Shown: one piece after another, positions 1-64,000 of the stretch | How positions within the stretch are numbered: the stretch's first letter is position 1 | How the letters are laid out: the number at the start of each line of letters is the position of its first letter | Virus record (IMG/VR): IMGVR_UViG_3300041955_000884 | Coordinates: 32,001 to 96,000 of that record | Origin: a virus | Length of the DNA stretch: 64,000 bases | Reading direction: 5' to 3' (one strand) | The notes under the pieces: model-generated | Database searches by the model: none | Told to the model about the DNA's origin: nothing | What the model saw: the letters and a program-made list of their open reading frames with translations, nothing else | Position numbers and translations under genes: made by a program

Positions 1-3000
1 ATGCGCCCGATACGCTGCTCGTCGTCGGCCGGATACCAGAGCGGGTCCTGATTATGGATGGCGATGAGACGGCGCTGGGCGTTCACGCCGGTGCCCATCT
101 TCTGCGTGGAACCGATGAGGATGCGGACCTTTCCGTCGTTCATGTCGTTGAAGAGGTTCTGGCGAGCAAGCGCTGTCCCGTAATCGCCGATGAAGGCTAT
201 GTGCTGCGCTGGGACGCCTTCGCGGCGAAGGGCCTCTCTAATCCACTGGTAGCCGGAGAAGTTGGCAGGGCCGCGGCCGTTCACGCCGAGGTTGGCGAAA
301 ATCATCTGGGTCGCCGGACCACGGAAGGACGGCTCCTTGTAGCCGCTCCTCGGGTCATAGAACTGGACATCGCCGGTTGCGTGGTAGATGCGGGCGACGT
401 TCTGCACCATCATGTTCAGCTTCGAGCGCGGGTCGCTTTGCGCCTGCTCCACGAAGCGCGGGTCGATCGCGGCATGGCGCCCATCGTTGATGACGGACAG
501 CAGGATGTCCATGCCCTTCTCGGGCGGTCCTTTCCTGGCCTCAATGGCATCCATACGGTCGGCGAGCCTCGCCTGGTAGTCGTCCAGGATTGGCGTCCGC
601 GGCGCCATGTGGAGCTGCCTGGAGCCGCCCTTGACGGCCGGGCGCGTGACGTATTGCTCAAGCTCGCTCGGCGTCACGATGTCCATTGTCTCGCCGACCA
701 TCTTGTAGAGCTCCGGCATGTTCACGAACTGGCCGAAGCGCGTCTGCGGCTTGTAACCGCCGGCGGCGTTCTCCTCCAACCCGGTCTTCGTGTCGCCGAA
801 GGCCTGCGCCCATGAATCGAAGTGCGAAAGGCCGCGGGCGGCAAGTGCTTGCGGCTGCATGTAGCGGCTCAGGCTGTAGAGCTCGCCCATCGTGTTGGTC
901 ACCGGCGTGCCGGAGGCGAACACCACGGAACGGCCCGGGCGCTGGCTATCGAGGTAGCGCACCTTCGTGTAGAGGTCCCACGCCTTGTTGGAACCCTCGG
1001 GCGTGATACCTTTCACGCCGCTCTGCTTCGTGGCAAAGGTGAGCTTGCGGAATTCGTGCGCCTCGTCGACAAACAGGAAGTCAGCGCCGAGCTCCTCGAA
1101 GGTAAGCGTCTGGTCCTGCGTGCCGTCGCCCTTCCTAGCCAGCCTCTGCTCCAGCTTCTCCTTTTGGTTTTCCACGCGGCCTCTGGCGAAACGGGCGTCC
1201 GGCCCCTGGAGCTCGCCAAGCGCCTGCTCAAGCTGGGCGAGCTGCTCGCGAATCAGATGTTCCTGGAACTCATCGCTGATGGGAATCTTGCCGAAGGACG
1301 AATGCGTCATGATGATGGCGTCGAGGTCGTCCTGCGCCACGTTGGCGACGAACTGCTTGCGGCGGCTGGTATGGAAGCGCTGCTCGTCTGCCACCGCAAT
1401 CTTTGCGGTCGGATACTGCTCGTAGAACTCTTTCGTGAACTGGGCCAGCATGTGGTTCGGAACAGCGAAGAGCGCCTTGCGGATAAGGCCAAGGCGCCGC
1501 ATCTCCATCGCGGCACCAATCATCTCGGCCGTCTTGCCAGCGCCGACGGCGTGTGCGAGATAGGTATTACCGGCCTGGACGACGCGCGCAACCGCGCGAA
1601 GCTGGTGGCTGAACCATTTCCATGTGCTGGAAATGCCGGGGGTCGTCAGGTAGCTGCCATCGAACTGACGGAGCACCGAGCGGTTGAGGGCGTCGTTGTA
1701 AATCTTCGCCATCTGGTCGGCGCGGTCCTGGTCGGAATGGACCCACTTCTCGAACTCGCCCTGGAAGCGGATACCGTCCTCCATGTAGCCAGCGATGGCC
1801 TTGATTTTGTCCGCTGCCGCCTGGGTGGCGACTTCGTCGAATACCTGACGCCGGTCGCTTCCGCTTCCCTCCCACTGGTAGATGCGCGGCGGTGTCCGGT
1901 TCATCGCATCGGAGAGGAGCTGGAGCGCCGTCCGGTCCGGCGTGCCCCATTTTGCCGCGCCGGCAGTCTTGCCTTCGCCGCCCACGAACCACGTTCCGGT
2001 AGTCTTGCTGCGCGCGACATGGACATCGCCGAGGTCAAGGTGGTCGCGGGCGAACTCCTCCACGGTCTCCTTCGGTATCCAGGGCATGCCGACAATCATA
2101 TCGACGAGCGGCGGTGGCACGGGCGGCGGCAGCGCGGCCTCTAGCGCCGAAATGTTGCGGCGCACCTCCGGGTCCGTCTCGGCTGCGGCGCGGGCTTCCT
2201 CCAGCTTCGTGGTCACGTCGCCGGAGAGGTACTCGTCCTTCGTCTGGTAGGTGTCGCCCTTGTTCGGCACTTTGAAGATGGAGTCGCCGAGGTCTCCCAC
2301 GAGGCTGGCGCGGTCGCGGCCCATCTTCTCCGCGATGGCGTCCAGGTCGAAGCGGCCGAGCTTGTTGTACGACCACAGCACGCCGTCCTGAGCGGACTTG
2401 AGTTCCGGCTCCTCGTCGAATTTCAAGATGGAGCGCTCGAAGATTGGCTTCTTGGAATGCGCCCCAGTGGCGAGGTCGTAATTCTCGATGGAGCGGAGGC
2501 GGTAGCTCTCCGGGTCCGACATGAAGGCGCGCACGTTCGGGTAGCGCGCGTCAATGATGTCCGGCACGTCGTCTGGGTCGAAGGATCCCTCGTTGAATTT
2601 GCGCCCTGCCGCAATGGCGGCCTGCCGGGCATCGTCGCGGGCCTTCGCGATTGCGGAGACCTTGGCTTTCGCCAGAAGCATTTCGCTCGGGTCGAAGTCG
2701 CCGTCGTTCCAGTAGTCGTCAATCGAGCGGGCGTCCTCGCGGGCCTCGAGCCGCGCTTCCTCGATTTGCGTCAGGGTCGGCTTGCGGTTGGTCAGCGTCG
2801 TCAGGTTGATGGGCCCGTGCTGGGCCACGAAGGAATCGTAATGGGCACTGAGCCGCTTGCGGGCCTCGGCGCCGCGGGCGTCATCCCTGGCGAGGTCGGC
2901 CTGGAACACGTCGGGCAGCGCATCTCGGATGGGGATAAGATGCTGCACCTTTTCCCGGTCGCCGGCGCTCATGCCGCCGGTAACGCCATGCTTCGGCACC

Positions 3001-6000
3001 TCGCGACCGGCACCGCCTTCGTACTGCATCAGCTTGCCGTCGGGGCCGATGTAGAAGCTGCCGTCTTTCTTCTGGCCGGAAGCGAAGTCGAGCTTCGCGC
3101 GCTCCTCCGGCGACGGAGGCTCCGTCATAATGCCCTCTGGAAGGCGCTCTACGGCGGAGGCGAGGTCGGCGTCGAGGTCGCTGCCAGGGCGCGGCGACAC
3201 CGTATAGTCGTCGCGCGGCTGCATCTTGCCCTGGAAGCTCTCTTCCCCCAGTACATTCTCCGGGTGCTCACTGAAGTAGCGGCTGACGTTGCCTTCAACC
3301 ATGGGTGCCGTTTTGCCGGCGAGTCCGCGCGAGACGACGCCCATCCACGGTGGCTCTTGCCCTTCGGGGACTTCGATGCGGCCCTCTGGGCGCTTCTGGA
3401 AGAAAAGGATGTCGGTCGTGACAGGCGTGCGGGCGTTCCTCATGAACGCATCGCTGTTCAGCCGGATGCCACCGACGAACTCCGCGCGCTCCGCGAGATA
3501 GCGGCGCGCGTCGTCGCTGACAGCGTCCATCGTATAGTGGCTGGTAATGAAGCCTAGCAGGCCGCCAGGCCGGACGCTATCCAGCGACTTCGCAAAGAAG
3601 TAGTTGTGCAACGTGAAGCCGCGCGCCGCGTACTTCGGGTCGCCATGCACCACCGTGTCGCTGAATGGCGGGTTGCCGATGACAAGGTCGAACTGGCCCT
3701 CCGGCATTGGCGTCTTGATGTAGTCGGCCTCGCGGACGCCGGACTCTGGATAGAGCAGCTTCGCGATTTGCGCGGTGATGTGGTCGCGCTCGATGCCCTG
3801 GTACTGGCTCTTCTCGGCGATGTCCGCCGGCATCATGCCGATGAAGTTGCCCGTTCCCATGCCTGGTTCGAAGACGAGGCCGCCTTTGAAGCCCATGCGG
3901 CGGACGGCGTCCCACATCCGGCGGACAACGGTTTCCGAAGTGTAGTGCGCGTACTGGGTGGACTGCGCGGCTGTCCGGTATTCCTCGTCGCTCAGCAGGC
4001 CCTTGAGCCGCGCGCCGATGTCCTCGAAGCCCTTGCCGAAGTTGCCTTGGTTGTCCTCGAAGGCGCCCTTGAGGCCGCCCCAGCCGACGTATTTCGCGAG
4101 GATGGCCTGCTCGGCTTTGGTCGCCGGGCGGTTCTCCTCCGTCAGGCGCTTGGCGAGCTCGATGGCGGCAAGGTTGTCGTTGGCTTTGAGCTTCGGGCCA
4201 CGGGCTTCTTCGAGCGAGCCGGGGCCGATTTGCCAGTTGGCTCCGGTGACGTTGGCGTCGGCAGATCGTCCGGCGGCTCCGGGTTCTGGTCCCTCTCCGG
4301 CGTCGGGAATTCGAGGAAGTGCGCCCGCACCACCTCCTCCGCCGCGTGCTCGGCGTTGGGGTTGAGGTTGCCGTGGCTGTCCCGCGGGCTGCTCCTCAGG
4401 AGGCCCTCCAGCAGGTCGTTCGCCTCCAGGCACACCCTCTGGGCGTGCTGGTCCAGCTTCCCCGCCCGGCGCAGCTCCCGGTACAGTCTCGGGTCTTTCT
4501 CCCTCAGCGCCAAGAGGTAGGTTAGCTTGAAGTCCACCCTCTTCTTCCTCTTCTGGTTCGGTCGGGGCCGGGATCTTGCCGTCGCGCTCAAGCTCATCGG
4601 CGAGGGCGACGATTTCCGGCTCGGTGAACGTCCCGCCGACGTAGCTGTCGGCGATTTCGGCCGGCGTTTCTCCATCGGCGATGCGCTGGCTGATGTCCTC
4701 CAATATGGCGGTGCCGTAGTGGGCGTTGTAGAGGCGCTGGGCTTCGTACTCGTTCAACGGCTCGGGGTGCTCGGCACCCTCGGGCGCGAACGGGATGGCC
4801 TCGATTTCGGCGTATGGCGTCATCCCGCGGGTGTCGACATTCGGGTCGTGGCGGATGGCCTCGTACCATGAACGCAGATACGGCCGGTACTTGTCGCCGA
4901 GCTCGGCCGCCATCGCCTTCGTGTAATCAGCGAAGGCGCGGACGCCGCCCTCGATGTAGTAGCCGGCGAGGTCGATGCCGGCCTGGGCCATCTCGGGGTC
5001 AATGCCGGTGCGCAGCTCGCCGGCCTTCGCGCGGAGAATGGCGCGGGCTCGGTCGGCGCGCTCCCTGGTGTAGATTTTGTTCTTGGCGCCGAAGCCGGCT
5101 TCGGTGGGCTCGGCCTTAGGCGGGGGCGGTCCTTCCGGCGGCTTCGCAACGGCTTCCGGTCTCGCCTCGGTGGGCGGCCGCGGCGGCTCCGTCGTGACCG
5201 GCAGCGGTCCCTTTCCCTGCGCTGGGGCGATGCCGTCGGCGATGTCGCGGGCTTGCGGCGTCTCGGGCGTTGGCGCTGGCCCAGGAAGAGGAGGCGGCGG
5301 CTGCGACTGCCCGGCTTGCTCGGTTACTTCGGTTGGCGTCGACGCTTCCGGTGCTTCGCCGTAACGCCGCAGGAACGTCTCCGCCGCTGCTCTGTCCTTG
5401 AACTGGAAGCCAGGCACGCCGCCCTCGCCGCGCCAGGAGGAGTAGTAGCCGCCGCCTTCCTTCGCGCCTGCGGCGAGTTCCGTGTACCGCTCCCGCGGCA
5501 CCTTCTCGCTCATCGTCACCACGTAGAGCGGGTAACCGCCCTTGGTGTGCGCGGTCTCGACCAGGGCCATGTTGCCGGCGCGTGGCGGGGCCGCTGGGCC
5601 GGGCGTCTCCGGTTCCGGCACCACGCCGGCGGCCGCTTCGGGATGTTTCGCGCGCCACGCCTGCAGGACGGCTTCCTTGGCGTCGGCGTCGCGCCTGCGC
5701 TCGGCCGCGGCTTGGCGCTGGGCCTTCTTGCCGGTCGGCGTCCGCGCCCGCGCTTCAGCCCGGTCATGCTGCGCGGCCTTCGTGCGGTCATAGGCCGCGC
5801 TATCCGCCAGCCGCTTCGCCTCCATCGGGTGGCCAGCGTAGACAGGGTCCGGCACAACCTTCGGCGCTTCGCCGACTTCCGGCTCAAACTTGCTGCCGAT
5901 GGCCGTCTCGCCGCCGTCGGTTCGCACGGTGTAGTGGTAGGACGGCTCAGACCGCTTGCCGCCGAGCATTGCCTGCCAGACGACGCTGGTGGCTTCCTCG

Positions 6001-9000
6001 ATAGTGCCGTGGCGGCCAGCGAGGTGTTCCCCTTCCGGGATAACGACGCGCTCGCCCTCCTTGAATATCAGATTGCCGCGGCTGTCCCTGGCGCGTTCTG
6101 GAGCAGCCCCGGCTCGCCCAGCCTCTGCTGCGCCTGCGGGAGCACCTGCTCGCTCTCCTGCGGCAGCGCCAGCGACGGGTTGGCCTGCTCTTTCTTCTCC
6201 AGGGCGTTCGCCAGCCCCAGCGCCACTTGGCCGTGGTCCGCGCTCTGCTGGTAGAGGTCCCGGATGTCCTGCGGGAGCGCCGGGTTGTTCTGCGCCGCCC
6301 TCGCCTGGGCGTACTGGCGCAGTGCTGTTTGCCTGTTGAACCTCATTCGATATGTCCTCTTCGGGGCGTAGGTTGGCTTCGCCGTAGAGCTGGTCGGCGA
6401 TGGCTTGCGGGCGCCCGGCTGGTGCGGTCGGCGCCGCTTCCGCCGCCTCGGCCTCCGTCATGGCGTGCGGTTCGACCGCAACGCCGTTCCTGTGGGTGAT
6501 TTCGACGTCGTTGTGGTCGAATACGACCACGTTGCGGGTCGGTGGCTCGATGGTCAGGTCGGCGCGATGGCGCTCGAGCACTTCGGCGATAGACGGGGCA
6601 TGCTCCCGCGCTTTGGCTACGGCCTCGTCAATGTTGTCCGACGGTGATTGGCGCTGAAGTTCGCGGACGATAGCGCCGAAGTCAGATGCGCCAAGGCCTT
6701 TCTCGGCTGCGGCCGATACGAGCTTCTCGCCCTTCCACTTGACGCGGTCGAAGCTGCCGCGGCTGCCCTGGTCGAGGTAGCGGATGCCTTTGATGCCAGC
6801 GGCGTGGAGAGCTGCGGAAGCCTCGGCCGGCATTGTCGCGGCGGCCAGTCTCTTGTAGACGTTCTCGCCAGTCAGCGACGCAGGGGCGAGCTCGCGGAGG
6901 AACCGGCCGTCGTCATTCTTTTCGAAAATAGGCGAGACCTTGGCGAGCGTCGCAGTGTCTAGTGGGCGGTCCCAGTCCAAGGCCTCGCCGGGGGTGAACT
7001 TGAGGCGAAGGGTAAGAAGATGGCCCTCGGTTTCCTTCGGCTCTTCCCAACCACTGCGGATAAGGTCTGCCGCCGCTGCCCCCGTGCGTTTCACCTCGGC
7101 CACCGTTGCGGCCGCCGCGTGCTCATCGAGGGCGGCAGCGGCCGCAGCGCGGTCCCCGCCGTGGTGCGACATGGCGGTAGCCGCTTGCTGCTCTGCCTCT
7201 GAAAGCGCCCGCGGAGCCGTAAGGTCGAGACGGTACTGGTTTGCGACGCCGGCTTGCTCAGCTGCGTACAGGACACCCCAACCGTACGCTTGGACGCCCT
7301 CGCCGGTCCCGACGTGCCCCGGCTCTACGCGCTCGAAGAAATGCGGCGTCCCGTGGTAGACAATCCAATCGGCAGCCTGTTTCTCGGCTTCCTCGAAGGT
7401 GGCCGCCCTGGCGTCCTCGTGGCTGTCGATCTCGGCGGCGACCTGCTCGGCTGGCAGCCTCTCGACAACCTCGTCGTAGATCTGCTCCGGCGCCTTGTCG
7501 GCGGAGTTTTCTACGCCAGCGGCTTCGCCGACGCGGGCGGCCAGTTTGTTCGCTGGCGGAAGGGCTTCAACGCGCGCCTTGCGCTCGGCGACTTCCTCGG
7601 CTGCTACCGGCTTGCCGCGCGCCAGCAGCTCCTCGGTCTGGATTTCCGCCGCCCGCTTCGCGCCGACGCGCTCCTGGTCCATGATTTGCTGGACGGTGCG
7701 GATAGGGGCCGGTGCGGCGGGAGCGCCGGGCTTTGCTTCCCCCTCGGCTGCGGGCTTCGCCGCTGCTGCCTCGCGAGCGACGGCCTCCGGTTTCGGCGCT
7801 TCCTCGGCTGGCTTCGGCGCGTAGAGCTGCTCCGTCGCGGCACCAAGCTCGCTGCCGGGGACGCCGGTCACGTACCCATTGCGCTGAAGGTCGCGCTGGC
7901 GGTCCACGGCCTCGGCTGGCGTCATGCGAATCTGGCCACCAGCGCCGCCTTCCTCGGGCGGGATGATGCGGCCGCGGGCTAGAAGCTCGGCCTGCTGCGT
8001 CCGCTTGGCCTTGGCCAGCCCGACGCCGTCTTGCTGCATGATGTCGGCGATGGTGCGGATAGGCTTCGGCTGTGCCGCGGCGGCATCGATGACGGGCTGC
8101 ACGTCCACAGGGCGGCCGTCCATTACCTGGGCGATGCCAGCCTGCATGGCAGCGCCGCGGACGACGGGCGATTGCGGCAGGGCGTCGCGCGCGACTTCCC
8201 CGGGAACCGCGGGCCGTTCAAGCGCGGCGTCCGCTTCCTCCGACGCCCGGAGCAGTGGCGCAATCGCCATGAGTTCGTCGTACTTTTGCGAGGCGTCGCG
8301 GACGCTCAGGTCCTGCTTGCCGGCCCACTTCTGGTCGTAGGCATCCACTGCCGCCCGGTACGCTTGGTATTTGGCGTCGGCGTCAGCCTTCGTTCCCGCT
8401 GGCGGGGGGCCTTCTGGCGGCACGGCGGCCGCCTCGGGCGCGGGTCGCTCGGCTGGCGGCGCTGCGCCACGCCGGATTTGCGTCTCGCTGGTGTAGTACG
8501 GCGTTCCGTCCTCGTTCACCAGCCAGAACCCGCCGCCTTCCGCTTCTTCGACGCGGGCGCCCTTCAGGTCGGCTGCGCGGATGACGCGCTGCGCCTGGGC
8601 TTCGGTGTCGTAGACGCGGCGCACGCGCTCCGGTTCGGCGGCCGCTGCCGTCGGCTCTGCCGGCTGGCGCAGTTCCCGCTCGTCGCGCCAAGCCGCGAAC
8701 TGGTCCTCCGACATCGTGCCGTCTTCGGCGACAAGACCGTCGCGCTTCAGGGCCTCGATTTCGTGCGGGGCGAAGCCGGCCTCGGCGAGGTCAACGGGCA
8801 CGCCAGCCTGCTCGGGGGCCTCGAAGCGGGTGCGCAGTGCGTCCTCACGCTCCGCCGTGAAAGCCGTCTCCGGCACAGCGGCGCGCGTTTCCGGCGAGCC
8901 GGGCGCCGGCGGCATTGGTGCCGGTTCCGGCTCTCCAAGCGGGCGGCCGAGAATTTTGTTGCGCAGCAGCGGCCACGCTTCCTTGACGGCCCCGATGCCA

Positions 9001-9788
9001 GCGTGAATCGCGGCGCCAAGAACAGCCTGCTGGAAGACACCATCCAGCGCCTCGCGCATACCGAACTCGTCGCCCTCTTCCTTGGCCATCGCGCCTTGAA
9101 GGGCGACGTAGGGAACGGCTTGGACCGCACCAGTCGCGGCGCCAGCAGCGACGCGGGCGGCGGTGCGAGCGCCAAAGCCAGTCAGGCCAGCGGTAGCAAG
9201 GCGTTCGAGAATGGCTTCCTCGCCGATGCCTGGCACTACGGCGAGCGCCGCATTCGCCGGGTCGAGCAGGCCGACAGCGAGCTCAATGCCCACGCGCTCC
9301 GGCCAGAAGTTGTAGGCCGCCGTGCGTTGGAGGCGGCTGTCAAGCTCGGTCTCGTCCGCCTTCTGCTTGCCAATTACTTGCGCCATGCCGCGGGAAATCG
9401 GCTTGTCAGTGATGGAGATCGGCTTCCCGTCTGGGCCGCGCGGCGCGTATTGGTCGTTCGCTACGTCGGGCGGCAGTTCCTCGGCTTGGTGCGGGTCAGG
9501 CGGCGGCGGCTCGAAATTCGGCGCCCATCCGGCTTCGGTGCCGGGCATCACCTCGCCGCCAAAGCGGCCGCCAGCGGCAGCGACGCCGATGTCGAACGCG
9601 CTGGCGCCGGGCTGCGCACCGCGCTCGGCTGCGCGCCCAAGGATGGATGGCGTCAGGCCGCGAAGCGCTGCCTCGGCAACATTCGCCGCGCCGCCTGCTG
9701 CGCCAGCCGCCGGGATGTTCGCATAGTCCTCCGCAGCCGCACTTTCCGGCGGCTCGTAAGGACCCTGCGGAATCTGCCAGTCAGCCAT
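1..9788 (-). CDS. Giant DarB-like / large polyvalent internal virion protein (ART-PolyVal-like + N6-adenine MTase + SNF2 helicase), 3'-truncated by window edge, >=3262 aa
   Basis: ATG at 9788 overlaps the upstream stop (TAATG). The same frame gives VYHGTPH..GTGEGVQAYGWG..GIRYLDQGSR (~7370-6470), YVGWGG, EPGMGTGNF, IGNPPF (~4100-3660), HAVGAGKT, VDEAHEF and HNQDPLWYPADDEQRIGR at the window start. Missing from the ORF track, consistent with no in-window stop. Confidence 0.9.
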   Translation of the reverse strand, partial: MADWQIPQGPYEPPESAAAEDYANIPAAGAAGGAANVAEAALRGLTPSILGRAAERGAQPGASAFDIGVAAAGGRFGGEVMPGTEAGWAPNFEPPPPDPHQAEELPPDVANDQYAPRGPDGKPISITDKPISRGMAQVIGKQKADETELDSRLQRTAAYNFWPERVGIELAVGLLDPANAALAVVPGIGEEAILERLATAGLTGFGARTAARVAAGAATGAVQAVPYVALQGAMAKEEGDEFGMREALDGVFQQAVLGAAIHAGIGAVKEAWPLLRNKILGRPLGEPEPAPMPPAPGSPETRAAVPETAFTAEREDALRTRFEAPEQAGVPVDLAEAGFAPHEIEALKRDGLVAEDGTMSEDQFAAWRDERELRQPAEPTAAAAEPERVRRVYDTEAQAQRVIRAADLKGARVEEAEGGGFWLVNEDGTPYYTSETQIRRGAAPPAERPAPEAAAVPPEGPPPAGTKADADAKYQAYRAAVDAYDQKWAGKQDLSVRDASQKYDELMAIAPLLRASEEADAALERPAVPGEVARDALPQSPVVRGAAMQAGIAQVMDGRPVDVQPVIDAAAAQPKPIRTIADIMQQDGVGLAKAKRTQQAELLARGRIIPPEEGGAGGQIRMTPAEAVDRQRDLQRNGYVTGVPGSELGAATEQLYAPKPAEEAPKPEAVAREAAAAKPAAEGEAKPGAPAAPAPIRTVQQIMDQERVGAKRAAEIQTEELLARGKPVAAEEVAERKARVEALPPANKLAARVGEAAGVENSADKAPEQIYDEVVERLPAEQVAAEIDSHEDARAATFEEAEKQAADWIVYHGTPHFFERVEPGHVGTGEGVQAYGWGVLYAAEQAGVANQYRLDLTAPRALSEAEQQAATAMSHHGGDRAAAAAALDEHAAAATVAEVKRTGAAAADLIRSGWEEPKETEGHLLTLRLKFTPGEALDWDRPLDTATLAKVSPIFEKNDDGRFLRELAPASLTGENVYKRLAAATMPAEASAALHAAGIKGIRYLDQGSRGSFDRVKWKGEKLVSAAAEKGLGASDFGAIVRELQRQSPSDNIDEAVAKAREHAPSIAEVLERHRADLTIEPPTRNVVVFDHNDVEITHRNGVAVEPHAMTEAEAAEAAPTAPAGRPQAIADQLYGEANLRPEEDISNEVQQANSTAPVRPGEGGAEQPGAPAGHPGPLPAERGPRPSGAGAGERPGEERAGQPVAGAAAGERAGAPAGAAEAGRAGAAPERARDSRGNLIFKEGERVVIPEGEHLAGRHGTIEEATSVVWQAMLGGKRSEPSYHYTVRTDGGETAIGSKFEPEVGEAPKVVPDPVYAGHPMEAKRLADSAAYDRTKAAQHDRAEARARTPTGKKAQRQAAAERRRDADAKEAVLQAWRAKHPEAAAGVVPEPETPGPAAPPRAGNMALVETAHTKGGYPLYVVTMSEKVPRERYTELAAGAKEGGGYYSSWRGEGGVPGFQFKDRAAAETFLRRYGEAPEASTPTEVTEQAGQSQPPPPLPGPAPTPETPQARDIADGIAPAQGKGPLPVTTEPPRPPTEARPEAVAKPPEGPPPPKAEPTEAGFGAKNKIYTRERADRARAILRAKAGELRTGIDPEMAQAGIDLAGYYIEGGVRAFADYTKAMAAELGDKYRPYLRSWYEAIRHDPNVDTRGMTPYAEIEAIPFAPEGAEHPEPLNEYEAQRLYNAHYGTAILEDISQRIADGETPAEIADSYVGGTFTEPEIVALADELERDGKIPAPTEPEEEEEGGLQANLPLGAEGERPETVPGAAPGGEAGPARPEGVPGGERPAGGPPEEQPAGQPRQPQPQRRARGGGGGAGALPRIPDAGEGPEPGAAGRSADANVTGANWQIGPGSLEEARGPKLKANDNLAAIELAKRLTEENRPATKAEQAILAKYVGWGGLKGAFEDNQGNFGKGFEDIGARLKGLLSDEEYRTAAQSTQYAHYTSETVVRRMWDAVRRMGFKGGLVFEPGMGTGNFIGMMPADIAEKSQYQGIERDHITAQIAKLLYPESGVREADYIKTPMPEGQFDLVIGNPPFSDTVVHGDPKYAARGFTLHNYFFAKSLDSVRPGGLLGFITSHYTMDAVSDDARRYLAERAEFVGGIRLNSDAFMRNARTPVTTDILFFQKRPEGRIEVPEGQEPPWMGVVSRGLAGKTAPMVEGNVSRYFSEHPENVLGEESFQGKMQPRDDYTVSPRPGSDLDADLASAVERLPEGIMTEPPSPEERAKLDFASGQKKDGSFYIGPDGKLMQYEGGAGREVPKHGVTGGMSAGDREKVQHLIPIRDALPDVFQADLARDDARGAEARKRLSAHYDSFVAQHGPINLTTLTNRKPTLTQIEEARLEAREDARSIDDYWNDGDFDPSEMLLAKAKVSAIAKARDDARQAAIAAGRKFNEGSFDPDDVPDIIDARYPNVRAFMSDPESYRLRSIENYDLATGAHSKKPIFERSILKFDEEPELKSAQDGVLWSYNKLGRFDLDAIAEKMGRDRASLVGDLGDSIFKVPNKGDTYQTKDEYLSGDVTTKLEEARAAAETDPEVRRNISALEAALPPPVPPPLVDMIVGMPWIPKETVEEFARDHLDLGDVHVARSKTTGTWFVGGEGKTAGAAKWGTPDRTALQLLSDAMNRTPPRIYQWEGSGSDRRQVFDEVATQAAADKIKAIAGYMEDGIRFQGEFEKWVHSDQDRADQMAKIYNDALNRSVLRQFDGSYLTTPGISSTWKWFSHQLRAVARVVQAGNTYLAHAVGAGKTAEMIGAAMEMRRLGLIRKALFAVPNHMLAQFTKEFYEQYPTAKIAVADEQRFHTSRRKQFVANVAQDDLDAIIMTHSSFGKIPISDEFQEHLIREQLAQLEQALGELQGPDARFARGRVENQKEKLEQRLARKGDGTQDQTLTFEELGADFLFVDEAHEFRKLTFATKQSGVKGITPEGSNKAWDLYTKVRYLDSQRPGRSVVFASGTPVTNTMGELYSLSRYMQPQALAARGLSHFDSWAQAFGDTKTGLEENAAGGYKPQTRFGQFVNMPELYKMVGETMDIVTPSELEQYVTRPAVKGGSRQLHMAPRTPILDDYQARLADRMDAIEARKGPPEKGMDILLSVINDGRHAAIDPRFVEQAQSDPRSKLNMMVQNVARIYHATGDVQFYDPRSGYKEPSFRGPATQMIFANLGVNGRGPANFSGYQWIREALRREGVPAQHIAFIGDYGTALARQNLFNDMNDGKVRILIGSTQKMGTGVNAQRRLIAIHNQDPLWYPADDEQRIGR
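4142..4537 (-). CDS. Nested overlapping gene (+1 frame), TnpV-like helical protein
   Basis: GAGG SD 9 nt before GTG 4537; GC3-rich codons in this frame; LREKDPRLYRELRRAGKLDQH...AEEVV resembles the TnpV pattern; the host frame here is a G/P/E/R linker. Confidence 0.6.
   Translation of the reverse strand: MDFKLTYLLALREKDPRLYRELRRAGKLDQHAQRVCLEANDLLEGLLRSSPRDSHGNLNPNAEHAAEEVVRAHFLEFPTPERDQNPEPPDDLPTPTSPEPTGKSAPARSKKPVARSSKPTTTLPPSSSPSA
6068..6346 (-). CDS. Nested overlapping gene (+1 frame), 92-aa helical protein
   Basis: GAGGA SD before ATG 6346; GC3-rich codons in this frame; the host frame is low-complexity here; immediately follows the ART domain. Confidence 0.6.
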   Translation of the reverse strand: MRFNRQTALRQYAQARAAQNNPALPQDIRDLYQQSADHGQVALGLANALEKKEQANPSLALPQESEQVLPQAQQRLGEPGLLQNAPGTAAAI

Positions 9789-12607
9789 TAGGTAGTTCCC
9801 GGTCCGGCCTGCGCGGCTGTGGGTGCCGCCGCAGGAGCGGGGCCGGCGGCGTTGAACGGCACCGCAACCGGGTTGCCCTTCGGGTCACGCACCACGCGGC
9901 CGCCGCTGTCCAGCAGCCACAGCGCGTCGGCCTTCGGCGATGTAATCCACGTCGGGTTCGCCTGCAGGTTGGCGATGTAGTCGGAGGCGGCCGGCGCAGT
10001 CGGGTTGAGCCGGCGCGCCTCGGGCGTCTCCTCGGTGCGGAATTCCGGCGGGACGGCAATCGTCGTCGGCGACAGGTTCGTCAGCATCTGTCCAGCATTG
10101 CCCATCACGGCGTCATACTTGTCCGCAGGCACGCGGGCACCCCCGTTCGCGATGAAGCGGAATTTGCTGGTGAAAGCCTCAACGGCGTGCGTGCCGGGCG
10201 CAGCGTCGTTGTTATAGTACTTCAGGCCATAGGCCAACGTCTCCACGGCGCTCCGCATGGACTCCACCTGCGCTAGCGTCGCTCCGCTCCCTCGCCACGA
10301 AGCCTCGAGTTGCTTCATGCCGTCAGCGCCGCGAACATCGTCCCGGATCTCAGCCGCGACGGGTCTGCCGCCCACAGGCTTCGGGAAGATGTCGTCCCAC
10401 GCCTTGCCGCTTTTCTGCTGCTCGCCAGCGGCACGGGCCAGGACAGCGGCCATCTTCGGGTCGTCAAGTGCCACGACGCCCTGGTACTCCGCTGGCAGCT
10501 TGCCCAGCGTCACCATGTCGCCGAAGACATGCGTCCAGGCGTCGCCCCATTGCTTCTCAAGGCCGTCGAGCGTGGCTTTGGCGTCGCCACCGGGCTGCAT
10601 CACCTGCTGGGTGAATGTGTCGGCCTGGGCCTTTGTCAGGACGTGCTGCGCCTCGGGGCGCACGCCGAGATGCTCCTGGATGGCGAGCTGCGTCCTGGCG
10701 TATTGGTCGAAGCTCGCCGGGTTCTTCGGGTCCATCACCTTCGCTGCGGCGGCCACGGTCGGCTCGCCGAGCGTGTAGCTCGCCGGGTCCTGGCGAAGCT
10801 GCTCCTGCCGGGCCTGGATAAGCTGGATGGCGCGGGCCGCGATTTGCGTCCGCATGCCGAACAGCTCCGCCGGCTCCGTCACGCCGGGCTGCCCAGGCTC
10901 AGCGGTCGTCACCGTGCCGCCCGTCGCCTTCCCGAGCCGGGCGCGAATAGTGTCCGAAATCGTCCCGCTGCCCGTCGTCAAGTCCGTCACCGCTTCGCCC
11001 AACTGCTCAGGGCTGGCGTACTTCAGGCCGCTCAGGATGGTGCCGGCCGCCTGCGAAACGCCGAGCGTCGCGATGTAGCGGTCGGCCACGTCCGGCGGGA
11101 ACACGGCTCGGATGCGGTCCTCGGGGATGGTGATCTGCACGCCGGCCTCGGCCGCCTTTGACAGGTCGCCGAACTGCTTCTCAAGGTTCGTGCGTTCGGT
11201 CGCCGTCGCCATCTCGATACGGCTGCGGGTCTGCGCAAGCTTCGACAGCGTGATCGTGCGAAGCTCCGGGTCGCCAGCAGTGCGATTCAGTACGTCCTGC
11301 TCGAGCTTCGACCAATCCGGCATGTGCCAGCCGGATGGCGCGGCTTGGCCCTCGCCGCCGCCCCCAACGCGGCGCAGCACGTCACCGACATAGCTGGACG
11401 TGGACTTCCCGGTTGGGTCCTTGAGGTCCTGCTTCCACGGCGTCGGGCTGCCGGCTGGGGCCACATTGTCTGGGCCCGAGAAGTAAGCTACGGCCACGCG
11501 CGCCGGGTCGCCATCGTAGCGCTTCGTATAGTCGGCGGCAATGCGGGCGCCAACGATGGCGTTGTCCGTCGGGTCGTCGATGCGCTCGCCGGGCTTCGCA
11601 TATTGCTGGAACGTCGCCGGCTGGATTTGGTGGCCGCCGGTTGCTCCGGTGACGCTCGTCCGCGCCGTCGCCGCGCCGCCGCTCTCCTGGCTCCACAGCG
11701 CCTTGTCCATCTGGTCGGCGGACACCGGAGGGCCGGTCCAGGTCGTGCCGCCCTCTGTGTAGCCGAGGCCCCGCATGGATTGGCCGAGGGCGGCATCGCC
11801 CTCGGCATCCTTCACTGCGGGATGCAGCATTCGCGCGATGGCGTCCGCCGAATTGGCGTCGAGCTGGCCGCGAACGCTATTGTAGAGCGTCAGAGCGGCC
11901 TGCGCGCCCCCGCCTTGCGCTTCCGGTGCCAGCATTTTCGCTTGGATGATCTGTGACCAATATTTGCCGAGCTCGGCAGAGACATCAGCCTGGGCCTCCT
12001 CGGTTGTCTTGTTCAACCGGAGCGCGTTCATCTCGGCGTGGGCACGCACCTGTAGAGCGTTCTTAGCGAGAAGCACGCCGTCATTCTGCATGAATACGGA
12101 TTGGTCGGTGATGTTCTTGTTCGCCGCAGTGTTGGTCTCAATATATGAGCGGTCGAGTTCGGTCGCCGCATGAACGCTGGCGCTCGTCTCGATACGCTGC
12201 CGCAGGAAGCGGGCGTTCTGCATGTAGGCGTTCTGCGTCGCGATGCCGCCGCCGATTTGTTTCGCGCCCGCGTCGATGGTGTCCTGCACGTCCTTGATGA
12301 ACGGGTCGTATCCCTCGTGGGCGGCTTGGCCCTTCAGCGACAGGTAGGCAGCGTACTTCTTGTCGATGGCGGGCCCGACTTGGTTGAACAGCACGCTCTG
12401 CAGGTTGCGGGTGTTGATGTCGTCCTGCATCTGCACGGCGACTTGCGCCAGTTTCCCGCCGGCTTGCTCCTCCGCGCCTCCGAGCTTCTCCTCTGCGGCG
12501 CCAATGCCGCCACCGAACATCGCCGGAGTGACGTTCTCCGAGATGTAGGGCGTCCCCTGGGTAGTCGGGGCAACGTCCGGGACGGGCGTGTACGGCGGCC
12601 GAGCCAC
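9788..12607 (-). CDS. Internal virion (ejection) protein with lytic transglycosylase domain
   Basis: QESGG...GGHQI...NAIVGAR...AVAYFSG SLT-like motifs; position in ejection-protein cluster. Confidence 0.85.
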   Translation of the reverse strand: MARPPYTPVPDVAPTTQGTPYISENVTPAMFGGGIGAAEEKLGGAEEQAGGKLAQVAVQMQDDINTRNLQSVLFNQVGPAIDKKYAAYLSLKGQAAHEGYDPFIKDVQDTIDAGAKQIGGGIATQNAYMQNARFLRQRIETSASVHAATELDRSYIETNTAANKNITDQSVFMQNDGVLLAKNALQVRAHAEMNALRLNKTTEEAQADVSAELGKYWSQIIQAKMLAPEAQGGGAQAALTLYNSVRGQLDANSADAIARMLHPAVKDAEGDAALGQSMRGLGYTEGGTTWTGPPVSADQMDKALWSQESGGAATARTSVTGATGGHQIQPATFQQYAKPGERIDDPTDNAIVGARIAADYTKRYDGDPARVAVAYFSGPDNVAPAGSPTPWKQDLKDPTGKSTSSYVGDVLRRVGGGGEGQAAPSGWHMPDWSKLEQDVLNRTAGDPELRTITLSKLAQTRSRIEMATATERTNLEKQFGDLSKAAEAGVQITIPEDRIRAVFPPDVADRYIATLGVSQAAGTILSGLKYASPEQLGEAVTDLTTGSGTISDTIRARLGKATGGTVTTAEPGQPGVTEPAELFGMRTQIAARAIQLIQARQEQLRQDPASYTLGEPTVAAAAKVMDPKNPASFDQYARTQLAIQEHLGVRPEAQHVLTKAQADTFTQQVMQPGGDAKATLDGLEKQWGDAWTHVFGDMVTLGKLPAEYQGVVALDDPKMAAVLARAAGEQQKSGKAWDDIFPKPVGGRPVAAEIRDDVRGADGMKQLEASWRGSGATLAQVESMRSAVETLAYGLKYYNNDAAPGTHAVEAFTSKFRFIANGGARVPADKYDAVMGNAGQMLTNLSPTTIAVPPEFRTEETPEARRLNPTAPAASDYIANLQANPTWITSPKADALWLLDSGGRVVRDPKGNPVAVPFNAAGPAPAAAPTAAQAGPGTT

Positions 12608-13243
12608 TTACGGTGCGCCCATGATTCCAGCGCCGGAGAAGTCCTGCGCCGGACCGCCGTTAACACGTTGCCATTGGGCGTACTGAGAGCTGACGCCGGC
12701 CGCACCACTCAAGAGCGATGCCGCAGCACCAAGTGCGCCGGTCGTCGGCGCCTGTGCCGCCTCGGCCTCGTACGCCTGCTGCTGCCCGGTGAACTGAAGC
12801 TGCTGCGTCTGGTAGCCGTAGGCGGTTTTTGCCGCGTTGCTTCGGATAGTCAGCGCGTTGAGTTCACCCAGCTCGGCAGCGCTGGAACGCACATCGAGGG
12901 CCGACCCGGTGTTCACGTCGATGTTGCTGGCCGCCTGGGCGGCCTTGATGGCACCGACTTGCCCTTTCGTCTTCAAGCCAGCTTGCTCGACTTGCGCTTC
13001 CCCAGCGGCTCCCGCAAGAGCCGCGTTCTGGCTCGCGAGCGTAGCGTTCTGGGCCGCCACCTGGGCTTGGTAGCTGGCCATCGCGCCAGTGGCTGCTGCG
13101 GAGCGTTCAGCGCCGATGGCGCCGGTGACGCCGCCAAGCGCGGAGGCTGCCATTCCGACGTCAGCGAGAATGCTGGTCGCGCCAATACCGGAGCCGGCGG
13201 CCGACGCTGCGGCAAGAGCAGCGGGAATGCTAGCTGTGGCCAA
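12608..13243 (-). CDS. Internal virion protein (T7 gp14/Bbp11-like)
   Basis: Ala/Gln-rich, AASNIDVNTGSALDV motif; GGGAGG SD then TTG 13243. Confidence 0.75.
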   Translation of the reverse strand: MATASIPAALAAASAAGSGIGATSILADVGMAASALGGVTGAIGAERSAAATGAMASYQAQVAAQNATLASQNAALAGAAGEAQVEQAGLKTKGQVGAIKAAQAASNIDVNTGSALDVRSSAAELGELNALTIRSNAAKTAYGYQTQQLQFTGQQQAYEAEAAQAPTTGALGAAASLLSGAAGVSSQYAQWQRVNGGPAQDFSGAGIMGAP

Positions 13244-13862
13244 CGGCCGCCTCCCTGCCAATCAATCCGGCACGCGCAAGGCGCCAGAGTTCGGCCTTCG
13301 CCGCCGCCTTGAAGCGGTCAACAGCCTCCTTATGCCGCTGATAGTAAAGGATGAACGATGTGATGTCCTTCTGGACATTGCGCTGCCGCATGTTCTCCCA
13401 GCGGTCCTTCGGCAGCTTGAGCGGCAAGCAGTGCTCAAAAACGGCGGCGCAGGCATCCCTGCGGTCGAGGTCGGCGTAGTCCACCACGAGCACGCCCGGC
13501 TGCACGGCGAGTTCGTCCAGCGCGCGGCGCTGGCGCTGCATCAGCGCTCGCAGCGTCGGTTCATCGTACGTCGCCACGCCACGGAGGTCGGCGCGCATCA
13601 TCGAAGCCACGACGTCGTCCACGGGCCGGCGAACCACCACGCGCTGCAGCTCAGGGACGTGGTAGCCGAACAGCCGCCAGCCCAGCGCGCACGCGGTTTC
13701 CGCCACGCCGGTCCGCGGCAGCCGCAGGAACCACGCCATCTGCTCGATGGAGCGTGCCCGAATGGCCGTCTCGTGGTGGCACTGCCAGCCGCCGTACGTC
13801 AGGAAGGCCGACAGCCAAGCCGTCCGGGAACGCGGCAGGGCGAATATCATGAACGGCGCCAT
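13230..13862 (-). CDS. P-loop/sulfotransferase-like phage protein
   Basis: IFALPRSRTAWLS..C.HE N-terminus; translationally coupled. Confidence 0.6.
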   Translation of the reverse strand: MAPFMIFALPRSRTAWLSAFLTYGGWQCHHETAIRARSIEQMAWFLRLPRTGVAETACALGWRLFGYHVPELQRVVVRRPVDDVVASMMRADLRGVATYDEPTLRALMQRQRRALDELAVQPGVLVVDYADLDRRDACAAVFEHCLPLKLPKDRWENMRQRNVQKDITSFILYYQRHKEAVDRFKAAAKAELWRLARAGLIGREAAVGHS

Positions 13863-14320
13863 CAGTGCCTTACCATTCGATATTCCCGGAATAACGTGCG
13901 ACTCGGACCGAATGCAAATGGTTCGCCAACCGTGAAGCCGAGCACCTCCAGGAGGCGGACGGCCTTGTGGTAGTCTGCCGAGACGCGGCCGCGAAGTTCG
14001 GGGAAGATCGTCAGCATCACCCGCACCGCGCTGCGGGCCTCGGCCAGGAAGGCGATCTTCGCCCGCTCAATCGGTGGAGCGGTGAGCAGCCAAAGCTCGC
14101 CGACGCGGCCGAGCGGGCAGCCGCCAACGCCGCCGACCGCCGCGATCTCGCCATCCACCACCATCGTGCTGGCCAGCACCGAGTTCCGCCAGGAGCGCCA
14201 CAGCGCCCGCCGTGGGCTGATGCCAGCCGCCTCTATCTCCGCAGCGTCGCCGACACGGAGGCGGTCGGCGAGGGCCGAGATGTCGCAGGCGAGCGTGGGG
14301 CGGATGGCGTAGGAAGCCAT
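13862..14320 (-). CDS. GNAT-fold virion protein (T7 gp13-like)
   Basis: DRLRVGDAAEI...WLL...AVRLLEVLGF; ATG 14320 overlaps the upstream stop. Confidence 0.75.
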   Translation of the reverse strand: MASYAIRPTLACDISALADRLRVGDAAEIEAAGISPRRALWRSWRNSVLASTMVVDGEIAAVGGVGGCPLGRVGELWLLTAPPIERAKIAFLAEARSAVRVMLTIFPELRGRVSADYHKAVRLLEVLGFTVGEPFAFGPSRTLFREYRMVRH

Positions 14321-15012
14321 CAATCGGCTGCCAGTTTCAAGACCGCAGCCCCTTGCCTGTCTCTCCTGTCGAGGACGCGCCGGAACACATCGAGGACGAG
14401 GTCGTCCCCGTAGTTCGCGAGCGCTCTGTTCAGAATCCAAATGACCAGGCGGCAGTTGCTCTGCGTGTACGGACCGCCGGGATTGATGCGGTCGATTGAG
14501 GGAGAGAACGGCGACCACCGGCCTTCTCGGCGGAATTCGAGGCCAGACATTTCACAGGTCCCACGCGCAAGACGTTCGTTCATCCACGCTTCGGTGAGGT
14601 CACAGTCTATTCCGGCCTTCCGCGAGCGCTTCTGGACAGCGCGTAGGATATTCCTGCCCCAGTGACGGCTGTAGCTGCGGTTGCAGATGCGCTTGAAAAA
14701 ATCTGGATCCTCGGCCAGCTTCTTGGCCTCGTACGCCTCCCGCTTAGCCTTTCCTTCTGGTGATGCGTTCCGGGCGCGCGCGTACTCTGCTCGCTCTTCC
14801 TTGTGCTGGGCCGCCCACTTTCGATTCCTCTCTCGAATCGCATCTGCATTCTTCTCGCGGCTTCGCTTGCTGTACTCCCGCGTCCTCTCGGGACGCTCGC
14901 GCGCCCAGCGGGCGTTTGACTCGCGGCGCTTGTTCCCAGGCTCATGATAAAGCTCGCGGCGGCGCGCTTTCTGAGCTTCCGTGCGCGGTCGGCTAATTCG
15001 CGGAGTCGCCAT
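14320..15012 (-). CDS. HNH-type homing endonuclease
   Basis: Basic helical N-terminus; CEMSG...SPSIDRINP..PYTQSNCRLV..ILN. Confidence 0.8.
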   Translation of the reverse strand: MATPRISRPRTEAQKARRRELYHEPGNKRRESNARWARERPERTREYSKRSREKNADAIRERNRKWAAQHKEERAEYARARNASPEGKAKREAYEAKKLAEDPDFFKRICNRSYSRHWGRNILRAVQKRSRKAGIDCDLTEAWMNERLARGTCEMSGLEFRREGRWSPFSPSIDRINPGGPYTQSNCRLVIWILNRALANYGDDLVLDVFRRVLDRRDRQGAAVLKLAAD

Positions 15013-15016
15013 TCTG

Positions 15017-18000
15017 TTACTCGCTGTCAACGTCGTCCCCGAGCCTAATCGAGGTCACAATCGAAAGCAAGTTCAAGGGGATAGGGGCGGTCTGTTGGAC
15101 GGCGATCTGACCACCCGGCTGATTCCAGGCATCAACGACATCACTAAAAACGTCTCCGCTAAAAAGTTCGAAGGGTTGCTGCGGGCTGAGGCTGTTCGGC
15201 GGCTGCTGGAGGCCGGAGAGGTTGGTCCAGGGCACGTTCACTTGGCCCGGCTGCGTCGCGGCATCTGGCTGGTTGGCGCCAATCTCGAACGGGAAGCCGC
15301 TGCCGGCCAGCCGCACCACGGCGCTGTCGATGAGCTTGCGGCGCCCCTGGACGGTCGCCGGGCCTGGGATGTCGAGATAGAGCGTCTGGAGCTGGCAGGT
15401 GAAGCCGAGGCCGACGACAACCTGCGAGGCTGGCTGCGGCAGACTCACAGTGCCGTTCACCACCTTCTGCGGCGCTACCACTACGCCATCAGCAAGGATG
15501 GAGACCTGATTTCCCTCGAGGTGATTGAGGCCATAGACCGTCAGCACCGGGGCAGTGATGGTCCAGCCGCCAGCTCCTACGGGCACGGCGGTGTTCAGCG
15601 GGTCGTTCGGGATGGACGGCGCGGCGTCGCGCGTCACCTCGGCGATGAGGGTGGTCGAGTTCACGAACTGCTGCACGGTCATCGTCCGGCCGTTCATGCG
15701 GATGACATCGCCCGGTTCGCCCTGGCCTGGGGCGTTGGCGAAGACGGGCGCGGAGGCGGTCACTGTCGTCAACGGCACCGAGTAGATTTCCACCGCGGCG
15801 TTCCCGCCCGCCCCCGTCGGGTCGATGATGTTGAACGCCGGGGTCGAGTAGCCGTTGATGTTCCCCCCGATGGCCGCCGTGGTGACGATTCCGCCGCTCA
15901 CGGTCACGGCCGCGATGCACCCGGAGCCAGTGCCGCTGGTGTCCAGCACTTCCGCGTAGGTTCCGGCCGAGTAGTTGGATCCTCCGTAAAGCACATGCCC
16001 AGGCTGGCCGCCCAACTGAAGCGTGAGAACGCCGGAAGCCGAGGACACCGTGAGCGTGGCATTCGGCGAGTTCTGCGGCAGCGACAGCCCGGCGTCCACG
16101 CACCATGCGTCCTCCTGGTCGAGCCAAAGGCGGTTGTCCATGCGCTCCTGGAAGTAAGCCCACACCGGGTTGCCGTTGTTCTGGATGAGCCGCTGGACGA
16201 TGAAGTAAGGGGCGTTCACCGGCGGCTCGGACACCACGGCAACGGACTGGAACAACCCGTTGGTGTCATGGCGCGTCCAGGCATAAACGTCCTGTTCCTT
16301 GAGGTACGTCAGGCAGAGCAGGGTGCCGTCGTTTCTGACAGCCCAGATGAGCTTGTTCGGCTCCTCCGCCCAGCCCCACTGCACGATGGTGAAGCCGTCG
16401 AACAGATGGTTCGACAGCACCGTCATGTCCGTGCCGGTGTAGATGTTGACGAAGAAGTTGTAGCTCAAGTCTCTGACGATGCTGCCCTTTTCCTGGACGT
16501 AGATGATGTCGTAGTTGATGGGAATCGGGGGCACCGTCGGCGAGCAGCCGTTGTACGCCTGCGGGTTCGCCACCTGGTCGGCCGGGGTAATCGCAGCAGA
16601 GGTCGCCAACCCGGAGCCGGCGCCGGACACCTGCCACGCGCCGAGGCCAGTGAAGATGACGAGGCCGCCCGGCATGTTCAGCATCCACAACACGCCGTTG
16701 ACCTGCTGGCTCCAGGGCGTGCCGATGATGGCGTCGGAATCCACCACGGGGTCCGACACGTCCATGTTCGTGAACGCGCCCGGCTGGCTCATGTAGTAGG
16801 TTTCGGGGTTGTTCAGCGTGGCGGCATAGACGCGCCGCTGCTGGAAATAGGAGACGACGGACGGGAACGTGCCCGTCGCCGGCCCAATGCTGGTCGTCGC
16901 CGAGGCCCCGCTTCCCGAGCCGGTCCCGTCGCTGATGACGACGGCCTCGCCGCCCGTGTAGCCGGCGCCTGCGGTGTCAACGACAATCCACGCAATCTCA
17001 CCGAACAGCGCGCCCCCGACGCCGATCACAACGGGCGTGAGGGCGGCATTCTGGCCGATGGGGCTTGTCACTGTTGCTGTCGTCGCCGTGATGCTGTAGC
17101 TCGCATTGCCCGTTGAGGTCACCGCCACCGCCGTCACCGAGGACGTGGCGAATGGGTTGCTGTGCAGCGGCGGTCCCGTCGAGAAGTCCGGCGTCACGTT
17201 GGTGTCGGCGAAGGAAGGCCCGAAGGCGGTCCCGATGTAACCGAACAGGATGCCGGCCGACGGCGGCGCACCGTAGGTCGCCGGCCCACCATAGAAGTTG
17301 TAGGAACCGGCATTCGCCACCGTGGCGAGGTTCACCGTGATGGTGCCGGCCTGCGTCGAGATGTCCACCGACGCCGCGATGGCCACCGGGGAGGCAATGC
17401 TTTCCTCCCCCGTCGAGGCATCAATCGCCGTGCCGCAGAAGGAGTAGTAGAAACTCGGCGTCCCCGCCGACGTGTTCACCACGTAGCTGATGGAGGCCGG
17501 CGGCCCGATGGAGGCCACGAACGAAGTCGTCGTCAGCGTCCAGTTCGAGTCCGTGATGCGGGCGAGGTCCATCGGCGGGTATTCGGCCTGCGTCGCCTGG
17601 TTAACGCACGTCAGGGACATTACGTCCGCAGACTGAGCCCACTTCAGGTCGGGAAGGTCCGCAGCCGCGTAGGGCGTGGCGAGCGTGTAGATGCGCTCGG
17701 CTGTCCCGCCCGAGGTGTATGGGCCTTGACCGAGCGTGCTCACCGTCGTCCCGTCGAGCACGTCAACGAGGGTGAACGTGTTCGTCGTCGTGTTCGACAC
17801 CTCGAAGGAGCGGTTGTTGAGCTGCGGAATCCCGCCGATGCCCTGAAGGAACACCTCGTCGCCATTCACGTAGCCGTGGGCAACGTCGGTCACCACCGAC
17901 GGGCTGGCCGACGTCACGTTGGTGATGGTCGAAGCGCTCTCGGTGACATAGCCGCCGTTGATGACGAAGCGGAAATAGTTGTCGCCGGCCTCGATGACGA

Positions 18001-18253
18001 TGCCCTGAGTAACACTGAAGTTGAAACTGATGTCGCGCGGCGGCGCAACAGTCAAGGCCGCGCCTTTATTGCCCTGCTTACACTGGCCGACGTAGAGTGT
18101 TCCTGCGCGAGACAGGGCGCCGCCGCGATATGACGCGAAAAAATTTCGCAGCGTGGAACAACCATGAGCGTACTTGGCAAGGTCCGTGCGCCCGTAGAGC
18201 TGGGGCGAGAGCTCGCCGGCATTCAGCGCAGAGCGGAGAGTGGGGAGGCTCAC
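15017..18253 (-). CDS. Tail tubular protein B (nozzle)
   Basis: NAGELSP.LYGRTDLAKY N-terminus; FQQRRVYA, YLKEQDVYAWTRH, VDAG, GLNHLEG motifs. Confidence 0.92.
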   Translation of the reverse strand: MSLPTLRSALNAGELSPQLYGRTDLAKYAHGCSTLRNFFASYRGGALSRAGTLYVGQCKQGNKGAALTVAPPRDISFNFSVTQGIVIEAGDNYFRFVINGGYVTESASTITNVTSASPSVVTDVAHGYVNGDEVFLQGIGGIPQLNNRSFEVSNTTTNTFTLVDVLDGTTVSTLGQGPYTSGGTAERIYTLATPYAAADLPDLKWAQSADVMSLTCVNQATQAEYPPMDLARITDSNWTLTTTSFVASIGPPASISYVVNTSAGTPSFYYSFCGTAIDASTGEESIASPVAIAASVDISTQAGTITVNLATVANAGSYNFYGGPATYGAPPSAGILFGYIGTAFGPSFADTNVTPDFSTGPPLHSNPFATSSVTAVAVTSTGNASYSITATTATVTSPIGQNAALTPVVIGVGGALFGEIAWIVVDTAGAGYTGGEAVVISDGTGSGSGASATTSIGPATGTFPSVVSYFQQRRVYAATLNNPETYYMSQPGAFTNMDVSDPVVDSDAIIGTPWSQQVNGVLWMLNMPGGLVIFTGLGAWQVSGAGSGLATSAAITPADQVANPQAYNGCSPTVPPIPINYDIIYVQEKGSIVRDLSYNFFVNIYTGTDMTVLSNHLFDGFTIVQWGWAEEPNKLIWAVRNDGTLLCLTYLKEQDVYAWTRHDTNGLFQSVAVVSEPPVNAPYFIVQRLIQNNGNPVWAYFQERMDNRLWLDQEDAWCVDAGLSLPQNSPNATLTVSSASGVLTLQLGGQPGHVLYGGSNYSAGTYAEVLDTSGTGSGCIAAVTVSGGIVTTAAIGGNINGYSTPAFNIIDPTGAGGNAAVEIYSVPLTTVTASAPVFANAPGQGEPGDVIRMNGRTMTVQQFVNSTTLIAEVTRDAAPSIPNDPLNTAVPVGAGGWTITAPVLTVYGLNHLEGNQVSILADGVVVAPQKVVNGTVSLPQPASQVVVGLGFTCQLQTLYLDIPGPATVQGRRKLIDSAVVRLAGSGFPFEIGANQPDAATQPGQVNVPWTNLSGLQQPPNSLSPQQPFELFSGDVFSDVVDAWNQPGGQIAVQQTAPIPLNLLSIVTSIRLGDDVDSE

Positions 18254-18258
18254 GCCGC

Positions 18259-18287
18259 TTGCCTCATCGTCGCGCTTCCGGCATAAA
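18259..18287 (+). promoter_or_regulatory. sigma70-like promoter, leaderless MTase transcript
   Basis: TTGCCT-N17-CATAAA-N7-ATG. Confidence 0.5.
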
Positions 18288-18294
18288 TCGCCGC

Positions 18295-19767
18295 ATGGCC
18301 GCTATCGAAATCATCCACGGCGATTGCCTCGCCATCCTGCCGACGCTGCCGGCGGACAGCTTCCACGCCATCGTGACCGACCCTCCCTACGGCTTGGAGT
18401 TTATGGGCCGGGCTTGGGATTCGTTCTCTGACGCGCCGCGCGCCGTGCCTGGAACCGGCGGCCGACAGGCGCCGTTTGCCGTCCACTCGACCGCGAACTG
18501 GCAGACAGGCGCTGGCTTCTCCAAACCGGGCATCGGTGAGCGCGAGACGCCCTGGCCGTCCTTCACTGGCAGCAACGATGAGTTCGGTGGCGCAAACCCG
18601 ACATGCGCCACCTGCGGCGGCCGAGCGAGGGGCAAGCGGAAGTGTGCTTGTGCCGAACCTGATTGGCGCGTGAAGGGCGCGGCTCCCGACCGCAACTACG
18701 GGCGACAGCGCCAGATGCAGAATTTCCAGGCGTTCAACGAGGCGTGGGCACGCGAAGGTCTGCGCGTCCTCAAGCCCGGCGCCCACATGCTCGCCTTCGG
18801 CGGCACGCGCACCTATCACCGGCTCGCCTGCGCCATCGAGGACGCCGGGTTCGAGATACGTGACGCGATCATGTGGCACTACGGCTCGGGCTTCCCGAAA
18901 TCGCATGATGTCGAACGGTCGATTGCGAAATGCACATGCCAGATGCCGGGCCGGCATTTTGGTCGCGGTTTGCCGCCGCCAGATGAGCGGCAGCCCGAGG
19001 ACCACATCTGCCATGTGACTCCGGAGTCGGAGCCGTGGGGCGCCTTCGGCACTGCGCTCAAGCCGGCGACCGAGATTATCTGCGTGGCGCGCAAGCCGCT
19101 CGTCGGCACAGTCGCGGCGAACGTGCTGGCGCACGGATGCGGGGCGTTGAATGTTGACGGGTGCCGCGTGCCAATCGACGCCGACGCCGACGCGTCGCAG
19201 CTCAGGACGATGCAGCGTGGCCAGCGCATTGACGATACCAACGGCCAGACGTGGGGCCTGTCGAAGCTCGCCGCCGACGAGCCGCAAGTGGTGCGCCCAG
19301 ATGGCCGCTGGCCCGCCAACCTCATCCACGATGGCAGCGATGAAGTGCTGGCGCTGTTCCCCGAGAGCGACGGTTGCCAGCCGCACGCTGTGAACTCGCG
19401 GAACGAGCAATACGACGGCTGGGGCACAATCACCAACAAGCACGGCGAGACAATCGGATACGAGGGCGCCGGCTCCGCAGCGCGGTTCTTCTATACTGCC
19501 AAGGCCGACAAGCAGGACCGCCTCGGCTCGAAGCATCCCACCGTCAAGCCCGTGGACCTGATGCGCTACCTCGTCCGTCTCATCACGCCGCCCGGCGGCC
19601 GCGTCCTGGACCCATTTGCTGGCAGCGGCACCACTGGCATGGCCGCGCTCGCGGAGGGATTCGACTGCACGCTCATCGAGCGCGAGGCCGAGGCCGTCGC
19701 GGATTGCCGCCGCCGGGTCGCCCACGTTCGCGGGGATGACACGCCGCTGTTCGCTGGGCCGGAGTGA
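18295..19767 (+). CDS. N4/N6 DNA methyltransferase (beta class)
   Basis: IHGDCL, TDPPY, GSGFPKS, HPTVKP, DPFAGSGTT. Confidence 0.93.
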   Translation: MAAIEIIHGDCLAILPTLPADSFHAIVTDPPYGLEFMGRAWDSFSDAPRAVPGTGGRQAPFAVHSTANWQTGAGFSKPGIGERETPWPSFTGSNDEFGGANPTCATCGGRARGKRKCACAEPDWRVKGAAPDRNYGRQRQMQNFQAFNEAWAREGLRVLKPGAHMLAFGGTRTYHRLACAIEDAGFEIRDAIMWHYGSGFPKSHDVERSIAKCTCQMPGRHFGRGLPPPDERQPEDHICHVTPESEPWGAFGTALKPATEIICVARKPLVGTVAANVLAHGCGALNVDGCRVPIDADADASQLRTMQRGQRIDDTNGQTWGLSKLAADEPQVVRPDGRWPANLIHDGSDEVLALFPESDGCQPHAVNSRNEQYDGWGTITNKHGETIGYEGAGSAARFFYTAKADKQDRLGSKHPTVKPVDLMRYLVRLITPPGGRVLDPFAGSGTTGMAALAEGFDCTLIEREAEAVADCRRRVAHVRGDDTPLFAGPE

Positions 19768-19775
19768 ATCTTTCA

Positions 19776-20570
19776 TCAGTACCGCAGACCGCAGGGATAC
19801 GTGACGCTGTCCCAGCCGCCGTAGCCGCCATATTGGCCCACCGGCCCGGCATTCCAGGCGTTGTTGTATCCGCTCGTGAAGCGCGCGCGCAGCCAGTCCG
19901 GCGAGTGGTCGATCGACGGAATCCCTTCCGCCCCGTTGGCGACGCGGGCTTGGTCGAGGATGGAGGAGCAGGTGGCGACTTGGGCGTTGTATTGGGCCTG
20001 GTTTCTGGCCAGCGCGTTGATGAAATAGGCAGCCAGGTAGGCGGTCTCGGCGTCGAGGAACAGTTTGTCCCAGGTATCTGGAATCATCGAAAGGTCGCGG
20101 GTATAGACGAGCTGAGCATTCGGTAGGTTGCACAGCAGCACGCGAATCGGATTATTGTTTGCATCTACGTCCGTCCCCGGAATGAACGGAATGCCAGTCG
20201 GCACCGGGGGCACGCGAGCGATGTTCGTCGGCGTGGTCGTCAGCGGAGTGCCTGGCGGTGCCACAGGGATGGTCGGCAGCACGAAGCGGGCCTTCAGACA
20301 ATCTGGTGGATACAAATAACTGAAGAGCCAAGGCTGTGGCGGCGGATTGCTGCTGGCGACGCCGTTGGTGATGGCCTCTTTCCAGACGGTGAGCGTGATC
20401 TGCGCTCGTGCGAAGTCCCAATTAGCCGCCCTCAAAAGCGCTTGGGTTTTTGGCAAGTAGAACGTGCGGGCAATGATGGCCTGCGCGCTCGTGTCATTCG
20501 TCAGGCTATTCACGAAAACGCGACTGCCTTGTTCCGCGAGCGCGACGTTTATTACGTCCGTTGGAGTCAC
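19776..20570 (-). CDS. Tail tubular protein A (adaptor)
   Basis: DVINVAL..G, LLRAANWDFA, W.FSY.YPPDCL, PDWLRAR; position upstream of nozzle. Confidence 0.85.
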   Translation of the reverse strand: MTPTDVINVALAEQGSRVFVNSLTNDTSAQAIIARTFYLPKTQALLRAANWDFARAQITLTVWKEAITNGVASSNPPPQPWLFSYLYPPDCLKARFVLPTIPVAPPGTPLTTTPTNIARVPPVPTGIPFIPGTDVDANNNPIRVLLCNLPNAQLVYTRDLSMIPDTWDKLFLDAETAYLAAYFINALARNQAQYNAQVATCSSILDQARVANGAEGIPSIDHSPDWLRARFTSGYNNAWNAGPVGQYGGYGGWDSVTYPCGLRY

Positions 20571-21247
20571 GCAGCATTCTCCTTTCGCTTAGCGCGGTCG
20601 AGATACGCTGCCGCAGCACGCAGCAACTCGGCGTCATCGCGAAGAAGTCCGATTCCCGTGTTGCAGCCGCTGCACAGAATTCCTCTGTTCGCACCAGTCA
20701 TGTGGTCGTGGTCAACGTGACACTGGCGAGTAGCGACCGAAAGCGGCTGCTGGCAAATCGCGCAGCAGCCCCCTTGTTCGGCGAGCCACGCCGCGATTTC
20801 GTGCACGCTCATGCCGTACCTGCGCTTACGCGCTGAATCAACCGAGCGCTTGCTCGCCAAGGCGCGGTTGTCGCCCTTATCGCGCCAGCGTGTCATCGCC
20901 TCTCTGTTGCAATCCTTGCAGCGATAGGCGTAGCCAGTCGGAGACTCGGTCAGGCGAGGGAAATCTGACAAGGCCTTCTCGACACGACATACGGTGCAGA
21001 CCCGCCGTCCTGTGCGAAAGAGCGCGTGGGCGGCGGCCCTTTTTGCTACGTTCTCCGGCTTTGCTCGGCTTATTCGAGGCTGCCCAGCGCGCCACATGCG
21101 CATGCACTCGGCTACGCATGCCTTGCACCGCGACGAGTGCCCGAGCGCGCCGTCCTTGGCCGGCGAAAATTCTGTCAACGATCTCCAGACACCGCAGCGC
21201 GAGCAGGCGCGCTTGCCGTCAACGAGAACGACGAATGGCCTCGCCAT
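20567..21247 (-). CDS. Endonuclease VII-family homing endonuclease
   Basis: Two CxxC zinc repeats; CAIC..VDHDH.TG..RGILC..CN.GIG. Confidence 0.9.
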   Translation of the reverse strand: MARPFVVLVDGKRACSRCGVWRSLTEFSPAKDGALGHSSRCKACVAECMRMWRAGQPRISRAKPENVAKRAAAHALFRTGRRVCTVCRVEKALSDFPRLTESPTGYAYRCKDCNREAMTRWRDKGDNRALASKRSVDSARKRRYGMSVHEIAAWLAEQGGCCAICQQPLSVATRQCHVDHDHMTGANRGILCSGCNTGIGLLRDDAELLRAAAAYLDRAKRKENAA

Positions 21248-21363
21248 GGTCGGACGCTCCGAGATGAATGTGAGCGTCATTATAGCGCACAAGCCATTGA
21301 AACGCCATCGCTTTCAGCCCTGCGCGGGCGCTGGACCGCTGCCGGTATCTGTCCGCAGCGCCA

Positions 21364-21912
21364 TCATGAGGCCCCCGTGAGCGCGAAGATGGAGAAGTTG
21401 GCGTTGTAGACCGTGACCTGGCTCCCGCCCTGCGTGGTGTCCTCGACGCGGAGGTCGTACCTGTCGCCGACAACGGCGCCATCTATGCCCACGATCGTGC
21501 TGGAGACGGCCTTGTTGGCCGTCAGGACATCCGTGGCCACGATGTGGTCCGGGATGGGGCTGTTGTTCTTGAAGATGCCGAACCGGATGCCGTCGGTGTT
21601 GTTGCAGGACCAATTCACCATGCACAGCGTCACGAAGGTGCCGGCGATGTTGACGAGAACGGAACCCGTGGCGAGGCTCGTCACCGCGTTGACCGGCGCC
21701 TGGTCCTGCGTCCAGCCGGCCGTCCATTGGTAATACGCGCTCGCCGTGGTCATCGTCAGCGAAGCGGTGTTCCCGTTGACGGTGATTTCGGCGAAGGCGA
21801 GCGTACCGGCGAGCTTGCCGGCCGTCGCCTGCACTGTGGTCGCGGAAGGCTCGCCAGCCGCTGAAACCGGCACGATGGTGATCAGGTCCTGCGGCTGCAC
21901 ATCGTACGCCAT
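21364..21912 (-). CDS. Putative virion structural protein
   Basis: Beta-rich T/A/V composition; in structural operon. Confidence 0.6.
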   Translation of the reverse strand: MAYDVQPQDLITIVPVSAAGEPSATTVQATAGKLAGTLAFAEITVNGNTASLTMTTASAYYQWTAGWTQDQAPVNAVTSLATGSVLVNIAGTFVTLCMVNWSCNNTDGIRFGIFKNNSPIPDHIVATDVLTANKAVSSTIVGIDGAVVGDRYDLRVEDTTQGGSQVTVYNANFSIFALTGAS

Positions 21913-21914
21913 GG

Positions 21915-22412
21915 CTACCGCCCATCGGTTTCCATGGTTGGGCGCGCCTCTGCGACGTACTGCGCGAGACCGGCGTCCCAGACGAGGACGGTCCCGTCGG
22001 GCGCGGTGATGCGGAGCAGGTTGCCCGTTGGCTCGGGGCCAAGCGGGATCTCCGGTTCCGTCGCCGGCACGGGCGCGGCCTTATCGAACGCGAAGTAGAC
22101 GACGTTGGATGGCTCGTCTGGTTTCGGCTCTGCGGCAGCGCGCTGCGGACGCAGGCTTTCCTCCTCGAGGGCGCGAATCTGCGCCTCGGAACTCTTTACG
22201 TACTGCGTGACGAAGCTCGGCGTGTTACGGAGCGTCTCGTCGCGGGCCGGTTGCGCTGCGGCGAGCACGGCAGGCGCCGCGGCCTCATCCTCGGCCCAGA
22301 CATCGACCATGTGCGCGCCAGGAACGACCTTGTCGCTGCACAGCACCTCGTCGCCGGCCTCGATGAGGCGGCCGTCGTGGAAGCCGCGCTTCGTCCAGCG
22401 GTAGAGCCTCAC
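21915..22412 (-). CDS. Hypothetical head-region protein
   Basis: Coupled ORF; shares RDETxRNTPSFVTQ with 25561-26232. Confidence 0.65.
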   Translation of the reverse strand: MRLYRWTKRGFHDGRLIEAGDEVLCSDKVVPGAHMVDVWAEDEAAAPAVLAAAQPARDETLRNTPSFVTQYVKSSEAQIRALEEESLRPQRAAAEPKPDEPSNVVYFAFDKAAPVPATEPEIPLGPEPTGNLLRITAPDGTVLVWDAGLAQYVAEARPTMETDGR

Positions 22413-22660
22413 TGGCCGGTCTCCATCATCGCTCGGACGTGCCCGACCGGAGACAAAACGAAACCGCCGAGGCGCTCGGCGCCGTACCCAGCCGCGATTA
22501 GCTCGGCCTTCATCTCGGCTGTCATTACCGGCTGAAGCAGCTTGTTCACACCCATCTGACGCAGCGCGGCGGTCGTGGCGTCGGAAAGCGGCGTCTGGAG
22601 CTTCTGGCGGCTCGCCGGGGCGAGGCGGTCAACGATGAGGGCCGACAGCGCGGAAGGCAT
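22409..22660 (-). CDS. Hypothetical protein
   Basis: Overlapping start/stop with both neighbours. Confidence 0.6.
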   Translation of the reverse strand: MPSALSALIVDRLAPASRQKLQTPLSDATTAALRQMGVNKLLQPVMTAEMKAELIAAGYGAERLGGFVLSPVGHVRAMMETGQ

Positions 22661-22998
22661 TACTCCTCCTCGCCGTCGGGCGCTTCCTCAGTGGTCTCGT
22701 CCTCGATACTCAGGTCCGTGATTGCGAGTTCCAGGCATTCCTCGCGGCCGGCACCCGTCGCGTTCTGCTTGATGCCCGTCACTTTGGCGAGGCCGGAGAT
22801 ATGGATGGTGTCGCCGATGGCCACGTCCTCGTCGAGCTCGATGTTGAGCTTGTCGAGCTCCGTTTCGGTAAGCCGGATGCAGAGGCCGTAGGGGACGTCA
22901 GGCATGGACGAGAGGGCCGGGGGCATCTCGTTTTTCAGCCGCTCCTGCGCCTTCTCGGCGTCAGAACGCTCCATCGAAACCATTTTCCTAAAGGACAT
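22660..22998 (-). CDS. Bbp20-like capsid staple protein
   Basis: PYGLCIRL...ELDKL...GDTIHI...AKVT...ELAITD pattern. Confidence 0.7.
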   Translation of the reverse strand: MSFRKMVSMERSDAEKAQERLKNEMPPALSSMPDVPYGLCIRLTETELDKLNIELDEDVAIGDTIHISGLAKVTGIKQNATGAGREECLELAITDLSIEDETTEEAPDGEEE

Positions 22999-23645
22999 CA
23001 GCTCACCCCGTCGTGCGAAATGAGATAGGCCTTCGCCGCGTCAAGGAGCGCGACGCTGTCCTGAAGTGCACCGAGGCCGGAGTTGCACTGGCGACAAAGG
23101 ATGCCGCGGACCTTTCCCGTCCGGTGGCTGTGATCAACGCATGTGTGGCGCGAGGAGCGCTCAAGGTTGCCTTTGCATACCGCGCATCTGCCGCCCTGGG
23201 CATCAAACAGGGCATGGAAGGCATCTGGCGTAATGCCGTACTTCGCTGTGCGGCGCTTCAACTGGTTGCGTTCAGCATTCTGCTCATTAGCTTCTGCCGT
23301 CCGCGCGGCCGCACAAGGCTTGCATACGTTCAGCCTGCCGAACTTGAAGCCCGCTGACTTGTGATAGTCGGTGAGCGGCTTTTCGATGCGGCACCGGGTG
23401 CAAACCCTGGCTAGCCCGGCAATCTCCGGGGCCTCATCGTCGTGCGTCTCGTACCGGTTGTAACCAGGCCGCGCGGCTCGGCGGTCTTTGCCATATTTCG
23501 CCTCGCACAATCGGCACCACGAACGTAGTCCGCTCTTCGTCCCGGAGGAGCGCGCGAATACCGCGACCGGTAACTCGACGCGGCAATGGCCGCAGACCTT
23601 CGTCTGCGCGGGGAATTCCAGGACCTGGGCGGTAGCTTGCGACAT
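22998..23645 (-). CDS. Endonuclease VII-family homing endonuclease
   Basis: CAVC..VDHSH.TGKVRGILC..CN.GLG; own promoter TTGACG-N17-TAGTTT-N5-ATG. Confidence 0.9.
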   Translation of the reverse strand: MSQATAQVLEFPAQTKVCGHCRVELPVAVFARSSGTKSGLRSWCRLCEAKYGKDRRAARPGYNRYETHDDEAPEIAGLARVCTRCRIEKPLTDYHKSAGFKFGRLNVCKPCAAARTAEANEQNAERNQLKRRTAKYGITPDAFHALFDAQGGRCAVCKGNLERSSRHTCVDHSHRTGKVRGILCRQCNSGLGALQDSVALLDAAKAYLISHDGVS

Positions 23646-23693
23646 GCGCGAAACTATCCTAATTTGGCAAGGACGTCAACGCCTTAGCTGGCG

Positions 23694-24218
23694 TCAGCCG
23701 TTCTTCTCGCGCGGTGGCTCGGTGCCGCCCTTGCCCTCGGGCTTCTCGGTGATGCCTCCGGTCGGGCCCGTGCCGCTCTCGCCGCCGAAGTGGCGCTCGT
23801 GCATTTCGCGATGCTCGCCCTCGTGACGGGTGTGCATCCGCTGCAGCTCCTTGTGGTGGCGCTCGGCCATCGCCTGGTGCGTCTCGTGGTGGTGGCCAGC
23901 CTCGCGCATGGAATGCTCGTGCTGGTGGCGCACGTGCATTTCGTGCCGCTCGTGCGCATGACGGGCGTGCATCTGGTTGCGCTCGTGGGCGTGGTGGTGG
24001 GTCTCAACCCCAGCGGTTCCGGCCATCACATCTCCTTTGGCGTTGCCGCCTTCCTTCATGGTTCCTTCGGCCCGCGGCGGCTTCGCGGCAGCGGCCGCGG
24101 CCTCAGCCTCGTGGCCGGACTTGTTGGTGTCGCCCTCGCCAGCGACGGCCTTTTCCTTGATGCGCGGCGACTTGCCGTAGAGCTTGCCGGCGCCCTTCTT
24201 CGTCTTCTCTTCGGCCAT
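23694..24218 (-). CDS. His-rich small protein
   Basis: Repeated ExxxMHxRH units; ATG 24218 coupled to upstream stop. Confidence 0.75.
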   Translation of the reverse strand: MAEEKTKKGAGKLYGKSPRIKEKAVAGEGDTNKSGHEAEAAAAAAKPPRAEGTMKEGGNAKGDVMAGTAGVETHHHAHERNQMHARHAHERHEMHVRHQHEHSMREAGHHHETHQAMAERHHKELQRMHTRHEGEHREMHERHFGGESGTGPTGGITEKPEGKGGTEPPREKNG

Positions 24219-24559
24219 CAGTCCCTCCCAACCGTCTTCGGACGGTAGAGCTTCGAGGCCCGCGACTTCTCTTTGCTGCCGCCGATGGGCGGCTCCCCGA
24301 GCTCTTTCGCGCGCTTGTTGATCCACGCGCGGGCGGGCCCGGGATTCTTGGCGCGCCCGATATCGTGCTTGGCATTCGCGAGGTCGGAGGCGTTCCTGAT
24401 GGGGAAGCGGCCGCCAGGCATCGACTCGCCCTTGGACTCCGCCTCGCGACGGGCATTCGCGCTCACGCTGCCGGATTCGGTCCGGAAGGAGTGCGTGCCC
24501 TCACCCAGACCGTGGGAGTGCTTCTTCACGACGGTGCTCAGCTTGCGCTTCTCAGCCAC
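24218..24559 (-). CDS. Small basic phage protein
   Basis: MPGGRFPIRNASDLANA...GRA...I.KRAKELG motif seen in phage head-region proteins. Confidence 0.75.
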   Translation of the reverse strand: MAEKRKLSTVVKKHSHGLGEGTHSFRTESGSVSANARREAESKGESMPGGRFPIRNASDLANAKHDIGRAKNPGPARAWINKRAKELGEPPIGGSKEKSRASKLYRPKTVGRD

Positions 24560-24749
24560 GGGCGATGCCTTTCGCCTTGTAGAGACGCGATGCGCGGGAC
24601 TTCGCTGGCTTCGGCGCCTTGGCCGGCAGCTTGCCGCCCTGGTCCGCGGCCATGAACTCCTTGCCGACGGACGGCGGGATTCCGAGCTTGGACTTCCCTT
24701 CCATCGCGCTGGCCATCGCGGCTCGCTGTGCGGTTGACACCGGAGGCAT
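24552..24749 (-). CDS. Small conserved phage head-region protein
   Basis: MPPVSTAQRAAM...GIPPSVGKEFMAAD; ATG 24749 overlaps the upstream stop. Confidence 0.75.
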   Translation of the reverse strand: MPPVSTAQRAAMASAMEGKSKLGIPPSVGKEFMAADQGGKLPAKAPKPAKSRASRLYKAKGIARG

Positions 24750-25549
24750 CAGTTCATCGCATCCACGGTCATGAGGTTGAACGTGCTCGAGGTCGTCGCC
24801 GCCGTGTTGTTGCACGTCACGGAGATGTACAGGGCCGACGTGGTCGTGCCCGTCGTGACGGACGGCGCCGTCATGCCGGAATGCGCCGATCCGGCGATGG
24901 CGCCGTTCGACGTGACGATCTGCCCCGGGCCGCCCGTGTTGAAGACGTTCCCGGACACGTACCAGCCGCCGCTGTTGCTCGTTGTCGTTCCGGTGTCGGC
25001 CATGACGGTGCCGCCGGAGATGGTGGCCCCGGCGGTCTGTGCATTCGGCGAGAAGAACATCTTCACGCGCTTCGCGGTCGCGTCGGCCGAAAAGCTGCCC
25101 CAAGCCTGGGCCGTGATCATCCGGTTCGTGATATCCAGCGAGTTGGCGGGGATGACGTAGACGGCCACCACGATATCGGCGCCGATGAAGGCGGGATTGA
25201 TGCCCGTAGTGCCCTGGCGGAAGATGTTGCCCGCAGCGCTGGCGACAGCGGCGCCGGAGCCGAACTGCGCGCCCTCCGTGTTCGGGTTCGTGCCGCCGTT
25301 GGCGTAGTCGGCCCCGGTGAATACCCACTTTGCGGCCCCGACGGCATTGTCGTGGCATGTCCACCAGCGCAGCGCGCCGGCAGACGTATTGCACCACTGG
25401 GAGCCGACCTGGTAGTTCTGGGTGCTGTCGTTGGCGGTCGTCGGGTCCGTCGTCTGGTTAAAGGTGTCCAGGACGAGAACCTCAGCCGCGGTGGGCTGCG
25501 TGCCCGCCGACTGCGGATAGACGATCCTTGCCTGGCCGAGAAGCGCCAT
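24749..25549 (-). CDS. Putative virion structural protein
   Basis: DPTTANDSTQNYQVGSQWCN motif; T/G/S-rich. Confidence 0.7.
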   Translation of the reverse strand: MALLGQARIVYPQSAGTQPTAAEVLVLDTFNQTTDPTTANDSTQNYQVGSQWCNTSAGALRWWTCHDNAVGAAKWVFTGADYANGGTNPNTEGAQFGSGAAVASAAGNIFRQGTTGINPAFIGADIVVAVYVIPANSLDITNRMITAQAWGSFSADATAKRVKMFFSPNAQTAGATISGGTVMADTGTTTSNSGGWYVSGNVFNTGGPGQIVTSNGAIAGSAHSGMTAPSVTTGTTTSALYISVTCNNTAATTSSTFNLMTVDAMN

Positions 25550-25560
25550 TCAATCCGTCC

Positions 25561-26232
25561 TCAGGCCACCCGGCGCTCGCCGGCGGATGGCGACAGCTCG
25601 CCTTCACGCGGTGCGCGCGGTGCGGCGGTCGGCCGGTTTGCTTCGGGCCCAGTCTGCGGTGCGGCAGGCACGGCCATGGCCTTGCGCTGCTTCGGCTGGC
25701 CGCGGCGCTCGGCGGCTTGCGCCTCCGGCAGGTGCGGCATCGCCGGCACGTTGTTCAGTGGCACCGGCATCTTGATTTCCTGCGGGGCCGCATTGGCCAG
25801 CGCCTTGGCGTCTTCCAGAGCGCGGTCGAGAAGCACGCCGCGGTCGGTCATCAGGCCGAGGAATTCGCGGCCGCGAAGGGCGGCGACGTTGCGGGCGCCG
25901 ATGGAGAGGCGCTGGAGATGAACCCCCATGGCGCGCTTCGCCGGCTCGTTCTGCGGCACCATCGACGTGTCAGGCTCCTCGGTGTAGTCGAGGGTCATGC
26001 CGGCCGGGAAGTAGGTGTTGTCGAGGAAAACCGGCTCGTTGAGGAAGTAACGCGGGAGTTCGCCCTGAGGAACGGCGGCAGTGCGCTGCTCCAGCGCGGC
26101 GAGGCGCTGGCGGAGATCCTCGTTCTCGCGAGCGAGGAGTTGCGTCTCGGTGTCCTTCGAGTGCTGCGTCACAAAGCTCGGCGTGTTGCGGGCCGTCTCG
26201 TCGCGCTGGTCTGCGGTCATGTTCAAGGCCAT
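25561..26232 (-). CDS. Hypothetical head-region protein
   Basis: Follows cement gene; coiled coil plus small beta domain. Confidence 0.7.
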   Translation of the reverse strand: MALNMTADQRDETARNTPSFVTQHSKDTETQLLARENEDLRQRLAALEQRTAAVPQGELPRYFLNEPVFLDNTYFPAGMTLDYTEEPDTSMVPQNEPAKRAMGVHLQRLSIGARNVAALRGREFLGLMTDRGVLLDRALEDAKALANAAPQEIKMPVPLNNVPAMPHLPEAQAAERRGQPKQRKAMAVPAAPQTGPEANRPTAAPRAPREGELSPSAGERRVA

Positions 26233-26244
26233 GGGTCAGATACC

Positions 26245-26781
26245 TCAGGAGACCGAGAACCCGGCCGCGTATTGGCCGAGTGTGCCAGCGCTTTCCTCGG
26301 CGGCAAGGACGATGCCGGCCAGGACGGTGCCCGTTGACAGGCCGGCCGTGCCCGCGTTCGCCGAGAGAACCATGTTGAGCTGATAGTAGAGCGGAAGCGC
26401 CACGAGCTGCGCCGAGCTCGATGCCGAGCTTACGGGCCGCGACGGGACATCGAAGGTGTACTGCGTGCCCGCTCCCCAGCTCGCCGTGGTGGACGCCCCG
26501 GTCTCGTAGTAGGTCGTCCAGTGGCTGGAGTCCGTCGAGCCCTGGAACTGGACGTTGACGGCGAGGGTAGCCGACGAGGACGTGAACGCAGTCCCGACGA
26601 CCATCCGAACCTGCGGGATTTCCTGGCCCGGGCCGATGCCGAGGTCGCGGGCATTGCCAAGGTTGATGACAGTGCTCGCCGAGCTCGTGGCGAGGCCCAC
26701 CATCGTGGCGAACTCGCCCGACGTGAAGGCATAGGTGCCGCTATTGTGCCAGAAGAGCAGCGTGCTGTCGAAAAGTGCCAT
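26245..26781 (-). CDS. Capsid cement protein (Bbp16-like)
   Basis: D..LLF, STVINLG.ARDLGIG, V.TAFT, QGSTD; directly downstream of the MCP. Confidence 0.8.
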   Translation of the reverse strand: MALFDSTLLFWHNSGTYAFTSGEFATMVGLATSSASTVINLGNARDLGIGPGQEIPQVRMVVGTAFTSSSATLAVNVQFQGSTDSSHWTTYYETGASTTASWGAGTQYTFDVPSRPVSSASSSAQLVALPLYYQLNMVLSANAGTAGLSTGTVLAGIVLAAEESAGTLGQYAAGFSVS

Positions 26782-26808
26782 GGGGTGTTCTCTCTCGCTA
26801 CTCGGCGT

Positions 26809-27852
26809 TCAGGACAGGGTGCTCTCGGTGGTGAGCAGGGCGTCAACCACGCGGATGGGAATGCCGCGGAATTCCACGACAGGCTGGCCGGCGTACTCGG
26901 TCGGCCGCAGCAGCACGTTCTTGTCACGAATCGCTTGGATATCGAGCGATTCGCGCACGGTGCGGTTGCAGTAGAAGGCCGGATTGATGCCCGGAGCCGG
27001 CTCGTCCGGTGCGTCCGTCTCGATGATGCCGGAGGCCCGCTTCGTCAGTGTCGGGAAGCGGATGACAGCCTTCGACATGAGCAGGAACAGGTCCGGCGGC
27101 GTCGTGCCGAACAGGCCGACTGCAGCCGTGGTCGTGTCGATGTTCGCGATGCGGACGGCGAAGCGCCAGTCCTTCGTCACCAGGCCGGCGTTCCATTCGA
27201 AGTAGCTGGTGTACGCCGGGAACGGGTTGTTGGAAACATCGTAGCCCGGGACGATGTCGCCACGGTCCTCGAAGACGAGGCCTGCCTTCGTGCCCTTCGG
27301 GTAGATGCCGAAGTTGGTTAAGTCGCCCCAGCCGACCATCCAGAGGCTGGCGTTGGACGAGGCCGTGCCACCGGCGTTGATGGTGTTCTGGGCGTTCGTC
27401 GCGTTCGCGGTGCTGATGGTGTTGTAGCGCGGCGAGAAGCCGGTGAACTGGCTCGGCGTGGTGGCTGCGTTGCCGTACCAGAAGGTAGTCGCCATCTGCT
27501 GGCTCATGCCTTCCAGGAAGGCCGAGTCCTCGGTGAGCCGGATCTGCGCCACCTTGCCGCCTAGCTCGGCGACGCGCTTGTCAAGTTGGCTGTAGGCGGC
27601 CAGGAAGCCCAGCGTGTCCACGACCTGCGCGGTGGTCGAACGGGCGTACGGCACGCCAGCGTAGGCGACGCGCCAAGTGCCAGACGGCAGCCCGGTGCGG
27701 ACCGTGCTCTTGTGGCCGGTGTCGAGGTTCGACTCTGCCCAGGTCATGTCCTGGAAGAACTCGTTCGCCTGGCTGAGGAGCTCGGCGATGGTGTCGATCT
27801 CACCGTCGGGGTCGAGCCGGCGTGCGGCGTCCATGAGGGAGAGGAATGCCAT
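26809..27852 (-). CDS. Major capsid protein (BPP-1 Bbp17-like)
   Basis: IAELLSQAN, VRTGLPSGTWR, FTGFSPRYN, DWRFAVRIANID, FRGIPIRVVDALLTTE. Confidence 0.96.
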   Translation of the reverse strand: MAFLSLMDAARRLDPDGEIDTIAELLSQANEFFQDMTWAESNLDTGHKSTVRTGLPSGTWRVAYAGVPYARSTTAQVVDTLGFLAAYSQLDKRVAELGGKVAQIRLTEDSAFLEGMSQQMATTFWYGNAATTPSQFTGFSPRYNTISTANATNAQNTINAGGTASSNASLWMVGWGDLTNFGIYPKGTKAGLVFEDRGDIVPGYDVSNNPFPAYTSYFEWNAGLVTKDWRFAVRIANIDTTTAAVGLFGTTPPDLFLLMSKAVIRFPTLTKRASGIIETDAPDEPAPGINPAFYCNRTVRESLDIQAIRDKNVLLRPTEYAGQPVVEFRGIPIRVVDALLTTESTLS

Positions 27853-28751
27853 CAGGCAGCTCCTTGATTCGTGCCAGTGTTGCGGTAGAGACGCGCGGCC
27901 CTGCTGGCGCCAGGCACGGGCGCGCGCGGCATCATCGGCGTGACGACGCGGGCGGTTTCGGTCAGGCGGCTCGCGGCCCAGTTGACGAAGCGGAGGACCT
28001 CGAGGTGGTTGCCGGCGCCCGTCATCGTGAAGACATCACGGAGGGCGGAAAGGCGGTCGGGGCCGACCTGGGAACCGTAGAGGTCCATCAGGCCGCCCAT
28101 ACGGGTGAGGGTGGTCTCTTGGCGGTTGCGGCCGAGCTGCGGGTCGTTGCGGAAGGCTGTCTGCCATTCCTCCTGCGTCCGCTCCCACGTCTCCTTCTGG
28201 AGGCGAGTGAAGCGGTCGGCGTCCTCGCGGGCCTGGGTGACGTAGAGGTCGGCGAGCTTCTGGCGAAGGTCCGCGAAGGCGGCGTGCATCTCGGCCGGAT
28301 TGCTGAGGGCGCGAAGCTCCTGCTCAGCCACGAGGTCATCGAAGGCCGTCACCTTCGCGTCGTCGAACTTCACGCCGTCGGGGAGCTTGAGGGCCTCATA
28401 GACGGGCTTCGCCGGAGGTTCGGGCTTGGCGGCTTCCGCGGGCTTCTCGGCTTCGGCTGGCTTGGCGTCGGCGACTGGCTCCGCAGGCTTCTCGGCGGCG
28501 GGAGCCTCGGCGGGCGCTGGCTCGGCTGGCTTCTCGCCCTGGGCGCCGCTCAGTATGCTCTGTGGCGCCTCAGCGGCCGGCGCGGCTTCAGAAGAAGCCG
28601 CCGGCGCCGCGTCAGCCGCAGGCGCCGGCGCAGGTGCGTCCGCCGTAGGTCCCAGCACAGTGGCAGCGGACGGGGAGGATGGAGCGGCGGCTGGCGCGGC
28701 AGCAGCCGGAGCTACGGGGGCGGCGGAAGCCGCAGCGACTTCGTCAGTCAC
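27852..28751 (-). CDS. Capsid scaffolding protein (Bbp18-like)
   Basis: Ala/Pro-rich N-terminus; TGAGNH.EV.RF; C-terminal AARLY; upstream of the MCP. Confidence 0.85.
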   Translation of the reverse strand: MTDEVAAASAAPVAPAAAAPAAAPSSPSAATVLGPTADAPAPAPAADAAPAASSEAAPAAEAPQSILSGAQGEKPAEPAPAEAPAAEKPAEPVADAKPAEAEKPAEAAKPEPPAKPVYEALKLPDGVKFDDAKVTAFDDLVAEQELRALSNPAEMHAAFADLRQKLADLYVTQAREDADRFTRLQKETWERTQEEWQTAFRNDPQLGRNRQETTLTRMGGLMDLYGSQVGPDRLSALRDVFTMTGAGNHLEVLRFVNWAASRLTETARVVTPMMPRAPVPGASRAARLYRNTGTNQGAA

Positions 28752-29082
28752 GGTCGTTCTCGCGAACCATGCGGCCGAAATCCTCCGGGTTCACCTTGGC
28801 GAAGCGGCGCATGGCCTGGAGGCCCGCTTCACGCTCGCCAGCGAAAAATCCGTTCTCGTAGTCGGAACCCGACATAGCCACCCGTTGTTCGAAGACATGC
28901 AGCCGCTGAAGAAAGCCCCAAAGCCATTCACGTCCTCCGGGGGTCCCGAGAAGCGCCTCTTCAACCTGGCGCAGCCGGTCCTCACGAAGGCTGGCTTCCG
29001 CTTTCCGCTTCCGCTCGCCCTCAGGATCGGCGTGGTCGTAATCGCCGGGTTCGGGAGCGCTTGGCAGCGTTGGCTCGGCCAT
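28744..29082 (-). CDS. Bbp19-like protein
   Basis: LLGTPGGREWLW..L...F..GER..GL motif. Confidence 0.8.
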   Translation of the reverse strand: MAEPTLPSAPEPGDYDHADPEGERKRKAEASLREDRLRQVEEALLGTPGGREWLWGFLQRLHVFEQRVAMSGSDYENGFFAGEREAGLQAMRRFAKVNPEDFGRMVRENDRD

Positions 29083-29154
29083 GGCTGGTAAAAATGTCCG
29101 GCAAATGCCGCAAGAACAAGGATAACCGCGAGTTTCTTGCATTTCTTCGCCCAC

Positions 29155-29183
29155 TTGCGCACGACGGATGAACGCGGCATACT
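29155..29183 (+). promoter_or_regulatory. sigma70-like promoter, leaderless transcript of the plus-strand accessory operon
   Basis: TTGCGC-N17-CATACT-N6-ATG(29190). Confidence 0.6.
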
Positions 29184-29189
29184 GCGCGC

Positions 29190-29378
29190 ATGAGTTCAAC
29201 CGCATCTCTCGTGTCGAATCGGCTGACGGTGTGCGTGAGCAGCCGACACCGCGAGTTCATCCTGGCCGGAGTTCAGCGCTATCGGCTGAACACGTCGGAG
29301 TACGTCCGGCGGCTACTCGACATCGTCATGGACGAGGTGGAGCGGAACCATGGGCATCTGCCGCAGGTGCCGCGGTGA
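29190..29378 (+). CDS. Ribbon-helix-helix-like regulator
   Basis: RLTVCVS...NTSEYVRRLLD. Confidence 0.6.
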   Translation: MSSTASLVSNRLTVCVSSRHREFILAGVQRYRLNTSEYVRRLLDIVMDEVERNHGHLPQVPR

Positions 29379-29623
29379 GCGAGCCGACGGATATGGAATT
29401 TCGGGCGAGCGGCTACACTGCCGCTGCGAGGCAGTTCCCGCTTTCCGACGCGGCGAAGGAATGGCTGGCGCGCTTTAACGGCGTCGCTGTCGAGCGGATG
29501 CCAGCGGCATGGCACTACGCACCGAACGAATACATGCGAGCAGAAATGGAATCGCGAGCCGCGGCCCTTGACGAGCGGAATAATCCACGCTATCGGACGA
29601 GGACAGCACAGAGGATGATGGAA

Positions 29624-29872
29624 ATGCCGCACCTGTTCGCCGGAGAACCGGACGACCGCCAGTCGGAGAGCGCCGAGGCCTCGATGAGCCGTTTCCGACC
29701 GCGCTACCGCAAACTGACTGACGCGGAAGTCGTGCTCCACGATGAGCTGAAGACGAAGGCGACCGAGCTCGAGGCGCTGTTCGACAAGGTCGCGCCGGGG
29801 CGCTATCGCTCGTTGGCCTACACGGCCCTGGAAGAAGCGATCATGTGGGCCGTGAAGCAGTTGACGGCCTGA
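29624..29872 (+). CDS. Acb2/Tad1-like cyclic-nucleotide sponge (anti-CBASS/Thoeris candidate)
   Basis: YRKLTDAE...K....LE...GRYRSLA.T.LEEA.MWAVK; GAGG SD; frame is also open from GTG 29375. Confidence 0.7.
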   Translation: MPHLFAGEPDDRQSESAEASMSRFRPRYRKLTDAEVVLHDELKTKATELEALFDKVAPGRYRSLAYTALEEAIMWAVKQLTA

Positions 29873-30138
29873 TGAGCGATGACTCAGACTACACCGACGC
29901 CGACCGCAAGCGCGACAATGCCATCGCGGAGAAGGCCTTCGACGCCGCCATCGACGGCGCCGAGGACGAAATCGGCGTCATCTACGCGCTGTTCCACTGC
30001 TGCCTGGCAGCGCTGACGGAGTGCGAGTGGCCGCTGGACCAGTTGATGCGGGATATCGTGTACCATGCGGATGTCGCCGAGGAGGACCGGGAGGAGCAAG
30101 CGGCGCCGGTCAGCCACCACGAACCGGGGCACGCGTGA
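29872..30138 (+). CDS. Hypothetical protein
   Basis: Coupled ORF. Confidence 0.6.
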   Translation: MSDDSDYTDADRKRDNAIAEKAFDAAIDGAEDEIGVIYALFHCCLAALTECEWPLDQLMRDIVYHADVAEEDREEQAAPVSHHEPGHA

Positions 30139-30503
30139 TGGGCGATCTCCTCTTGAAGGCCATCGCGGCGTGGAACGACGAATACTTTCGCTGGGATTGG
30201 GAGTTCAACCAAGGTCGTTCCACATCTGTAGCGATGCGTTTCGATCGACGGGGGAATTATCTCCCCGTGCGTGTCGAGCCTCTGCCGGTTGCGGAAAATC
30301 AGGACGAAGACGATGCCTTTGCGATCTTCCGCGATGCCAAGGCCGCACGCGCGTTCTTGGCGGCTCTTCGGGAGCCGACTCAGGCGATGCTCGATTCCTG
30401 CTATGGCGTCACGCGCGCGCCGGACGGCAGCGTCGCCGAACTTCTTCCCGAGGCGCTGGTCGCGCAGATATGGCGCGCGATGATTGACAAGGCGCTGGAA
30501 TGA
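30138..30503 (+). CDS. Hypothetical protein
   Basis: Coupled ORF. Confidence 0.6.
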   Translation: MGDLLLKAIAAWNDEYFRWDWEFNQGRSTSVAMRFDRRGNYLPVRVEPLPVAENQDEDDAFAIFRDAKAARAFLAALREPTQAMLDSCYGVTRAPDGSVAELLPEALVAQIWRAMIDKALE

Positions 30504-30541
30504 ACGCCGCCTGAAAAACCAACAAATCCAAGGAGATCCCA

Positions 30542-30778
30542 GTGAAACTGCAATCGGTTAAGGACGTCGCCGAGGTGAAGCTCGAAGGCATCGGGATCAC
30601 CGCGATGTACGAGGACAATACCCTCAAGGAGCTTCGGCTCCGCGATGCGAAGGGTGTCTTCATCATCATCAAGCCTGGCGAGAGCTACAGCCAATGCCTT
30701 CGGGTATTCGTCCCGCAGCCGCCGGAGAAGCTCGCCGACGCGCCCGCGGCAGCCATCCCAGACGAGATGCCGTTCTGA
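30542..30778 (+). CDS. Hypothetical protein
   Basis: AAGGAG SD then GTG; ends DEMPF. Confidence 0.7.
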   Translation: MKLQSVKDVAEVKLEGIGITAMYEDNTLKELRLRDAKGVFIIIKPGESYSQCLRVFVPQPPEKLADAPAAAIPDEMPF

Positions 30779-31680
30779 TGAGCGCCGCCCTCAGAACCGG
30801 GAACGGGAAGGGAACCCAGCCAATGGCCCCAGCGCAGTTGAAGGCCGTCCCGACCGCCGCAAAGCCGCCGGCTGGTGGCATGATAACGGCCGTGGAACTC
30901 ATCACGCCGGCCCAAGCCGCCGAGTTCCTGAAACTCAACCGCACCAACCGGCCACTGCGGCAGTCGTGGATTCGCGCCCTCGCCGACATCATCGCCCGCG
31001 GTGAATGGAGGGTGACGCACCAGGGCGTGGCCATCACCAAGGAGAACGAACTCCTGGACGGCCAGCACAGGCTTAACGCGATCGTCCTCTGCGGCGTCTC
31101 GGTCGAGATGAACGTGTCCTACGACTGCGACCCAGCGACCTTCCAGGTCATCGATTCGGGCATCAAGCGGACGAGCGCGGATCACCTGCGCGTTTCGCCG
31201 ATGACGGCTGCCGTCGCACGTCTGCTGTGGCGGCTGCCGGCGCCGCGGCTTGGCCGGAGCGCGACATCCCAGCAGTTGGCAGAAGTCCTGACATGGGCGC
31301 AGCCGCTCGTCATCGAGCTGCAGGAGATCGCCAGGACAAAGACGACGCGCACGGGGGCGAACGTCCAAATGCCTTTGGCTGTGCACCTCATGGCTGGCCG
31401 CCGGGAGGTCGTCCCGAAGTTCGCTGCCTTCGTGGCGATGGACAAGGACAACATGCCGCCGAGCATCTGGTCCCTGGTCCAGCAGATGACGGACAAGAAG
31501 GCGTCGGCGTCGCGGGACCAATGGGACTTCGCTTGCCGGGTATGGCGAGCGTTCGACCCCACGAACTGGGACCAGAAGCGCGTCATCCTGAAGTCCACCG
31601 ACGTGGCGCTGGACGAGATGAACCGCGTCGTCGAGGCCTATAAGCGGGCGGTGGCGAGCGGGAAGGCGGTGAGGGCGTGA
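30778..31680 (+). CDS. ParB/Srx-like (DGQHR) domain protein
   Basis: ITPAQAAEFL..N..NRPL...GEW..THQG...LLDGQHRL.A. Confidence 0.8.
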   Translation: MSAALRTGNGKGTQPMAPAQLKAVPTAAKPPAGGMITAVELITPAQAAEFLKLNRTNRPLRQSWIRALADIIARGEWRVTHQGVAITKENELLDGQHRLNAIVLCGVSVEMNVSYDCDPATFQVIDSGIKRTSADHLRVSPMTAAVARLLWRLPAPRLGRSATSQQLAEVLTWAQPLVIELQEIARTKTTRTGANVQMPLAVHLMAGRREVVPKFAAFVAMDKDNMPPSIWSLVQQMTDKKASASRDQWDFACRVWRAFDPTNWDQKRVILKSTDVALDEMNRVVEAYKRAVASGKAVRA

Positions 31681-31952
31681 GCATGGAAGCAGTTTCGCCG
31701 AACGTCGTCATCCTGACGCGACAGGAACTTCGCGAGATTGAGGACGCGGCGTTTAAGCGTGGTGTCGAGCGCGGTATATTCGAGGCGGCAACGCCTCACG
31801 TCCGCGTCGCCGGCAACTGCGCGAACTGGAGCAATGGCCTCTGCGAGGCCTGTGGCGTTGCCTGGCAATCGTACGAAGTGGCTGCCGACTTCCGTTGCAC
31901 CCGGTTCTTGCCGCGTCCGGCGGTGGCGAGCGGGAAGGCGGGGAGGGCGTGA
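31647..31952 (+). repeat. 34-bp direct repeat (31647-31680; 31919-31952)
   Basis: GGCGGTGGCGAGCGGGAAGGCGG(T/G)GAGGGCGTGA, 1 mismatch. Confidence 0.9.
31677..31952 (+). CDS. Hypothetical Cys-rich protein
   Basis: Coupled ORF between the direct repeats. Confidence 0.6.
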   Translation: MSMEAVSPNVVILTRQELREIEDAAFKRGVERGIFEAATPHVRVAGNCANWSNGLCEACGVAWQSYEVAADFRCTRFLPRPAVASGKAGRA

Positions 31953-32242
31953 TGGGCGAAGGACTGAAGCGCGCTCGGGCAGCGGCTCGAGCGAGCCGGA
32001 AGGGGCCGAAGCTAACCGCGCCAGAGGACATAGCGGCGCACTTCGGAGCACAAGCTCCGGTCGGCACGCCGTGCCGATACTATCCGGTCCGTCCATGCCG
32101 GGGCGACAACTTCGTCGAAACGCGTATCCGCTCCGCGCCGTGGATCCTGGGGGATGGTTGCGTCGTCGTCGCGGTCGAGGGCTTGACCGGCGGCAAGAGC
32201 ATCGAGCACGTCGTTCTTCTGCCGCCGAAGGCGACCACCTGA
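31952..32242 (+). CDS. Hypothetical protein
   Basis: PVGTPCRYYP...TRIRSAPW.LG.G..VV motif. Confidence 0.65.
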   Translation: MGEGLKRARAAARASRKGPKLTAPEDIAAHFGAQAPVGTPCRYYPVRPCRGDNFVETRIRSAPWILGDGCVVVAVEGLTGGKSIEHVVLLPPKATT

Positions 32243-32787
32243 TGGCCGCAAAAGTCCGCCCCGTCCGTGCCGCGACGCCGCCGCCTGGGAACCTCATCAG
32301 GACCGGCGCCGGCGACACGGGCTACAAGTTCATGGCTGGCTCCATGGGGGCGGCGGCGACAATCGAGGTGCCCCCGACCAAGTTCGAGGCCGCACCGGAA
32401 CTGACAGCGGAGCAGATTGCGGAGCGCGAGCGGGCAGCGGGGATTGAGCCGGAAGGCGTGCCGCCGGCGGCAGGCTACGCTCCGCTAGGAAGACCTATCG
32501 AGGGTCCAGCCAACTGGAACGCTCTCCAGCCGGGGCCAGTCCAGTTTGTCTCATCGCCGCGGCGCGAGGCTGTCACCGACCTTTCCGGCCTGCCGCAACG
32601 GTTCACCCTCGATGTGGAGTGCAAGGAGAACGGCTGGTGGGTTGTGCGCTCCCCGGCGCTCCATGCCGGCATTTTCGTCGCGCGTGAGGACATCTGCGAT
32701 GCCCTCGCTGAAGCTCCCGGAATAATCGCCGAAATTCTGCGCCTGGACGGCGAGCAGCCGGCGAAGCGGCGGAGGGCGAAGAAATGA
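32242..32787 (+). CDS. Hypothetical protein (possible HicB-like C-terminus)
   Basis: ENGWWVVRSPAL.AG..V...DI.DALAE. Confidence 0.55.
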   Translation: MAAKVRPVRAATPPPGNLIRTGAGDTGYKFMAGSMGAAATIEVPPTKFEAAPELTAEQIAERERAAGIEPEGVPPAAGYAPLGRPIEGPANWNALQPGPVQFVSSPRREAVTDLSGLPQRFTLDVECKENGWWVVRSPALHAGIFVAREDICDALAEAPGIIAEILRLDGEQPAKRRRAKK

Positions 32788-32959
32788 TCGCGGCGGGTGT
32801 TCTCTTGACGAGCCTCGCCACTGCGTGCCTGACCAACTGCGCCTGGGGCGCGATCATGGCGGCAGAACGTAAGTCCGAGGGCCTCGCTTGGTTCGCTGGT
32901 GTCAGCGCAGTCGCGGCGGCTGCTTTGGCCATCGGAGCCGCCACTACGCTGGGGCACGC

Positions 32960-33736
32960 ATGAGCGGCCACGTCATCCTCATCCTCGGCTGCCACAGATC
33001 GGGCACCAGCTTAGTGGCGCGTTCGATGCGCTGCCTTGGAGGCGACTATGGACGGCGTGCGCTGTGGGCGGCGCCGGATAATCCGGTCGGCTTTTTTGAA
33101 GATCAGGGCGTCCTTAACTTGGACGAGCAAATGCTGCTGGCGCTCGGCTCGCGGTGGGATGACCCAGCGCCGCTGCGTGCCGACTTCGAGAAGACATGGC
33201 CGTTCCGGTACGCCTTTTTCCCGGACGGCTTGGCGCTTCTGCGGTCGCGGCTCGTCGGCTGCCCGATATTTGTTCTGAAGGAGCCGAGGCTGTGCCGGCT
33301 GCTGCCGTTCTGGCGCGGCGTCCTGGCCGAAGTCGGCTGCCGCGTGTCCGTCGTCCACGTCGTCCGGCATCCCATGGCCGTGATGTCCTCCCTCATGAGG
33401 CGGAACGGCATGCCGCCTGGGAAGGCTTTTATGCTTTGGCTGGCGTACACGAACGAAGCGCGCGCCAACGTCGATCCGGCGTGGGCCTCGGTTTCCGTCC
33501 TCTACGACTACATGGTGCTTTTCCCCAGGTCCATCGTCGAGGACATCGGTGCTGCGCTGGGGCTTGAACCGGACCCGGCAGAGACCAAGCGCTTCGCCAC
33601 TGAGTTCGTGGACGATGCGCTGTGGCATGAGGACGCTGACGATGACGACAACCTGCCGCTGGAGGTGCGCGTCGTGTGGGAAAAAGAGCGTGCTGCGGCC
33701 ATGCGACCTCTATGCAATAATCCGCAGGCGTGCTAA
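32960..33736 (+). CDS. Sulfotransferase-family protein
   Basis: ILGCHRSGTS, DNPVGFFED, KEPRLCRLLPFW, RHPMAVMSSL.RRN. Confidence 0.88.
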   Translation: MSGHVILILGCHRSGTSLVARSMRCLGGDYGRRALWAAPDNPVGFFEDQGVLNLDEQMLLALGSRWDDPAPLRADFEKTWPFRYAFFPDGLALLRSRLVGCPIFVLKEPRLCRLLPFWRGVLAEVGCRVSVVHVVRHPMAVMSSLMRRNGMPPGKAFMLWLAYTNEARANVDPAWASVSVLYDYMVLFPRSIVEDIGAALGLEPDPAETKRFATEFVDDALWHEDADDDDNLPLEVRVVWEKERAAAMRPLCNNPQAC

Positions 33737-33775
33737 GGGGCGCTGAACCTCAACCCAGCATCGGAAGGCCACGGC

Positions 33776-34216
33776 ATGGGCCACATGACGCCGAAAAAGA
33801 GAGCGGCTCCAGAAACTGCGCACGTGAAGTGCGCAGCTCCAGATGGAGCAGCGGAAACACCACAGGTCGCCACACAAGGAGCGCCGCGCGCTCTCGAGGA
33901 ATTCGCTGCGTTCTTTCTCGGCCAAGTGCGGGCCGTCGTCGAATCGGAAAAGCGTGCTGTCAATGCCGAGGCCGAGCTCAACGCGCTGCGCTTGGCAATC
34001 CGCCATGAACATGACCGCGACTCGGCGGAGGCGTCGGCTGAAGCGACGAGGGCCGCCGACAGCGAATCACGCTGGACGCGCGAGAACAACGCCGTTCGCC
34101 GCGAAATCGACCGTTGGCGCTCCGGCGCGATCACAGCGCAAGAGGCCGTCGAGAAAATCGCCGGCTTTCTCAACGTGCAGGCGACGGTGCCGACGGCAGC
34201 GAGCGCCAAGCAATGA
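33776..34216 (+). CDS. Hypothetical coiled-coil protein
   Basis: ORF in operon; start uncertain. Confidence 0.55.
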   Translation: MGHMTPKKRAAPETAHVKCAAPDGAAETPQVATQGAPRALEEFAAFFLGQVRAVVESEKRAVNAEAELNALRLAIRHEHDRDSAEASAEATRAADSESRWTRENNAVRREIDRWRSGAITAQEAVEKIAGFLNVQATVPTAASAKQ

Positions 34217-34416
34217 GCGGTGTCCTCAACGGGCTGCGCTTCGCCACGCCCGACAACGCGGTCGCGCTGAGCGTAGACCGCCTGCTGGATGAGCCCGGTT
34301 ACCTGCAGTTCAGCCTGTCCGCCGCCTGCGGTATCTGTACAATGGGTATTGATCTTGATGTAGAGGAGGCTCGGCAGCTTCGCGACCTCCTGACTGCGTT
34401 CATCCAGGCGCCATGA
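34213..34416 (+). CDS. Hypothetical protein
   Basis: Coupled ORF. Confidence 0.55.
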   Translation: MSGVLNGLRFATPDNAVALSVDRLLDEPGYLQFSLSAACGICTMGIDLDVEEARQLRDLLTAFIQAP

Positions 34417-35351
34417 ATCTCGAGGTCCGAGTCGCGATGAGCGCGACGCCGAGCTTCGTCAACCGCACGCGGCTGCTGGCGGCGTCGGTACGGGAGTTCT
34501 ACCCAGATGCGCTCGTGCGGGCGTTCGTGGGCGCGCGCGCGGAGCGTCCTGCCGAAAAGCTGATGCTTGAGCTTGATGGCGATGACATCCAGGTAGAGTG
34601 GGTCGGCGGCCAGCGATTCGATGCCTGGAGGGGGACGAGGAACGAATACGTCGGCACGATGGCGGCGCGTTACGAACCGATGTTCGAGGCCGACTACGTC
34701 CTGATGCTGGATGCAGATGTAATCTGCCTCAAGCCATTCGATGAGCTGCTCGACGCGAAGGCGCTGTCCGGCGTCCAGGCTCACATCCCGCCGTTCTCCA
34801 ACGATGTCTGGGAGCGGCTTCTCGTGGAAAGCGGGTTGCGGCCATTCTGGGCCAAGGAGCATCAGCACACGGGTTGGCAGGCAATGTTTACCGACCCGGC
34901 GATGCGCTTCGGTCCGCCTTACGCAAACACTGGCGTCTTGTTCGGCCCCGCGACGCTGTTTGAGCGCCTGTGGCCAGCCTACGACGCGGCCCTGACGCGG
35001 CTGCGGTCCCAGATGGACACCTACTTCTTCGAGCAGATTGCGCTCACGCTGGCGGCTGCCGAGGCCGGTGTTCCCCTCAACATCGTCCCGCTCCGCTACA
35101 ATTTCCCGAACCAAGCCGAGTTCGACCGGCTCCATCCCGAGGAATTGGCCGACTGCCGGTTCCTGCACTACCTGCGGACGGATACGGTGGACCGGGAGTG
35201 GGATTTCGAGAGCAGGGCGGCGATGGCGCGGCTCGTGGCGCGGCCAGGGCTGACGGGAAGCAACCTTTTGCTCCAGCGGCGCGTCGGGGAGCTGCTGGGC
35301 CGGGTCTGGCCAGCCGATGGATACACGGCGGAGGACGCGCCTTATGCCTAG
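34413..35351 (+). CDS. GT-A glycosyltransferase (GT8-like)
   Basis: LMLDADV (DxD), NTGV, EQIAL, RYNFP, LHY. Confidence 0.75.
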   Translation: MNLEVRVAMSATPSFVNRTRLLAASVREFYPDALVRAFVGARAERPAEKLMLELDGDDIQVEWVGGQRFDAWRGTRNEYVGTMAARYEPMFEADYVLMLDADVICLKPFDELLDAKALSGVQAHIPPFSNDVWERLLVESGLRPFWAKEHQHTGWQAMFTDPAMRFGPPYANTGVLFGPATLFERLWPAYDAALTRLRSQMDTYFFEQIALTLAAAEAGVPLNIVPLRYNFPNQAEFDRLHPEELADCRFLHYLRTDTVDREWDFESRAAMARLVARPGLTGSNLLLQRRVGELLGRVWPADGYTAEDAPYA

Positions 35352-35413
35352 CAACACGGTGGCGCCGGTCCAGCGCGATGTGTTGGCGCCGGCTATCGCC
35401 AGGGCGGCCTGCC

Positions 35414-35626
35414 GTGGCTGAGGCGCCGTTCAGCCTCCCGACGTGGGAAGCCGTGGACAGCAAGCGAGCGGCCGGCGAGAAGCTGTCGCTTCTGGAGCAG
35501 TTCATCTACGGCAACGAGCCGGCCGGCACGCGCGAGAGCGTTGACGAGTGGCGCGAATCGTTGCGGCTTCTCTTAGAGTGGAACGCCGCAGGGCATCTGG
35601 CGAAGGTCATGCATCGCGATGCCTGA
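35414..35626 (+). CDS. Hypothetical protein
   Basis: LS.LEQFIY.NEPAG motif. Confidence 0.55.
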   Translation: MAEAPFSLPTWEAVDSKRAAGEKLSLLEQFIYGNEPAGTRESVDEWRESLRLLLEWNAAGHLAKVMHRDA

Positions 35627-35858
35627 CGTCCCGTTCTGTCGCGACTGTCGGCACGTCCGAGTACGCGGTTTCTCCCACAAGGACTGGTGCTTTGCAAAAT
35701 GCGCCGTCGCGCCGCTGGATCCACCAGCAATCGATATTGTGAGCGGAGAGGTAACGGCGCCACTGCTCCGATATTGCGACTTCGCGAGAAGCGATGTCGA
35801 CTCGTGCGGGCCGACTGGCCGCTTTTTCGAACCGCGCCAGAAGCCGGCCGATGCCTGA
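35619..35858 (+). CDS. Small Cys-rich protein
   Basis: C..C.H...C...C..R....CG..GRFFE. Confidence 0.65.
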   Translation: MPDVPFCRDCRHVRVRGFSHKDWCFAKCAVAPLDPPAIDIVSGEVTAPLLRYCDFARSDVDSCGPTGRFFEPRQKPADA

Positions 35859-37200
35859 CGTTTCGGTCTGGAGCGAGCGGGCGAAGCGCTGGGGCTGCGG
35901 CTGCGTTGACCTGCGGCTGACGCCGGACAGGTTCGATGCTGGCACCAAGATCGAGTGGGATGGCCTCAGCCAGGGGCTTGACCGCGTCGTACCGAGTGAC
36001 TTCCACAGCGACAGGCGGCGTATCCTCGATTTCGGCTGTGGCGCTGGGCGGTTCTGCGGCTTCCTCGCGAGCGGCGGCCACCATGATGTCGTCGGATACG
36101 ATCCCTGCGCCGAACTCATCGCGCTGGCGGAGCCGACGCCGGGCGTGGAGTTTACGACGGAGATGCCGGCTGGGGAATTTGCTCTGGTATGGTGCTTCGC
36201 CGTCCTCGGCGGCCTGACGGATGCGCAGCTCCCCGAGGCGGCCAGCCAAATCGCGGGGGCGCTGGCGCCGAACGGCACGCTGTTCCTGGCAGAGAATACC
36301 GACACGACGGCCTATCAGCGCGGGATATGGCGCATCCGGCCAGATGCGCAGTACGCGGAGTGCTTCAAGGCGGTCGGCGTCGGGCTGGCGGCCATCGGCG
36401 TGCACAGCTCCGGCGGCGCCGACACGACGATGTTCTGCGGGAAGCGTACCACGGGGACGATGGAAATCACCATTGACAATCGTGGGGTCAAGCGGCCGTT
36501 TTTCTGCCGCTGCGGGACATCGGACCAGAACGTGATGAACCAGGTGCTTAGATCGCGGGATCTGGACCTGGAGACGCTGAAGCGCTGGCCGGACATCGAG
36601 CGGTGGCTACAGGCGCATCCGAAGCCCCTCATCGTAGATGCCGGGGCGAACGTCGGGGCGGCATCGGTGTGGTTCGCGCTGAAGTACCCGCAGGCGCGGA
36701 TTGTCGCCATTGAACCGGAGCCGTCGAACTTCGCCATGTTGGTGAGGAACGTCATGGGCCTCCGGGTCGAAGTATTCGAAACCGCGCTCCAGGGGCGCCC
36801 TGGATACGTCTCGCTGTTTCACCCGACGGGCGATCCCGTCGATGGCATGGGCCACGCCGCCTTCAGGACGCGCCCGGCGGATTCGTCGTTTGATCCGCGA
36901 CGCGTCGGCGGTTCCGTCGCGGGAATTACGATGGAGTGGCCGCTTGTGCTTCCTGGCGTGACGCCCTTCATCGCCAAGCTCGACATCGAGGGCGCCGAGT
37001 CGGACGTGTTCTCCGGCGACACCTCGTGGATCAGCCGCTTCCCGGTGCTCATCGTCGAACTGCACGACGGCATCTATCCAGGGGAGCGGCTATCGCAGTC
37101 CTTCCTCAAGGCCGTGGCGCCCCTGGACAGGGACTTCGTGGTGAGGGGGGAACGGGTGTTCTCGATCGCCAATTGGCTGGGGAGAGAGCCGTGCCGATAG
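35851..37200 (+). CDS. Fused class I SAM methyltransferase + FkbM methyltransferase
   Basis: ILDFGCGAGR; VDAGANVG, IEPEPSNF, KLDIEGAE. Confidence 0.88.
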   Translation: MPDVSVWSERAKRWGCGCVDLRLTPDRFDAGTKIEWDGLSQGLDRVVPSDFHSDRRRILDFGCGAGRFCGFLASGGHHDVVGYDPCAELIALAEPTPGVEFTTEMPAGEFALVWCFAVLGGLTDAQLPEAASQIAGALAPNGTLFLAENTDTTAYQRGIWRIRPDAQYAECFKAVGVGLAAIGVHSSGGADTTMFCGKRTTGTMEITIDNRGVKRPFFCRCGTSDQNVMNQVLRSRDLDLETLKRWPDIERWLQAHPKPLIVDAGANVGAASVWFALKYPQARIVAIEPEPSNFAMLVRNVMGLRVEVFETALQGRPGYVSLFHPTGDPVDGMGHAAFRTRPADSSFDPRRVGGSVAGITMEWPLVLPGVTPFIAKLDIEGAESDVFSGDTSWISRFPVLIVELHDGIYPGERLSQSFLKAVAPLDRDFVVRGERVFSIANWLGREPCR

Positions 37201-38315
37201 ACCCAGCCAGGATGCTCCGCAGTCTCTGCGAGGTCCTGAATAGTGACGTCTGGATCGGCGACGGGCCGATGGCGAAGCGCTGCGAGGCGCTCATCCGCGA
37301 GCAGATCGGCGTCCCGCATGCGTACCTGACGCCGTCGTGCACATCGGCGCTGGAGATGGCCTGCGTCCTGGCCGGCATCGGCCACGGCGACGAGGTCATC
37401 ATGCCGAGCTTCGGGTTCTCGTCGGCTGGAAACGCAGTGGTGCTGCGCGGCGGCGTGCCAGTATTCGTGGACGTGAGGCCGGACACGCTGAACATCGACG
37501 AAACGCTGGTCGAGGGGGCGATCACGCGGAAGACGAAGGCGATTATCGTGGTGCACTACGCCGGGGTCATGTGCGAAATGCCGGCGATCTACGGCGTCGT
37601 TGGTCCGCAGGTGCTCATCATCGAGGATGCTGCGCAGGCCTATCTGTCGCGCTACCAAAACCTTGCCGCTGGCACATGGGGCGACATCAGCGCATTCAGC
37701 TTCCACCAGACGAAGAACATCCGCTGCGGCGAGGGCGGTGCGTTGACGCTTCCAGAGGGAGGGATTGGCGACGAATTCGCAACACGCGCCGAAGTCCTCC
37801 GCGAGAAGGGCACCGACCGCGCCGCCTTCCTCCGCGGCGAGGTCCAGCGCTACACCTGGACGGACGTCGGCTTCTCCGGGGTCGTCAGCGAGTTCCAGGC
37901 GGCGGTGCTGCTGGCGCAGCTCGAGCGGGCGAAGGAAATCACGGAGCGGCGGCTGGCGCTGTGGGACCGCTATCACCACGCCATGACCAACCTCGACTAC
38001 TGGGGCAAGGTGAGGCGCCCAACGGTCCCTCCGCACTGCCAGCACAACGGCCATATCTACCGCATTCTGCTGCCCACGCAAGCCGAGCGCGACCGCATTC
38101 TCGCTGCACTGAATGCCGACGGGGTGAAGGCAAGTTTCCACTTTCAGGCATTGCACTCCGCTCCCGCAGGATTGCGCTACGGACGCGTTTCTGGTTCAAT
38201 GGCCGTCACGGACTCGGTTTGCGGCCGGCTGCTGCGCATGCCGCTTAGCCATGCCACGACGGAGGAAGACGTCGACAGGGCAGTGGACAGGCTGGAGAAG
38301 GCGCTGCGGGGATGA
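37191..38315 (+). CDS. DegT/DnrJ sugar aminotransferase (WecE/RffA-like)
   Basis: TPSCTSALEM, VHYAG, EDAAQA, FSFHQTKN..GEGG, EKGTDR. Confidence 0.92.
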   Translation: MPIDPARMLRSLCEVLNSDVWIGDGPMAKRCEALIREQIGVPHAYLTPSCTSALEMACVLAGIGHGDEVIMPSFGFSSAGNAVVLRGGVPVFVDVRPDTLNIDETLVEGAITRKTKAIIVVHYAGVMCEMPAIYGVVGPQVLIIEDAAQAYLSRYQNLAAGTWGDISAFSFHQTKNIRCGEGGALTLPEGGIGDEFATRAEVLREKGTDRAAFLRGEVQRYTWTDVGFSGVVSEFQAAVLLAQLERAKEITERRLALWDRYHHAMTNLDYWGKVRRPTVPPHCQHNGHIYRILLPTQAERDRILAALNADGVKASFHFQALHSAPAGLRYGRVSGSMAVTDSVCGRLLRMPLSHATTEEDVDRAVDRLEKALRG

Positions 38316-38839
38316 CACTCTCGGTCCAGCACCAGGCGCTCACTATGGCCGTGACGCAGGACGCGCTCCGGCAGGCGCAGGCCATTTTGGAGCGCGCTGG
38401 TCTGTCGGTCGAGGGCGCCTTCTTCGCCCTGGTCGTCGTGCCGAAGGACGGCGCCATCTTCGAGACGGTCTACTCCTGCATTTGGCCGGACGGACTCGGC
38501 GAGACAGTTGATGCAGCGATAGCGGAGATTATCGCGACGAAGCCAGTTGCGGCCGCAGATGCAAGGAACGCCGCGCAGTGGGCGAGCGCCAGGGCGGCCG
38601 GATGGAAACCTAGCGCCCCGGTACGGCCCGCAGCACCAGAACCAACCGGCACCGAACCGCGAAAAGGCACCGCCGAGGAATTCAGCTTCACGGTGCCGCC
38701 AGCGGCCGCGCCGCAGCCATCGGCCGCTTGGTACTGGCGCCTGCCGTGGTGGGCCGCATCCGCGCTGCTCGGGCTTTTCCTCTTGGCTGGAATTGGCGTT
38801 GCGGCGCTCATCGCTGCGGTCGTTCAGGAGATACCATGA
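38312..38839 (+). CDS. Hypothetical protein with C-terminal TM helix
   Basis: Coupled ORF; hydrophobic tail. Confidence 0.6.
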   Translation: MTLSVQHQALTMAVTQDALRQAQAILERAGLSVEGAFFALVVVPKDGAIFETVYSCIWPDGLGETVDAAIAEIIATKPVAAADARNAAQWASARAAGWKPSAPVRPAAPEPTGTEPRKGTAEEFSFTVPPAAAPQPSAAWYWRLPWWAASALLGLFLLAGIGVAALIAAVVQEIP

Positions 38840-39108
38840 TAACCATGCCGGAACGTGGCCCAGTCAGCGATGTACTCGCGGAGGTGGGCGGCGAAGTCGT
38901 GGACGCCGAGAAGATGTGGCCGCCAATGAACAGCGCGCACGAAGCCTACGCCGTTCTTCTCGAGGAGGTGGACGAACTAAAGGCCCACGTCTGGATGCAC
39001 CAGCGGCATCGAGACATGCCAGGCATGCGGAAGGAGGCCATTCAGGTGGCGGCGATGGCCGTCCGCTTCATCCGCGACGTCTGCGACCTGCACCAGGGCC
39101 GGAAATGA
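38836..39108 (+). CDS. MazG-like all-alpha NTP pyrophosphatase
   Basis: HEAYAVLLEEVDEL...KEAIQVAAMA.RF. Confidence 0.7.
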   Translation: MITMPERGPVSDVLAEVGGEVVDAEKMWPPMNSAHEAYAVLLEEVDELKAHVWMHQRHRDMPGMRKEAIQVAAMAVRFIRDVCDLHQGRK

Positions 39109-39338
39109 GCGACACCGCCAGCACCGTCGCCATCGTGCCCGGGCGCCCGATACCCTGGGAGCTAAAGCAAGCCGCCTACGAGGAAGGACGCCGCGCCCGT
39201 ACCGAGAAAATCGGCCCCATTATCAAGGCCTTCCACACCCGCCAGCGCAAGAAGCTCGAAGCCGCCGGCGTGGATATGATGGACCCAGACGCGATTGCCG
39301 AGGCCATGCGGAACATGGTAGAGGACGAGCCGGATTGA
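39105..39338 (+). CDS. Hypothetical protein
   Basis: Coupled ORF. Confidence 0.55.
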   Translation: MSDTASTVAIVPGRPIPWELKQAAYEEGRRARTEKIGPIIKAFHTRQRKKLEAAGVDMMDPDAIAEAMRNMVEDEPD

Positions 39339-39772
39339 GCGACACGAAGCCAATGAATCCCAAGGACATCATCGGCAGCGACAAGCTCCCGCTACATCTC
39401 TGGCCGACCACGGCAACGGCGCTCGGCTGCCTCGCCTTCCTGGATGGCGCCCTCAAGTACGGCCGCAGCAACTTCCGCGTCGTCGGTGTCGGGGCGTCTA
39501 TCTACTATGACGCCGCAAAGCGCCATCTCGATGCCTGGTTCGAAGGCGAGGAGGAAGACCCGCAAAGCGGCCTGCCGCACCTCGCCCATGCGTTGGCCTG
39601 TATCGCCATCATGGTTGACGCCGCCGCCGCCGGGAAGCTCAACGATGACCGCATGGCGCCCGGTGGCTACCGTGCCCAGGTCGAGGCGCTGACGCCGCAT
39701 GTGGCGCGGCTGAAGGCGCTTCACGCCGGTCATGCGCCGCAACACTACACGATCAAACAGGGGCCGACATGA
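39335..39772 (+). CDS. dATP/dGTP diphosphohydrolase domain protein (DUF5664-like)
   Basis: NPKD.IG..K, GALKYGRSNFR, RHL.AWFEGE..DPQSGLPHLAHA. Confidence 0.85.
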   Translation: MSDTKPMNPKDIIGSDKLPLHLWPTTATALGCLAFLDGALKYGRSNFRVVGVGASIYYDAAKRHLDAWFEGEEEDPQSGLPHLAHALACIAIMVDAAAAGKLNDDRMAPGGYRAQVEALTPHVARLKALHAGHAPQHYTIKQGPT

Positions 39773-40233
39773 AGCCGAGCGTCTATCTCGCAGGACCGAT
39801 TGCCGGGCTGCATTACGATGCCGCGCAGGACTGGCGCAGCGCAGTGCGTGATGCCCTGGCGCCAGAAATTGACGCCTTTTCACCCCTGCGGTCGAAAGAG
39901 TATCTGCGGAAAGAGGGCGTCCTTCGCGACCAATACGCCTATGCGCCGCTTTCCAGCGACCGCGGCATCACGACGCGCGACCATTTCGACTGCCAGCGGT
40001 GCGACATCATCTTCTGCAATCTTCTCGGCGCCAATTCCGTGAGCATCGGGACGGTCATGGAAATCGCGTGGTCCTACTCCTATAGCAAGCCCCTCGTGCT
40101 TCTGATGGAGCCGAGCGGAAACATCCACGACCATCCGATGGTTCGCGAGGCCACAGGCTTCCGCGTCGAGAGCCTTGAACAAGGTGTCGAAATCGCGCGC
40201 GCCGTGCTTCTGCCGCGCCGTCCGGGGGCCTAA
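39769..40233 (+). CDS. Nucleoside 2-deoxyribosyltransferase/hydrolase
   Basis: VYLAGPI, SPLR, RD..D, SIGTVMEIAW. Confidence 0.85.
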   Translation: MKPSVYLAGPIAGLHYDAAQDWRSAVRDALAPEIDAFSPLRSKEYLRKEGVLRDQYAYAPLSSDRGITTRDHFDCQRCDIIFCNLLGANSVSIGTVMEIAWSYSYSKPLVLLMEPSGNIHDHPMVREATGFRVESLEQGVEIARAVLLPRRPGA

Positions 40234-40339
40234 CGGCTCGCTTCCTCTGGATGCCCGTAGACGGGAGGGCCGGTATCGAAGCCGTCTCCGTCCTCGACGC
40301 GCTTCCGATGCCGAGGCGGCGGCTTCCAGAACCAAGCCG

Positions 40340-40717
40340 TCAGAAGCCGCGGCCGAGCGACGCGCAGAGGACACGGTTTCCATACCAACAAGCCCACGAA
40401 ACGCCGGTGGGATTATCCTCCGATGTCCGCGAGAAAGCCGTCACCGGCGCCGGCTCCCAGGCGTCCGGCGCCGTCGGGCCGTAGATGTCTTTGCTGATCC
40501 ACGCCTCGTAACCCGAAGGCGACGTGTCGCTGGGGCGGACGATCGTTGGACGGCAATCGCTTTCGATCCCGCAGCAGGGGAAGCCGGTCGTGTCATGCCA
40601 GGAATGCACCCAGTCGGCGATGGGGCCTGTCGGGCTGACGCCAGGCGGCGGCGCTGCGAAGGCGGGATCTCCGCAGGCGCGGAGCAGGAACAGCAGCGGC
40701 AGCAGCCAGCGCGTCAT
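40340..40717 (-). CDS. Secreted Cys-rich protein
   Basis: Signal peptide; CCG..SDC, NPTG...C. Confidence 0.7.
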   Translation of the reverse strand: MTRWLLPLLFLLRACGDPAFAAPPPGVSPTGPIADWVHSWHDTTGFPCCGIESDCRPTIVRPSDTSPSGYEAWISKDIYGPTAPDAWEPAPVTAFSRTSEDNPTGVSWACWYGNRVLCASLGRGF

Positions 40718-40871
40718 GGTTTTCCCCCGGTGGGTGCCGGCCAGCTACAGCGCCAGTCACGGCGGTTGCGGAACAGCTTCCAGACTTCAAGCACAAGGCG
40801 CGTCAGGGAGCAACAGAGAATCGGCAGGCAGACGAACAACGCAACGCCGTCGGCCACGCGCTCGCCGACGG

Positions 40872-41147
40872 TCACTCGTCCTCGTCCGCTCGCTTGAGAA
40901 ACACGTCGGACAGCTTCAGCGCGCAACCGCGCTGGAAGTTCACGCTGTCGTCCGGCACTGAGGAGTACTCGAGCTCCTTGTGCGGCGTCTCATAGACGAA
41001 CATGATCTGGGTGGCGCCATCCTTGAGCACCTTCTCGAGGTGGACGCGGGCCTGGACCTCGAACGGGGTCGGCTTCGGGGCACGCTTCGCCCGCGGCTTC
41101 TTCAGCGGCACCACGTTGTCCACGGCGAGCTTCGGACGGTCGTTCAC
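40872..41147 (-). CDS. Hypothetical protein
   Basis: Coupled GTG start; GC3-rich. Confidence 0.6.
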   Translation of the reverse strand: MNDRPKLAVDNVVPLKKPRAKRAPKPTPFEVQARVHLEKVLKDGATQIMFVYETPHKELEYSSVPDDSVNFQRGCALKLSDVFLKRADEDE

Positions 41148-41356
41148 GGCTGTTCGCCCCTGTCCTGCATGGCATAGGCCGACGGGCAAGCATCGCACCG
41201 CAGGCCGCCAGGCAGCGTCCCATAGCTACCATTGCAGCAGTTGTTCCCGCACTTGCCGCAGATGACGACGCGGCCCTGGCAGACGCCGCACCAGTCCCAA
41301 TAGTGCGACTGCTCCGGCCGCGTGTCCTGCGGCACGCCATTGCGGAGCCAGGTCAC
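41144..41356 (-). CDS. Small Cys-rich protein
   Basis: C..C...VICGKCGNNCCNG...C..C. Confidence 0.6.
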   Translation of the reverse strand: MTWLRNGVPQDTRPEQSHYWDWCGVCQGRVVICGKCGNNCCNGSYGTLPGGLRCDACPSAYAMQDRGEQP

Positions 41357-42006
41357 GTCACCCACTCCGCTGGCGCGATAATCTGCACCCGATGCCGCCC
41401 TACCTCGCCGTGTTCCTTGTGCCAAGTGATGGCCAGTTCCTCGTCAAGTGTCGCGTTCTTGCGGCGGTTTTCGATAGCGGGGATGATGCGCAAGTTCCAG
41501 GGAACGTGCAATCCGCAGACCGAACGACCGCGAAGCGGCACGATATGATCGACATCGTGCGGAACACCGCTTTCGGCGGTGACGCGGACGGCGTCCGCGT
41601 AAACCGCAGCGACGCTTCGACGGTCCGCCCATGGCGGCGTGGCGCGCGTCTTCTCGGCATACCGGCGAGCGCAGGCAGCGCGCGAATGTGCTGGATGGGC
41701 CTTTGCCCATGCCCGGTTCTGCGCCCGGTGCCTCTCCGGATCCAGTGCGCGCCGACGCCGAACAGCAGCACGATGCCGCTCAGGGTTCCGCGCCTGCCAT
41801 TCTTTCGTCCGCTTGCGATTTGGCCCTGGGTCCGCCGTGCGGCGCGCCAGTTCCTTCAGGTCTGCGCATGCCATGCACGTCCAGTTTGAGACCTGTCGCT
41901 CGGCAATATGACCGTGCTTGCATGGCCTTCCTGTGAAGTACCTCAGCAAGCCAGCAGCCAGGGCATCTTTTCGCGTGACGATCGGGCCGGAGTATTCGTG
42001 CGTCAC
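41353..42006 (-). CDS. HNH homing endonuclease
   Basis: YFTGRPCKHGH; TPPWAD; VDHIVPL.G..VCGLHVPWNL.II...N. Confidence 0.9.
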   Translation of the reverse strand: MTHEYSGPIVTRKDALAAGLLRYFTGRPCKHGHIAERQVSNWTCMACADLKELARRTADPGPNRKRTKEWQARNPERHRAAVRRRRALDPERHRAQNRAWAKAHPAHSRAACARRYAEKTRATPPWADRRSVAAVYADAVRVTAESGVPHDVDHIVPLRGRSVCGLHVPWNLRIIPAIENRRKNATLDEELAITWHKEHGEVGRHRVQIIAPAEWVT

Positions 42007-43256
42007 GACGCCCTCGGCGTTGTAATGTTCACCCGATGGCGCCCGATCTCGCCGTGTTCCCGGTGAAAGGTGATGGCCGACATTGCCCGGCCTGGTCGAA
42101 AGCGTGCGGCGTTCCAAGCATCTCGCGCGGCCGGCGTCGAAAAGCTCTCGACCCTGACGCCGCCGATCTCATTCGCCGTTTCGTGATGAACATGGCCGTA
42201 CAGAAAGTGCCTATGCTCGGTCATGCCCCAGTCCTCTGGGCGATCTGCCGCGAGCATAATGGCCATCTGCGCCGGACGAATCGTGTGCCCGTGAGTGGCG
42301 CCAAGGAGAACACGACCGAATCGATGGTACCACGCGATTCCAGGCTCCTGATGCACGGTAATCCGTTCATTCGAGCTGTAGAATAGGGCCAAGGCCACGG
42401 TGAGGCTCATGGCGGAGTCAGGATCATGGTTTCCGGGAAGAAATGCAACCTCTACTTCCGCATGCTTCCTGGCTACCATGTCAACAAGAGCAACTGCCAG
42501 CTTTGCGCCAGCGGCGAAGACCCTAGCCCACCTGCCGTCGACGTCAAGGGCATTCCCAGATTGCGGCGTGATGGCCTTCGCATCATTCGCGTGCCAGTAG
42601 TCGCCTAGGCCCAGGATTATTGCCTTCCGACTCGGCCTGGACTGCGCGACAAGGGCGCCTACGCTGTCGACCGCCAAGGCCGCCGCGATCTTCGTGTCGT
42701 AGTCAGCCCCAGTCTCGCGGCCCCACGCAAGCATCCCGAAATGCAGGTCCGGCAGCGGATAGACCGTCAGCAAATCGTCATCCGATTCGTCCGGCGCTGG
42801 GGCGACCGGGGCTTTTCCGTCGAACTCAGCAAAGGCTGCTTTCAGTCCCGCGATGAGCCCGTCGCCGGCGCCTTCGCGGGTCTTGACCCATTTCGCCAAC
42901 ACGCGGCCATCGGCATCGAGCAGCGCGCTTTCGCCCTTCACTACGTGGCCAGCCGGAGCCTCGTATTCGTCGCCAGCCGCGCGCCGCGATTGGATGAACT
43001 GCCGCGTCAGCTTCCCGAGGTCGTCGTATTGCCCACTGTTGCGGACAATCTCGAACCCTTCAGGGGGCACCGCAATCTCGGGAATGGGCGGGCCGCCGAC
43101 CTCGCCACGATAGGCGTTCAGCCTAGCCCGCCGGCATCGCCTCAGAACGCACGAGCGAGTGACCCCCAGCGCCTCGCCAGCCTTCGCATAGGACCCGTAT
43201 TCGCGATATGCCGCCACGGCGGCGGCGTTGTCTGCGTCTGACGAACGTGCCGTCAC
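42003..43256 (-). CDS. HTH + calcineurin-like metallophosphoesterase
   Basis: DLHFG, LGD..H, GNHD, HGH, GHVHH. Confidence 0.88.
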   Translation of the reverse strand: MTARSSDADNAAAVAAYREYGSYAKAGEALGVTRSCVLRRCRRARLNAYRGEVGGPPIPEIAVPPEGFEIVRNSGQYDDLGKLTRQFIQSRRAAGDEYEAPAGHVVKGESALLDADGRVLAKWVKTREGAGDGLIAGLKAAFAEFDGKAPVAPAPDESDDDLLTVYPLPDLHFGMLAWGRETGADYDTKIAAALAVDSVGALVAQSRPSRKAIILGLGDYWHANDAKAITPQSGNALDVDGRWARVFAAGAKLAVALVDMVARKHAEVEVAFLPGNHDPDSAMSLTVALALFYSSNERITVHQEPGIAWYHRFGRVLLGATHGHTIRPAQMAIMLAADRPEDWGMTEHRHFLYGHVHHETANEIGGVRVESFSTPAARDAWNAARFRPGRAMSAITFHREHGEIGRHRVNITTPRAS

Positions 43257-43324
43257 CGGCGCCCCCAGGCAGTTGCGGGCGAGAGTTATTCACAGGGACG
43301 CGATTCGTTGCAAGTGCCCATTGT

Positions 43325-43560
43325 GTGACGGCGGAGGGGAGTGCCGGGCTTCCACCGGCCGCCAGCCTTCCGGGCTGTCTGCGACTGCGTGGGACGACCA
43401 CGCTCACAAGGCCATCGCGGCCTGCTTGCCTGCCCACGGGACAAGACCGCCCAGGTTCCGCTCCGGTCTACCCACCGGCCGCTTCATCGGGACGCTCTTC
43501 TGGTCCCCCCACGGTCGGCCTCTCGGCCATCGACGCGTCCCCCGGCTCGGGGAATCGGCA
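43325..43560 (-). ncRNA. Candidate structured ncRNA
   Basis: Promoter TTGCGC-N17-CATTCT (43594-43566); long-range helix 43501-43517 with 43382-43400; no credible ORF. Confidence 0.4.
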
Positions 43561-43607
43561 GCGGAAGAATGCCTATAAACGTCGGCTAGCGCAAGCCCGC
43601 AGCGGCT

Positions 43608-44573
43608 TCACGGTGCTCCCGTAACACTAACCGCCTTCGTGCCGAGGAGGCGCCAAGCGCCCTGCCAGAAGGCGCAGAGCTCGAGCAGGTAGTCTCCCGC
43701 TGGCAGCGCGAACACAGCCTCGCCAGCCGTGCCGTACGCCGCGGCGTAGCTGATGCCGCTCACCGGCCTTCCGTTCCAGTAGCCCTTCCCGGCGGCGTCG
43801 AGCACGTTGACGCATGACCAGTCCCCGCCGGTGTCCGTCCAGACGAGCATCAACAGGCCGAGGATAGCGGAGCCGACGGTTATGGTTCCGGTCGGGTAGC
43901 CGAGCGCGGCCCCCACGATGGGATCCAGCGTGGCGAACATCGCCTGAGCCATCAGGTCGTAGCCGGATTGATTCGGATGGATGCCACTCCAGACGTTGAA
44001 CATCTCAGAGTAGGACAGATCGGCGTGCCATGCGGCGCCCATCGCCTCCGTCTCGGCGTTGAAGTCAACGAGCGAAAGGCCAGCCGCCTGAGCGGCGCCG
44101 CGAACCATGGCCGCTTTGTCGTCGATGACGGCCGAGGCCCACGACGCATCGACCGCGTTCGGCGTCTCCAGCACGAGGCGCTTGCCAGCGGCCTGCGTGA
44201 GACGGACGATCTCGGCCAGCGGCGCCTGTACAGCCGCCGGCTCGTCGTTCATGCCGAGCGACAGCAGGACGACCGAGGCTGGAGTCGCGGCGACATATGC
44301 CAGCCAGGAGTTCGCCACGCCGCCGGTGCCATCGAGCCAGTTCTGGAAAGTCGTTCCCGATACCCCGTTGTTGTTGACGACCACCAGCGGCCCGTATTTC
44401 GCCTGGAGAAGCGCCCCAAGACCAGCCGGTGCTGGCGTCGCCACGACCGAGGAAACCGTGCCGTCGGCGCCGGGGGCCGGACCCGTGCTGGCGCCGTCGA
44501 ACGTCAGCCCGAAAACCGTGCTGTCGCCATTGACGTCAACGACGAGGGGACTCGATGCGCTAGATTCGGTCAC
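43608..44573 (-). CDS. SGNH/GDSL hydrolase
   Basis: GDST, NGVSG, GMND, GIHPN..GY. Confidence 0.85.
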   Translation of the reverse strand: MTESSASSPLVVDVNGDSTVFGLTFDGASTGPAPGADGTVSSVVATPAPAGLGALLQAKYGPLVVVNNNGVSGTTFQNWLDGTGGVANSWLAYVAATPASVVLLSLGMNDEPAAVQAPLAEIVRLTQAAGKRLVLETPNAVDASWASAVIDDKAAMVRGAAQAAGLSLVDFNAETEAMGAAWHADLSYSEMFNVWSGIHPNQSGYDLMAQAMFATLDPIVGAALGYPTGTITVGSAILGLLMLVWTDTGGDWSCVNVLDAAGKGYWNGRPVSGISYAAAYGTAGEAVFALPAGDYLLELCAFWQGAWRLLGTKAVSVTGAP

Positions 44574-45175
44574 GGAGCCAACTCCACGTTGTGATACAGC
44601 CACGAAGCAAAATCCGCGCGTGTCTCGCTGTCAAGGAACTCCAGCCCGGCCCTGAGCAGCTCCGCCGTCGTCGGCTGCCGCGGCGGCTTCAGCGGCCGCA
44701 GGGGGGTGCCCTTCTTGCCGGAGTAGTTCGCTGGCCGGTCACGCTTCTCGACGTTGCACCTCACGCAGCAGCTCAGGATGTTGTCCCACACCGTCTGGCC
44801 GCCAGCCGCCCGCGGGATAACGTGGTCAAACGTCAGATCCTCGCTCTGGAACCGCTCGCCGCAGTACTGGCAGCGGTAGCGGTCCCGGAGGAGGATGGAG
44901 CGGCGACAGAACTTCGGCGCCGCATTGATTGGCGCGTACGACCGGAGCGCCACCACCTTCGGCACATGAATCGTGGTCGACGGCGAGCGGAACACCTCCG
45001 GCCACTCGTCCACGACGGTCACCGTCTCCTTGAAGACGGCGCGGATGGCTTCCTCGGGGCCGATAAGCGAGAGCGGCCAGGTACTTAACGGCCGAAAGTC
45101 GCTGTTCAGCACGAGACAGCGGCGCGCGTGGCGGTCGCGTCTATCAGGCTCAGCAGTGGCGACGGCGGTGCTCAT
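44570..45175 (-). CDS. HNH endonuclease at the 3' end of the tRNA array
   Basis: LVLNSDFRPL, LRDRYRCQYCG, DHVIPR..GG...WDN....C..CN..K. Confidence 0.92.
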   Translation of the reverse strand: MSTAVATAEPDRRDRHARRCLVLNSDFRPLSTWPLSLIGPEEAIRAVFKETVTVVDEWPEVFRSPSTTIHVPKVVALRSYAPINAAPKFCRRSILLRDRYRCQYCGERFQSEDLTFDHVIPRAAGGQTVWDNILSCCVRCNVEKRDRPANYSGKKGTPLRPLKPPRQPTTAELLRAGLEFLDSETRADFASWLYHNVELAP

Positions 45176-45215
45176 GCGCGGCCTCAGCGGCGAATACGTC
45201 CACTATCGCACGGAA

Positions 45216-45290
45216 TGGTGCTCTCGGGCAAGAATCGAACTGCCGTTTACCGCTTACGAGGCGGTAGTCCTGCCACTGAACGACGAGAGC
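45216..45290 (-). tRNA. tRNA-Thr(CGT)
   Basis: ACCGC-CT CGT AA-GCGGT; CCA encoded. Confidence 0.85.
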
Positions 45291-45328
45291 GTATTGAGCC
45301 GGTTAACTGGCTGCGTTATACTGCGCCT

Positions 45329-45772
45329 ATGCCCCACCGCACCAAAGAAGAAAATGTCGCTGGCGTCCTAGCATGGCGGCGCCGCGCGAAGCTGCGACTT
45401 ATCGAGGCGTTCGGTGGCGGCTGCGGCATATGCGGATATAACCGCTGCGCCGCTAACATGGCGTTCCATCATCTTGATCCGTCTCAGAAGGGCGTCGGAT
45501 TTGGAAGCGCTCAGTCTCGCTCCTGGGCGAAAGTGATACACGAGGTCAGAAAGTGCGTGATGCTGTGCCACAACTGCCACGGCGAATATCATGCCGGCCT
45601 TATCACTGACCTTTCCGCTTGCCCGCGCTTCGATGAAACGTGCGCCACCTACAGCACCCGACCAACGAAAGGGAAGACGCGGAGAACTGGAGGATTGGGA
45701 GGGAATCGAACCCGTCCTATGACGCAGATTAAGAGCCTGCCGGCCTCACCAGAGTGCCAACCAATCCGCTAG
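45329..45772 (+). CDS. HNH endonuclease, antisense within the tRNA array
   Basis: C.ICGY..C...FHHLDP..K...KC.MLC.NCH.E.H; promoter TTGAGC-N17-TATACT-N6-ATG. Confidence 0.85.
   Translation: MPHRTKEENVAGVLAWRRRAKLRLIEAFGGGCGICGYNRCAANMAFHHLDPSQKGVGFGSAQSRSWAKVIHEVRKCVMLCHNCHGEYHAGLITDLSACPRFDETCATYSTRPTKGKTRRTGGLGGNRTRPMTQIKSLPASPECQPIR
45688..45767 (-). tRNA. tRNA-Lys(CTT)
   Basis: GCAGG-CT CTT AA-TCTGC; CCA. Confidence 0.8.
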
Positions 45773-45849
45773 TGGTGCATGTCCCGAGATTCGAACTCGG
45801 CCTGTGCGGGATTTGAAGCCGCCGCCTCCTGCCTCTGGGCTAGACATGC
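45773..45849 (-). tRNA. tRNA-Leu(CAA), short variable arm (TCA register possible)
   Basis: GCGG-CTTCAAATC-CCGC; CCA. Confidence 0.6.
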
Positions 45850-45853
45850 GAAC

Positions 45854-45925
45854 TGGCCTCGCCGCCCGGATTCGAACCGGGAAGCCCAACCTTCGGAGGG
45901 TCGGGTGCAGTCCATTGCCGGCGAG
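45854..45925 (-). tRNA. tRNA-Arg(CCG)
   Basis: CGACC-CT CCG AA-GGTTG; CCA. Confidence 0.8.
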
Positions 45926-45929
45926 AAAC

Positions 45930-46000
45930 TGGTGCCCCGTGCAGGGATTCAACCTGCCGTCTTTGGCTTAGAACGCCTAGGCCGTCGCAGCGGACGGGGC
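45930..46000 (-). tRNA. tRNA-Arg(TCT), atypical
   Basis: GGC-GT TCT AA-GCC; acceptor GCCCCGT; CCA. Confidence 0.6.
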
Positions 46001-46005
46001 GAGCA

Positions 46006-46078
46006 TGGACCTCCCGGGACGAATCGGACGCCCTCATCGAGTTTCGTAGACTCAAGTCCGCAATCCAGCGGCGGGAGG
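46006..46078 (-). tRNA. tRNA-Arg(ACG)
   Basis: TGAGT-CT ACG AA-ACTCG; CCA. Confidence 0.8.
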
Positions 46079-46082
46079 AATT

Positions 46083-46157
46083 TGGGGGCGCGTGCGGGGG
46101 TCGAACCCGCCTCTCTCGGGTGAAGGCCGAGGCATCTCGCCGGAAATGTAACGCGCC
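46083..46157 (-). tRNA. tRNA-Glu(TTC)
   Basis: CTCGG-CC TTC AC-CCGAG; CCA. Confidence 0.8.
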
Positions 46158-46162
46158 GAAGT

Positions 46163-46237
46163 TGGTGGAGCTGACCGAAGTCGAATCGGTGTTACGAGAC
46201 TGCCAGCCTCGCGTCCTTGCCACTGAACGACAGCCCC
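46163..46237 (-). tRNA. tRNA-Ala(GGC)
   Basis: G3:U70; CGAGG-CT GGC AG-TCTCG; CCA. Confidence 0.85.
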
Positions 46238-46312
46238 GAAGCTGTGGTCGGCGTTTGATGCCTATATCCGCCGACACGCCCCATACATGGCAAGGGCGGC
46301 GCCTCGTCAAAC

Positions 46313-46387
46313 TGGTGAAGGGCGTTGGAATCGAACCAACCGTCTCCGCCATGTCAAGGCGGTGCTCATCCGATAAGCTGGCCCTCC
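46313..46387 (-). tRNA. tRNA-Val(GAC)
   Basis: CCGCC-TT GAC AT-GGCGG; CCA. Confidence 0.85.
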
Positions 46388-46388
46388 G

Positions 46389-46459
46389 TACCTCGCCGTC
46401 GAATCGAACGACGGTATCCGCGGTGTGAACGCGGCGCCCTGCCATTGAGCGAGCGAGGC
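46389..46459 (-). tRNA. tRNA-Val(CAC), CCA not encoded
   Basis: CCGCG-TT CAC AC-CGCGG; abuts the next tRNA. Confidence 0.8.
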
Positions 46460-46463
46460 AAAG

Positions 46464-46538
46464 TGGTCGGGGATGCAGGAATTGAACCTGCGTCGCCGCC
46501 TTCCAAGGGCGGAACCTGGGCCACTAGGCTAATCCCCG
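46464..46538 (-). tRNA. tRNA-Pro(TGG)
   Basis: CCGCC-CT TGG AA-GGCGG; CCA. Confidence 0.85.
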
Positions 46539-46542
46539 TAGA

Positions 46543-46613
46543 TGGCGCCCCCGGCTGAAATCGAATCAGCATTCCTTGGCTTAGGAAGCCAGGGCCGCTC
46601 CATCGGCGGGGGC
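46543..46613 (-). tRNA. tRNA-Arg(CCT)
   Basis: TGGC-TT CCT AA-GCCA; CCA. Confidence 0.8.
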
Positions 46614-46617
46614 AATC

Positions 46618-46695
46618 TGGTCAGCGTGCGGTGATTCGAACACCGGCTCTCGTGCGCCCGAGGCACGCGCTTTGGCCTGGCTAAGCTACACGCTG
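46618..46695 (-). tRNA. tRNA-Pro(CGG)
   Basis: CGTGC-CT CGG GC-GCACG; CCA. Confidence 0.85.
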
Positions 46696-46702
46696 TCGAA
46701 GC

Positions 46703-46778
46703 TGGCGCCCCAGACGGGTTCCGACCCCGCCAACATCGGCTTGACAAGCCGAGACCCCCGCCAGGGAGAATCTGGGGC
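46703..46778 (-). tRNA. tRNA-Asp(GTC)
   Basis: TCGGC-TT GTC AA-GCCGA; G73; CCA. Confidence 0.75.
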
Positions 46779-46782
46779 AATC

Positions 46783-46864
46783 TGGAGGACGGCGGAGGTG
46801 ACGATCCCCTTGCGGCCGGATTAAAGGTCCGGTCCAGCGCCTCGCTGGTATACGCTCGCCGTCC
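46783..46864 (-). tRNA. tRNA-Lys(TTT), atypical D arm
   Basis: CCGGA-CC TTT AA-TCCGG; CCA. Confidence 0.65.
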
Positions 46865-46869
46865 GAAAG

Positions 46870-46944
46870 TGGTTGCCGCACGCGGTACTGCCCCGCGAGC
46901 CTCTCGCTTATCGGGCGAGCGCACGACTTTCATGCTCTACGGCA
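46870..46944 (-). tRNA. tRNA-Ile(GAT)
   Basis: CTCGC-CC GAT AA-GCGAG; non-canonical T loop; CCA. Confidence 0.75.
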
Positions 46945-46945
46945 A

Positions 46946-47030
46946 TGGTGAGTTGGTGTGGTGCTGCCCCACGCGCCCGAAGGCGAAGGATTTACAGTCC
47001 TCCTGCCGGAGCTGCCGGCTTTACCAACCC
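46946..47030 (-). tRNA. tRNA-Tyr(GTA)
   Basis: GAGGA-CT GTA AA-TCCTT; variable arm; CCA. Confidence 0.8.
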
Positions 47031-47036
47031 GTGAAC

Positions 47037-47107
47037 TGGAGCCGCGTCTCGGTGTTGCGCCGAGCCTCCGTCCATACCAAGGACGGGTGCAGACTGCTGC
47101 GCGCGGC
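47037..47107 (-). tRNA. tRNA-Thr(GGT)
   Basis: CGTCC-TT GGT AT-GGACG; CCA. Confidence 0.75.
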
Positions 47108-47110
47108 AGA

Positions 47111-47198
47111 TGGTGGAAGGCCCCGAGCACGATTCGGACACCTTTCGGTGCGCACGGTTTAGCAGACCGGCCCCGCAACCTTACGGGCTGTGCCTTCC
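47111..47198 (-). tRNA. tRNA-Ser(GCT)
   Basis: CGGT-CT GCT AA-ACCG; long variable arm; CCA. Confidence 0.8.
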
Positions 47199-47204
47199 AG
47201 AAAG

Positions 47205-47294
47205 TGGCGGACGGCGGCTAGTGCTGCCCTGCAAACCCGTTGGGGTCTCATCGGTTTTCGAGGCCGAGCCGCAGACTGCTGCGGGTCACCGTCC
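47205..47294 (-). tRNA. tRNA-Ser(CGA)
   Basis: TCGG..CT CGA AA..CCGA; long variable arm; CCA. Confidence 0.75.
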
Positions 47295-47406
47295 ATGTGC
47301 GCTCCAGCGCACTGTATCGCGGCTAATGTGCTCTTGAGAGCCGATTTTGCGGGCGCCGCATTCGCTGCGGTCGTTCAAGACTGGAGGCGGAGGCCAGCCC
47401 CCATAG

Positions 47407-47494
47407 TGGCGGAGAGCGGGCGCGCACGATGCCCATGCCTTGCGGCACCAGCCGGGTTCAAACCGGCGGTCGGAACCTTCCGACTTCACTCTCC
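47407..47494 (-). tRNA. tRNA-Ser(TGA)
   Basis: GCCGG-TT TGA AC-CCGGC; variable arm; CCA. Confidence 0.8.
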
Positions 47495-47498
47495 GTAA

Positions 47499-47586
47499 TG
47501 GCGGGCGGCGGGCGCAGTCGAAGCCCTGGCCTTTCGGCCTCATCGCGCTTCCAACGCGAGCCGGCGACCCCGCCGGTTCACCGCCC
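47499..47586 (-). tRNA. tRNA-Ser(GGA)
   Basis: TCGCG-TT GGA AG-CGCGA; variable arm; CCA. Confidence 0.8.
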
Positions 47587-47590
47587 AAAC

Positions 47591-47675
47591 TGGTAGCCCA
47601 CGAAGGAGTTGCACCCTCACGCCGCGATGGCACGAGTTCCTAAGACTCGCGTGTCTGCTGTTCCACCAGTGGGCC
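47591..47675 (-). tRNA. tRNA-Leu(TAG)
   Basis: CGAGT-CT TAG GA-ACTCG; CCA. Confidence 0.85.
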
Positions 47676-47680
47676 TAACT

Positions 47681-47764
47681 TGGTACGCCCGGGGAGAGTT
47701 GCACTCCCACGTCATGCGACACAACGCCCTCAACGTTGCGCGTCTGCTGTTCCGCCACGGGCGC
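47681..47764 (-). tRNA. tRNA-Leu(GAG)
   Basis: CAACG-TT GAG GG-CGTTG; CCA. Confidence 0.85.
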
Positions 47765-47765
47765 T

Positions 47766-48275
47766 CTATTTCGGTGCTGGCCAAATGTCGGCCAGGGTCG
47801 GACGACGCTCGCCGAGGACGAGCGACAGCCTGGATTTCGAGTGCGCTGGCGCTAGGCGGTCGAGCCGTTGCGCAGGCTGGGGCACATTGGCCAACGTCGC
47901 CTCCGAGATCGGCTCGGCATATTGGCCAATCTTGTGCAGGCCCCAGGACGCCGCGACGTGGAATTCGGGCTTGCGGGAGCCAGACGGACCCGGCTTCGCC
48001 ACTGCTCTGACGCACGCCACCGCGCCCCAGCAGTGGCCGCAGGCGGCGCGGAGGTTGTTGCAGTGCCCGCAGACGAGGTGGTGCATTCTCGTGCCCGTGG
48101 GATACTCGTAGCGCCTCGTGCGCGGCAGGATGTGGTCCCGCGTGGCGCTCCGCTTGGCGTGGCCCTCGGGCAGCATCGGGTCGCCGCACTGGGGGCAGCA
48201 GACGGTCTCGCCCATCGCCTTCGCGAGGTCGAACAGGAGCAGCTTCCTCTTCGTGAAGCCCTGCGGCGCGCTCAT
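47766..48275 (-). CDS. HNH-like endonuclease within the tRNA array
   Basis: CPQCG..M, ATRDHILP, CGHCN; promoter TTGCCT-N16-TAGGCT-N6-ATG. Confidence 0.7.
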   Translation of the reverse strand: MSAPQGFTKRKLLLFDLAKAMGETVCCPQCGDPMLPEGHAKRSATRDHILPRTRRYEYPTGTRMHHLVCGHCNNLRAACGHCWGAVACVRAVAKPGPSGSRKPEFHVAASWGLHKIGQYAEPISEATLANVPQPAQRLDRLAPAHSKSRLSLVLGERRPTLADIWPAPK

Positions 48276-48313
48276 GGCGGAAGCCTACCACGCTCGGCGC
48301 CGGAGGCAAGATG

Positions 48314-48397
48314 TGGTGCCGGCGGCAGGCATCGAACCTGCACGCTGCGCGCGGCCCGGTTTAAGCGGGCTGGGTCTACCGATTCCCCCACGCCGGC
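48314..48397 (-). tRNA. tRNA-Leu(TAA)
   Basis: GCCCG-CT TAA AC-CGGGC; CCA. Confidence 0.85.
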
Positions 48398-48400
48398 GAT

Positions 48401-48475
48401 TGGTGGCGCTAGGGGGATTTGAACCCGCCCTTTCCCGGTTGAGAGCCGAGCGGCCTGCCAATAGCCGATAGCGCC
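48401..48475 (-). tRNA. tRNA-Glu(CTC)
   Basis: CTCGG-CT CTC AA-CCGGG; CCA. Confidence 0.85.
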
Positions 48476-48479
48476 GAAA

Positions 48480-48554
48480 TGGAAGCGGGTGCCCGACTCG
48501 AACGAGCGTGAAGGAGGTCAAAGCTCCCCGTCCTGGCCGCTGAACGAACCCGCC
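48480..48554 (-). tRNA. tRNA-Gln(TTG)
   Basis: GGGAG-CT TTG AC-CTCCT; CCA. Confidence 0.8.
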
Positions 48555-48559
48555 GCGAT

Positions 48560-48664
48560 TGGTAGGCGATGACGGTGCCGACCCGTCTCGAACGCCGCCA
48601 GTGCGTAAGGGACCGTCGCCCCCTGGGCCGTCGCCCGCGTTCTGCCCAGCCGGGGCAATCGCCT
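48560..48664 (-). ncRNA. tRNA-like RNA with a branched domain replacing the anticodon loop
   Basis: Acceptor AGGCGAT/ATCGCCT-A-CCA; D and T arms present; no 7-nt anticodon loop. Confidence 0.65.
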
Positions 48665-48702
48665 GCCGAGTTTCTAGCACGTCACATCCGATACCGCAAT
48701 AG

Positions 48703-48776
48703 TGGAAGCCGACCAAGGTGTCGAGCCTTGCCCGACGAGCTTCAGAGGCTCGCGTGCCCAGCCGGGGCGATCGGCC
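48703..48776 (-). tRNA. tRNA-Gln(CTG)
   Basis: CGAGC-CT CTG AA-GCTCG; CCA. Confidence 0.8.
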
Positions 48777-48779
48777 GAA

Positions 48780-48858
48780 TGGTGCTCCTGGCCGCGATTC
48801 GAACGGGCGACCCCCGGGATACAAAGCCGGTGCTCTGGCCAGACTGAGCTACAGGAGC
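48780..48858 (-). tRNA. tRNA-Thr(TGT)
   Basis: CCGG..TT TGT AT..CCGG; canonical D/T arms; CCA. Confidence 0.8.
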
Positions 48859-48859
48859 T

Positions 48860-48936
48860 TGGGGTGACATGCCGGTACCGCCCCGGCCCAAACTGGGCTC
48901 ACAACCCAGCGCAATCGCTTGCCTGCCCATGTCACC
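48860..48936 (-). tRNA. tRNA-His(GTG)
   Basis: G-1:C73; CTGGG-TT GTG AG-CCCAG; CCA. Confidence 0.8.
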
Positions 48937-48944
48937 ATACGCAA

Positions 48945-49323
48945 TCCATCCCGTCGCATCTATGCTCGCCTCGGTGTTACCCGTGGCTAGCCGTATCGCA
49001 CGGCGAACGGGAGCCGGGGCTACCGTCTGTTTCAACGGTGTCGCCGGAGAGGTTTCGAGCCGGCATCGCTATGCTACGGCGGCATCGAAGACGGCTTGCC
49101 GCCGGCGGAGGGGTTAATCCCGCGCATCACCACCCTGGGTCGGGCTCCGCAATCCCCTGATGACTTAGCCGCTTCGCCGCCGGTTCCATGCCCAGCGCCG
49201 CTCGAAAGCTCCCTGCGGGCTAGCCTCGGCGCGCATCCGAAGCCAAGCTGGGCCAGCCTTAGAACCACCGCAGCGCTGGCCCGTCGCCCGCGTGGAAGGC
49301 TTCGCGTCTGTCCGCGATGCCGC
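48945..49323 (-). ncRNA. Large structured ncRNA, possibly GOLLD-like
   Basis: About 380 nt with no credible ORF; many helices including GCGGCATCG/CGATGCCGC long-range pairing. Confidence 0.6.
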
Positions 49324-49330
49324 AGGAAGG

Positions 49331-49406
49331 TGGAGAAGCGCCACAGAGTCGAACTGCGTGATGCGGGGTTGCAATCCGCCACCCAAGGCCGTCGGGTTCG
49401 CGCTTC
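49331..49406 (-). tRNA. tRNA-Cys(GCA)
   Basis: GCGG..TT GCA AC..CCGC; U73; CCA. Confidence 0.8.
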
Positions 49407-49411
49407 AATCT

Positions 49412-49485
49412 TGGCAGGGGCGTGAGGAATTGGACCCCATCTAGCTGGGTTGGAGCCAGCCGTGCTGCCGTAACACTTCGCCCCC
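49412..49485 (-). tRNA. tRNA-Trp(CCA)
   Basis: GCTGG-CT CCA AC-CCAGC; CCA. Confidence 0.85.
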
Positions 49486-49489
49486 AAGT

Positions 49490-49564
49490 TGGCTCCAGAG
49501 GCAGGACTTGAACCTGCAACCTCACGGTTAACGGCCGTTTGCTCAGCCATTGAGCTACTCTGGA
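49490..49564 (-). tRNA. tRNA-Asn(GTT)
   Basis: ACGG-CC GTT AA-CCGT; CCA. Confidence 0.85.
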
Positions 49565-49683
49565 AAACTCGTCTGGCGCTCGGCCCTCTCGGGCCAGACT
49601 TTCCGGGCTACCCACCAGCGCGTTGCCATGGCTCGCTGGCCTCTATCCGTTATGGACTCGGGGTGACCGAGTCACGCCATGCT

Positions 49684-49759
49684 TGGAGCGGGATGCCGGG
49701 GACGATCCGAGCTTCACTGGTTTGGAAGACCAGCACAGTTACCGAACTGCAAATCCCGC
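49684..49759 (-). tRNA. tRNA-Gly(TCC)
   Basis: CTGGT-CT TCC AA-ACCAG; U73; CCA. Confidence 0.8.
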
Positions 49760-50334
49760 GAAATGGTGCCAGCGCCTGGTTTCGCGCCAGGGTCTTCGCT
49801 TTTTCGGAGCGACGCTTCCACTAGGTTAGCTTCGCTGGCCATTGGCAGGGAAGTCCACGCCTTGCCGAGCTTGATGCGGCTTATCATGTCCTCCGTCACG
49901 CGAAAACTTGTTGCTATCGAACGGCCAGTTCGGCCAGATGCCAGGAAGCGGCGAATCTCATGCACATCACGCTCCGACAGCTTAGCGTTTCCATTTGACG
50001 CCCCCACGGAGGGCGGCAGGTTGCCCTTCGGGCGACGCCCCTTCCTGGCACTGTCCCGCATATTTTCGGCGTTCGTTCCGAGCCACAGGTGACGCGGATT
50101 GCAGCAGGGCGGGTTGTCGCAAGAATGGCAGACGCAAAGGCCGCAGGTCGGTCCCTTCGCTATCTCGTAAGCGACGGCATGTGCCCGCCGAGAGCGGAGC
50201 GTTGGCCTGCTTTGCTTGAACCGACCGTACCCGTCATCGTCAATCTGGCGAGTCCACGGCCAGCACTCGTCAGGCCCGCGGATGTCAACCTTTGACCAAA
50301 AGCGCGCAATCGCCTTATCGTCGTGAATAGCCAT
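49714..50334 (-). CDS. HNH homing endonuclease whose ORF reads into tRNA-Phe and tRNA-Gly
   Basis: RFWSKVD...CWPW, AH..AY, CHSCDNP.CCNP.HL.LGT..EN; GAGGAG SD. Confidence 0.9.
   Translation of the reverse strand: MAIHDDKAIARFWSKVDIRGPDECWPWTRQIDDDGYGRFKQSRPTLRSRRAHAVAYEIAKGPTCGLCVCHSCDNPPCCNPRHLWLGTNAENMRDSARKGRRPKGNLPPSVGASNGNAKLSERDVHEIRRFLASGRTGRSIATSFRVTEDMISRIKLGKAWTSLPMASEANLVEASLRKSEDPGAKPGAGTISRDLQFGNCAGLPNQ
49764..49839 (-). tRNA. tRNA-Phe(GAA)
   Basis: TCGCT-CC GAA AA-AGCGA; CCA. Confidence 0.85.
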
Positions 50335-50432
50335 ATCGGCCGTCTCCTCGGCTGGCGTGGTCAGGACCGCCGGGGCGTTCACAGCGCTCCGGCGGCCCGA
50401 GATTTCTAGTCGAAATGTCCAGCCGAAGCAAT

Positions 50433-50504
50433 TGGTTGCAGGGGAGCGAGTCGCACGCTCTGTGGAAAATTTATGAGACTTTCTGGCCTCTGAGGCTCCC
50501 TGCA
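50433..50504 (-). tRNA. tRNA-Met/Ile2(CAT)
   Basis: AAAGT-CT CAT AA-ATTTT; CCA. Confidence 0.7.
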
Positions 50505-50509
50505 ATAAC

Positions 50510-50583
50510 TGGTGGGCGCGCGACGAATCGGACGCCGGTCAAGCCTTTATGAGAGGCTCGCTCTTCCATTGAGCTACACGCCC
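50510..50583 (-). tRNA. tRNA-Ile2/Met(CAT)
   Basis: AGCCT-CT CAT AA-AGGCT; CCA. Confidence 0.8.
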
Positions 50584-50596
50584 GTCGCGTGGAATT

Positions 50597-50671
50597 TGGA
50601 GCTGACGCCCGGTACCGCCCCGGGTGATACTGATTGGCAACCAGTCCCGCAACCTTTCGCGGACCGCCAGC
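50597..50671 (-). tRNA. tRNA-Gly(GCC)
   Basis: ACTGG-TT GCC AA-TCAGT; U73; CCA. Confidence 0.75.
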
Positions 50672-50733
50672 TAAGACATGAACGAATCTCGCCCGACCTG
50701 GCGACGACACGGCCAGGTCGGGCATTCGTGAAA

Positions 50734-50808
50734 TGGTGGAGGCGCGGATAGTCGAAATCCGAGACAGCAATCTTGCAAGGATAGCCCGCTGGTCCGCAGC
50801 TCGCCCCC
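50734..50808 (-). tRNA. tRNA-Ala(TGC)
   Basis: G3:U70; CT TGC AA loop; CCA. Confidence 0.75.
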
Positions 50809-50860
50809 GTCGGGCCGCTTGGCAGGCGGCCCGTAGTCATGTGGACGTATTCACAGCCTC

Positions 50861-50898
50861 AAAGAACAAAAGCCCCCGAGAGTTTCCTCCGGGGGCTT
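50861..50898 (-). terminator. Intrinsic terminator (attenuator) upstream of the tRNA array
   Basis: AAGCCCCCGGAG-GAAA-CTCTCGGGGGCTT followed by TTGTTCTTT. Confidence 0.85.
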
Positions 50899-50934
50899 GG
50901 TCGTGTACGCTTCCACAGTCAAAGCCAGAAGCGG

Positions 50935-51057
50935 TTACAAGGCCAAGCCCTCGGCGTTCGGCTGATGCGTCGCGGACTTCCCGCCCAAGCTACGCCGCAC
51001 GGTGGGTTTTATGCCGCGTCGTTCGGCGTAGCCAGGAAAGGAGGTCCAGAGTGACAT
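50935..51057 (-). CDS. Putative leaderless leader peptide (40 aa) of the tRNA-array attenuator
   Basis: MSLWTSFPGYAERRGIKPTVRRSLGGKSATHQPNAEGLAL*; last codons and stop lie inside the antiterminator. Confidence 0.65.
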   Translation of the reverse strand: MSLWTSFPGYAERRGIKPTVRRSLGGKSATHQPNAEGLAL

Positions 51058-51064
51058 CGCTGCC

Positions 51065-51094
51065 CTTATGCGGGCGGCGGCGGGGGCGTGTCAA
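51065..51094 (-). promoter_or_regulatory. sigma70-like promoter of the tRNA array
   Basis: TTGACA-N18-CATAAG-N7-ATG. Confidence 0.7.
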
Positions 51095-51539
51095 GCCCTG
51101 AATCGCACCGGAGCGGCGCGTTCGCGATTTCGAGGAGGACGGTGGCGTGGCATGCTTGGTCCAGGCGGCACCAGCAGGCGAGGTCCTTGCCGCGAAGTTC
51201 GCGGCGCACATCATCAATGGTTGTCGCGTCCATGCTGGGAATTTTTCCTTTTGGCCATGGGAGCGCAACAGGAATCCACGCGCCTTCCTTGGCGAGCATC
51301 GAGCGGAACGCAGCAACCGCCAGTTGGGCGTCCATTGGAAAGCGCTGCCCATTCTGCATGCGATCAGAATGAACGACGAACGGATTGCCCCACTTCGATC
51401 CGCGTCCGACGTAGACGGCTCCCTCTGGCATCCGCCAGCCCTTCGTCCGGCGCCGCTGGATTCGCCGTGGAGCGAAGGCGCAGACGCGGGCCTCACGGCA
51501 GCGCGCTGGCCCTGGGCAGTAGTCGCATGCCTCGGTCAT
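51066..51539 (-). CDS. DUF4326-family protein
   Basis: VYVGRGSKWGNPF...ELRGKDLACWC...CHA.VL. Confidence 0.85.
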   Translation of the reverse strand: MTEACDYCPGPARCREARVCAFAPRRIQRRRTKGWRMPEGAVYVGRGSKWGNPFVVHSDRMQNGQRFPMDAQLAVAAFRSMLAKEGAWIPVALPWPKGKIPSMDATTIDDVRRELRGKDLACWCRLDQACHATVLLEIANAPLRCDSGLDTPPPPPA

Positions 51540-52138
51540 CAATCCGCCGCCTGGGCGAACAGCGGCGCGTCGCGACGCCGGAACACCGTGACGACCCGGA
51601 AGCGGTGGTTCGTGCTCTTCACCATGCCGATGACGGCTTCCATCTCGAAGGCGTCCTTGCGATACATCGGTAGCACTTGGTCGAGCCAGACGATGTGCGT
51701 TCCTGGCGCCAGCCGCCCCAAGGCGCTCATCACCGCATTTCGCTTCACCATCGTCGTCCGGTAGCGCTCGGCGTCCTCGACGGAGTAGGGCGGGTCGGCC
51801 AGAACAAGGTCGTAGCGCTCCAGTGGCACGCGCTCCAGCGTCTGGGCGTCGTCCACGAACGTCGGCGCCAGCTCCGCGTTCACGTCCACGGTATCGCCGG
51901 GCATCGCGGCAAGGTCCACGCGGCCAGAGAACAGGTGCAGGAGGCGCTCCTTGTCGGGGAACAGAGCCTTGATTCGTCGAAGATATCCGGCCGGATAGCC
52001 GCCGTAATAGGCCGACTTCACGCGGTAGTCGTTCCCCATAATCCAGGTGCCGACGACGCGGCCGTCCTCGCCGATAAACAGGCTCCGCGGAAAGCCCGTG
52101 GCGCGGACGTAGTTGTCGATGCGCTCCTGCCAGTTCAT
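51539..52138 (-). CDS. Small amino-methyltransferase (DPPY)
   Basis: YYGGYP.GYL, LHLFSG, LADPPYS. Confidence 0.75.
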   Translation of the reverse strand: MNWQERIDNYVRATGFPRSLFIGEDGRVVGTWIMGNDYRVKSAYYGGYPAGYLRRIKALFPDKERLLHLFSGRVDLAAMPGDTVDVNAELAPTFVDDAQTLERVPLERYDLVLADPPYSVEDAERYRTTMVKRNAVMSALGRLAPGTHIVWLDQVLPMYRKDAFEMEAVIGMVKSTNHRFRVVTVFRRRDAPLFAQAAD

Positions 52139-52184
52139 GGCAGCACCGCCCTGCCAATGGTCTCCGAACGCGCCATGGGCGGCG

Positions 52185-52409
52185 TCAGCGCGGCCAGAGG
52201 CGGATTTGGTGTGGCGGGGCGTAGCATTCGCCGCCGACATCCAGCCTTACGCGCCAGCGCCTCCAGCCGAGGCCATATTCCTCGAAGGCGATGATCTCGC
52301 CGGCTTCGCCTGTCCACGGATGGGCGCCGACGATACAGACACGGTCGCCGGCCTTCATCCGGTTCTGCGGCGGGATGGCGACGAAATCGTTGGGCTTCTT
52401 CACGCTCAT
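52185..52409 (-). CDS. Small KOW/SH3-like protein
   Basis: GDRVCIVG.HPW.G..GEI. Confidence 0.55.
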   Translation of the reverse strand: MSVKKPNDFVAIPPQNRMKAGDRVCIVGAHPWTGEAGEIIAFEEYGLGWRRWRVRLDVGGECYAPPHQIRLWPR

Positions 52410-52750
52410 GCCGCCATCCTGCCGCAACCGCGCCGCTGGCGCAATAGTCACCAGCCGCGAATCCAGCCCCGCACGGCGTCCACGACCCGCCCCAGCCGGC
52501 AGGACAACCTCCACGGGCATGGCCCCGCCGGCATGGCGTGCTCGACCTGCTCCGCCCAGGCGCCGATGCGGGCCGCGAGTTCGGACGCCGCCGCCGCCTG
52601 CTTCATCAGCCGCTGCTCCCGGAAGGCCACTGCCAGCGCACGCTGCTTCCCCACCTCGATTCGCATCTGGGCGGCGAGTTCGCGCGCGAGCCTGGGCTGC
52701 AATCCAAGCACGGGCCGAGTGTGCCCGAGCCGCCGCCGCCGCGCAACCGC

Positions 52751-53404
52751 TCAGTCGGCCGCGAGCTTCAGCGGGAGCTGGGCGGCGGCTTCGGCAACCT
52801 TCCTTGCGGCCGTCTTCGCGCGCCTGCCGGCGAGCAGCGCCGCGTGCTGGCGCGCGCGCTTCTCCGGCGGGGACGCGGCCCACCTCGCCGTCTGCGCGGC
52901 GCTGCGTTTGGCCCTGAGCGCCGGGTCGGCGGAGGCGGCTCGCATATTGGCCCGCACCTGGTCGCTTACGGGACCCCGTTTTCCGCGCTTCCCGCGCATT
53001 GCGGCCCTGTGTTTCTCGGTCTTCGGCTTGCCGGTGAGGGCAGCGCGAATCCTCTCCTTTCCGGCCTCCGGCATCTTAAAATCCAGAAGGCTTCCGGCCT
53101 TCGGCGCAAGATTGTAGCCGCGGTCGCGGTCGGCGGCACCGAGACGGTCAATCCATATCTGCTCGCGTTCCCTGAGCGTCGCCTTATCCTCGACGACCTC
53201 TAGGATTTCCCAGATGAATGCCTCGGGGCCGTACATGTTCCAGGCGCTCTGGAGATGTACGTTGTGGTGTCGGCCGGCCTCGAGGTCCTTTCGGTGCTTC
53301 GACCTACGCACCGAATAGTTCACTCCGGAGCCGACGTAGAGCCGCCCCGTGACGACGTTCCTGATGACATAGACGGCGGGGACGCATACTCTCTGCTTAG
53401 CCAC
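52751..53404 (-). CDS. GIY-YIG homing endonuclease with NUMOD3-like tail
   Basis: AVYVIRN..TG..YVGS, H.N.HLQ.AW..YG, REQ.W, GYN; GAGGAG SD. Confidence 0.92.
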   Translation of the reverse strand: MAKQRVCVPAVYVIRNVVTGRLYVGSGVNYSVRRSKHRKDLEAGRHHNVHLQSAWNMYGPEAFIWEILEVVEDKATLREREQIWIDRLGAADRDRGYNLAPKAGSLLDFKMPEAGKERIRAALTGKPKTEKHRAAMRGKRGKRGPVSDQVRANMRAASADPALRAKRSAAQTARWAASPPEKRARQHAALLAGRRAKTAARKVAEAAAQLPLKLAAD

Positions 53405-53478
53405 GGCAATTTCTCCTCGGTTGCCGGAGGTCAGGAGCGCGACGCCGCTGGAACGGCGTCGCGTTCCGCTTTTGTACC

Positions 53479-55185
53479 CTAGCTCGGCGGCGCTGGCAAT
53501 CCAGAAGATGGCGCGAAAGGCGTCGCTGGCATTTCGACATTTGCCGCCGTCGGCCGATCGCAGGTTACCTCCATGACGCCAAGATGAGTCGTGGCATACG
53601 TAACGTCGAGGTCGCACCATGCAGTGAACCCCGCCTCCCTGGCCTTGACAATCATGAACAGGTCTTCGGAAAAGTAGCGCTCAGGGCTGCCGGAGTCGAC
53701 CGCGACCTCGTAATTATCCATCAACCAAGCACCGAACGGCGTGGCGTCAATCGAGGCGAGCACGTCATCTGGTGGGACCTTCGTGAAATACTCCCGCATC
53801 TGGTTTTTGAACGCGTCGAGGTTGTCTTTCCCAGCCCAGCGGTAGCATTCCGCGTACCATGGCCATCCGAGCCGACGATATATATCGGCCCTGACGAGCA
53901 GTACGCCTCCCGGCAAAAGCTCGGCTTCAACGAGGCCACCCTTCGCCAACTCCTCCGGCGGCGGCGGAGGTCCCTTGAGCCGGCCGAGCGTGGAGTACGG
54001 CTTCGTTCTCCGATTGTACGTGGCGCCGACAATATCTTTGTTGTGCCGCAGAAACTTGACAATAGTGTCTGGCGGCACGACCATGTCGCTGTCCAACCAG
54101 AAAACATAGTCGCAGTTCTGCTCAAGGGCTATCTGCACGATACTGTTCCTACCGTGCGTGACAGACGAAGTCTGAACGTTGAGTAGCGTGCAATCCAGGC
54201 CTGCAAGTGATGTATAGCTGGCCAGCGCCGCGATGCAGTTGGCGGTGGTCGCCTCGTACGTTCTACCACTTGGGGTTGCAATGGCAACCCGCAACTTCCT
54301 CGGCTGCTGTTTGGCGAGGTCGGCCATCATCTTCACGGCGTGGGCCTTGACCTCAGCATACGCGGCGTAGGGCGGCTCGGCGCCAGCGGGGGCGGCCCAG
54401 CGCTCCAGGAAGGCGGGGTGCTTGAGGTGCGCGATGCGGGCTGCGGCGATTTGCTGGCGGCGCGGCAGATCGGCCAGGGCGCGCTTGCCTTCATCGCCCT
54501 CCTTCCCCCAGGCAGCCTCGATGAGTTGGATGCCCTCCTTCAGCCGGACGGGATTGAGGGCGTGGAAGAAGTCGCACCAGAAGGGAAGCTCGTAGCGACC
54601 GCCGGTGGTGTCGCCCTGGCCATCGGGGGCGCCGAGCTTCACGTCAATCTCGAAGCGGACGCCGAGGAGAACGCCGAGCTGGTCCCAATGGGTGTCGATG
54701 AACCAATAGGGGTAGCAGGGCGGCATCACGAAGCCGACGGCGCGCTCCATCTGGCGGGTGATGATGGGGAAGGCGGCGTGGTCGGGATGGAAGTCGTCCT
54801 TGGGGTAAGCGACGCCGATGCCGTTCGGGAGCTTCGCGACGGCCTCGCGGAACTTCGCCGGCCAGCCATCGGTCTCCATGACGCGGTCGTTGGCGCAGAA
54901 CCAGAGGATGTCGCCCTTGGCCTCGAGGGCGAGCTGGTTGATCTTCTGCCCGAGCGTGAGCGGGCGTGGCCAGCGGAACACGTGGACATTGTGGCGGAAG
55001 GGCGGCTCGTCGGCCGAATGCGTCTCATCGTCCTCGTCTATGGCGATGCACGCTTCCCACCGCTGGTCATCGCCTGCGGTGTCAACGAGTGAGTAGATAA
55101 GGCGCCGCAGCCCGTCCGGTCGCCCTCTCTCGGGGATGAGGACGGAAATCATCGGCTTCTCGCGGCGCAGTCTGGCCTCGCCCAT
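53479..55185 (-). CDS. Tandem GT-A (GT2-like) glycosyltransferase
   Basis: ISVLIPERGRP...ND...YWFID; second domain GRN, WLDSDM, SEDLF. Confidence 0.82.
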   Translation of the reverse strand: MGEARLRREKPMISVLIPERGRPDGLRRLIYSLVDTAGDDQRWEACIAIDEDDETHSADEPPFRHNVHVFRWPRPLTLGQKINQLALEAKGDILWFCANDRVMETDGWPAKFREAVAKLPNGIGVAYPKDDFHPDHAAFPIITRQMERAVGFVMPPCYPYWFIDTHWDQLGVLLGVRFEIDVKLGAPDGQGDTTGGRYELPFWCDFFHALNPVRLKEGIQLIEAAWGKEGDEGKRALADLPRRQQIAAARIAHLKHPAFLERWAAPAGAEPPYAAYAEVKAHAVKMMADLAKQQPRKLRVAIATPSGRTYEATTANCIAALASYTSLAGLDCTLLNVQTSSVTHGRNSIVQIALEQNCDYVFWLDSDMVVPPDTIVKFLRHNKDIVGATYNRRTKPYSTLGRLKGPPPPPEELAKGGLVEAELLPGGVLLVRADIYRRLGWPWYAECYRWAGKDNLDAFKNQMREYFTKVPPDDVLASIDATPFGAWLMDNYEVAVDSGSPERYFSEDLFMIVKAREAGFTAWCDLDVTYATTHLGVMEVTCDRPTAANVEMPATPFAPSSGLPAPPS

Positions 55186-55388
55186 CAGGCGGCTTCCTTC
55201 TTCGTCATCAATTCCTCAAGGCGGCGGAGGACGCGGAGCTTGTCCCGCTTCGGCAGCCGGAGCATCGCCTGGAGGGCGGCGGTGGCCTGCCATGAGCTGA
55301 GCTTGTTCGCGGCGTTGCTCTCGCAGTCCGGCGTGCACTGGCGGTAGAGGCCGCACGGGCAACCGCCGCCGTGGTCGAACATCGCCAT
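55185..55388 (-). CDS. Hypothetical protein
   Basis: Coupled ORF. Confidence 0.55.
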   Translation of the reverse strand: MAMFDHGGGCPCGLYRQCTPDCESNAANKLSSWQATAALQAMLRLPKRDKLRVLRRLEELMTKKEAA

Positions 55389-55627
55389 CAGCCGAACTCC
55401 AGCAGTTTGTCGGGGTGCGTGGCCTCGACGTGCGCAGCAAGCTCGGCATCGAGTTTCTCAATGACCGCTTCCAGCTCGGCAGACACGAAATTGGCGCGGC
55501 CATGCCGGCAGGCACGGATGAGCGCCCATGGCATCACCTCGTGGATGTCCACGACAGCATCGCAATAGGGGCACGACCAGGTGATGTGCGCCCTGGCGTC
55601 GCCACGCTCCGGCGGGAACGTCGCCAT
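55388..55627 (-). CDS. Small Zn-finger-like protein
   Basis: CPYC...H...H; coupled. Confidence 0.6.
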   Translation of the reverse strand: MATFPPERGDARAHITWSCPYCDAVVDIHEVMPWALIRACRHGRANFVSAELEAVIEKLDAELAAHVEATHPDKLLEFG

Positions 55628-56022
55628 CAGGAGCCGCCCGGCTTCGCCTCGTACGGCGCCGCCTCGAACAGCGCGCCGATGGCGGCCTCCGCTTCCTTGA
55701 TCCAGCCGCGCCAGAATGGGGCACCATCAAGAGGATTCGGGTCGTCCGGTGAAAACCTGTAATATCTGCATTGCGGTGTCGCCGCGCAGATCGCCCTCGC
55801 CGTCGTCTCCACGGCTGGCGTGACTGGTGACGTGTCCGGTTCCAACTGAGGGTCGGCACGCAGCCATGCTGTAATCGCGGCTTTCGCGGCGTCCTCCAGC
55901 GAGCGATAGTCGGCCTCGAAGAGGTGCGGCAAATCATCGCCGTACACGACAGCACCGATGGCAGCGGCCACCTGATTCAGTCTCTTCGTGGGATCACCGT
56001 TCCCGTGAGGATCACGCAACAT
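55627..56022 (-). CDS. Hypothetical protein
   Basis: AGGAG SD; coupled stop. Confidence 0.6.
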   Translation of the reverse strand: MLRDPHGNGDPTKRLNQVAAAIGAVVYGDDLPHLFEADYRSLEDAAKAAITAWLRADPQLEPDTSPVTPAVETTARAICAATPQCRYYRFSPDDPNPLDGAPFWRGWIKEAEAAIGALFEAAPYEAKPGGS

Positions 56023-56037
56023 GCTCAGTTTCTCTCC

Positions 56038-56466
56038 TTAATGCCACGTCGCCCGTGGCATGATGAGCAGCGGCGCGGCAGCGCGGTCGAACAGCGCCGT
56101 AACGCGGTGCTCCATCTCGTCGAGCAGGAGGCAGCGCTGCTGCCAGCGGGCGGTGCGCTGGGCGACGGCAGAGCCGCCGCGGCCAGCAGCGCGGTATTCC
56201 TTGTCAAGTTCGGTTTCGAGGCGCTCGGCGACGCGAACCGGGAACAACCAGCGCATGTCTCCACGCAGGAGCGCAAGACCGCGGAAGGCATCGCGGAGGC
56301 CGTGGACGCTCACCTTCGCCTCCAACGGTGTCCGCGCCGTCGAGCGCCGGGCAGCGAAGGCCGAGAAGCATTCCTTGAGCTTGCGGATGTGGCCGACGCC
56401 CTCGCGCAAGCATTCACGCTCCGTGAGCGCGCGGCCTTCGCGGAGCTGGCCGTCGATTTCAGGCAT
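56038..56466 (-). CDS. Hypothetical protein
   Basis: ATG overlaps the upstream gene end. Confidence 0.55.
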   Translation of the reverse strand: MPEIDGQLREGRALTERECLREGVGHIRKLKECFSAFAARRSTARTPLEAKVSVHGLRDAFRGLALLRGDMRWLFPVRVAERLETELDKEYRAAGRGGSAVAQRTARWQQRCLLLDEMEHRVTALFDRAAAPLLIMPRATWH

Positions 56467-56773
56467 TCGGGAAGTCCATGTCGAGCGGCTCGCCGGCCTT
56501 ATCTTTGATGCTGTCTGGATTGTAACCGGCGGCACGGATCGCCTTGCTGTCCTCCTCCCATCGCACACGCGCTTTCGCGGTGCTGGAGCCAGCCACAGCC
56601 GCCCACTCGGTCTGCACGTAGAGCGGCTTGCCATCGAGTTCCATGTACACAGTGTACGCCCTGAATGGCCTCCCATCAGCATCGTAGCCCGGCACGATGT
56701 CACCGCGATCCTCGAACAGGAACGGGACGCGCTCGTCCGGCGCGTCAGCGCGCGCTATTGTCCACTCGGTCAT
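56459..56773 (-). CDS. Small protein carrying a copy of a major-capsid segment
   Basis: FEDRGDIVPGYD..PF.AYT.Y shared with the MCP; AAGGA SD. Confidence 0.7.
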   Translation of the reverse strand: MTEWTIARADAPDERVPFLFEDRGDIVPGYDADGRPFRAYTVYMELDGKPLYVQTEWAAVAGSSTAKARVRWEEDSKAIRAAGYNPDSIKDKAGEPLDMDFPNA

Positions 56774-56946
56774 TTTCTTTCCTTTACCTTGGCCCGTTCG
56801 AAGAGTCGGCACCAGGCATTCGGTTGTATCGGCCCGACAACCAACTCGCAGGACCGCGGTGGCCGCCAGTGCTGGCAGACGGAGCAGTGGCGCACGGGCG
56901 AGCCTCGTCCGTAGTGTACTTGGGACTTTCGGAGCTTCTTGGTCAT
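56770..56946 (-). CDS. HiPIP-like 4-Cys protein (58 aa, below the track cutoff)
   Basis: Y...CSVCQHW.PP.SC.LV.GPI.PNAWC.LF; coupled at both ends. Confidence 0.65.
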
Positions 56947-57758
56947 CCGAAGAACGTCACGCCAAGCGGGACGACGACCAGCGGCGACCGGCGACGGGCC
57001 AGCTCCGCGCGCAACTCCGATTCCGAGAAGCCGCCGACGTATGTCCGCTTGCGCTGATTTGCGGCTTGTTCCCTAGCCGTTGCCCAACGCACATTGTGAG
57101 GCTCATAGTTGCCGTCAACGTCGATCCGATCAAGCGAATGACGCTTGCTGGGACGGGGACCAGTATCCGAGAGAAAAGCCTCGAAGTCGTTTTCCCACCT
57201 GTCGCAGACCTGGATACCACGGCCGCCGTAGTTGACGTACTCCTTTGTCTTTGGGTTCCGACACCGGCTGAGCATCGTCCGCCAGATGCCGTACTCGCTC
57301 ATCGAGGACTTGCCGTGCGTGCGCCGCAAGGCGCCAATCTTTTCGACGTTAAGGCAGCCACAAGATCGCGTCGTGCCTGCCCGAAGGTTCATTTGCGCGA
57401 CCTGCTTTTCCGCTCCACAATCGCAGCGGACGCCCCACGACCTCTGCGGTCCGACGCCAGAAGGACCGTTCACAACCATAAGGCGACCGAAGCGATCTCC
57501 GATGTGCACGACCGGGCAACGCTGGAGAGCCGTAAATTCCGCCTTGCGGCAACCGCACGACTTCGACCTGCCGCTCTGCAGGACCCCGATTTCGACGGAG
57601 CGCTCCTTCCCGCACACGCAGCGAACGGAGCACGCGGGCGCTGCGTCTCCATAGGGATTCGGCGCGTCCTCCAGAATGACCGTCCAGTAACCGAAAGCGT
57701 CACCGACCGCTGGCCGTGGACGACTCGACTTAGACCAGCCTTTGACGCCCTTTGGCAT
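56943..57758 (-). CDS. HNH-type homing endonuclease
   Basis: Two C.CG..SCGC repeats; YGGRGI.VC.RW; SLDRID.DGNYEP.NVRWAT. Confidence 0.9.
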
Positions 57759-58048
57759 CAGCCGCCGCCCTCAATGCGCTCCGGGCCCCCCGTTTCCTGG
57801 AACACTTCCGTCGCCACATGGCGGCTTAGGTTGTCCTGGACGAACGTCGGCATCAGCGAACGGCCAACTGGCCCGAATTGCGTCAGGTACGCAGTCACAG
57901 CATCGCCGCGTTCATTCCAGGTCACCAAGGCGAACCCGGCAAGTCGCTCGTCGTGCTGCTCGATCCCGTACTTCACGCTTCGGCCAAGACACCGCCGCAC
58001 CTGGGCCAGCCGCTCCTTCGCCGGCTTAATCTCCCGGATTTCAGCCAC
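57758..58048 (-). CDS. Hypothetical protein
   Basis: Coupled GTG start; LAGFALVTW. Confidence 0.6.
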
Positions 58049-58505
58049 TGTCGCAGAGTTCCGGCTGGCGGCGGCGTAGGATGACCCAACGCTGCTCGTC
58101 AAGATGAACCGCTGGCTCGGCCACTGCCGCGTCGAAGACATCACGCTCCGCGATCTCGTCTTCCGGTTCGCAAGGCCGCGACGCCAGGATGAGGGCCGTT
58201 CCGCCGCCGGGTTCGCCCCAAGCGTAATCCAGCCACGTCATCGGCGGCACGTAGAGCGCCTCGCCAGGAATGAAGCTGAACCTGTCGCGGCGACCGCCGG
58301 TGTCGCAGTTCACGAGCAGGGCGTTGACGGCGGGCACGAGCAACAGGTGGCAGAGGCGGTAGGCGCGGGCACCAGCCCAGATGTAGGCCCGCGGCGCGCT
58401 CACGGTGAGGCAGCGCACGGCCTCGAACGGGATCGGGTCTAGCGTCGCCAGCGTGGTGCAGCCGTCCAGCTTACGCTCTGGAACGAATTTCAGGAGGCGG
58501 GTCAT
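58041..58505 (-). CDS. FdtA/QdtA (WxcM)-like cupin, degenerate active site
   Basis: IPFE..R, CH..L, D.G, LYVPPM.W, LILAS.. Confidence 0.65.
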   Translation of the reverse strand: MTRLLKFVPERKLDGCTTLATLDPIPFEAVRCLTVSAPRAYIWAGARAYRLCHLLLVPAVNALLVNCDTGGRRDRFSFIPGEALYVPPMTWLDYAWGEPGGGTALILASRPCEPEDEIAERDVFDAAVAEPAVHLDEQRWVILRRRQPELCDSG

Positions 58506-58834
58506 ACGCCGGGCTCCGCGTTGCATGTAACGGCGCCGCTACCGTCGGGCACATTGATAGTCGCCATTTCGGCGAGATAGCGGTCTACCGCTGTCCGCAA
58601 CGCATTGAGGTACTCGCCACACGGCGCCAGATCGCCATCGAACTCGGCCGCGCACTTGCTGTAGGCCACGGCGCTGCCGACGACGGGGACCATCGCATTG
58701 AAAATGCGGCCCTTTCGCTTCAGATCGGCGTTCTCCTGGCGCAGCCGTTTGGCGTCGGACGCCTGGATGCCCCACGCCTCGCGCAGGTGCGCGACGTCAC
58801 GGAAGCCAGCGAGTGGGTTCGGGATGTCGGTCAT
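58502..58834 (-). CDS. Hypothetical protein
   Basis: Coupled to the portal stop. Confidence 0.55.
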   Translation of the reverse strand: MTDIPNPLAGFRDVAHLREAWGIQASDAKRLRQENADLKRKGRIFNAMVPVVGSAVAYSKCAAEFDGDLAPCGEYLNALRTAVDRYLAEMATINVPDGSGAVTCNAEPGV

Positions 58835-60735
58835 GAAGCACCCGCTGGTTGCGCGCCACCACCGACGGTCGAGCCGAACCCTGTTAGAGCAGAAAGGGCA
58901 CTCTGGCCACCCCCGATGTCTGCCTGCCCCAGCGTCTGCGCCGTATTCGCGGCGTGCTGGGCGGCGATCATCGCCTGGGCGGCCTGCTGCTGCTTTGCCC
59001 TGGCGGCGGCGAGTGCCTTGACCTGGTCTGGGCTGCGGATGATTTTCTTCGGGATGAACAGCACATCGGACATCTCGCGACCCCATTCGACGACGTCCCA
59101 GAGGTCAGCAATTTCCGCATGGAGCTGTTGCTGCGCATTCATCTGGTTCGCGAACTCGGTGAGCGATGCCGACATCGAGGCCTTCGAGGCCAGCGCGAGA
59201 ACGCCGACGTACTCGACCCCGAGGGGGACGCCGATAAGCGAGCGCGGCAGCGGCGGCAGGAGGTTTTTCCGGTTCGCAATGGAGAACACACGGCGGATGG
59301 CCGGACCGAGGCCCTCATTCTGGAGGCGCTCGACGACGGGACCGAGGATTTGCAGCTTCTCCTGGTTCCTAGCCGCCACCTCGTAGGCGGTCATGTCCTT
59401 CTTCGTTTGCTCCAACATAGCGAAGAGGTCGTTAAAGAATCCCTCCCTGGTCCGGTTCTGGATCATCAGGATGGTGTCGGCGAACTCCCTGATTTCCGGG
59501 TTCACGGTATAGGCTGGCCGCATGCCGACGTCAGCGGAGAGCTTCGGAACGTAGGTCAGCTTGCCCGGCAGCACGCTCGCCGGCTCGTTCTTCATCTCGA
59601 TGCTAGCCAGCATCGGCGGCCGGACCATCTTCTCCTGGGCCTCGGCCATGCGGCTCGTCATCACCTGGAGCTGCAGGATGTCCGGCAGCACGTCCATGCC
59701 GACGCTGCGGCCATAGGCGTCATTGGACGTGACGGACCAGCGGGGGCAGATGAAGGGCGGCTCATGGAAGCCGGAGAGGGCCAGCGGCCACTCGTTGGAG
59801 GCGCCCCAGACCCAGTAGGCCTCCCGCCAAGCGAAGCCGCCTGGGACGACGCCCTCGGCATCGTCCATGCCGGGGGCATTGATGGGGCTGTTCGGCTCAA
59901 TGATGTGCGCCACCAGCCGCTCGACCTCGAGGGCGCCGCCTTTCTGGCGCCACATCGCCTGGACCTCGGGCGGGCAGTTCTCCAGTTCGAACATCTCCAC
60001 CATGGCCGCGATGGTCATGACGAAGAGCCGGCTGAAGACGCCGACGCGGTTGCCGGATGACGAGGACAGCAGATACTCCCCGCAGCACGGGGTATAACAG
60101 CGGATGAGGTCCTGGGCGTCCTCGTAGATGAGCATCGGCCCCGTGCCGAAGATGACCAAATCCTCAAACATCTGAGCGGCTTCGTCGTAGAAGTTCGAGC
60201 GCGCCATGATGGTATGCAACCGGTCCTCGACCTCTTCGAACCACTCGATGGCGTCCGGCGGGGCTTCGGAGCGGTCGGCCAGGGCGGGCTTGAGCTTGAA
60301 CCATTGCCGCGACGGCGACATTTCGTTCGACATGATGCCAGCGGCGCAACGCCGGGCAGCGTAGGTTCCTGTCGGGTCGACGATATTCTGGTTGATCGGC
60401 ATGCCGCGGATCATGGTGTTGGGCGTCGGCATGGCGGTGTTGATGAAGATACCGCGACGGGGCTGGATGTAGGCCTCAAGAAGCTGGTAGTGCATCATCC
60501 AGGACTGGCGCCACGAGCGTTGTAAATTCACCCGCGCTTCTGAGTGATGCCGGATGACGGCCCAGTTGCTATTCGTCCCTTGGGGAGCGCGTTTTTGCTT
60601 TGGTTCCGCTGGCGTCGCCGCAAGCCGAGCGGCACTTGCACCCGCGTAAGAAAGACTCGGCCGCTTGCGTTCGGCCCGTTTTGGGCCAGGGGCCTGCGCG
60701 CGTGCCGCGCCATAGCCGACATTCGTGTCGGACAT
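58831..60735 (-). CDS. Portal protein (head-tail connector, Bbp21-like)
   Basis: D.TG..A, SPSRQWF, SNFY, DL..FGT, RW....D.YGRS, TAYEV...EKL..LGPVVERL..E.L.P.I. Confidence 0.95.
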   Translation of the reverse strand: MSDTNVGYGAARAQAPGPKRAERKRPSLSYAGASAARLAATPAEPKQKRAPQGTNSNWAVIRHHSEARVNLQRSWRQSWMMHYQLLEAYIQPRRGIFINTAMPTPNTMIRGMPINQNIVDPTGTYAARRCAAGIMSNEMSPSRQWFKLKPALADRSEAPPDAIEWFEEVEDRLHTIMARSNFYDEAAQMFEDLVIFGTGPMLIYEDAQDLIRCYTPCCGEYLLSSSSGNRVGVFSRLFVMTIAAMVEMFELENCPPEVQAMWRQKGGALEVERLVAHIIEPNSPINAPGMDDAEGVVPGGFAWREAYWVWGASNEWPLALSGFHEPPFICPRWSVTSNDAYGRSVGMDVLPDILQLQVMTSRMAEAQEKMVRPPMLASIEMKNEPASVLPGKLTYVPKLSADVGMRPAYTVNPEIREFADTILMIQNRTREGFFNDLFAMLEQTKKDMTAYEVAARNQEKLQILGPVVERLQNEGLGPAIRRVFSIANRKNLLPPLPRSLIGVPLGVEYVGVLALASKASMSASLTEFANQMNAQQQLHAEIADLWDVVEWGREMSDVLFIPKKIIRSPDQVKALAAARAKQQQAAQAMIAAQHAANTAQTLGQADIGGGQSALSALTGFGSTVGGGAQPAGAS

Positions 60736-61382
60736 CAGCAGGCCCCCCAGAACATCTCAATCGGGAAGTGCGGTTCGTTCCACGGCTTTGCGGGAGCTTC
60801 CCATCGCCGCTTTGCGGTCGCGGTCGCTGCGGCGCGGCGGGAGTTTTCCGCTTGCGTGATCCACTCGCAGTTGCCAGGTTCGTAATTGCCCCAGGCATTG
60901 CGGCGTTCGATGCTCAAGTCGTCAGCATAACCATGCGAAAGCGCCCACGCCCGAAAAGTGAGGAAATCGCGCCATTCCTCGCAAACGCTGATTCCTTTCG
61001 TCCGATAGCAGGCCATCGGGTCGCCCGCTGGGCCGCAGCGCTCGCGGATAGACGCCCATATACGCCAGAGCCTGTTCTTCGAGCCTCGCTCGACGCCAAC
61101 AAAGTCGCCATGCGTGGTCTTCGCCCTCGCTTGTCTCGCACCGGAGCAGGCGCGGCACCCGGGCGTCTTTGTCTGCTTTAGCCGATACGTCGCGAGGGTG
61201 ACTTCCCCGCCGCAGTCGCAGGCACAGCGCCACTTCGTCGTTTGGCGCGGCTCGGCGATGCGCTCCTGAATGACAAGACGCCCGAAGCGCGCCCCGACCT
61301 CGACGCCCAATTCGGCTATAATCGGCGCCGGCAGATCGCGGCGCTGGCGTGCGACGCCGTAGCCGACGTTGGTGTCGCTCAT
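60735..61382 (-). CDS. HNH-type homing endonuclease with portal-like N-terminus
   Basis: FGRL, W.C.CDCG, GISVCEEW..F..F..WA...GY...LSIER....GNYEP.NC.W. Confidence 0.88.
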   Translation of the reverse strand: MSDTNVGYGVARQRRDLPAPIIAELGVEVGARFGRLVIQERIAEPRQTTKWRCACDCGGEVTLATYRLKQTKTPGCRACSGARQARAKTTHGDFVGVERGSKNRLWRIWASIRERCGPAGDPMACYRTKGISVCEEWRDFLTFRAWALSHGYADDLSIERRNAWGNYEPGNCEWITQAENSRRAAATATAKRRWEAPAKPWNEPHFPIEMFWGAC

Positions 61383-61645
61383 GCGGCTGGTTTCCTTTCC
61401 ACGACGCGGAGGGGCGCCGGCTCCTTGGGGCCGAACGGCTTCTTCGTCATCAGGCTGCCCTGGGCGATGTAGGACTCGAAAAACACGCAGAGCGAGAACA
61501 GGTGCGGAATGGGCTGCAGCTCCGGCCTCGCGGCGATAACCTTTGCGGCGCACTCGCACGCGGTGGTCCTGGCGGCGAACGCATCCCCTTCGGTGGCCCA
61601 CTCATCGTGCGCGCGGCGCTTCCGGCGCACTACCCGCTCGCTCAT
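61379..61645 (-). CDS. Hypothetical protein
   Basis: Coupled to the HNH start; GGAG SD. Confidence 0.55.
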   Translation of the reverse strand: MSERVVRRKRRAHDEWATEGDAFAARTTACECAAKVIAARPELQPIPHLFSLCVFFESYIAQGSLMTKKPFGPKEPAPLRVVERKPAA

Positions 61646-61878
61646 GCTGCGGCTCCGTCGAATGCGAGAAGGGGCATTCCCACGAAGCGCAGCATCAGCG
61701 CGTCGCCCACGCGCGGAAGCGGCCCGGCTCGCTGTGGCAGCCGACGCTAAGGGCGAGCGCAGAAACGGAGCTGAGAAGGCGGCGGCGGTAGGACATGGAG
61801 GCGGCGCAATCCTGGCGTCAGGTTGCGCGGCCGGGTCCTCCGTGCCGCAGTGGGGCGGAGAGTAGGCGGAACGATGGG

Positions 61879-62208
61879 CTAAATCAAGCGGGCGTTCCAG
61901 TCCGGCGGCGGCATCCAGTGCGTGACCGGCCGAAGTTCGTCGGCGCACCAGCCGGCATCAGGGTGCCAGGAGCATGCGGTCTGGAAGGACGGCAGACCTT
62001 CGTACTCGGCCACGTAGACCCAGACCGGGCGATCGAGCGGGGCTGTGTCGATTGGCCGCCAAGTCCAATCCTGCCGTGCGCCATCCAGGCCGTGAAACGC
62101 CTTAAACTCGCGTAGGGTGGCGCCGACGGATAGGACCGGAGGCGCCATGACAGCCGGAGCACAGAGGGCGGCGGCGAGGCCAGCGAGAAGGCCGCGGCGG
62201 TTAAGCAT
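61879..62208 (-). CDS. DUF551-like protein with Tat-like N-terminus
   Basis: NRRGLL.GL; WRPIDTAP...VTHWMPPP. Confidence 0.7.
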   Translation of the reverse strand: MLNRRGLLAGLAAALCAPAVMAPPVLSVGATLREFKAFHGLDGARQDWTWRPIDTAPLDRPVWVYVAEYEGLPSFQTACSWHPDAGWCADELRPVTHWMPPPDWNARLI

Positions 62209-62599
62209 CGACACGGTTTCCTGGGGCGCCCCTGGCGGAAAAGCGCGCGTGGGAAGCGCGAAGCGCGGAGTCTCGGACGTATTCCTCTGCGTTCCCGAAG
62301 CGAAGGCCGGGTTGCCTGCTGCTGTTGTCGTACCAGCCGCCGGCCGTAAGCCATTCGTACTGGACGCTCATCGAAGTATCATAAAAGGGATCGCCGCCGT
62401 CCCAATAGCGGTAAAGCCTACTGACAACGCCAAGTTGAACGCCGGTATCCAGGTCGAAAAGCTCATCGCCGACCCTGTACCTCGCGTAGTCGGCCATGTG
62501 AGCGTCCATCCAGGCCTTGCGCTTCGTGAGCGCGGCCCCTACGTCGGCGTTGAGCGCGGCGAGTTCTGCGGAAAGCTGCTCAAGGTCGACCATCGGCAT
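62201..62599 (-). CDS. Hypothetical protein
   Basis: GC3-rich ORF in operon. Confidence 0.6.
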   Translation of the reverse strand: MPMVDLEQLSAELAALNADVGAALTKRKAWMDAHMADYARYRVGDELFDLDTGVQLGVVSRLYRYWDGGDPFYDTSMSVQYEWLTAGGWYDNSSRQPGLRFGNAEEYVRDSALRASHARFSARGAPGNRVDA

Positions 62600-62758
62600 C
62601 CTTCGGCGCGAACTCTGCGCGCCACGCTTCGAGGGACCGGCGCCAAGCGTCGCAGTCGGCAAGCCAGCGCTCTAGCGCCGCGTCGGCGATGGCGTCCGCC
62701 AGCCATGCCCGCTTGGCGGCGCGGTCGCGAGCGCGGGCGGCTATCGTGCGGCGGGGCA

Positions 62759-63103
62759 TCAGCGCACCAGCGCATGGGTTGCCACGAAGGCCTGGGCATG
62801 GACGAGCGCCGTCCTGGCCTCGTCGACGAGGTCGGTCGGACGCGTCCCGGTCCAGCGATGAACAGCGGCGGCGGCCTTGACGCGGCGGACGGCGACGCGG
62901 CGGTCAGCTCGGCCGGCTGCGCGCCGCGTGTGAGCTGGCTCCCGCTTGAGCCTGGCCAGCCGCCGCGCTTCCCGCGCAATCCGCCGCTTCCGGTTCTTCT
63001 CGCGCTGGCCGCGGTCGCGGTAGGCTTTGCACCGCGCGCTGTTCCGGCCGAGCTTGCGGCCCTTGGCCTTCGCTTTCTTCGGGCCGGCGATGGCCTCAGC
63101 CAC
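62759..63103 (-). CDS. Basic hypothetical protein
   Basis: K/R-rich; coupled GTG. Confidence 0.5.
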   Translation of the reverse strand: MAEAIAGPKKAKAKGRKLGRNSARCKAYRDRGQREKNRKRRIAREARRLARLKREPAHTRRAAGRADRRVAVRRVKAAAAVHRWTGTRPTDLVDEARTALVHAQAFVATHALVR

Positions 63104-63443
63104 GGCGCGGCTCCCTGCCTTCCAGCTCAGCGATGCGGTCGTAGCAGCGCTCAAGCTCGCCCTGGAAGGAGCGGCGCTCGTGGTAAGCGGCGTTGGCCTC
63201 GTGGGCGCGGCAATAGGCGGCGACGCGGGCAGCGAATGCAGCCTCCATGTGCTCCCAGAGGTCGAGCGATAGCTTCGGCGGCTGCCCGCTCCGCACCTCG
63301 GCCTCCAGCAGCCTCGCAAGCTGGCGGAAGAGCAGCCGGAACTCCAACCGCATGCGGTCCTCGCCGGGCAGGCGCTCCATCATCTCGCAGGCTGTCTCGC
63401 GGGGACGTGGCGTCGGCAATGGAGGCGCGAGGCCGACTGTCAT
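63096..63443 (-). CDS. Hypothetical protein
   Basis: GAGGAGG SD; coupled. Confidence 0.6.
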   Translation of the reverse strand: MTVGLAPPLPTPRPRETACEMMERLPGEDRMRLEFRLLFRQLARLLEAEVRSGQPPKLSLDLWEHMEAAFAARVAAYCRAHEANAAYHERRSFQGELERCYDRIAELEGREPRRG

Positions 63444-63649
63444 CGCTTCGCCTCCTCGTCGTCGGTGAATGTCTGGGCGAGTTCGACCATCCGCGCCTTC
63501 CCAGCCCGGTAGCGGTAGACGACAGTGCCGTAGAACTCCGGCGGCATCGCAGGGGCCTGGCGCAGCATGTCGCGCGGTCGAGTCGCGATGGCGCGATGGA
63601 CGGCGTCGGGAGCAGGAAGCGTGGAGCGAGGCTGAACGAGGTCGGGCAC
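63440..63649 (-). CDS. Hypothetical protein
   Basis: GGAGG SD then GTG. Confidence 0.55.
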   Translation of the reverse strand: MPDLVQPRSTLPAPDAVHRAIATRPRDMLRQAPAMPPEFYGTVVYRYRAGKARMVELAQTFTDDEEAKR

Positions 63650-63680
63650 GGCGCGCGGTTCCTCCGCTATGCGAATCGGC

Positions 63681-63923
63681 TCAGCCGAGAAGGCTGCGCG
63701 CCGCTGTAGTCGGTTGGTTCGCTCCGGTCAAGCCGCTGGGGCCGCCGACATTCGTAAGCGTCCCGCCCATGGCAGCGCCGGCGGCAGCGGCGGCCATCGC
63801 ACGCTGGTTGTTCCCGGCCATCGAGACAGCGGGGTTTGCCATCGTCGGAGGCGTCGCGGCTGGCGGCGCGGGCGGAATCGCAGGCGTTGCGGGAATGCTT
63901 GGACTGCTAAATAATGCCCCGAT
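63681..63923 (-). CDS. Small pre-portal virion protein with probable ATC start
   Basis: AGGAGG-N6-ATC; (M)GALFSSPSIPATPAIPPAPP...ARSLLG*. Confidence 0.7.
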   Translation of the reverse strand: MGALFSSPSIPATPAIPPAPPAATPPTMANPAVSMAGNNQRAMAAAAAGAAMGGTLTNVGGPSGLTGANQPTTAARSLLG

Positions 63924-64000
63924 GTCACACCTCCTGATACCGAGTATCGTTTTTAGAGACTATCACAGAAGCAACTCCAGCCGTTTACCTTTTACGATAT

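Follow-up and report, generated by a model that had tools for sequence, protein, structure and literature searches.

A rare family of small phage proteins derived from two segments of the major capsid protein joined in swapped order

What does a phage do with a fragment of its own major capsid protein, encoded in a small separate gene? The question is raised by a 64,000-nucleotide stretch of DNA (hereafter the window) that covers positions 32,001-96,000 of the IMG/VR record IMGVR_UViG_3300041955_000884. This record is a 107-kb virus genome, 94% complete, from an uncultured wetland phage. The two genes concerned are:

56459-56773, minus strand: small gene, member of a putative mini P-domain family (open reading frame, ribosome-binding site, GC3 pattern, AlphaFold2 model)
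26809-27852, minus strand: major capsid protein (MCP) of the epsilon15/BPP-1 type, the model being copied (PF20911 GP7, E 1.4e-113)

The small gene encodes a protein of 104 residues. Its ATG start is preceded by the ribosome-binding site AAGGAAAG, and the GC contents at its codon positions 1, 2 and 3 (0.64/0.48/0.76) fit a coding sequence. The solved relatives of the MCP are BPP-1 Bbp17 (3J4U, E 1.5e-72), 8CJZ and epsilon15 gp7 (3J40). An initial sequence-only reading of the window had proposed that the small protein carries a 24-residue stretch of the MCP, with synonymous differences in the DNA. This proved correct. Residues 20-43 of the small protein (56716-56645) are identical to MCP residues 194-217 (27273-27202) at 18 of 24 positions, including all of the first 12; the codons for these 12 residues differ at four third positions, each time synonymously. 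BLASTP aligned the two proteins with 19/28 identities (E 2e-11), and a six-frame search of the whole 107-kb genome recovered the MCP match at E 1.1e-9. The small gene and the resident MCP gene are 89% identical in DNA over 37 nt, which provides no evidence for a recent gene conversion from the resident MCP. The same reading had pointed to the string DAPDE as a second element shared with the MCP. The string does occur in the MCP, at residues 280-284, but its homology is unsupported: the position is not conserved in the family, whose consensus there is R-x-S-D-G/P, and the profile alignment to this MCP region gives an E value of 0.15. DAPDE was thus rejected as a shared element and its match is treated here as chance. 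A genome-wide BLASTP comparison of small with large ORFs revealed no further mini-protein made of a capsid piece in this genome.

The small gene may be expressed. A 206-nt contig from a metatranscriptome library covers positions 56553-56758 at 100% identity, which hints at transcription, DNA carry-over into the RNA library being possible. The sequence-only reading had named a lack of expression as a reason to abandon its proposal, and the contig speaks against such a lack, as a hint and not as proof. A promoter scan detected no sigma-70-like site near the small gene. Many studies have recovered the same sequence in metagenomes of wetland, peat and lake; the sequencing runs compared all carry it unchanged, and no population variants from which dN/dS could be calculated were seen.

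In order to determine whether the small protein has homologues, we searched 1.84 billion representative proteins. This search returned 18 hits, 14 of which were convincing, with 35-55% identity. When 5.8 billion clusters were searched by a word index, ten turned up, none of them on more than one contig, which shows that the family is rare. Most members are small proteins of 89-187 residues, joined by one of 396 residues. No match to the small protein was found by tblastn in 50,697 phage records, and a search for loci related to that of the small gene found none. With the family pattern, the sole match in a metagenome collection was the phage G001 described below; with the motif pattern, 185,579 genomes yielded only the MCP of one relative, within a Beijerinckiaceae MAG, and one chance hit. 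A search for longer related proteins returned MCPs only. The window protein has no Pfam hit at E ≤ 0.1 and no PHROG hit.

The MCP was also used to fetch related phages. One of them, G001 (locus L011, a 39-kb record), contains the domain four times, with 26-37% identity to the window protein, distributed over three genes (L011 coordinates):

14040-14333: family gene
14333-14896: two-domain family gene
3279-3557, on the other strand: family gene

Two complete relatives of 63-64 kb, G002 and G003, are devoid of the family, which indicates that the gene is accessory.

We aligned 15 sequences of the family. Positions G24, P28, A39 and T41 are invariant, and E21, D22 and Q54 nearly so. The mean pairwise identity reaches 45% over residues 18-47, against about 20-26% elsewhere. 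The proteins are acidic in 13 of the 15 members, and some of them bear unrelated extensions. The 396-residue member, P0019, places the domain behind stretches that resemble portal residues ~286-401 (BLASTP E 3e-6) and, more weakly, portal residues 448-460, once more out of order; a separate protein of G001 shares the C-terminal part of P0019. To judge from these resemblances, the fusion looks like a display of several virion pieces. The sequence-only reading had considered that the capsid segment might be kept by no homologue, as expected of a chance relic; diverged homologues do retain it. The protein is real, under selection and part of a rare phage family, not a stray relic.

To define what the family shares with the MCP, we used HHalign to compare its profile with that of an alignment of 14 MCPs of the same clade. 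Two separate local alignments were obtained, and the order of the two pieces is swapped relative to the MCP:

56633-56722, minus strand: segment 1, residues 18-47 of the small protein, copy of the MCP beta-hairpin 192-221 (HHalign)
27190-27279, minus strand: MCP residues 192-221, source of segment 1 (alignment to BPP-1 Bbp17)
56528-56623, minus strand: segment 2, residues 51-82 of the small protein, copy of MCP 86-116 (HHalign, HMM, pairwise comparison)
27505-27597, minus strand: MCP residues 86-116, source of segment 2 (HHalign, HMM)

Segment 1 aligns with a probability of 98.7-99.0% and E values of 1.7e-16 to 5.9e-18, placing E21, D22, G24, P28, A39 and T41 of the small protein on E195, D196, G198, P202, A213 and T215 of the MCP. 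Segment 2 aligns with a probability of 86-92% and E values of 4.8e-6 to 5.1e-7. Its score of 42.7 is far above those obtained with shuffled columns (mean 10.4, sd 2.1, maximum 17.0, n=150) or with a reversed alignment (8.7), and the C-terminal half of the family suffices to produce the alignment. The family HMM matches the segment-2 stretch in 6/6 MCPs searched, and in pairwise Smith-Waterman comparisons the best match of 11/15 members falls on MCP 82-122, the highest z being 9.5 (P0012). The small protein of the window, taken singly, gives a pairwise signal for segment 2 that is not significant (z -0.6) and becomes visible only through the family. A third piece, pairing residues 4-21 of the small protein with the MCP N-terminus (7-24), looks attractive on inspection; its E value of 0.41 is insignificant and it was discarded. 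The N-terminal strand and the C-terminal third of the small protein have no MCP counterpart.

The seven most conserved positions of the family correspond to MCP residues E195, D196, G198, P202, A213, T215 and Q89, all invariant or nearly so among the MCPs. Most of these seven residues are specific to this MCP clade and absent from BPP-1 and 8CJZ; E195, P202, A213 and T215, for instance, are not kept in BPP-1. Their conservation argues for a shared interaction rather than for a general requirement of the fold. All 26 IMG/VR stretches that contain the exact motif EDRGDxVP[AG][YF]D are MCPs. These comparisons of sequences demonstrate that the family derives from an epsilon15/BPP-1-type MCP by the joining of two non-adjacent stretches in swapped order.

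The small protein is nonetheless not a member of the GP7 family of MCPs. It does not match the PF20911 model, which is touched by only 2/15 family members (best E 0.0014), and in its 104 residues only MCP 192-221 and 86-116 have counterparts, whereas the complete fold, with N-arm, E-loop, spine helix and A-domain, takes about 330-350 residues. Since it descends from MCP sequence (HHalign E 1.7e-16 for segment 1 and 5e-7, with shuffle control, for segment 2) and lacks both the model match and most of the fold, we consider it an MCP derivative and not an MCP.

AlphaFold2 predicts the small protein as a compact sheet-plus-helix unit with a pLDDT of 90.9 and a pTM of 0.80. The predicted elements are beta strands 2-8, 11-24, 39-46 and 49-56, a helix 64-81 and a last strand 84-90. 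The AlphaFold2 model of the MCP, built on a shallow alignment, is poor (pLDDT 41.8) and was read only for secondary structure in its best stretches, where it shows a strand (82-91), a helix (101-126) and a hairpin (192-226). The BPP-1 MCP is divided into an N-element (1-168, containing the E-loop and the spine helix), a beta-element (169-241) and an alpha-element (PMC3863775), and alignment to BPP-1 Bbp17 places segment 1 in the beta-element. In the GP4 capsid, the P-domain is composed of two separate stretches, one following the E-loop and including a helix, the other a later hairpin segment (PMC9698820), and the BPP-1 paper supports this definition (PMC3863775). As a structural unit, the HK97-fold P-domain is a three-stranded sheet that packs against the spine helix. 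The E-loop of a solved relative spans approximately residues 51-85 (preprint 10.64898/2026.02.16.706137), so that MCP 86-116 corresponds to the strand after the E-loop and the first turns of the spine helix. From the alignments and these published domain boundaries, we infer that the small protein is a free-standing mini P-domain whose halves are joined the other way round. The predicted secondary structures of the small protein and of the MCP agree with this reading, both showing a hairpin, a strand and a helix.

Structure searches with the small-protein model listed no capsid. Foldseek against the PDB, which depends on chain order, gave nothing at E ≤ 0.001. VIA-align, likewise dependent on chain order, gave a best Z of 4.1 over 48,161 chains, with no capsid chain among the matches listed. 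The BFVD search, again dependent on chain order, yielded nothing and the ESM Atlas no usable match. A relation to cell-wall-binding repeats (CW_binding_1/CROP) was considered and set aside: each stretch is insignificant, the CW_binding PDB profile hits score only by adding many weak repeats, and the small protein contains a single such hairpin. Prediction of a complex between the MCP, the cement protein and the small protein gave a score of 0.00, which is read neither for nor against binding.

The gene neighbourhood was examined for clues to function. On the minus strand the order is portal, a 128-aa ORF, an HNH endonuclease, a 58-aa four-cysteine ORF, the small gene and a 142-aa ORF, followed by two further ORFs (131 and 79 aa) and a double GT2 glycosyltransferase (53479-55185). 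Beyond the latter lie a GIY-YIG-like endonuclease, a 25-tRNA array, much accessory DNA and then the scaffold, MCP and cement protein genes. The relevant neighbours are:

58831-60735, minus strand: portal protein, marking the head module that holds the small gene (PF12236, E 1.1e-115)
56943-57758, minus strand: HNH homing endonuclease, directly upstream of the small gene (phrog_374, E 2e-62)
56770-56946, minus strand: 58-aa four-cysteine ORF, GC3 0.71, whose stop overlaps the ATG of the small gene (ATGA)
56038-56466, minus strand: 142-aa ORF of no known family, GC3 0.82
26245-26781, minus strand: Bbp16-like cement protein (PF21190, E 1.5e-5, just under the Pfam cut-off)

The ATG of the 142-aa ORF overlaps the stop of the small gene (ATGCCTGA). 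This overlap and the ATGA upstream suggest that translation of the three genes may be coupled. In L011 too, the family gene is directly preceded by a four-cysteine ORF, here of 79 aa (13801-14040), whose direct similarity to the 58-aa ORF is weak (E 0.023). In the relatives, portal, HNH, GT2, scaffold and MCP genes follow the same order and the small gene is missing. The cement gene adjoins the MCP gene, a neighbourhood conserved in relatives, and its product is a candidate ligand of the copied surface. The small protein itself is not a cement or decoration protein of the Bbp16 type (PF21190), as it has no Pfam or PHROG hit and the genuine gene is present at 26245-26781. The phage also encodes a DarB-like antirestriction protein of more than 3,262 aa which, with its many tRNAs, represents a heavy investment in counter-defence. 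The setting of the small gene among homing endonucleases, the GT2 gene and the 25-tRNA array was counted in favour of the decoy role discussed below.

The endonuclease next door raises the possibility that the small gene is a functionless relic of recombination or a by-product of homing, that is, a stray MCP fragment carried or duplicated by the HNH gene directly upstream. Another HNH gene of this genome begins with a recoded copy of the portal N-terminus, showing that in this genome endonuclease insertions indeed give rise to short copies of structural genes with synonymous recoding. The explanation is nevertheless largely refuted, and we regard it as scarcely credible. A variant contig joins position 56942 to 57756, skipping 813 nt and bearing 7 other letters instead; it keeps 56767-56942, which comprises the small gene's start together with the sequence upstream of it. 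What is skipped is exactly the HNH ORF, identifying the latter as a recent mobile insertion of which the small gene is independent. The family copies in L011 have no adjacent HNH gene, and the small gene is thus not cargo present only with the endonuclease. Moreover, the family is old, diverged, multi-copy and confidently folded, and its two MCP pieces stand in a shared non-native order that a simple duplication of flanking sequence would not yield. A dominant-negative P-domain that poisons the capsid assembly of competing phages or satellites with the same type of MCP appears most unlikely as well. The motif is invariant across the MCP clade, so that one mimic could hit many relatives, and the gene is accessory and patchy as expected of a weapon; but the phage's own MCP bears the identical motif and would be poisoned too, and no sign of lysogeny functions or of early expression was seen.

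Two explanations deserve closer attention. The MCP-derived fold may have been exapted for a role unrelated to capsids, the conserved residues merely holding the hairpin. In favour of this, the Gly, Pro and Ala that the family conserves commonly serve in turns and packing, neither the N-terminal strand nor the C-terminal third has an MCP counterpart, some members bear unrelated extensions, and the beta3-beta4 hairpin weakly resembles cell-wall-binding repeats. We nevertheless consider exaptation unlikely, because conservation is concentrated in the MCP-like segment and because the small family keeps E, D, R, D and T, residues that among MCPs are peculiar to this clade and that the BPP-1/8CJZ fold does without. 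Alternatively, the mini P-domain would dock on the phage's own capsid machinery (E-loop, cement protein or portal) as a non-essential helper that tunes assembly, cementing or stability. In both phages that carry the family its genes lie inside the head-gene module, between portal and scaffold/MCP in the window phage and directly after the MCP, the cement protein and a 204-aa ORF in G001. In BPP-1, loops of the cement protein contact strands of the beta-element, the home of segment 1, and the MCP surface beneath the E-loops is negatively charged (PMC3863775); the copied hairpin bears E-D-x-x-D. Portal wings touch the P-domain of the MCP at the special vertex (preprint 10.64898/2026.02.16.706137), and P0019 fuses portal-like stretches to the domain. 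On the other hand, the two complete relatives manage without the small gene, although their capsids use the same MCP and cement protein; a free P-domain is expected to disturb the phage's own assembly; and a near-invariant capsid surface as partner would hardly account for the four copies in one phage, which share only 26-37% identity with the window protein. Taken together, a role in assembly seems to us somewhat unlikely.

The function of the small protein probably depends on P-domain mimicry of one kind or another. The explanation that we favour, tentatively, is that it acts as a decoy against a host factor sensing the capsid. The small protein would be a soluble, non-assembling look-alike of the capsid P-domain, presenting the surface of the EDRGD...P...A-T hairpin in competition with the MCP to whatever reads this surface. 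The likeliest reader would be a host factor that senses or binds the capsid protein, for instance in capsid-triggered immunity. Several defence systems are triggered by capsid proteins, often in a manner dependent on oligomerisation (review PMC13728456), and a mini-domain that binds without oligomerising could serve as a decoy or competitive inhibitor. The absence of the family from G002 and G003, its three genes in G001 and the acidic nature of 13/15 members are reminiscent of an arms race. The portal-like fusion in P0019 was also counted for a decoy. That this accessory gene is patchy, multi-copy and fast-diverging tips the balance a little towards a decoy, and its place in the head module speaks for assembly. 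Of these two options, both already raised by the sequence-only reading, we put the decoy slightly ahead of a function at the capsid lattice of the phage itself. Some observations weigh against the decoy. A soluble copy of the trigger could equally set off the sensor as block it, the location in the head module of both carriers equally suits a role in assembly, and the extreme rarity of the family is odd for a generally useful counter-defence. The structure searches, moreover, yielded no match to a capsid. We thus advance with caution the proposal that phages carry genes for non-assembling parts of the capsid protein as decoys against virion-triggered immunity.

If the decoy reading is true, the family would represent a class of counter-defence by self-mimicry that was not found in the literature searched. 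This literature, on the BPP-1 capsid structure and on capsid mimics or decoys, contained no stand-alone or re-ordered P-domain protein and no capsid-mimicking phage protein. Binding to the capsid lattice would, on the contrary, make the mimic a novel type of assembly modulator. The family provides a small, foldable and naturally stand-alone putative P-domain that can be used to probe whether sensors or capsid partners read this surface. It also shows that parts of the HK97 fold can be rearranged and persist as independent genes, which bears on the origin of the two known topologies of this fold. Because the family is rare, its general importance stays limited until a target has been established.

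Several known systems share features with the small protein. Gol is the region of T4 gp23 that acts in Gol/EF-Tu/Lit exclusion, where it triggers defence. Like segment 1 and segment 2, it is a short stretch of a major capsid protein that is recognisable as a unit alone; it differs in lying within the capsid gene, in another MCP family and another part of the fold, and in triggering rather than countering defence. The T4 vertex protein gp24, SaPI Ccm and CpmB, and P4 Sid are whole-fold paralogs or scaffold mimics with demonstrated roles in assembly. They too are derivatives or mimics of capsid components encoded beside the normal set, whereas the small protein is a re-ordered excerpt of a domain. 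Anti-defence mimics and sponges such as Ocr, Tad and Acb are, like the present family, small, acidic, fast-evolving and patchy, and act by imitation or sequestration; none of those described imitates a capsid protein (PMC13728456, PMC13712596). Another likeness is to the P-domain of epsilon15/BPP-1-type MCPs (PF20911; 3J4U, 3J40, 8CJZ), with which the small protein shares two homologous stretches, the same invariant residues and the predicted secondary structure. In contrast to these MCPs of about 347 residues, its 104 residues include no N-arm, E-loop or A-domain and cannot build a shell, its pieces stand in the opposite order, and it possesses an N-terminal strand and a C-terminal strand and tail of its own. 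Finally, the Johnson (HK97) fold is itself permuted non-circularly, BPP having an N-beta-alpha topology and HK97 an N-alpha-beta topology (Zhang et al. 2013, PMC3863775). There, as here, parts of the capsid fold have changed their order in the chain, the beta-element among them; the permuted product is in that case a complete protein that still builds capsids, and in the present one a sub-domain excerpt encoded as a separate accessory gene.

The mini P-domain gene of the window (56459-56773, minus strand, 104 aa) is flanked by small ORFs on both sides. The ORFs adjoining it and its counterparts in the related phage G001, which carries four mini P-domain copies (locus L011), are as follows.

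Window 56770-56946, minus strand: four-cysteine ORF, 58 aa, directly upstream of the mini P-domain gene
L011 13801-14040, plus strand: four-cysteine ORF, 79 aa, directly upstream of the mini P-domain gene
Window 56038-56466, minus strand: 142-aa ORF with a strong coding GC3 of 0.82

In both phages the stop of the four-cysteine ORF overlaps the start of the mini P-domain gene, and the two may form a conserved gene pair. Compared directly, the 58-aa and 79-aa products are weakly similar (CxxCx[HY]W, E 0.023), and neither has a family in Pfam or PHROG. On the other side, the 142-aa ORF occupies an apparent 436-bp gap, its ATG overlapping the stop of the small gene (ATGCCTGA). No family could be assigned to it; its matches in L011, upstream of the GT2 glycosyltransferase gene, are weak and nothing stronger was detected.

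The mini P-domain is also found within a larger polypeptide. P0019, a family member from the representative-protein library, is a fusion protein of 396 aa in which residues 136-224 constitute the mini P-domain. Residues 3-102 resemble portal residues about 286-401 (E 3e-6), and residues 38-53 show a weak likeness to portal 448-460, in which the order is not kept. Residues 279-395 match the C-terminal end of a distinct G001 protein of 314 aa (locus L060, 23-964). Two further G001 proteins (L011 14896-15459 and 15392-15691) are encoded directly after the tandem mini P-domain genes. Their ends, ...KLYGAKK... and ...RLYGKK... respectively, resemble ...RLYRNT..., which the scaffold protein (window 27852-28751) carries close to its own end; the mini P-domain proteins have no end of this type.

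The window has several HNH endonuclease genes.

56943-57758: HNH homing endonuclease
60735-61382, minus strand: second HNH gene, adjoining the portal start (60700-60735, minus strand)
44570-45175, minus strand: further HNH endonuclease (phrog_16726, E 2e-32)

The homing endonuclease is polymorphic. In a contig from sequencing run X24, position 56942 is joined to 57756, the 813-nt HNH ORF being replaced by 7 other letters; this contig is the same locus in an endonuclease-free variant. The second HNH gene begins at an internal ATG with MSDTNVGYGVAR, a copy of the first residues of the portal, MSDTNVGYGAAR, that has been recoded synonymously. The third is 35% identical over 104 aa to another ORF, of 378 aa, that lies at genome coordinates 3555-4691. 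Eight loci of relatives (L004, L008, L011, L014, L018, L044, L048 and L058) carry an insertion of 0.8-1 kb between the MCP and cement-protein genes, which contains a 250-290-aa ORF in several of them; in the window these two genes are contiguous. Such insertions may represent further mobile endonucleases.

DNA of the window was found again in wetland, peat and lake metagenomes. The sole hint of a host for its phage group, and a weak one, is Beijerinckiaceae: L061 (DAIOVR010000002.1, 59.7 kb), a phage-sized contig with a 76% identical MCP, was binned with a MAG of this family.

Three other features of the window were recorded.

3-9788, minus strand: DarB-like antirestriction ORF (phrog_10089, E 0), open-ended, >3,262 aa
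45216-50808, minus strand: array of 25 tRNA genes, all on one strand
53479-55185, minus strand: double glycosyltransferase, 568 aa (PF00535 + Anp1-like)

The DarB-like ORF includes methyltransferase and helicase parts, and the tRNA array has the portal region on one side and the capsid genes on the other. The double glycosyltransferase, also between the portal and capsid genes, is kept in all longer relatives at 39-46% identity; such a gene is an unusual fixture in a head module.
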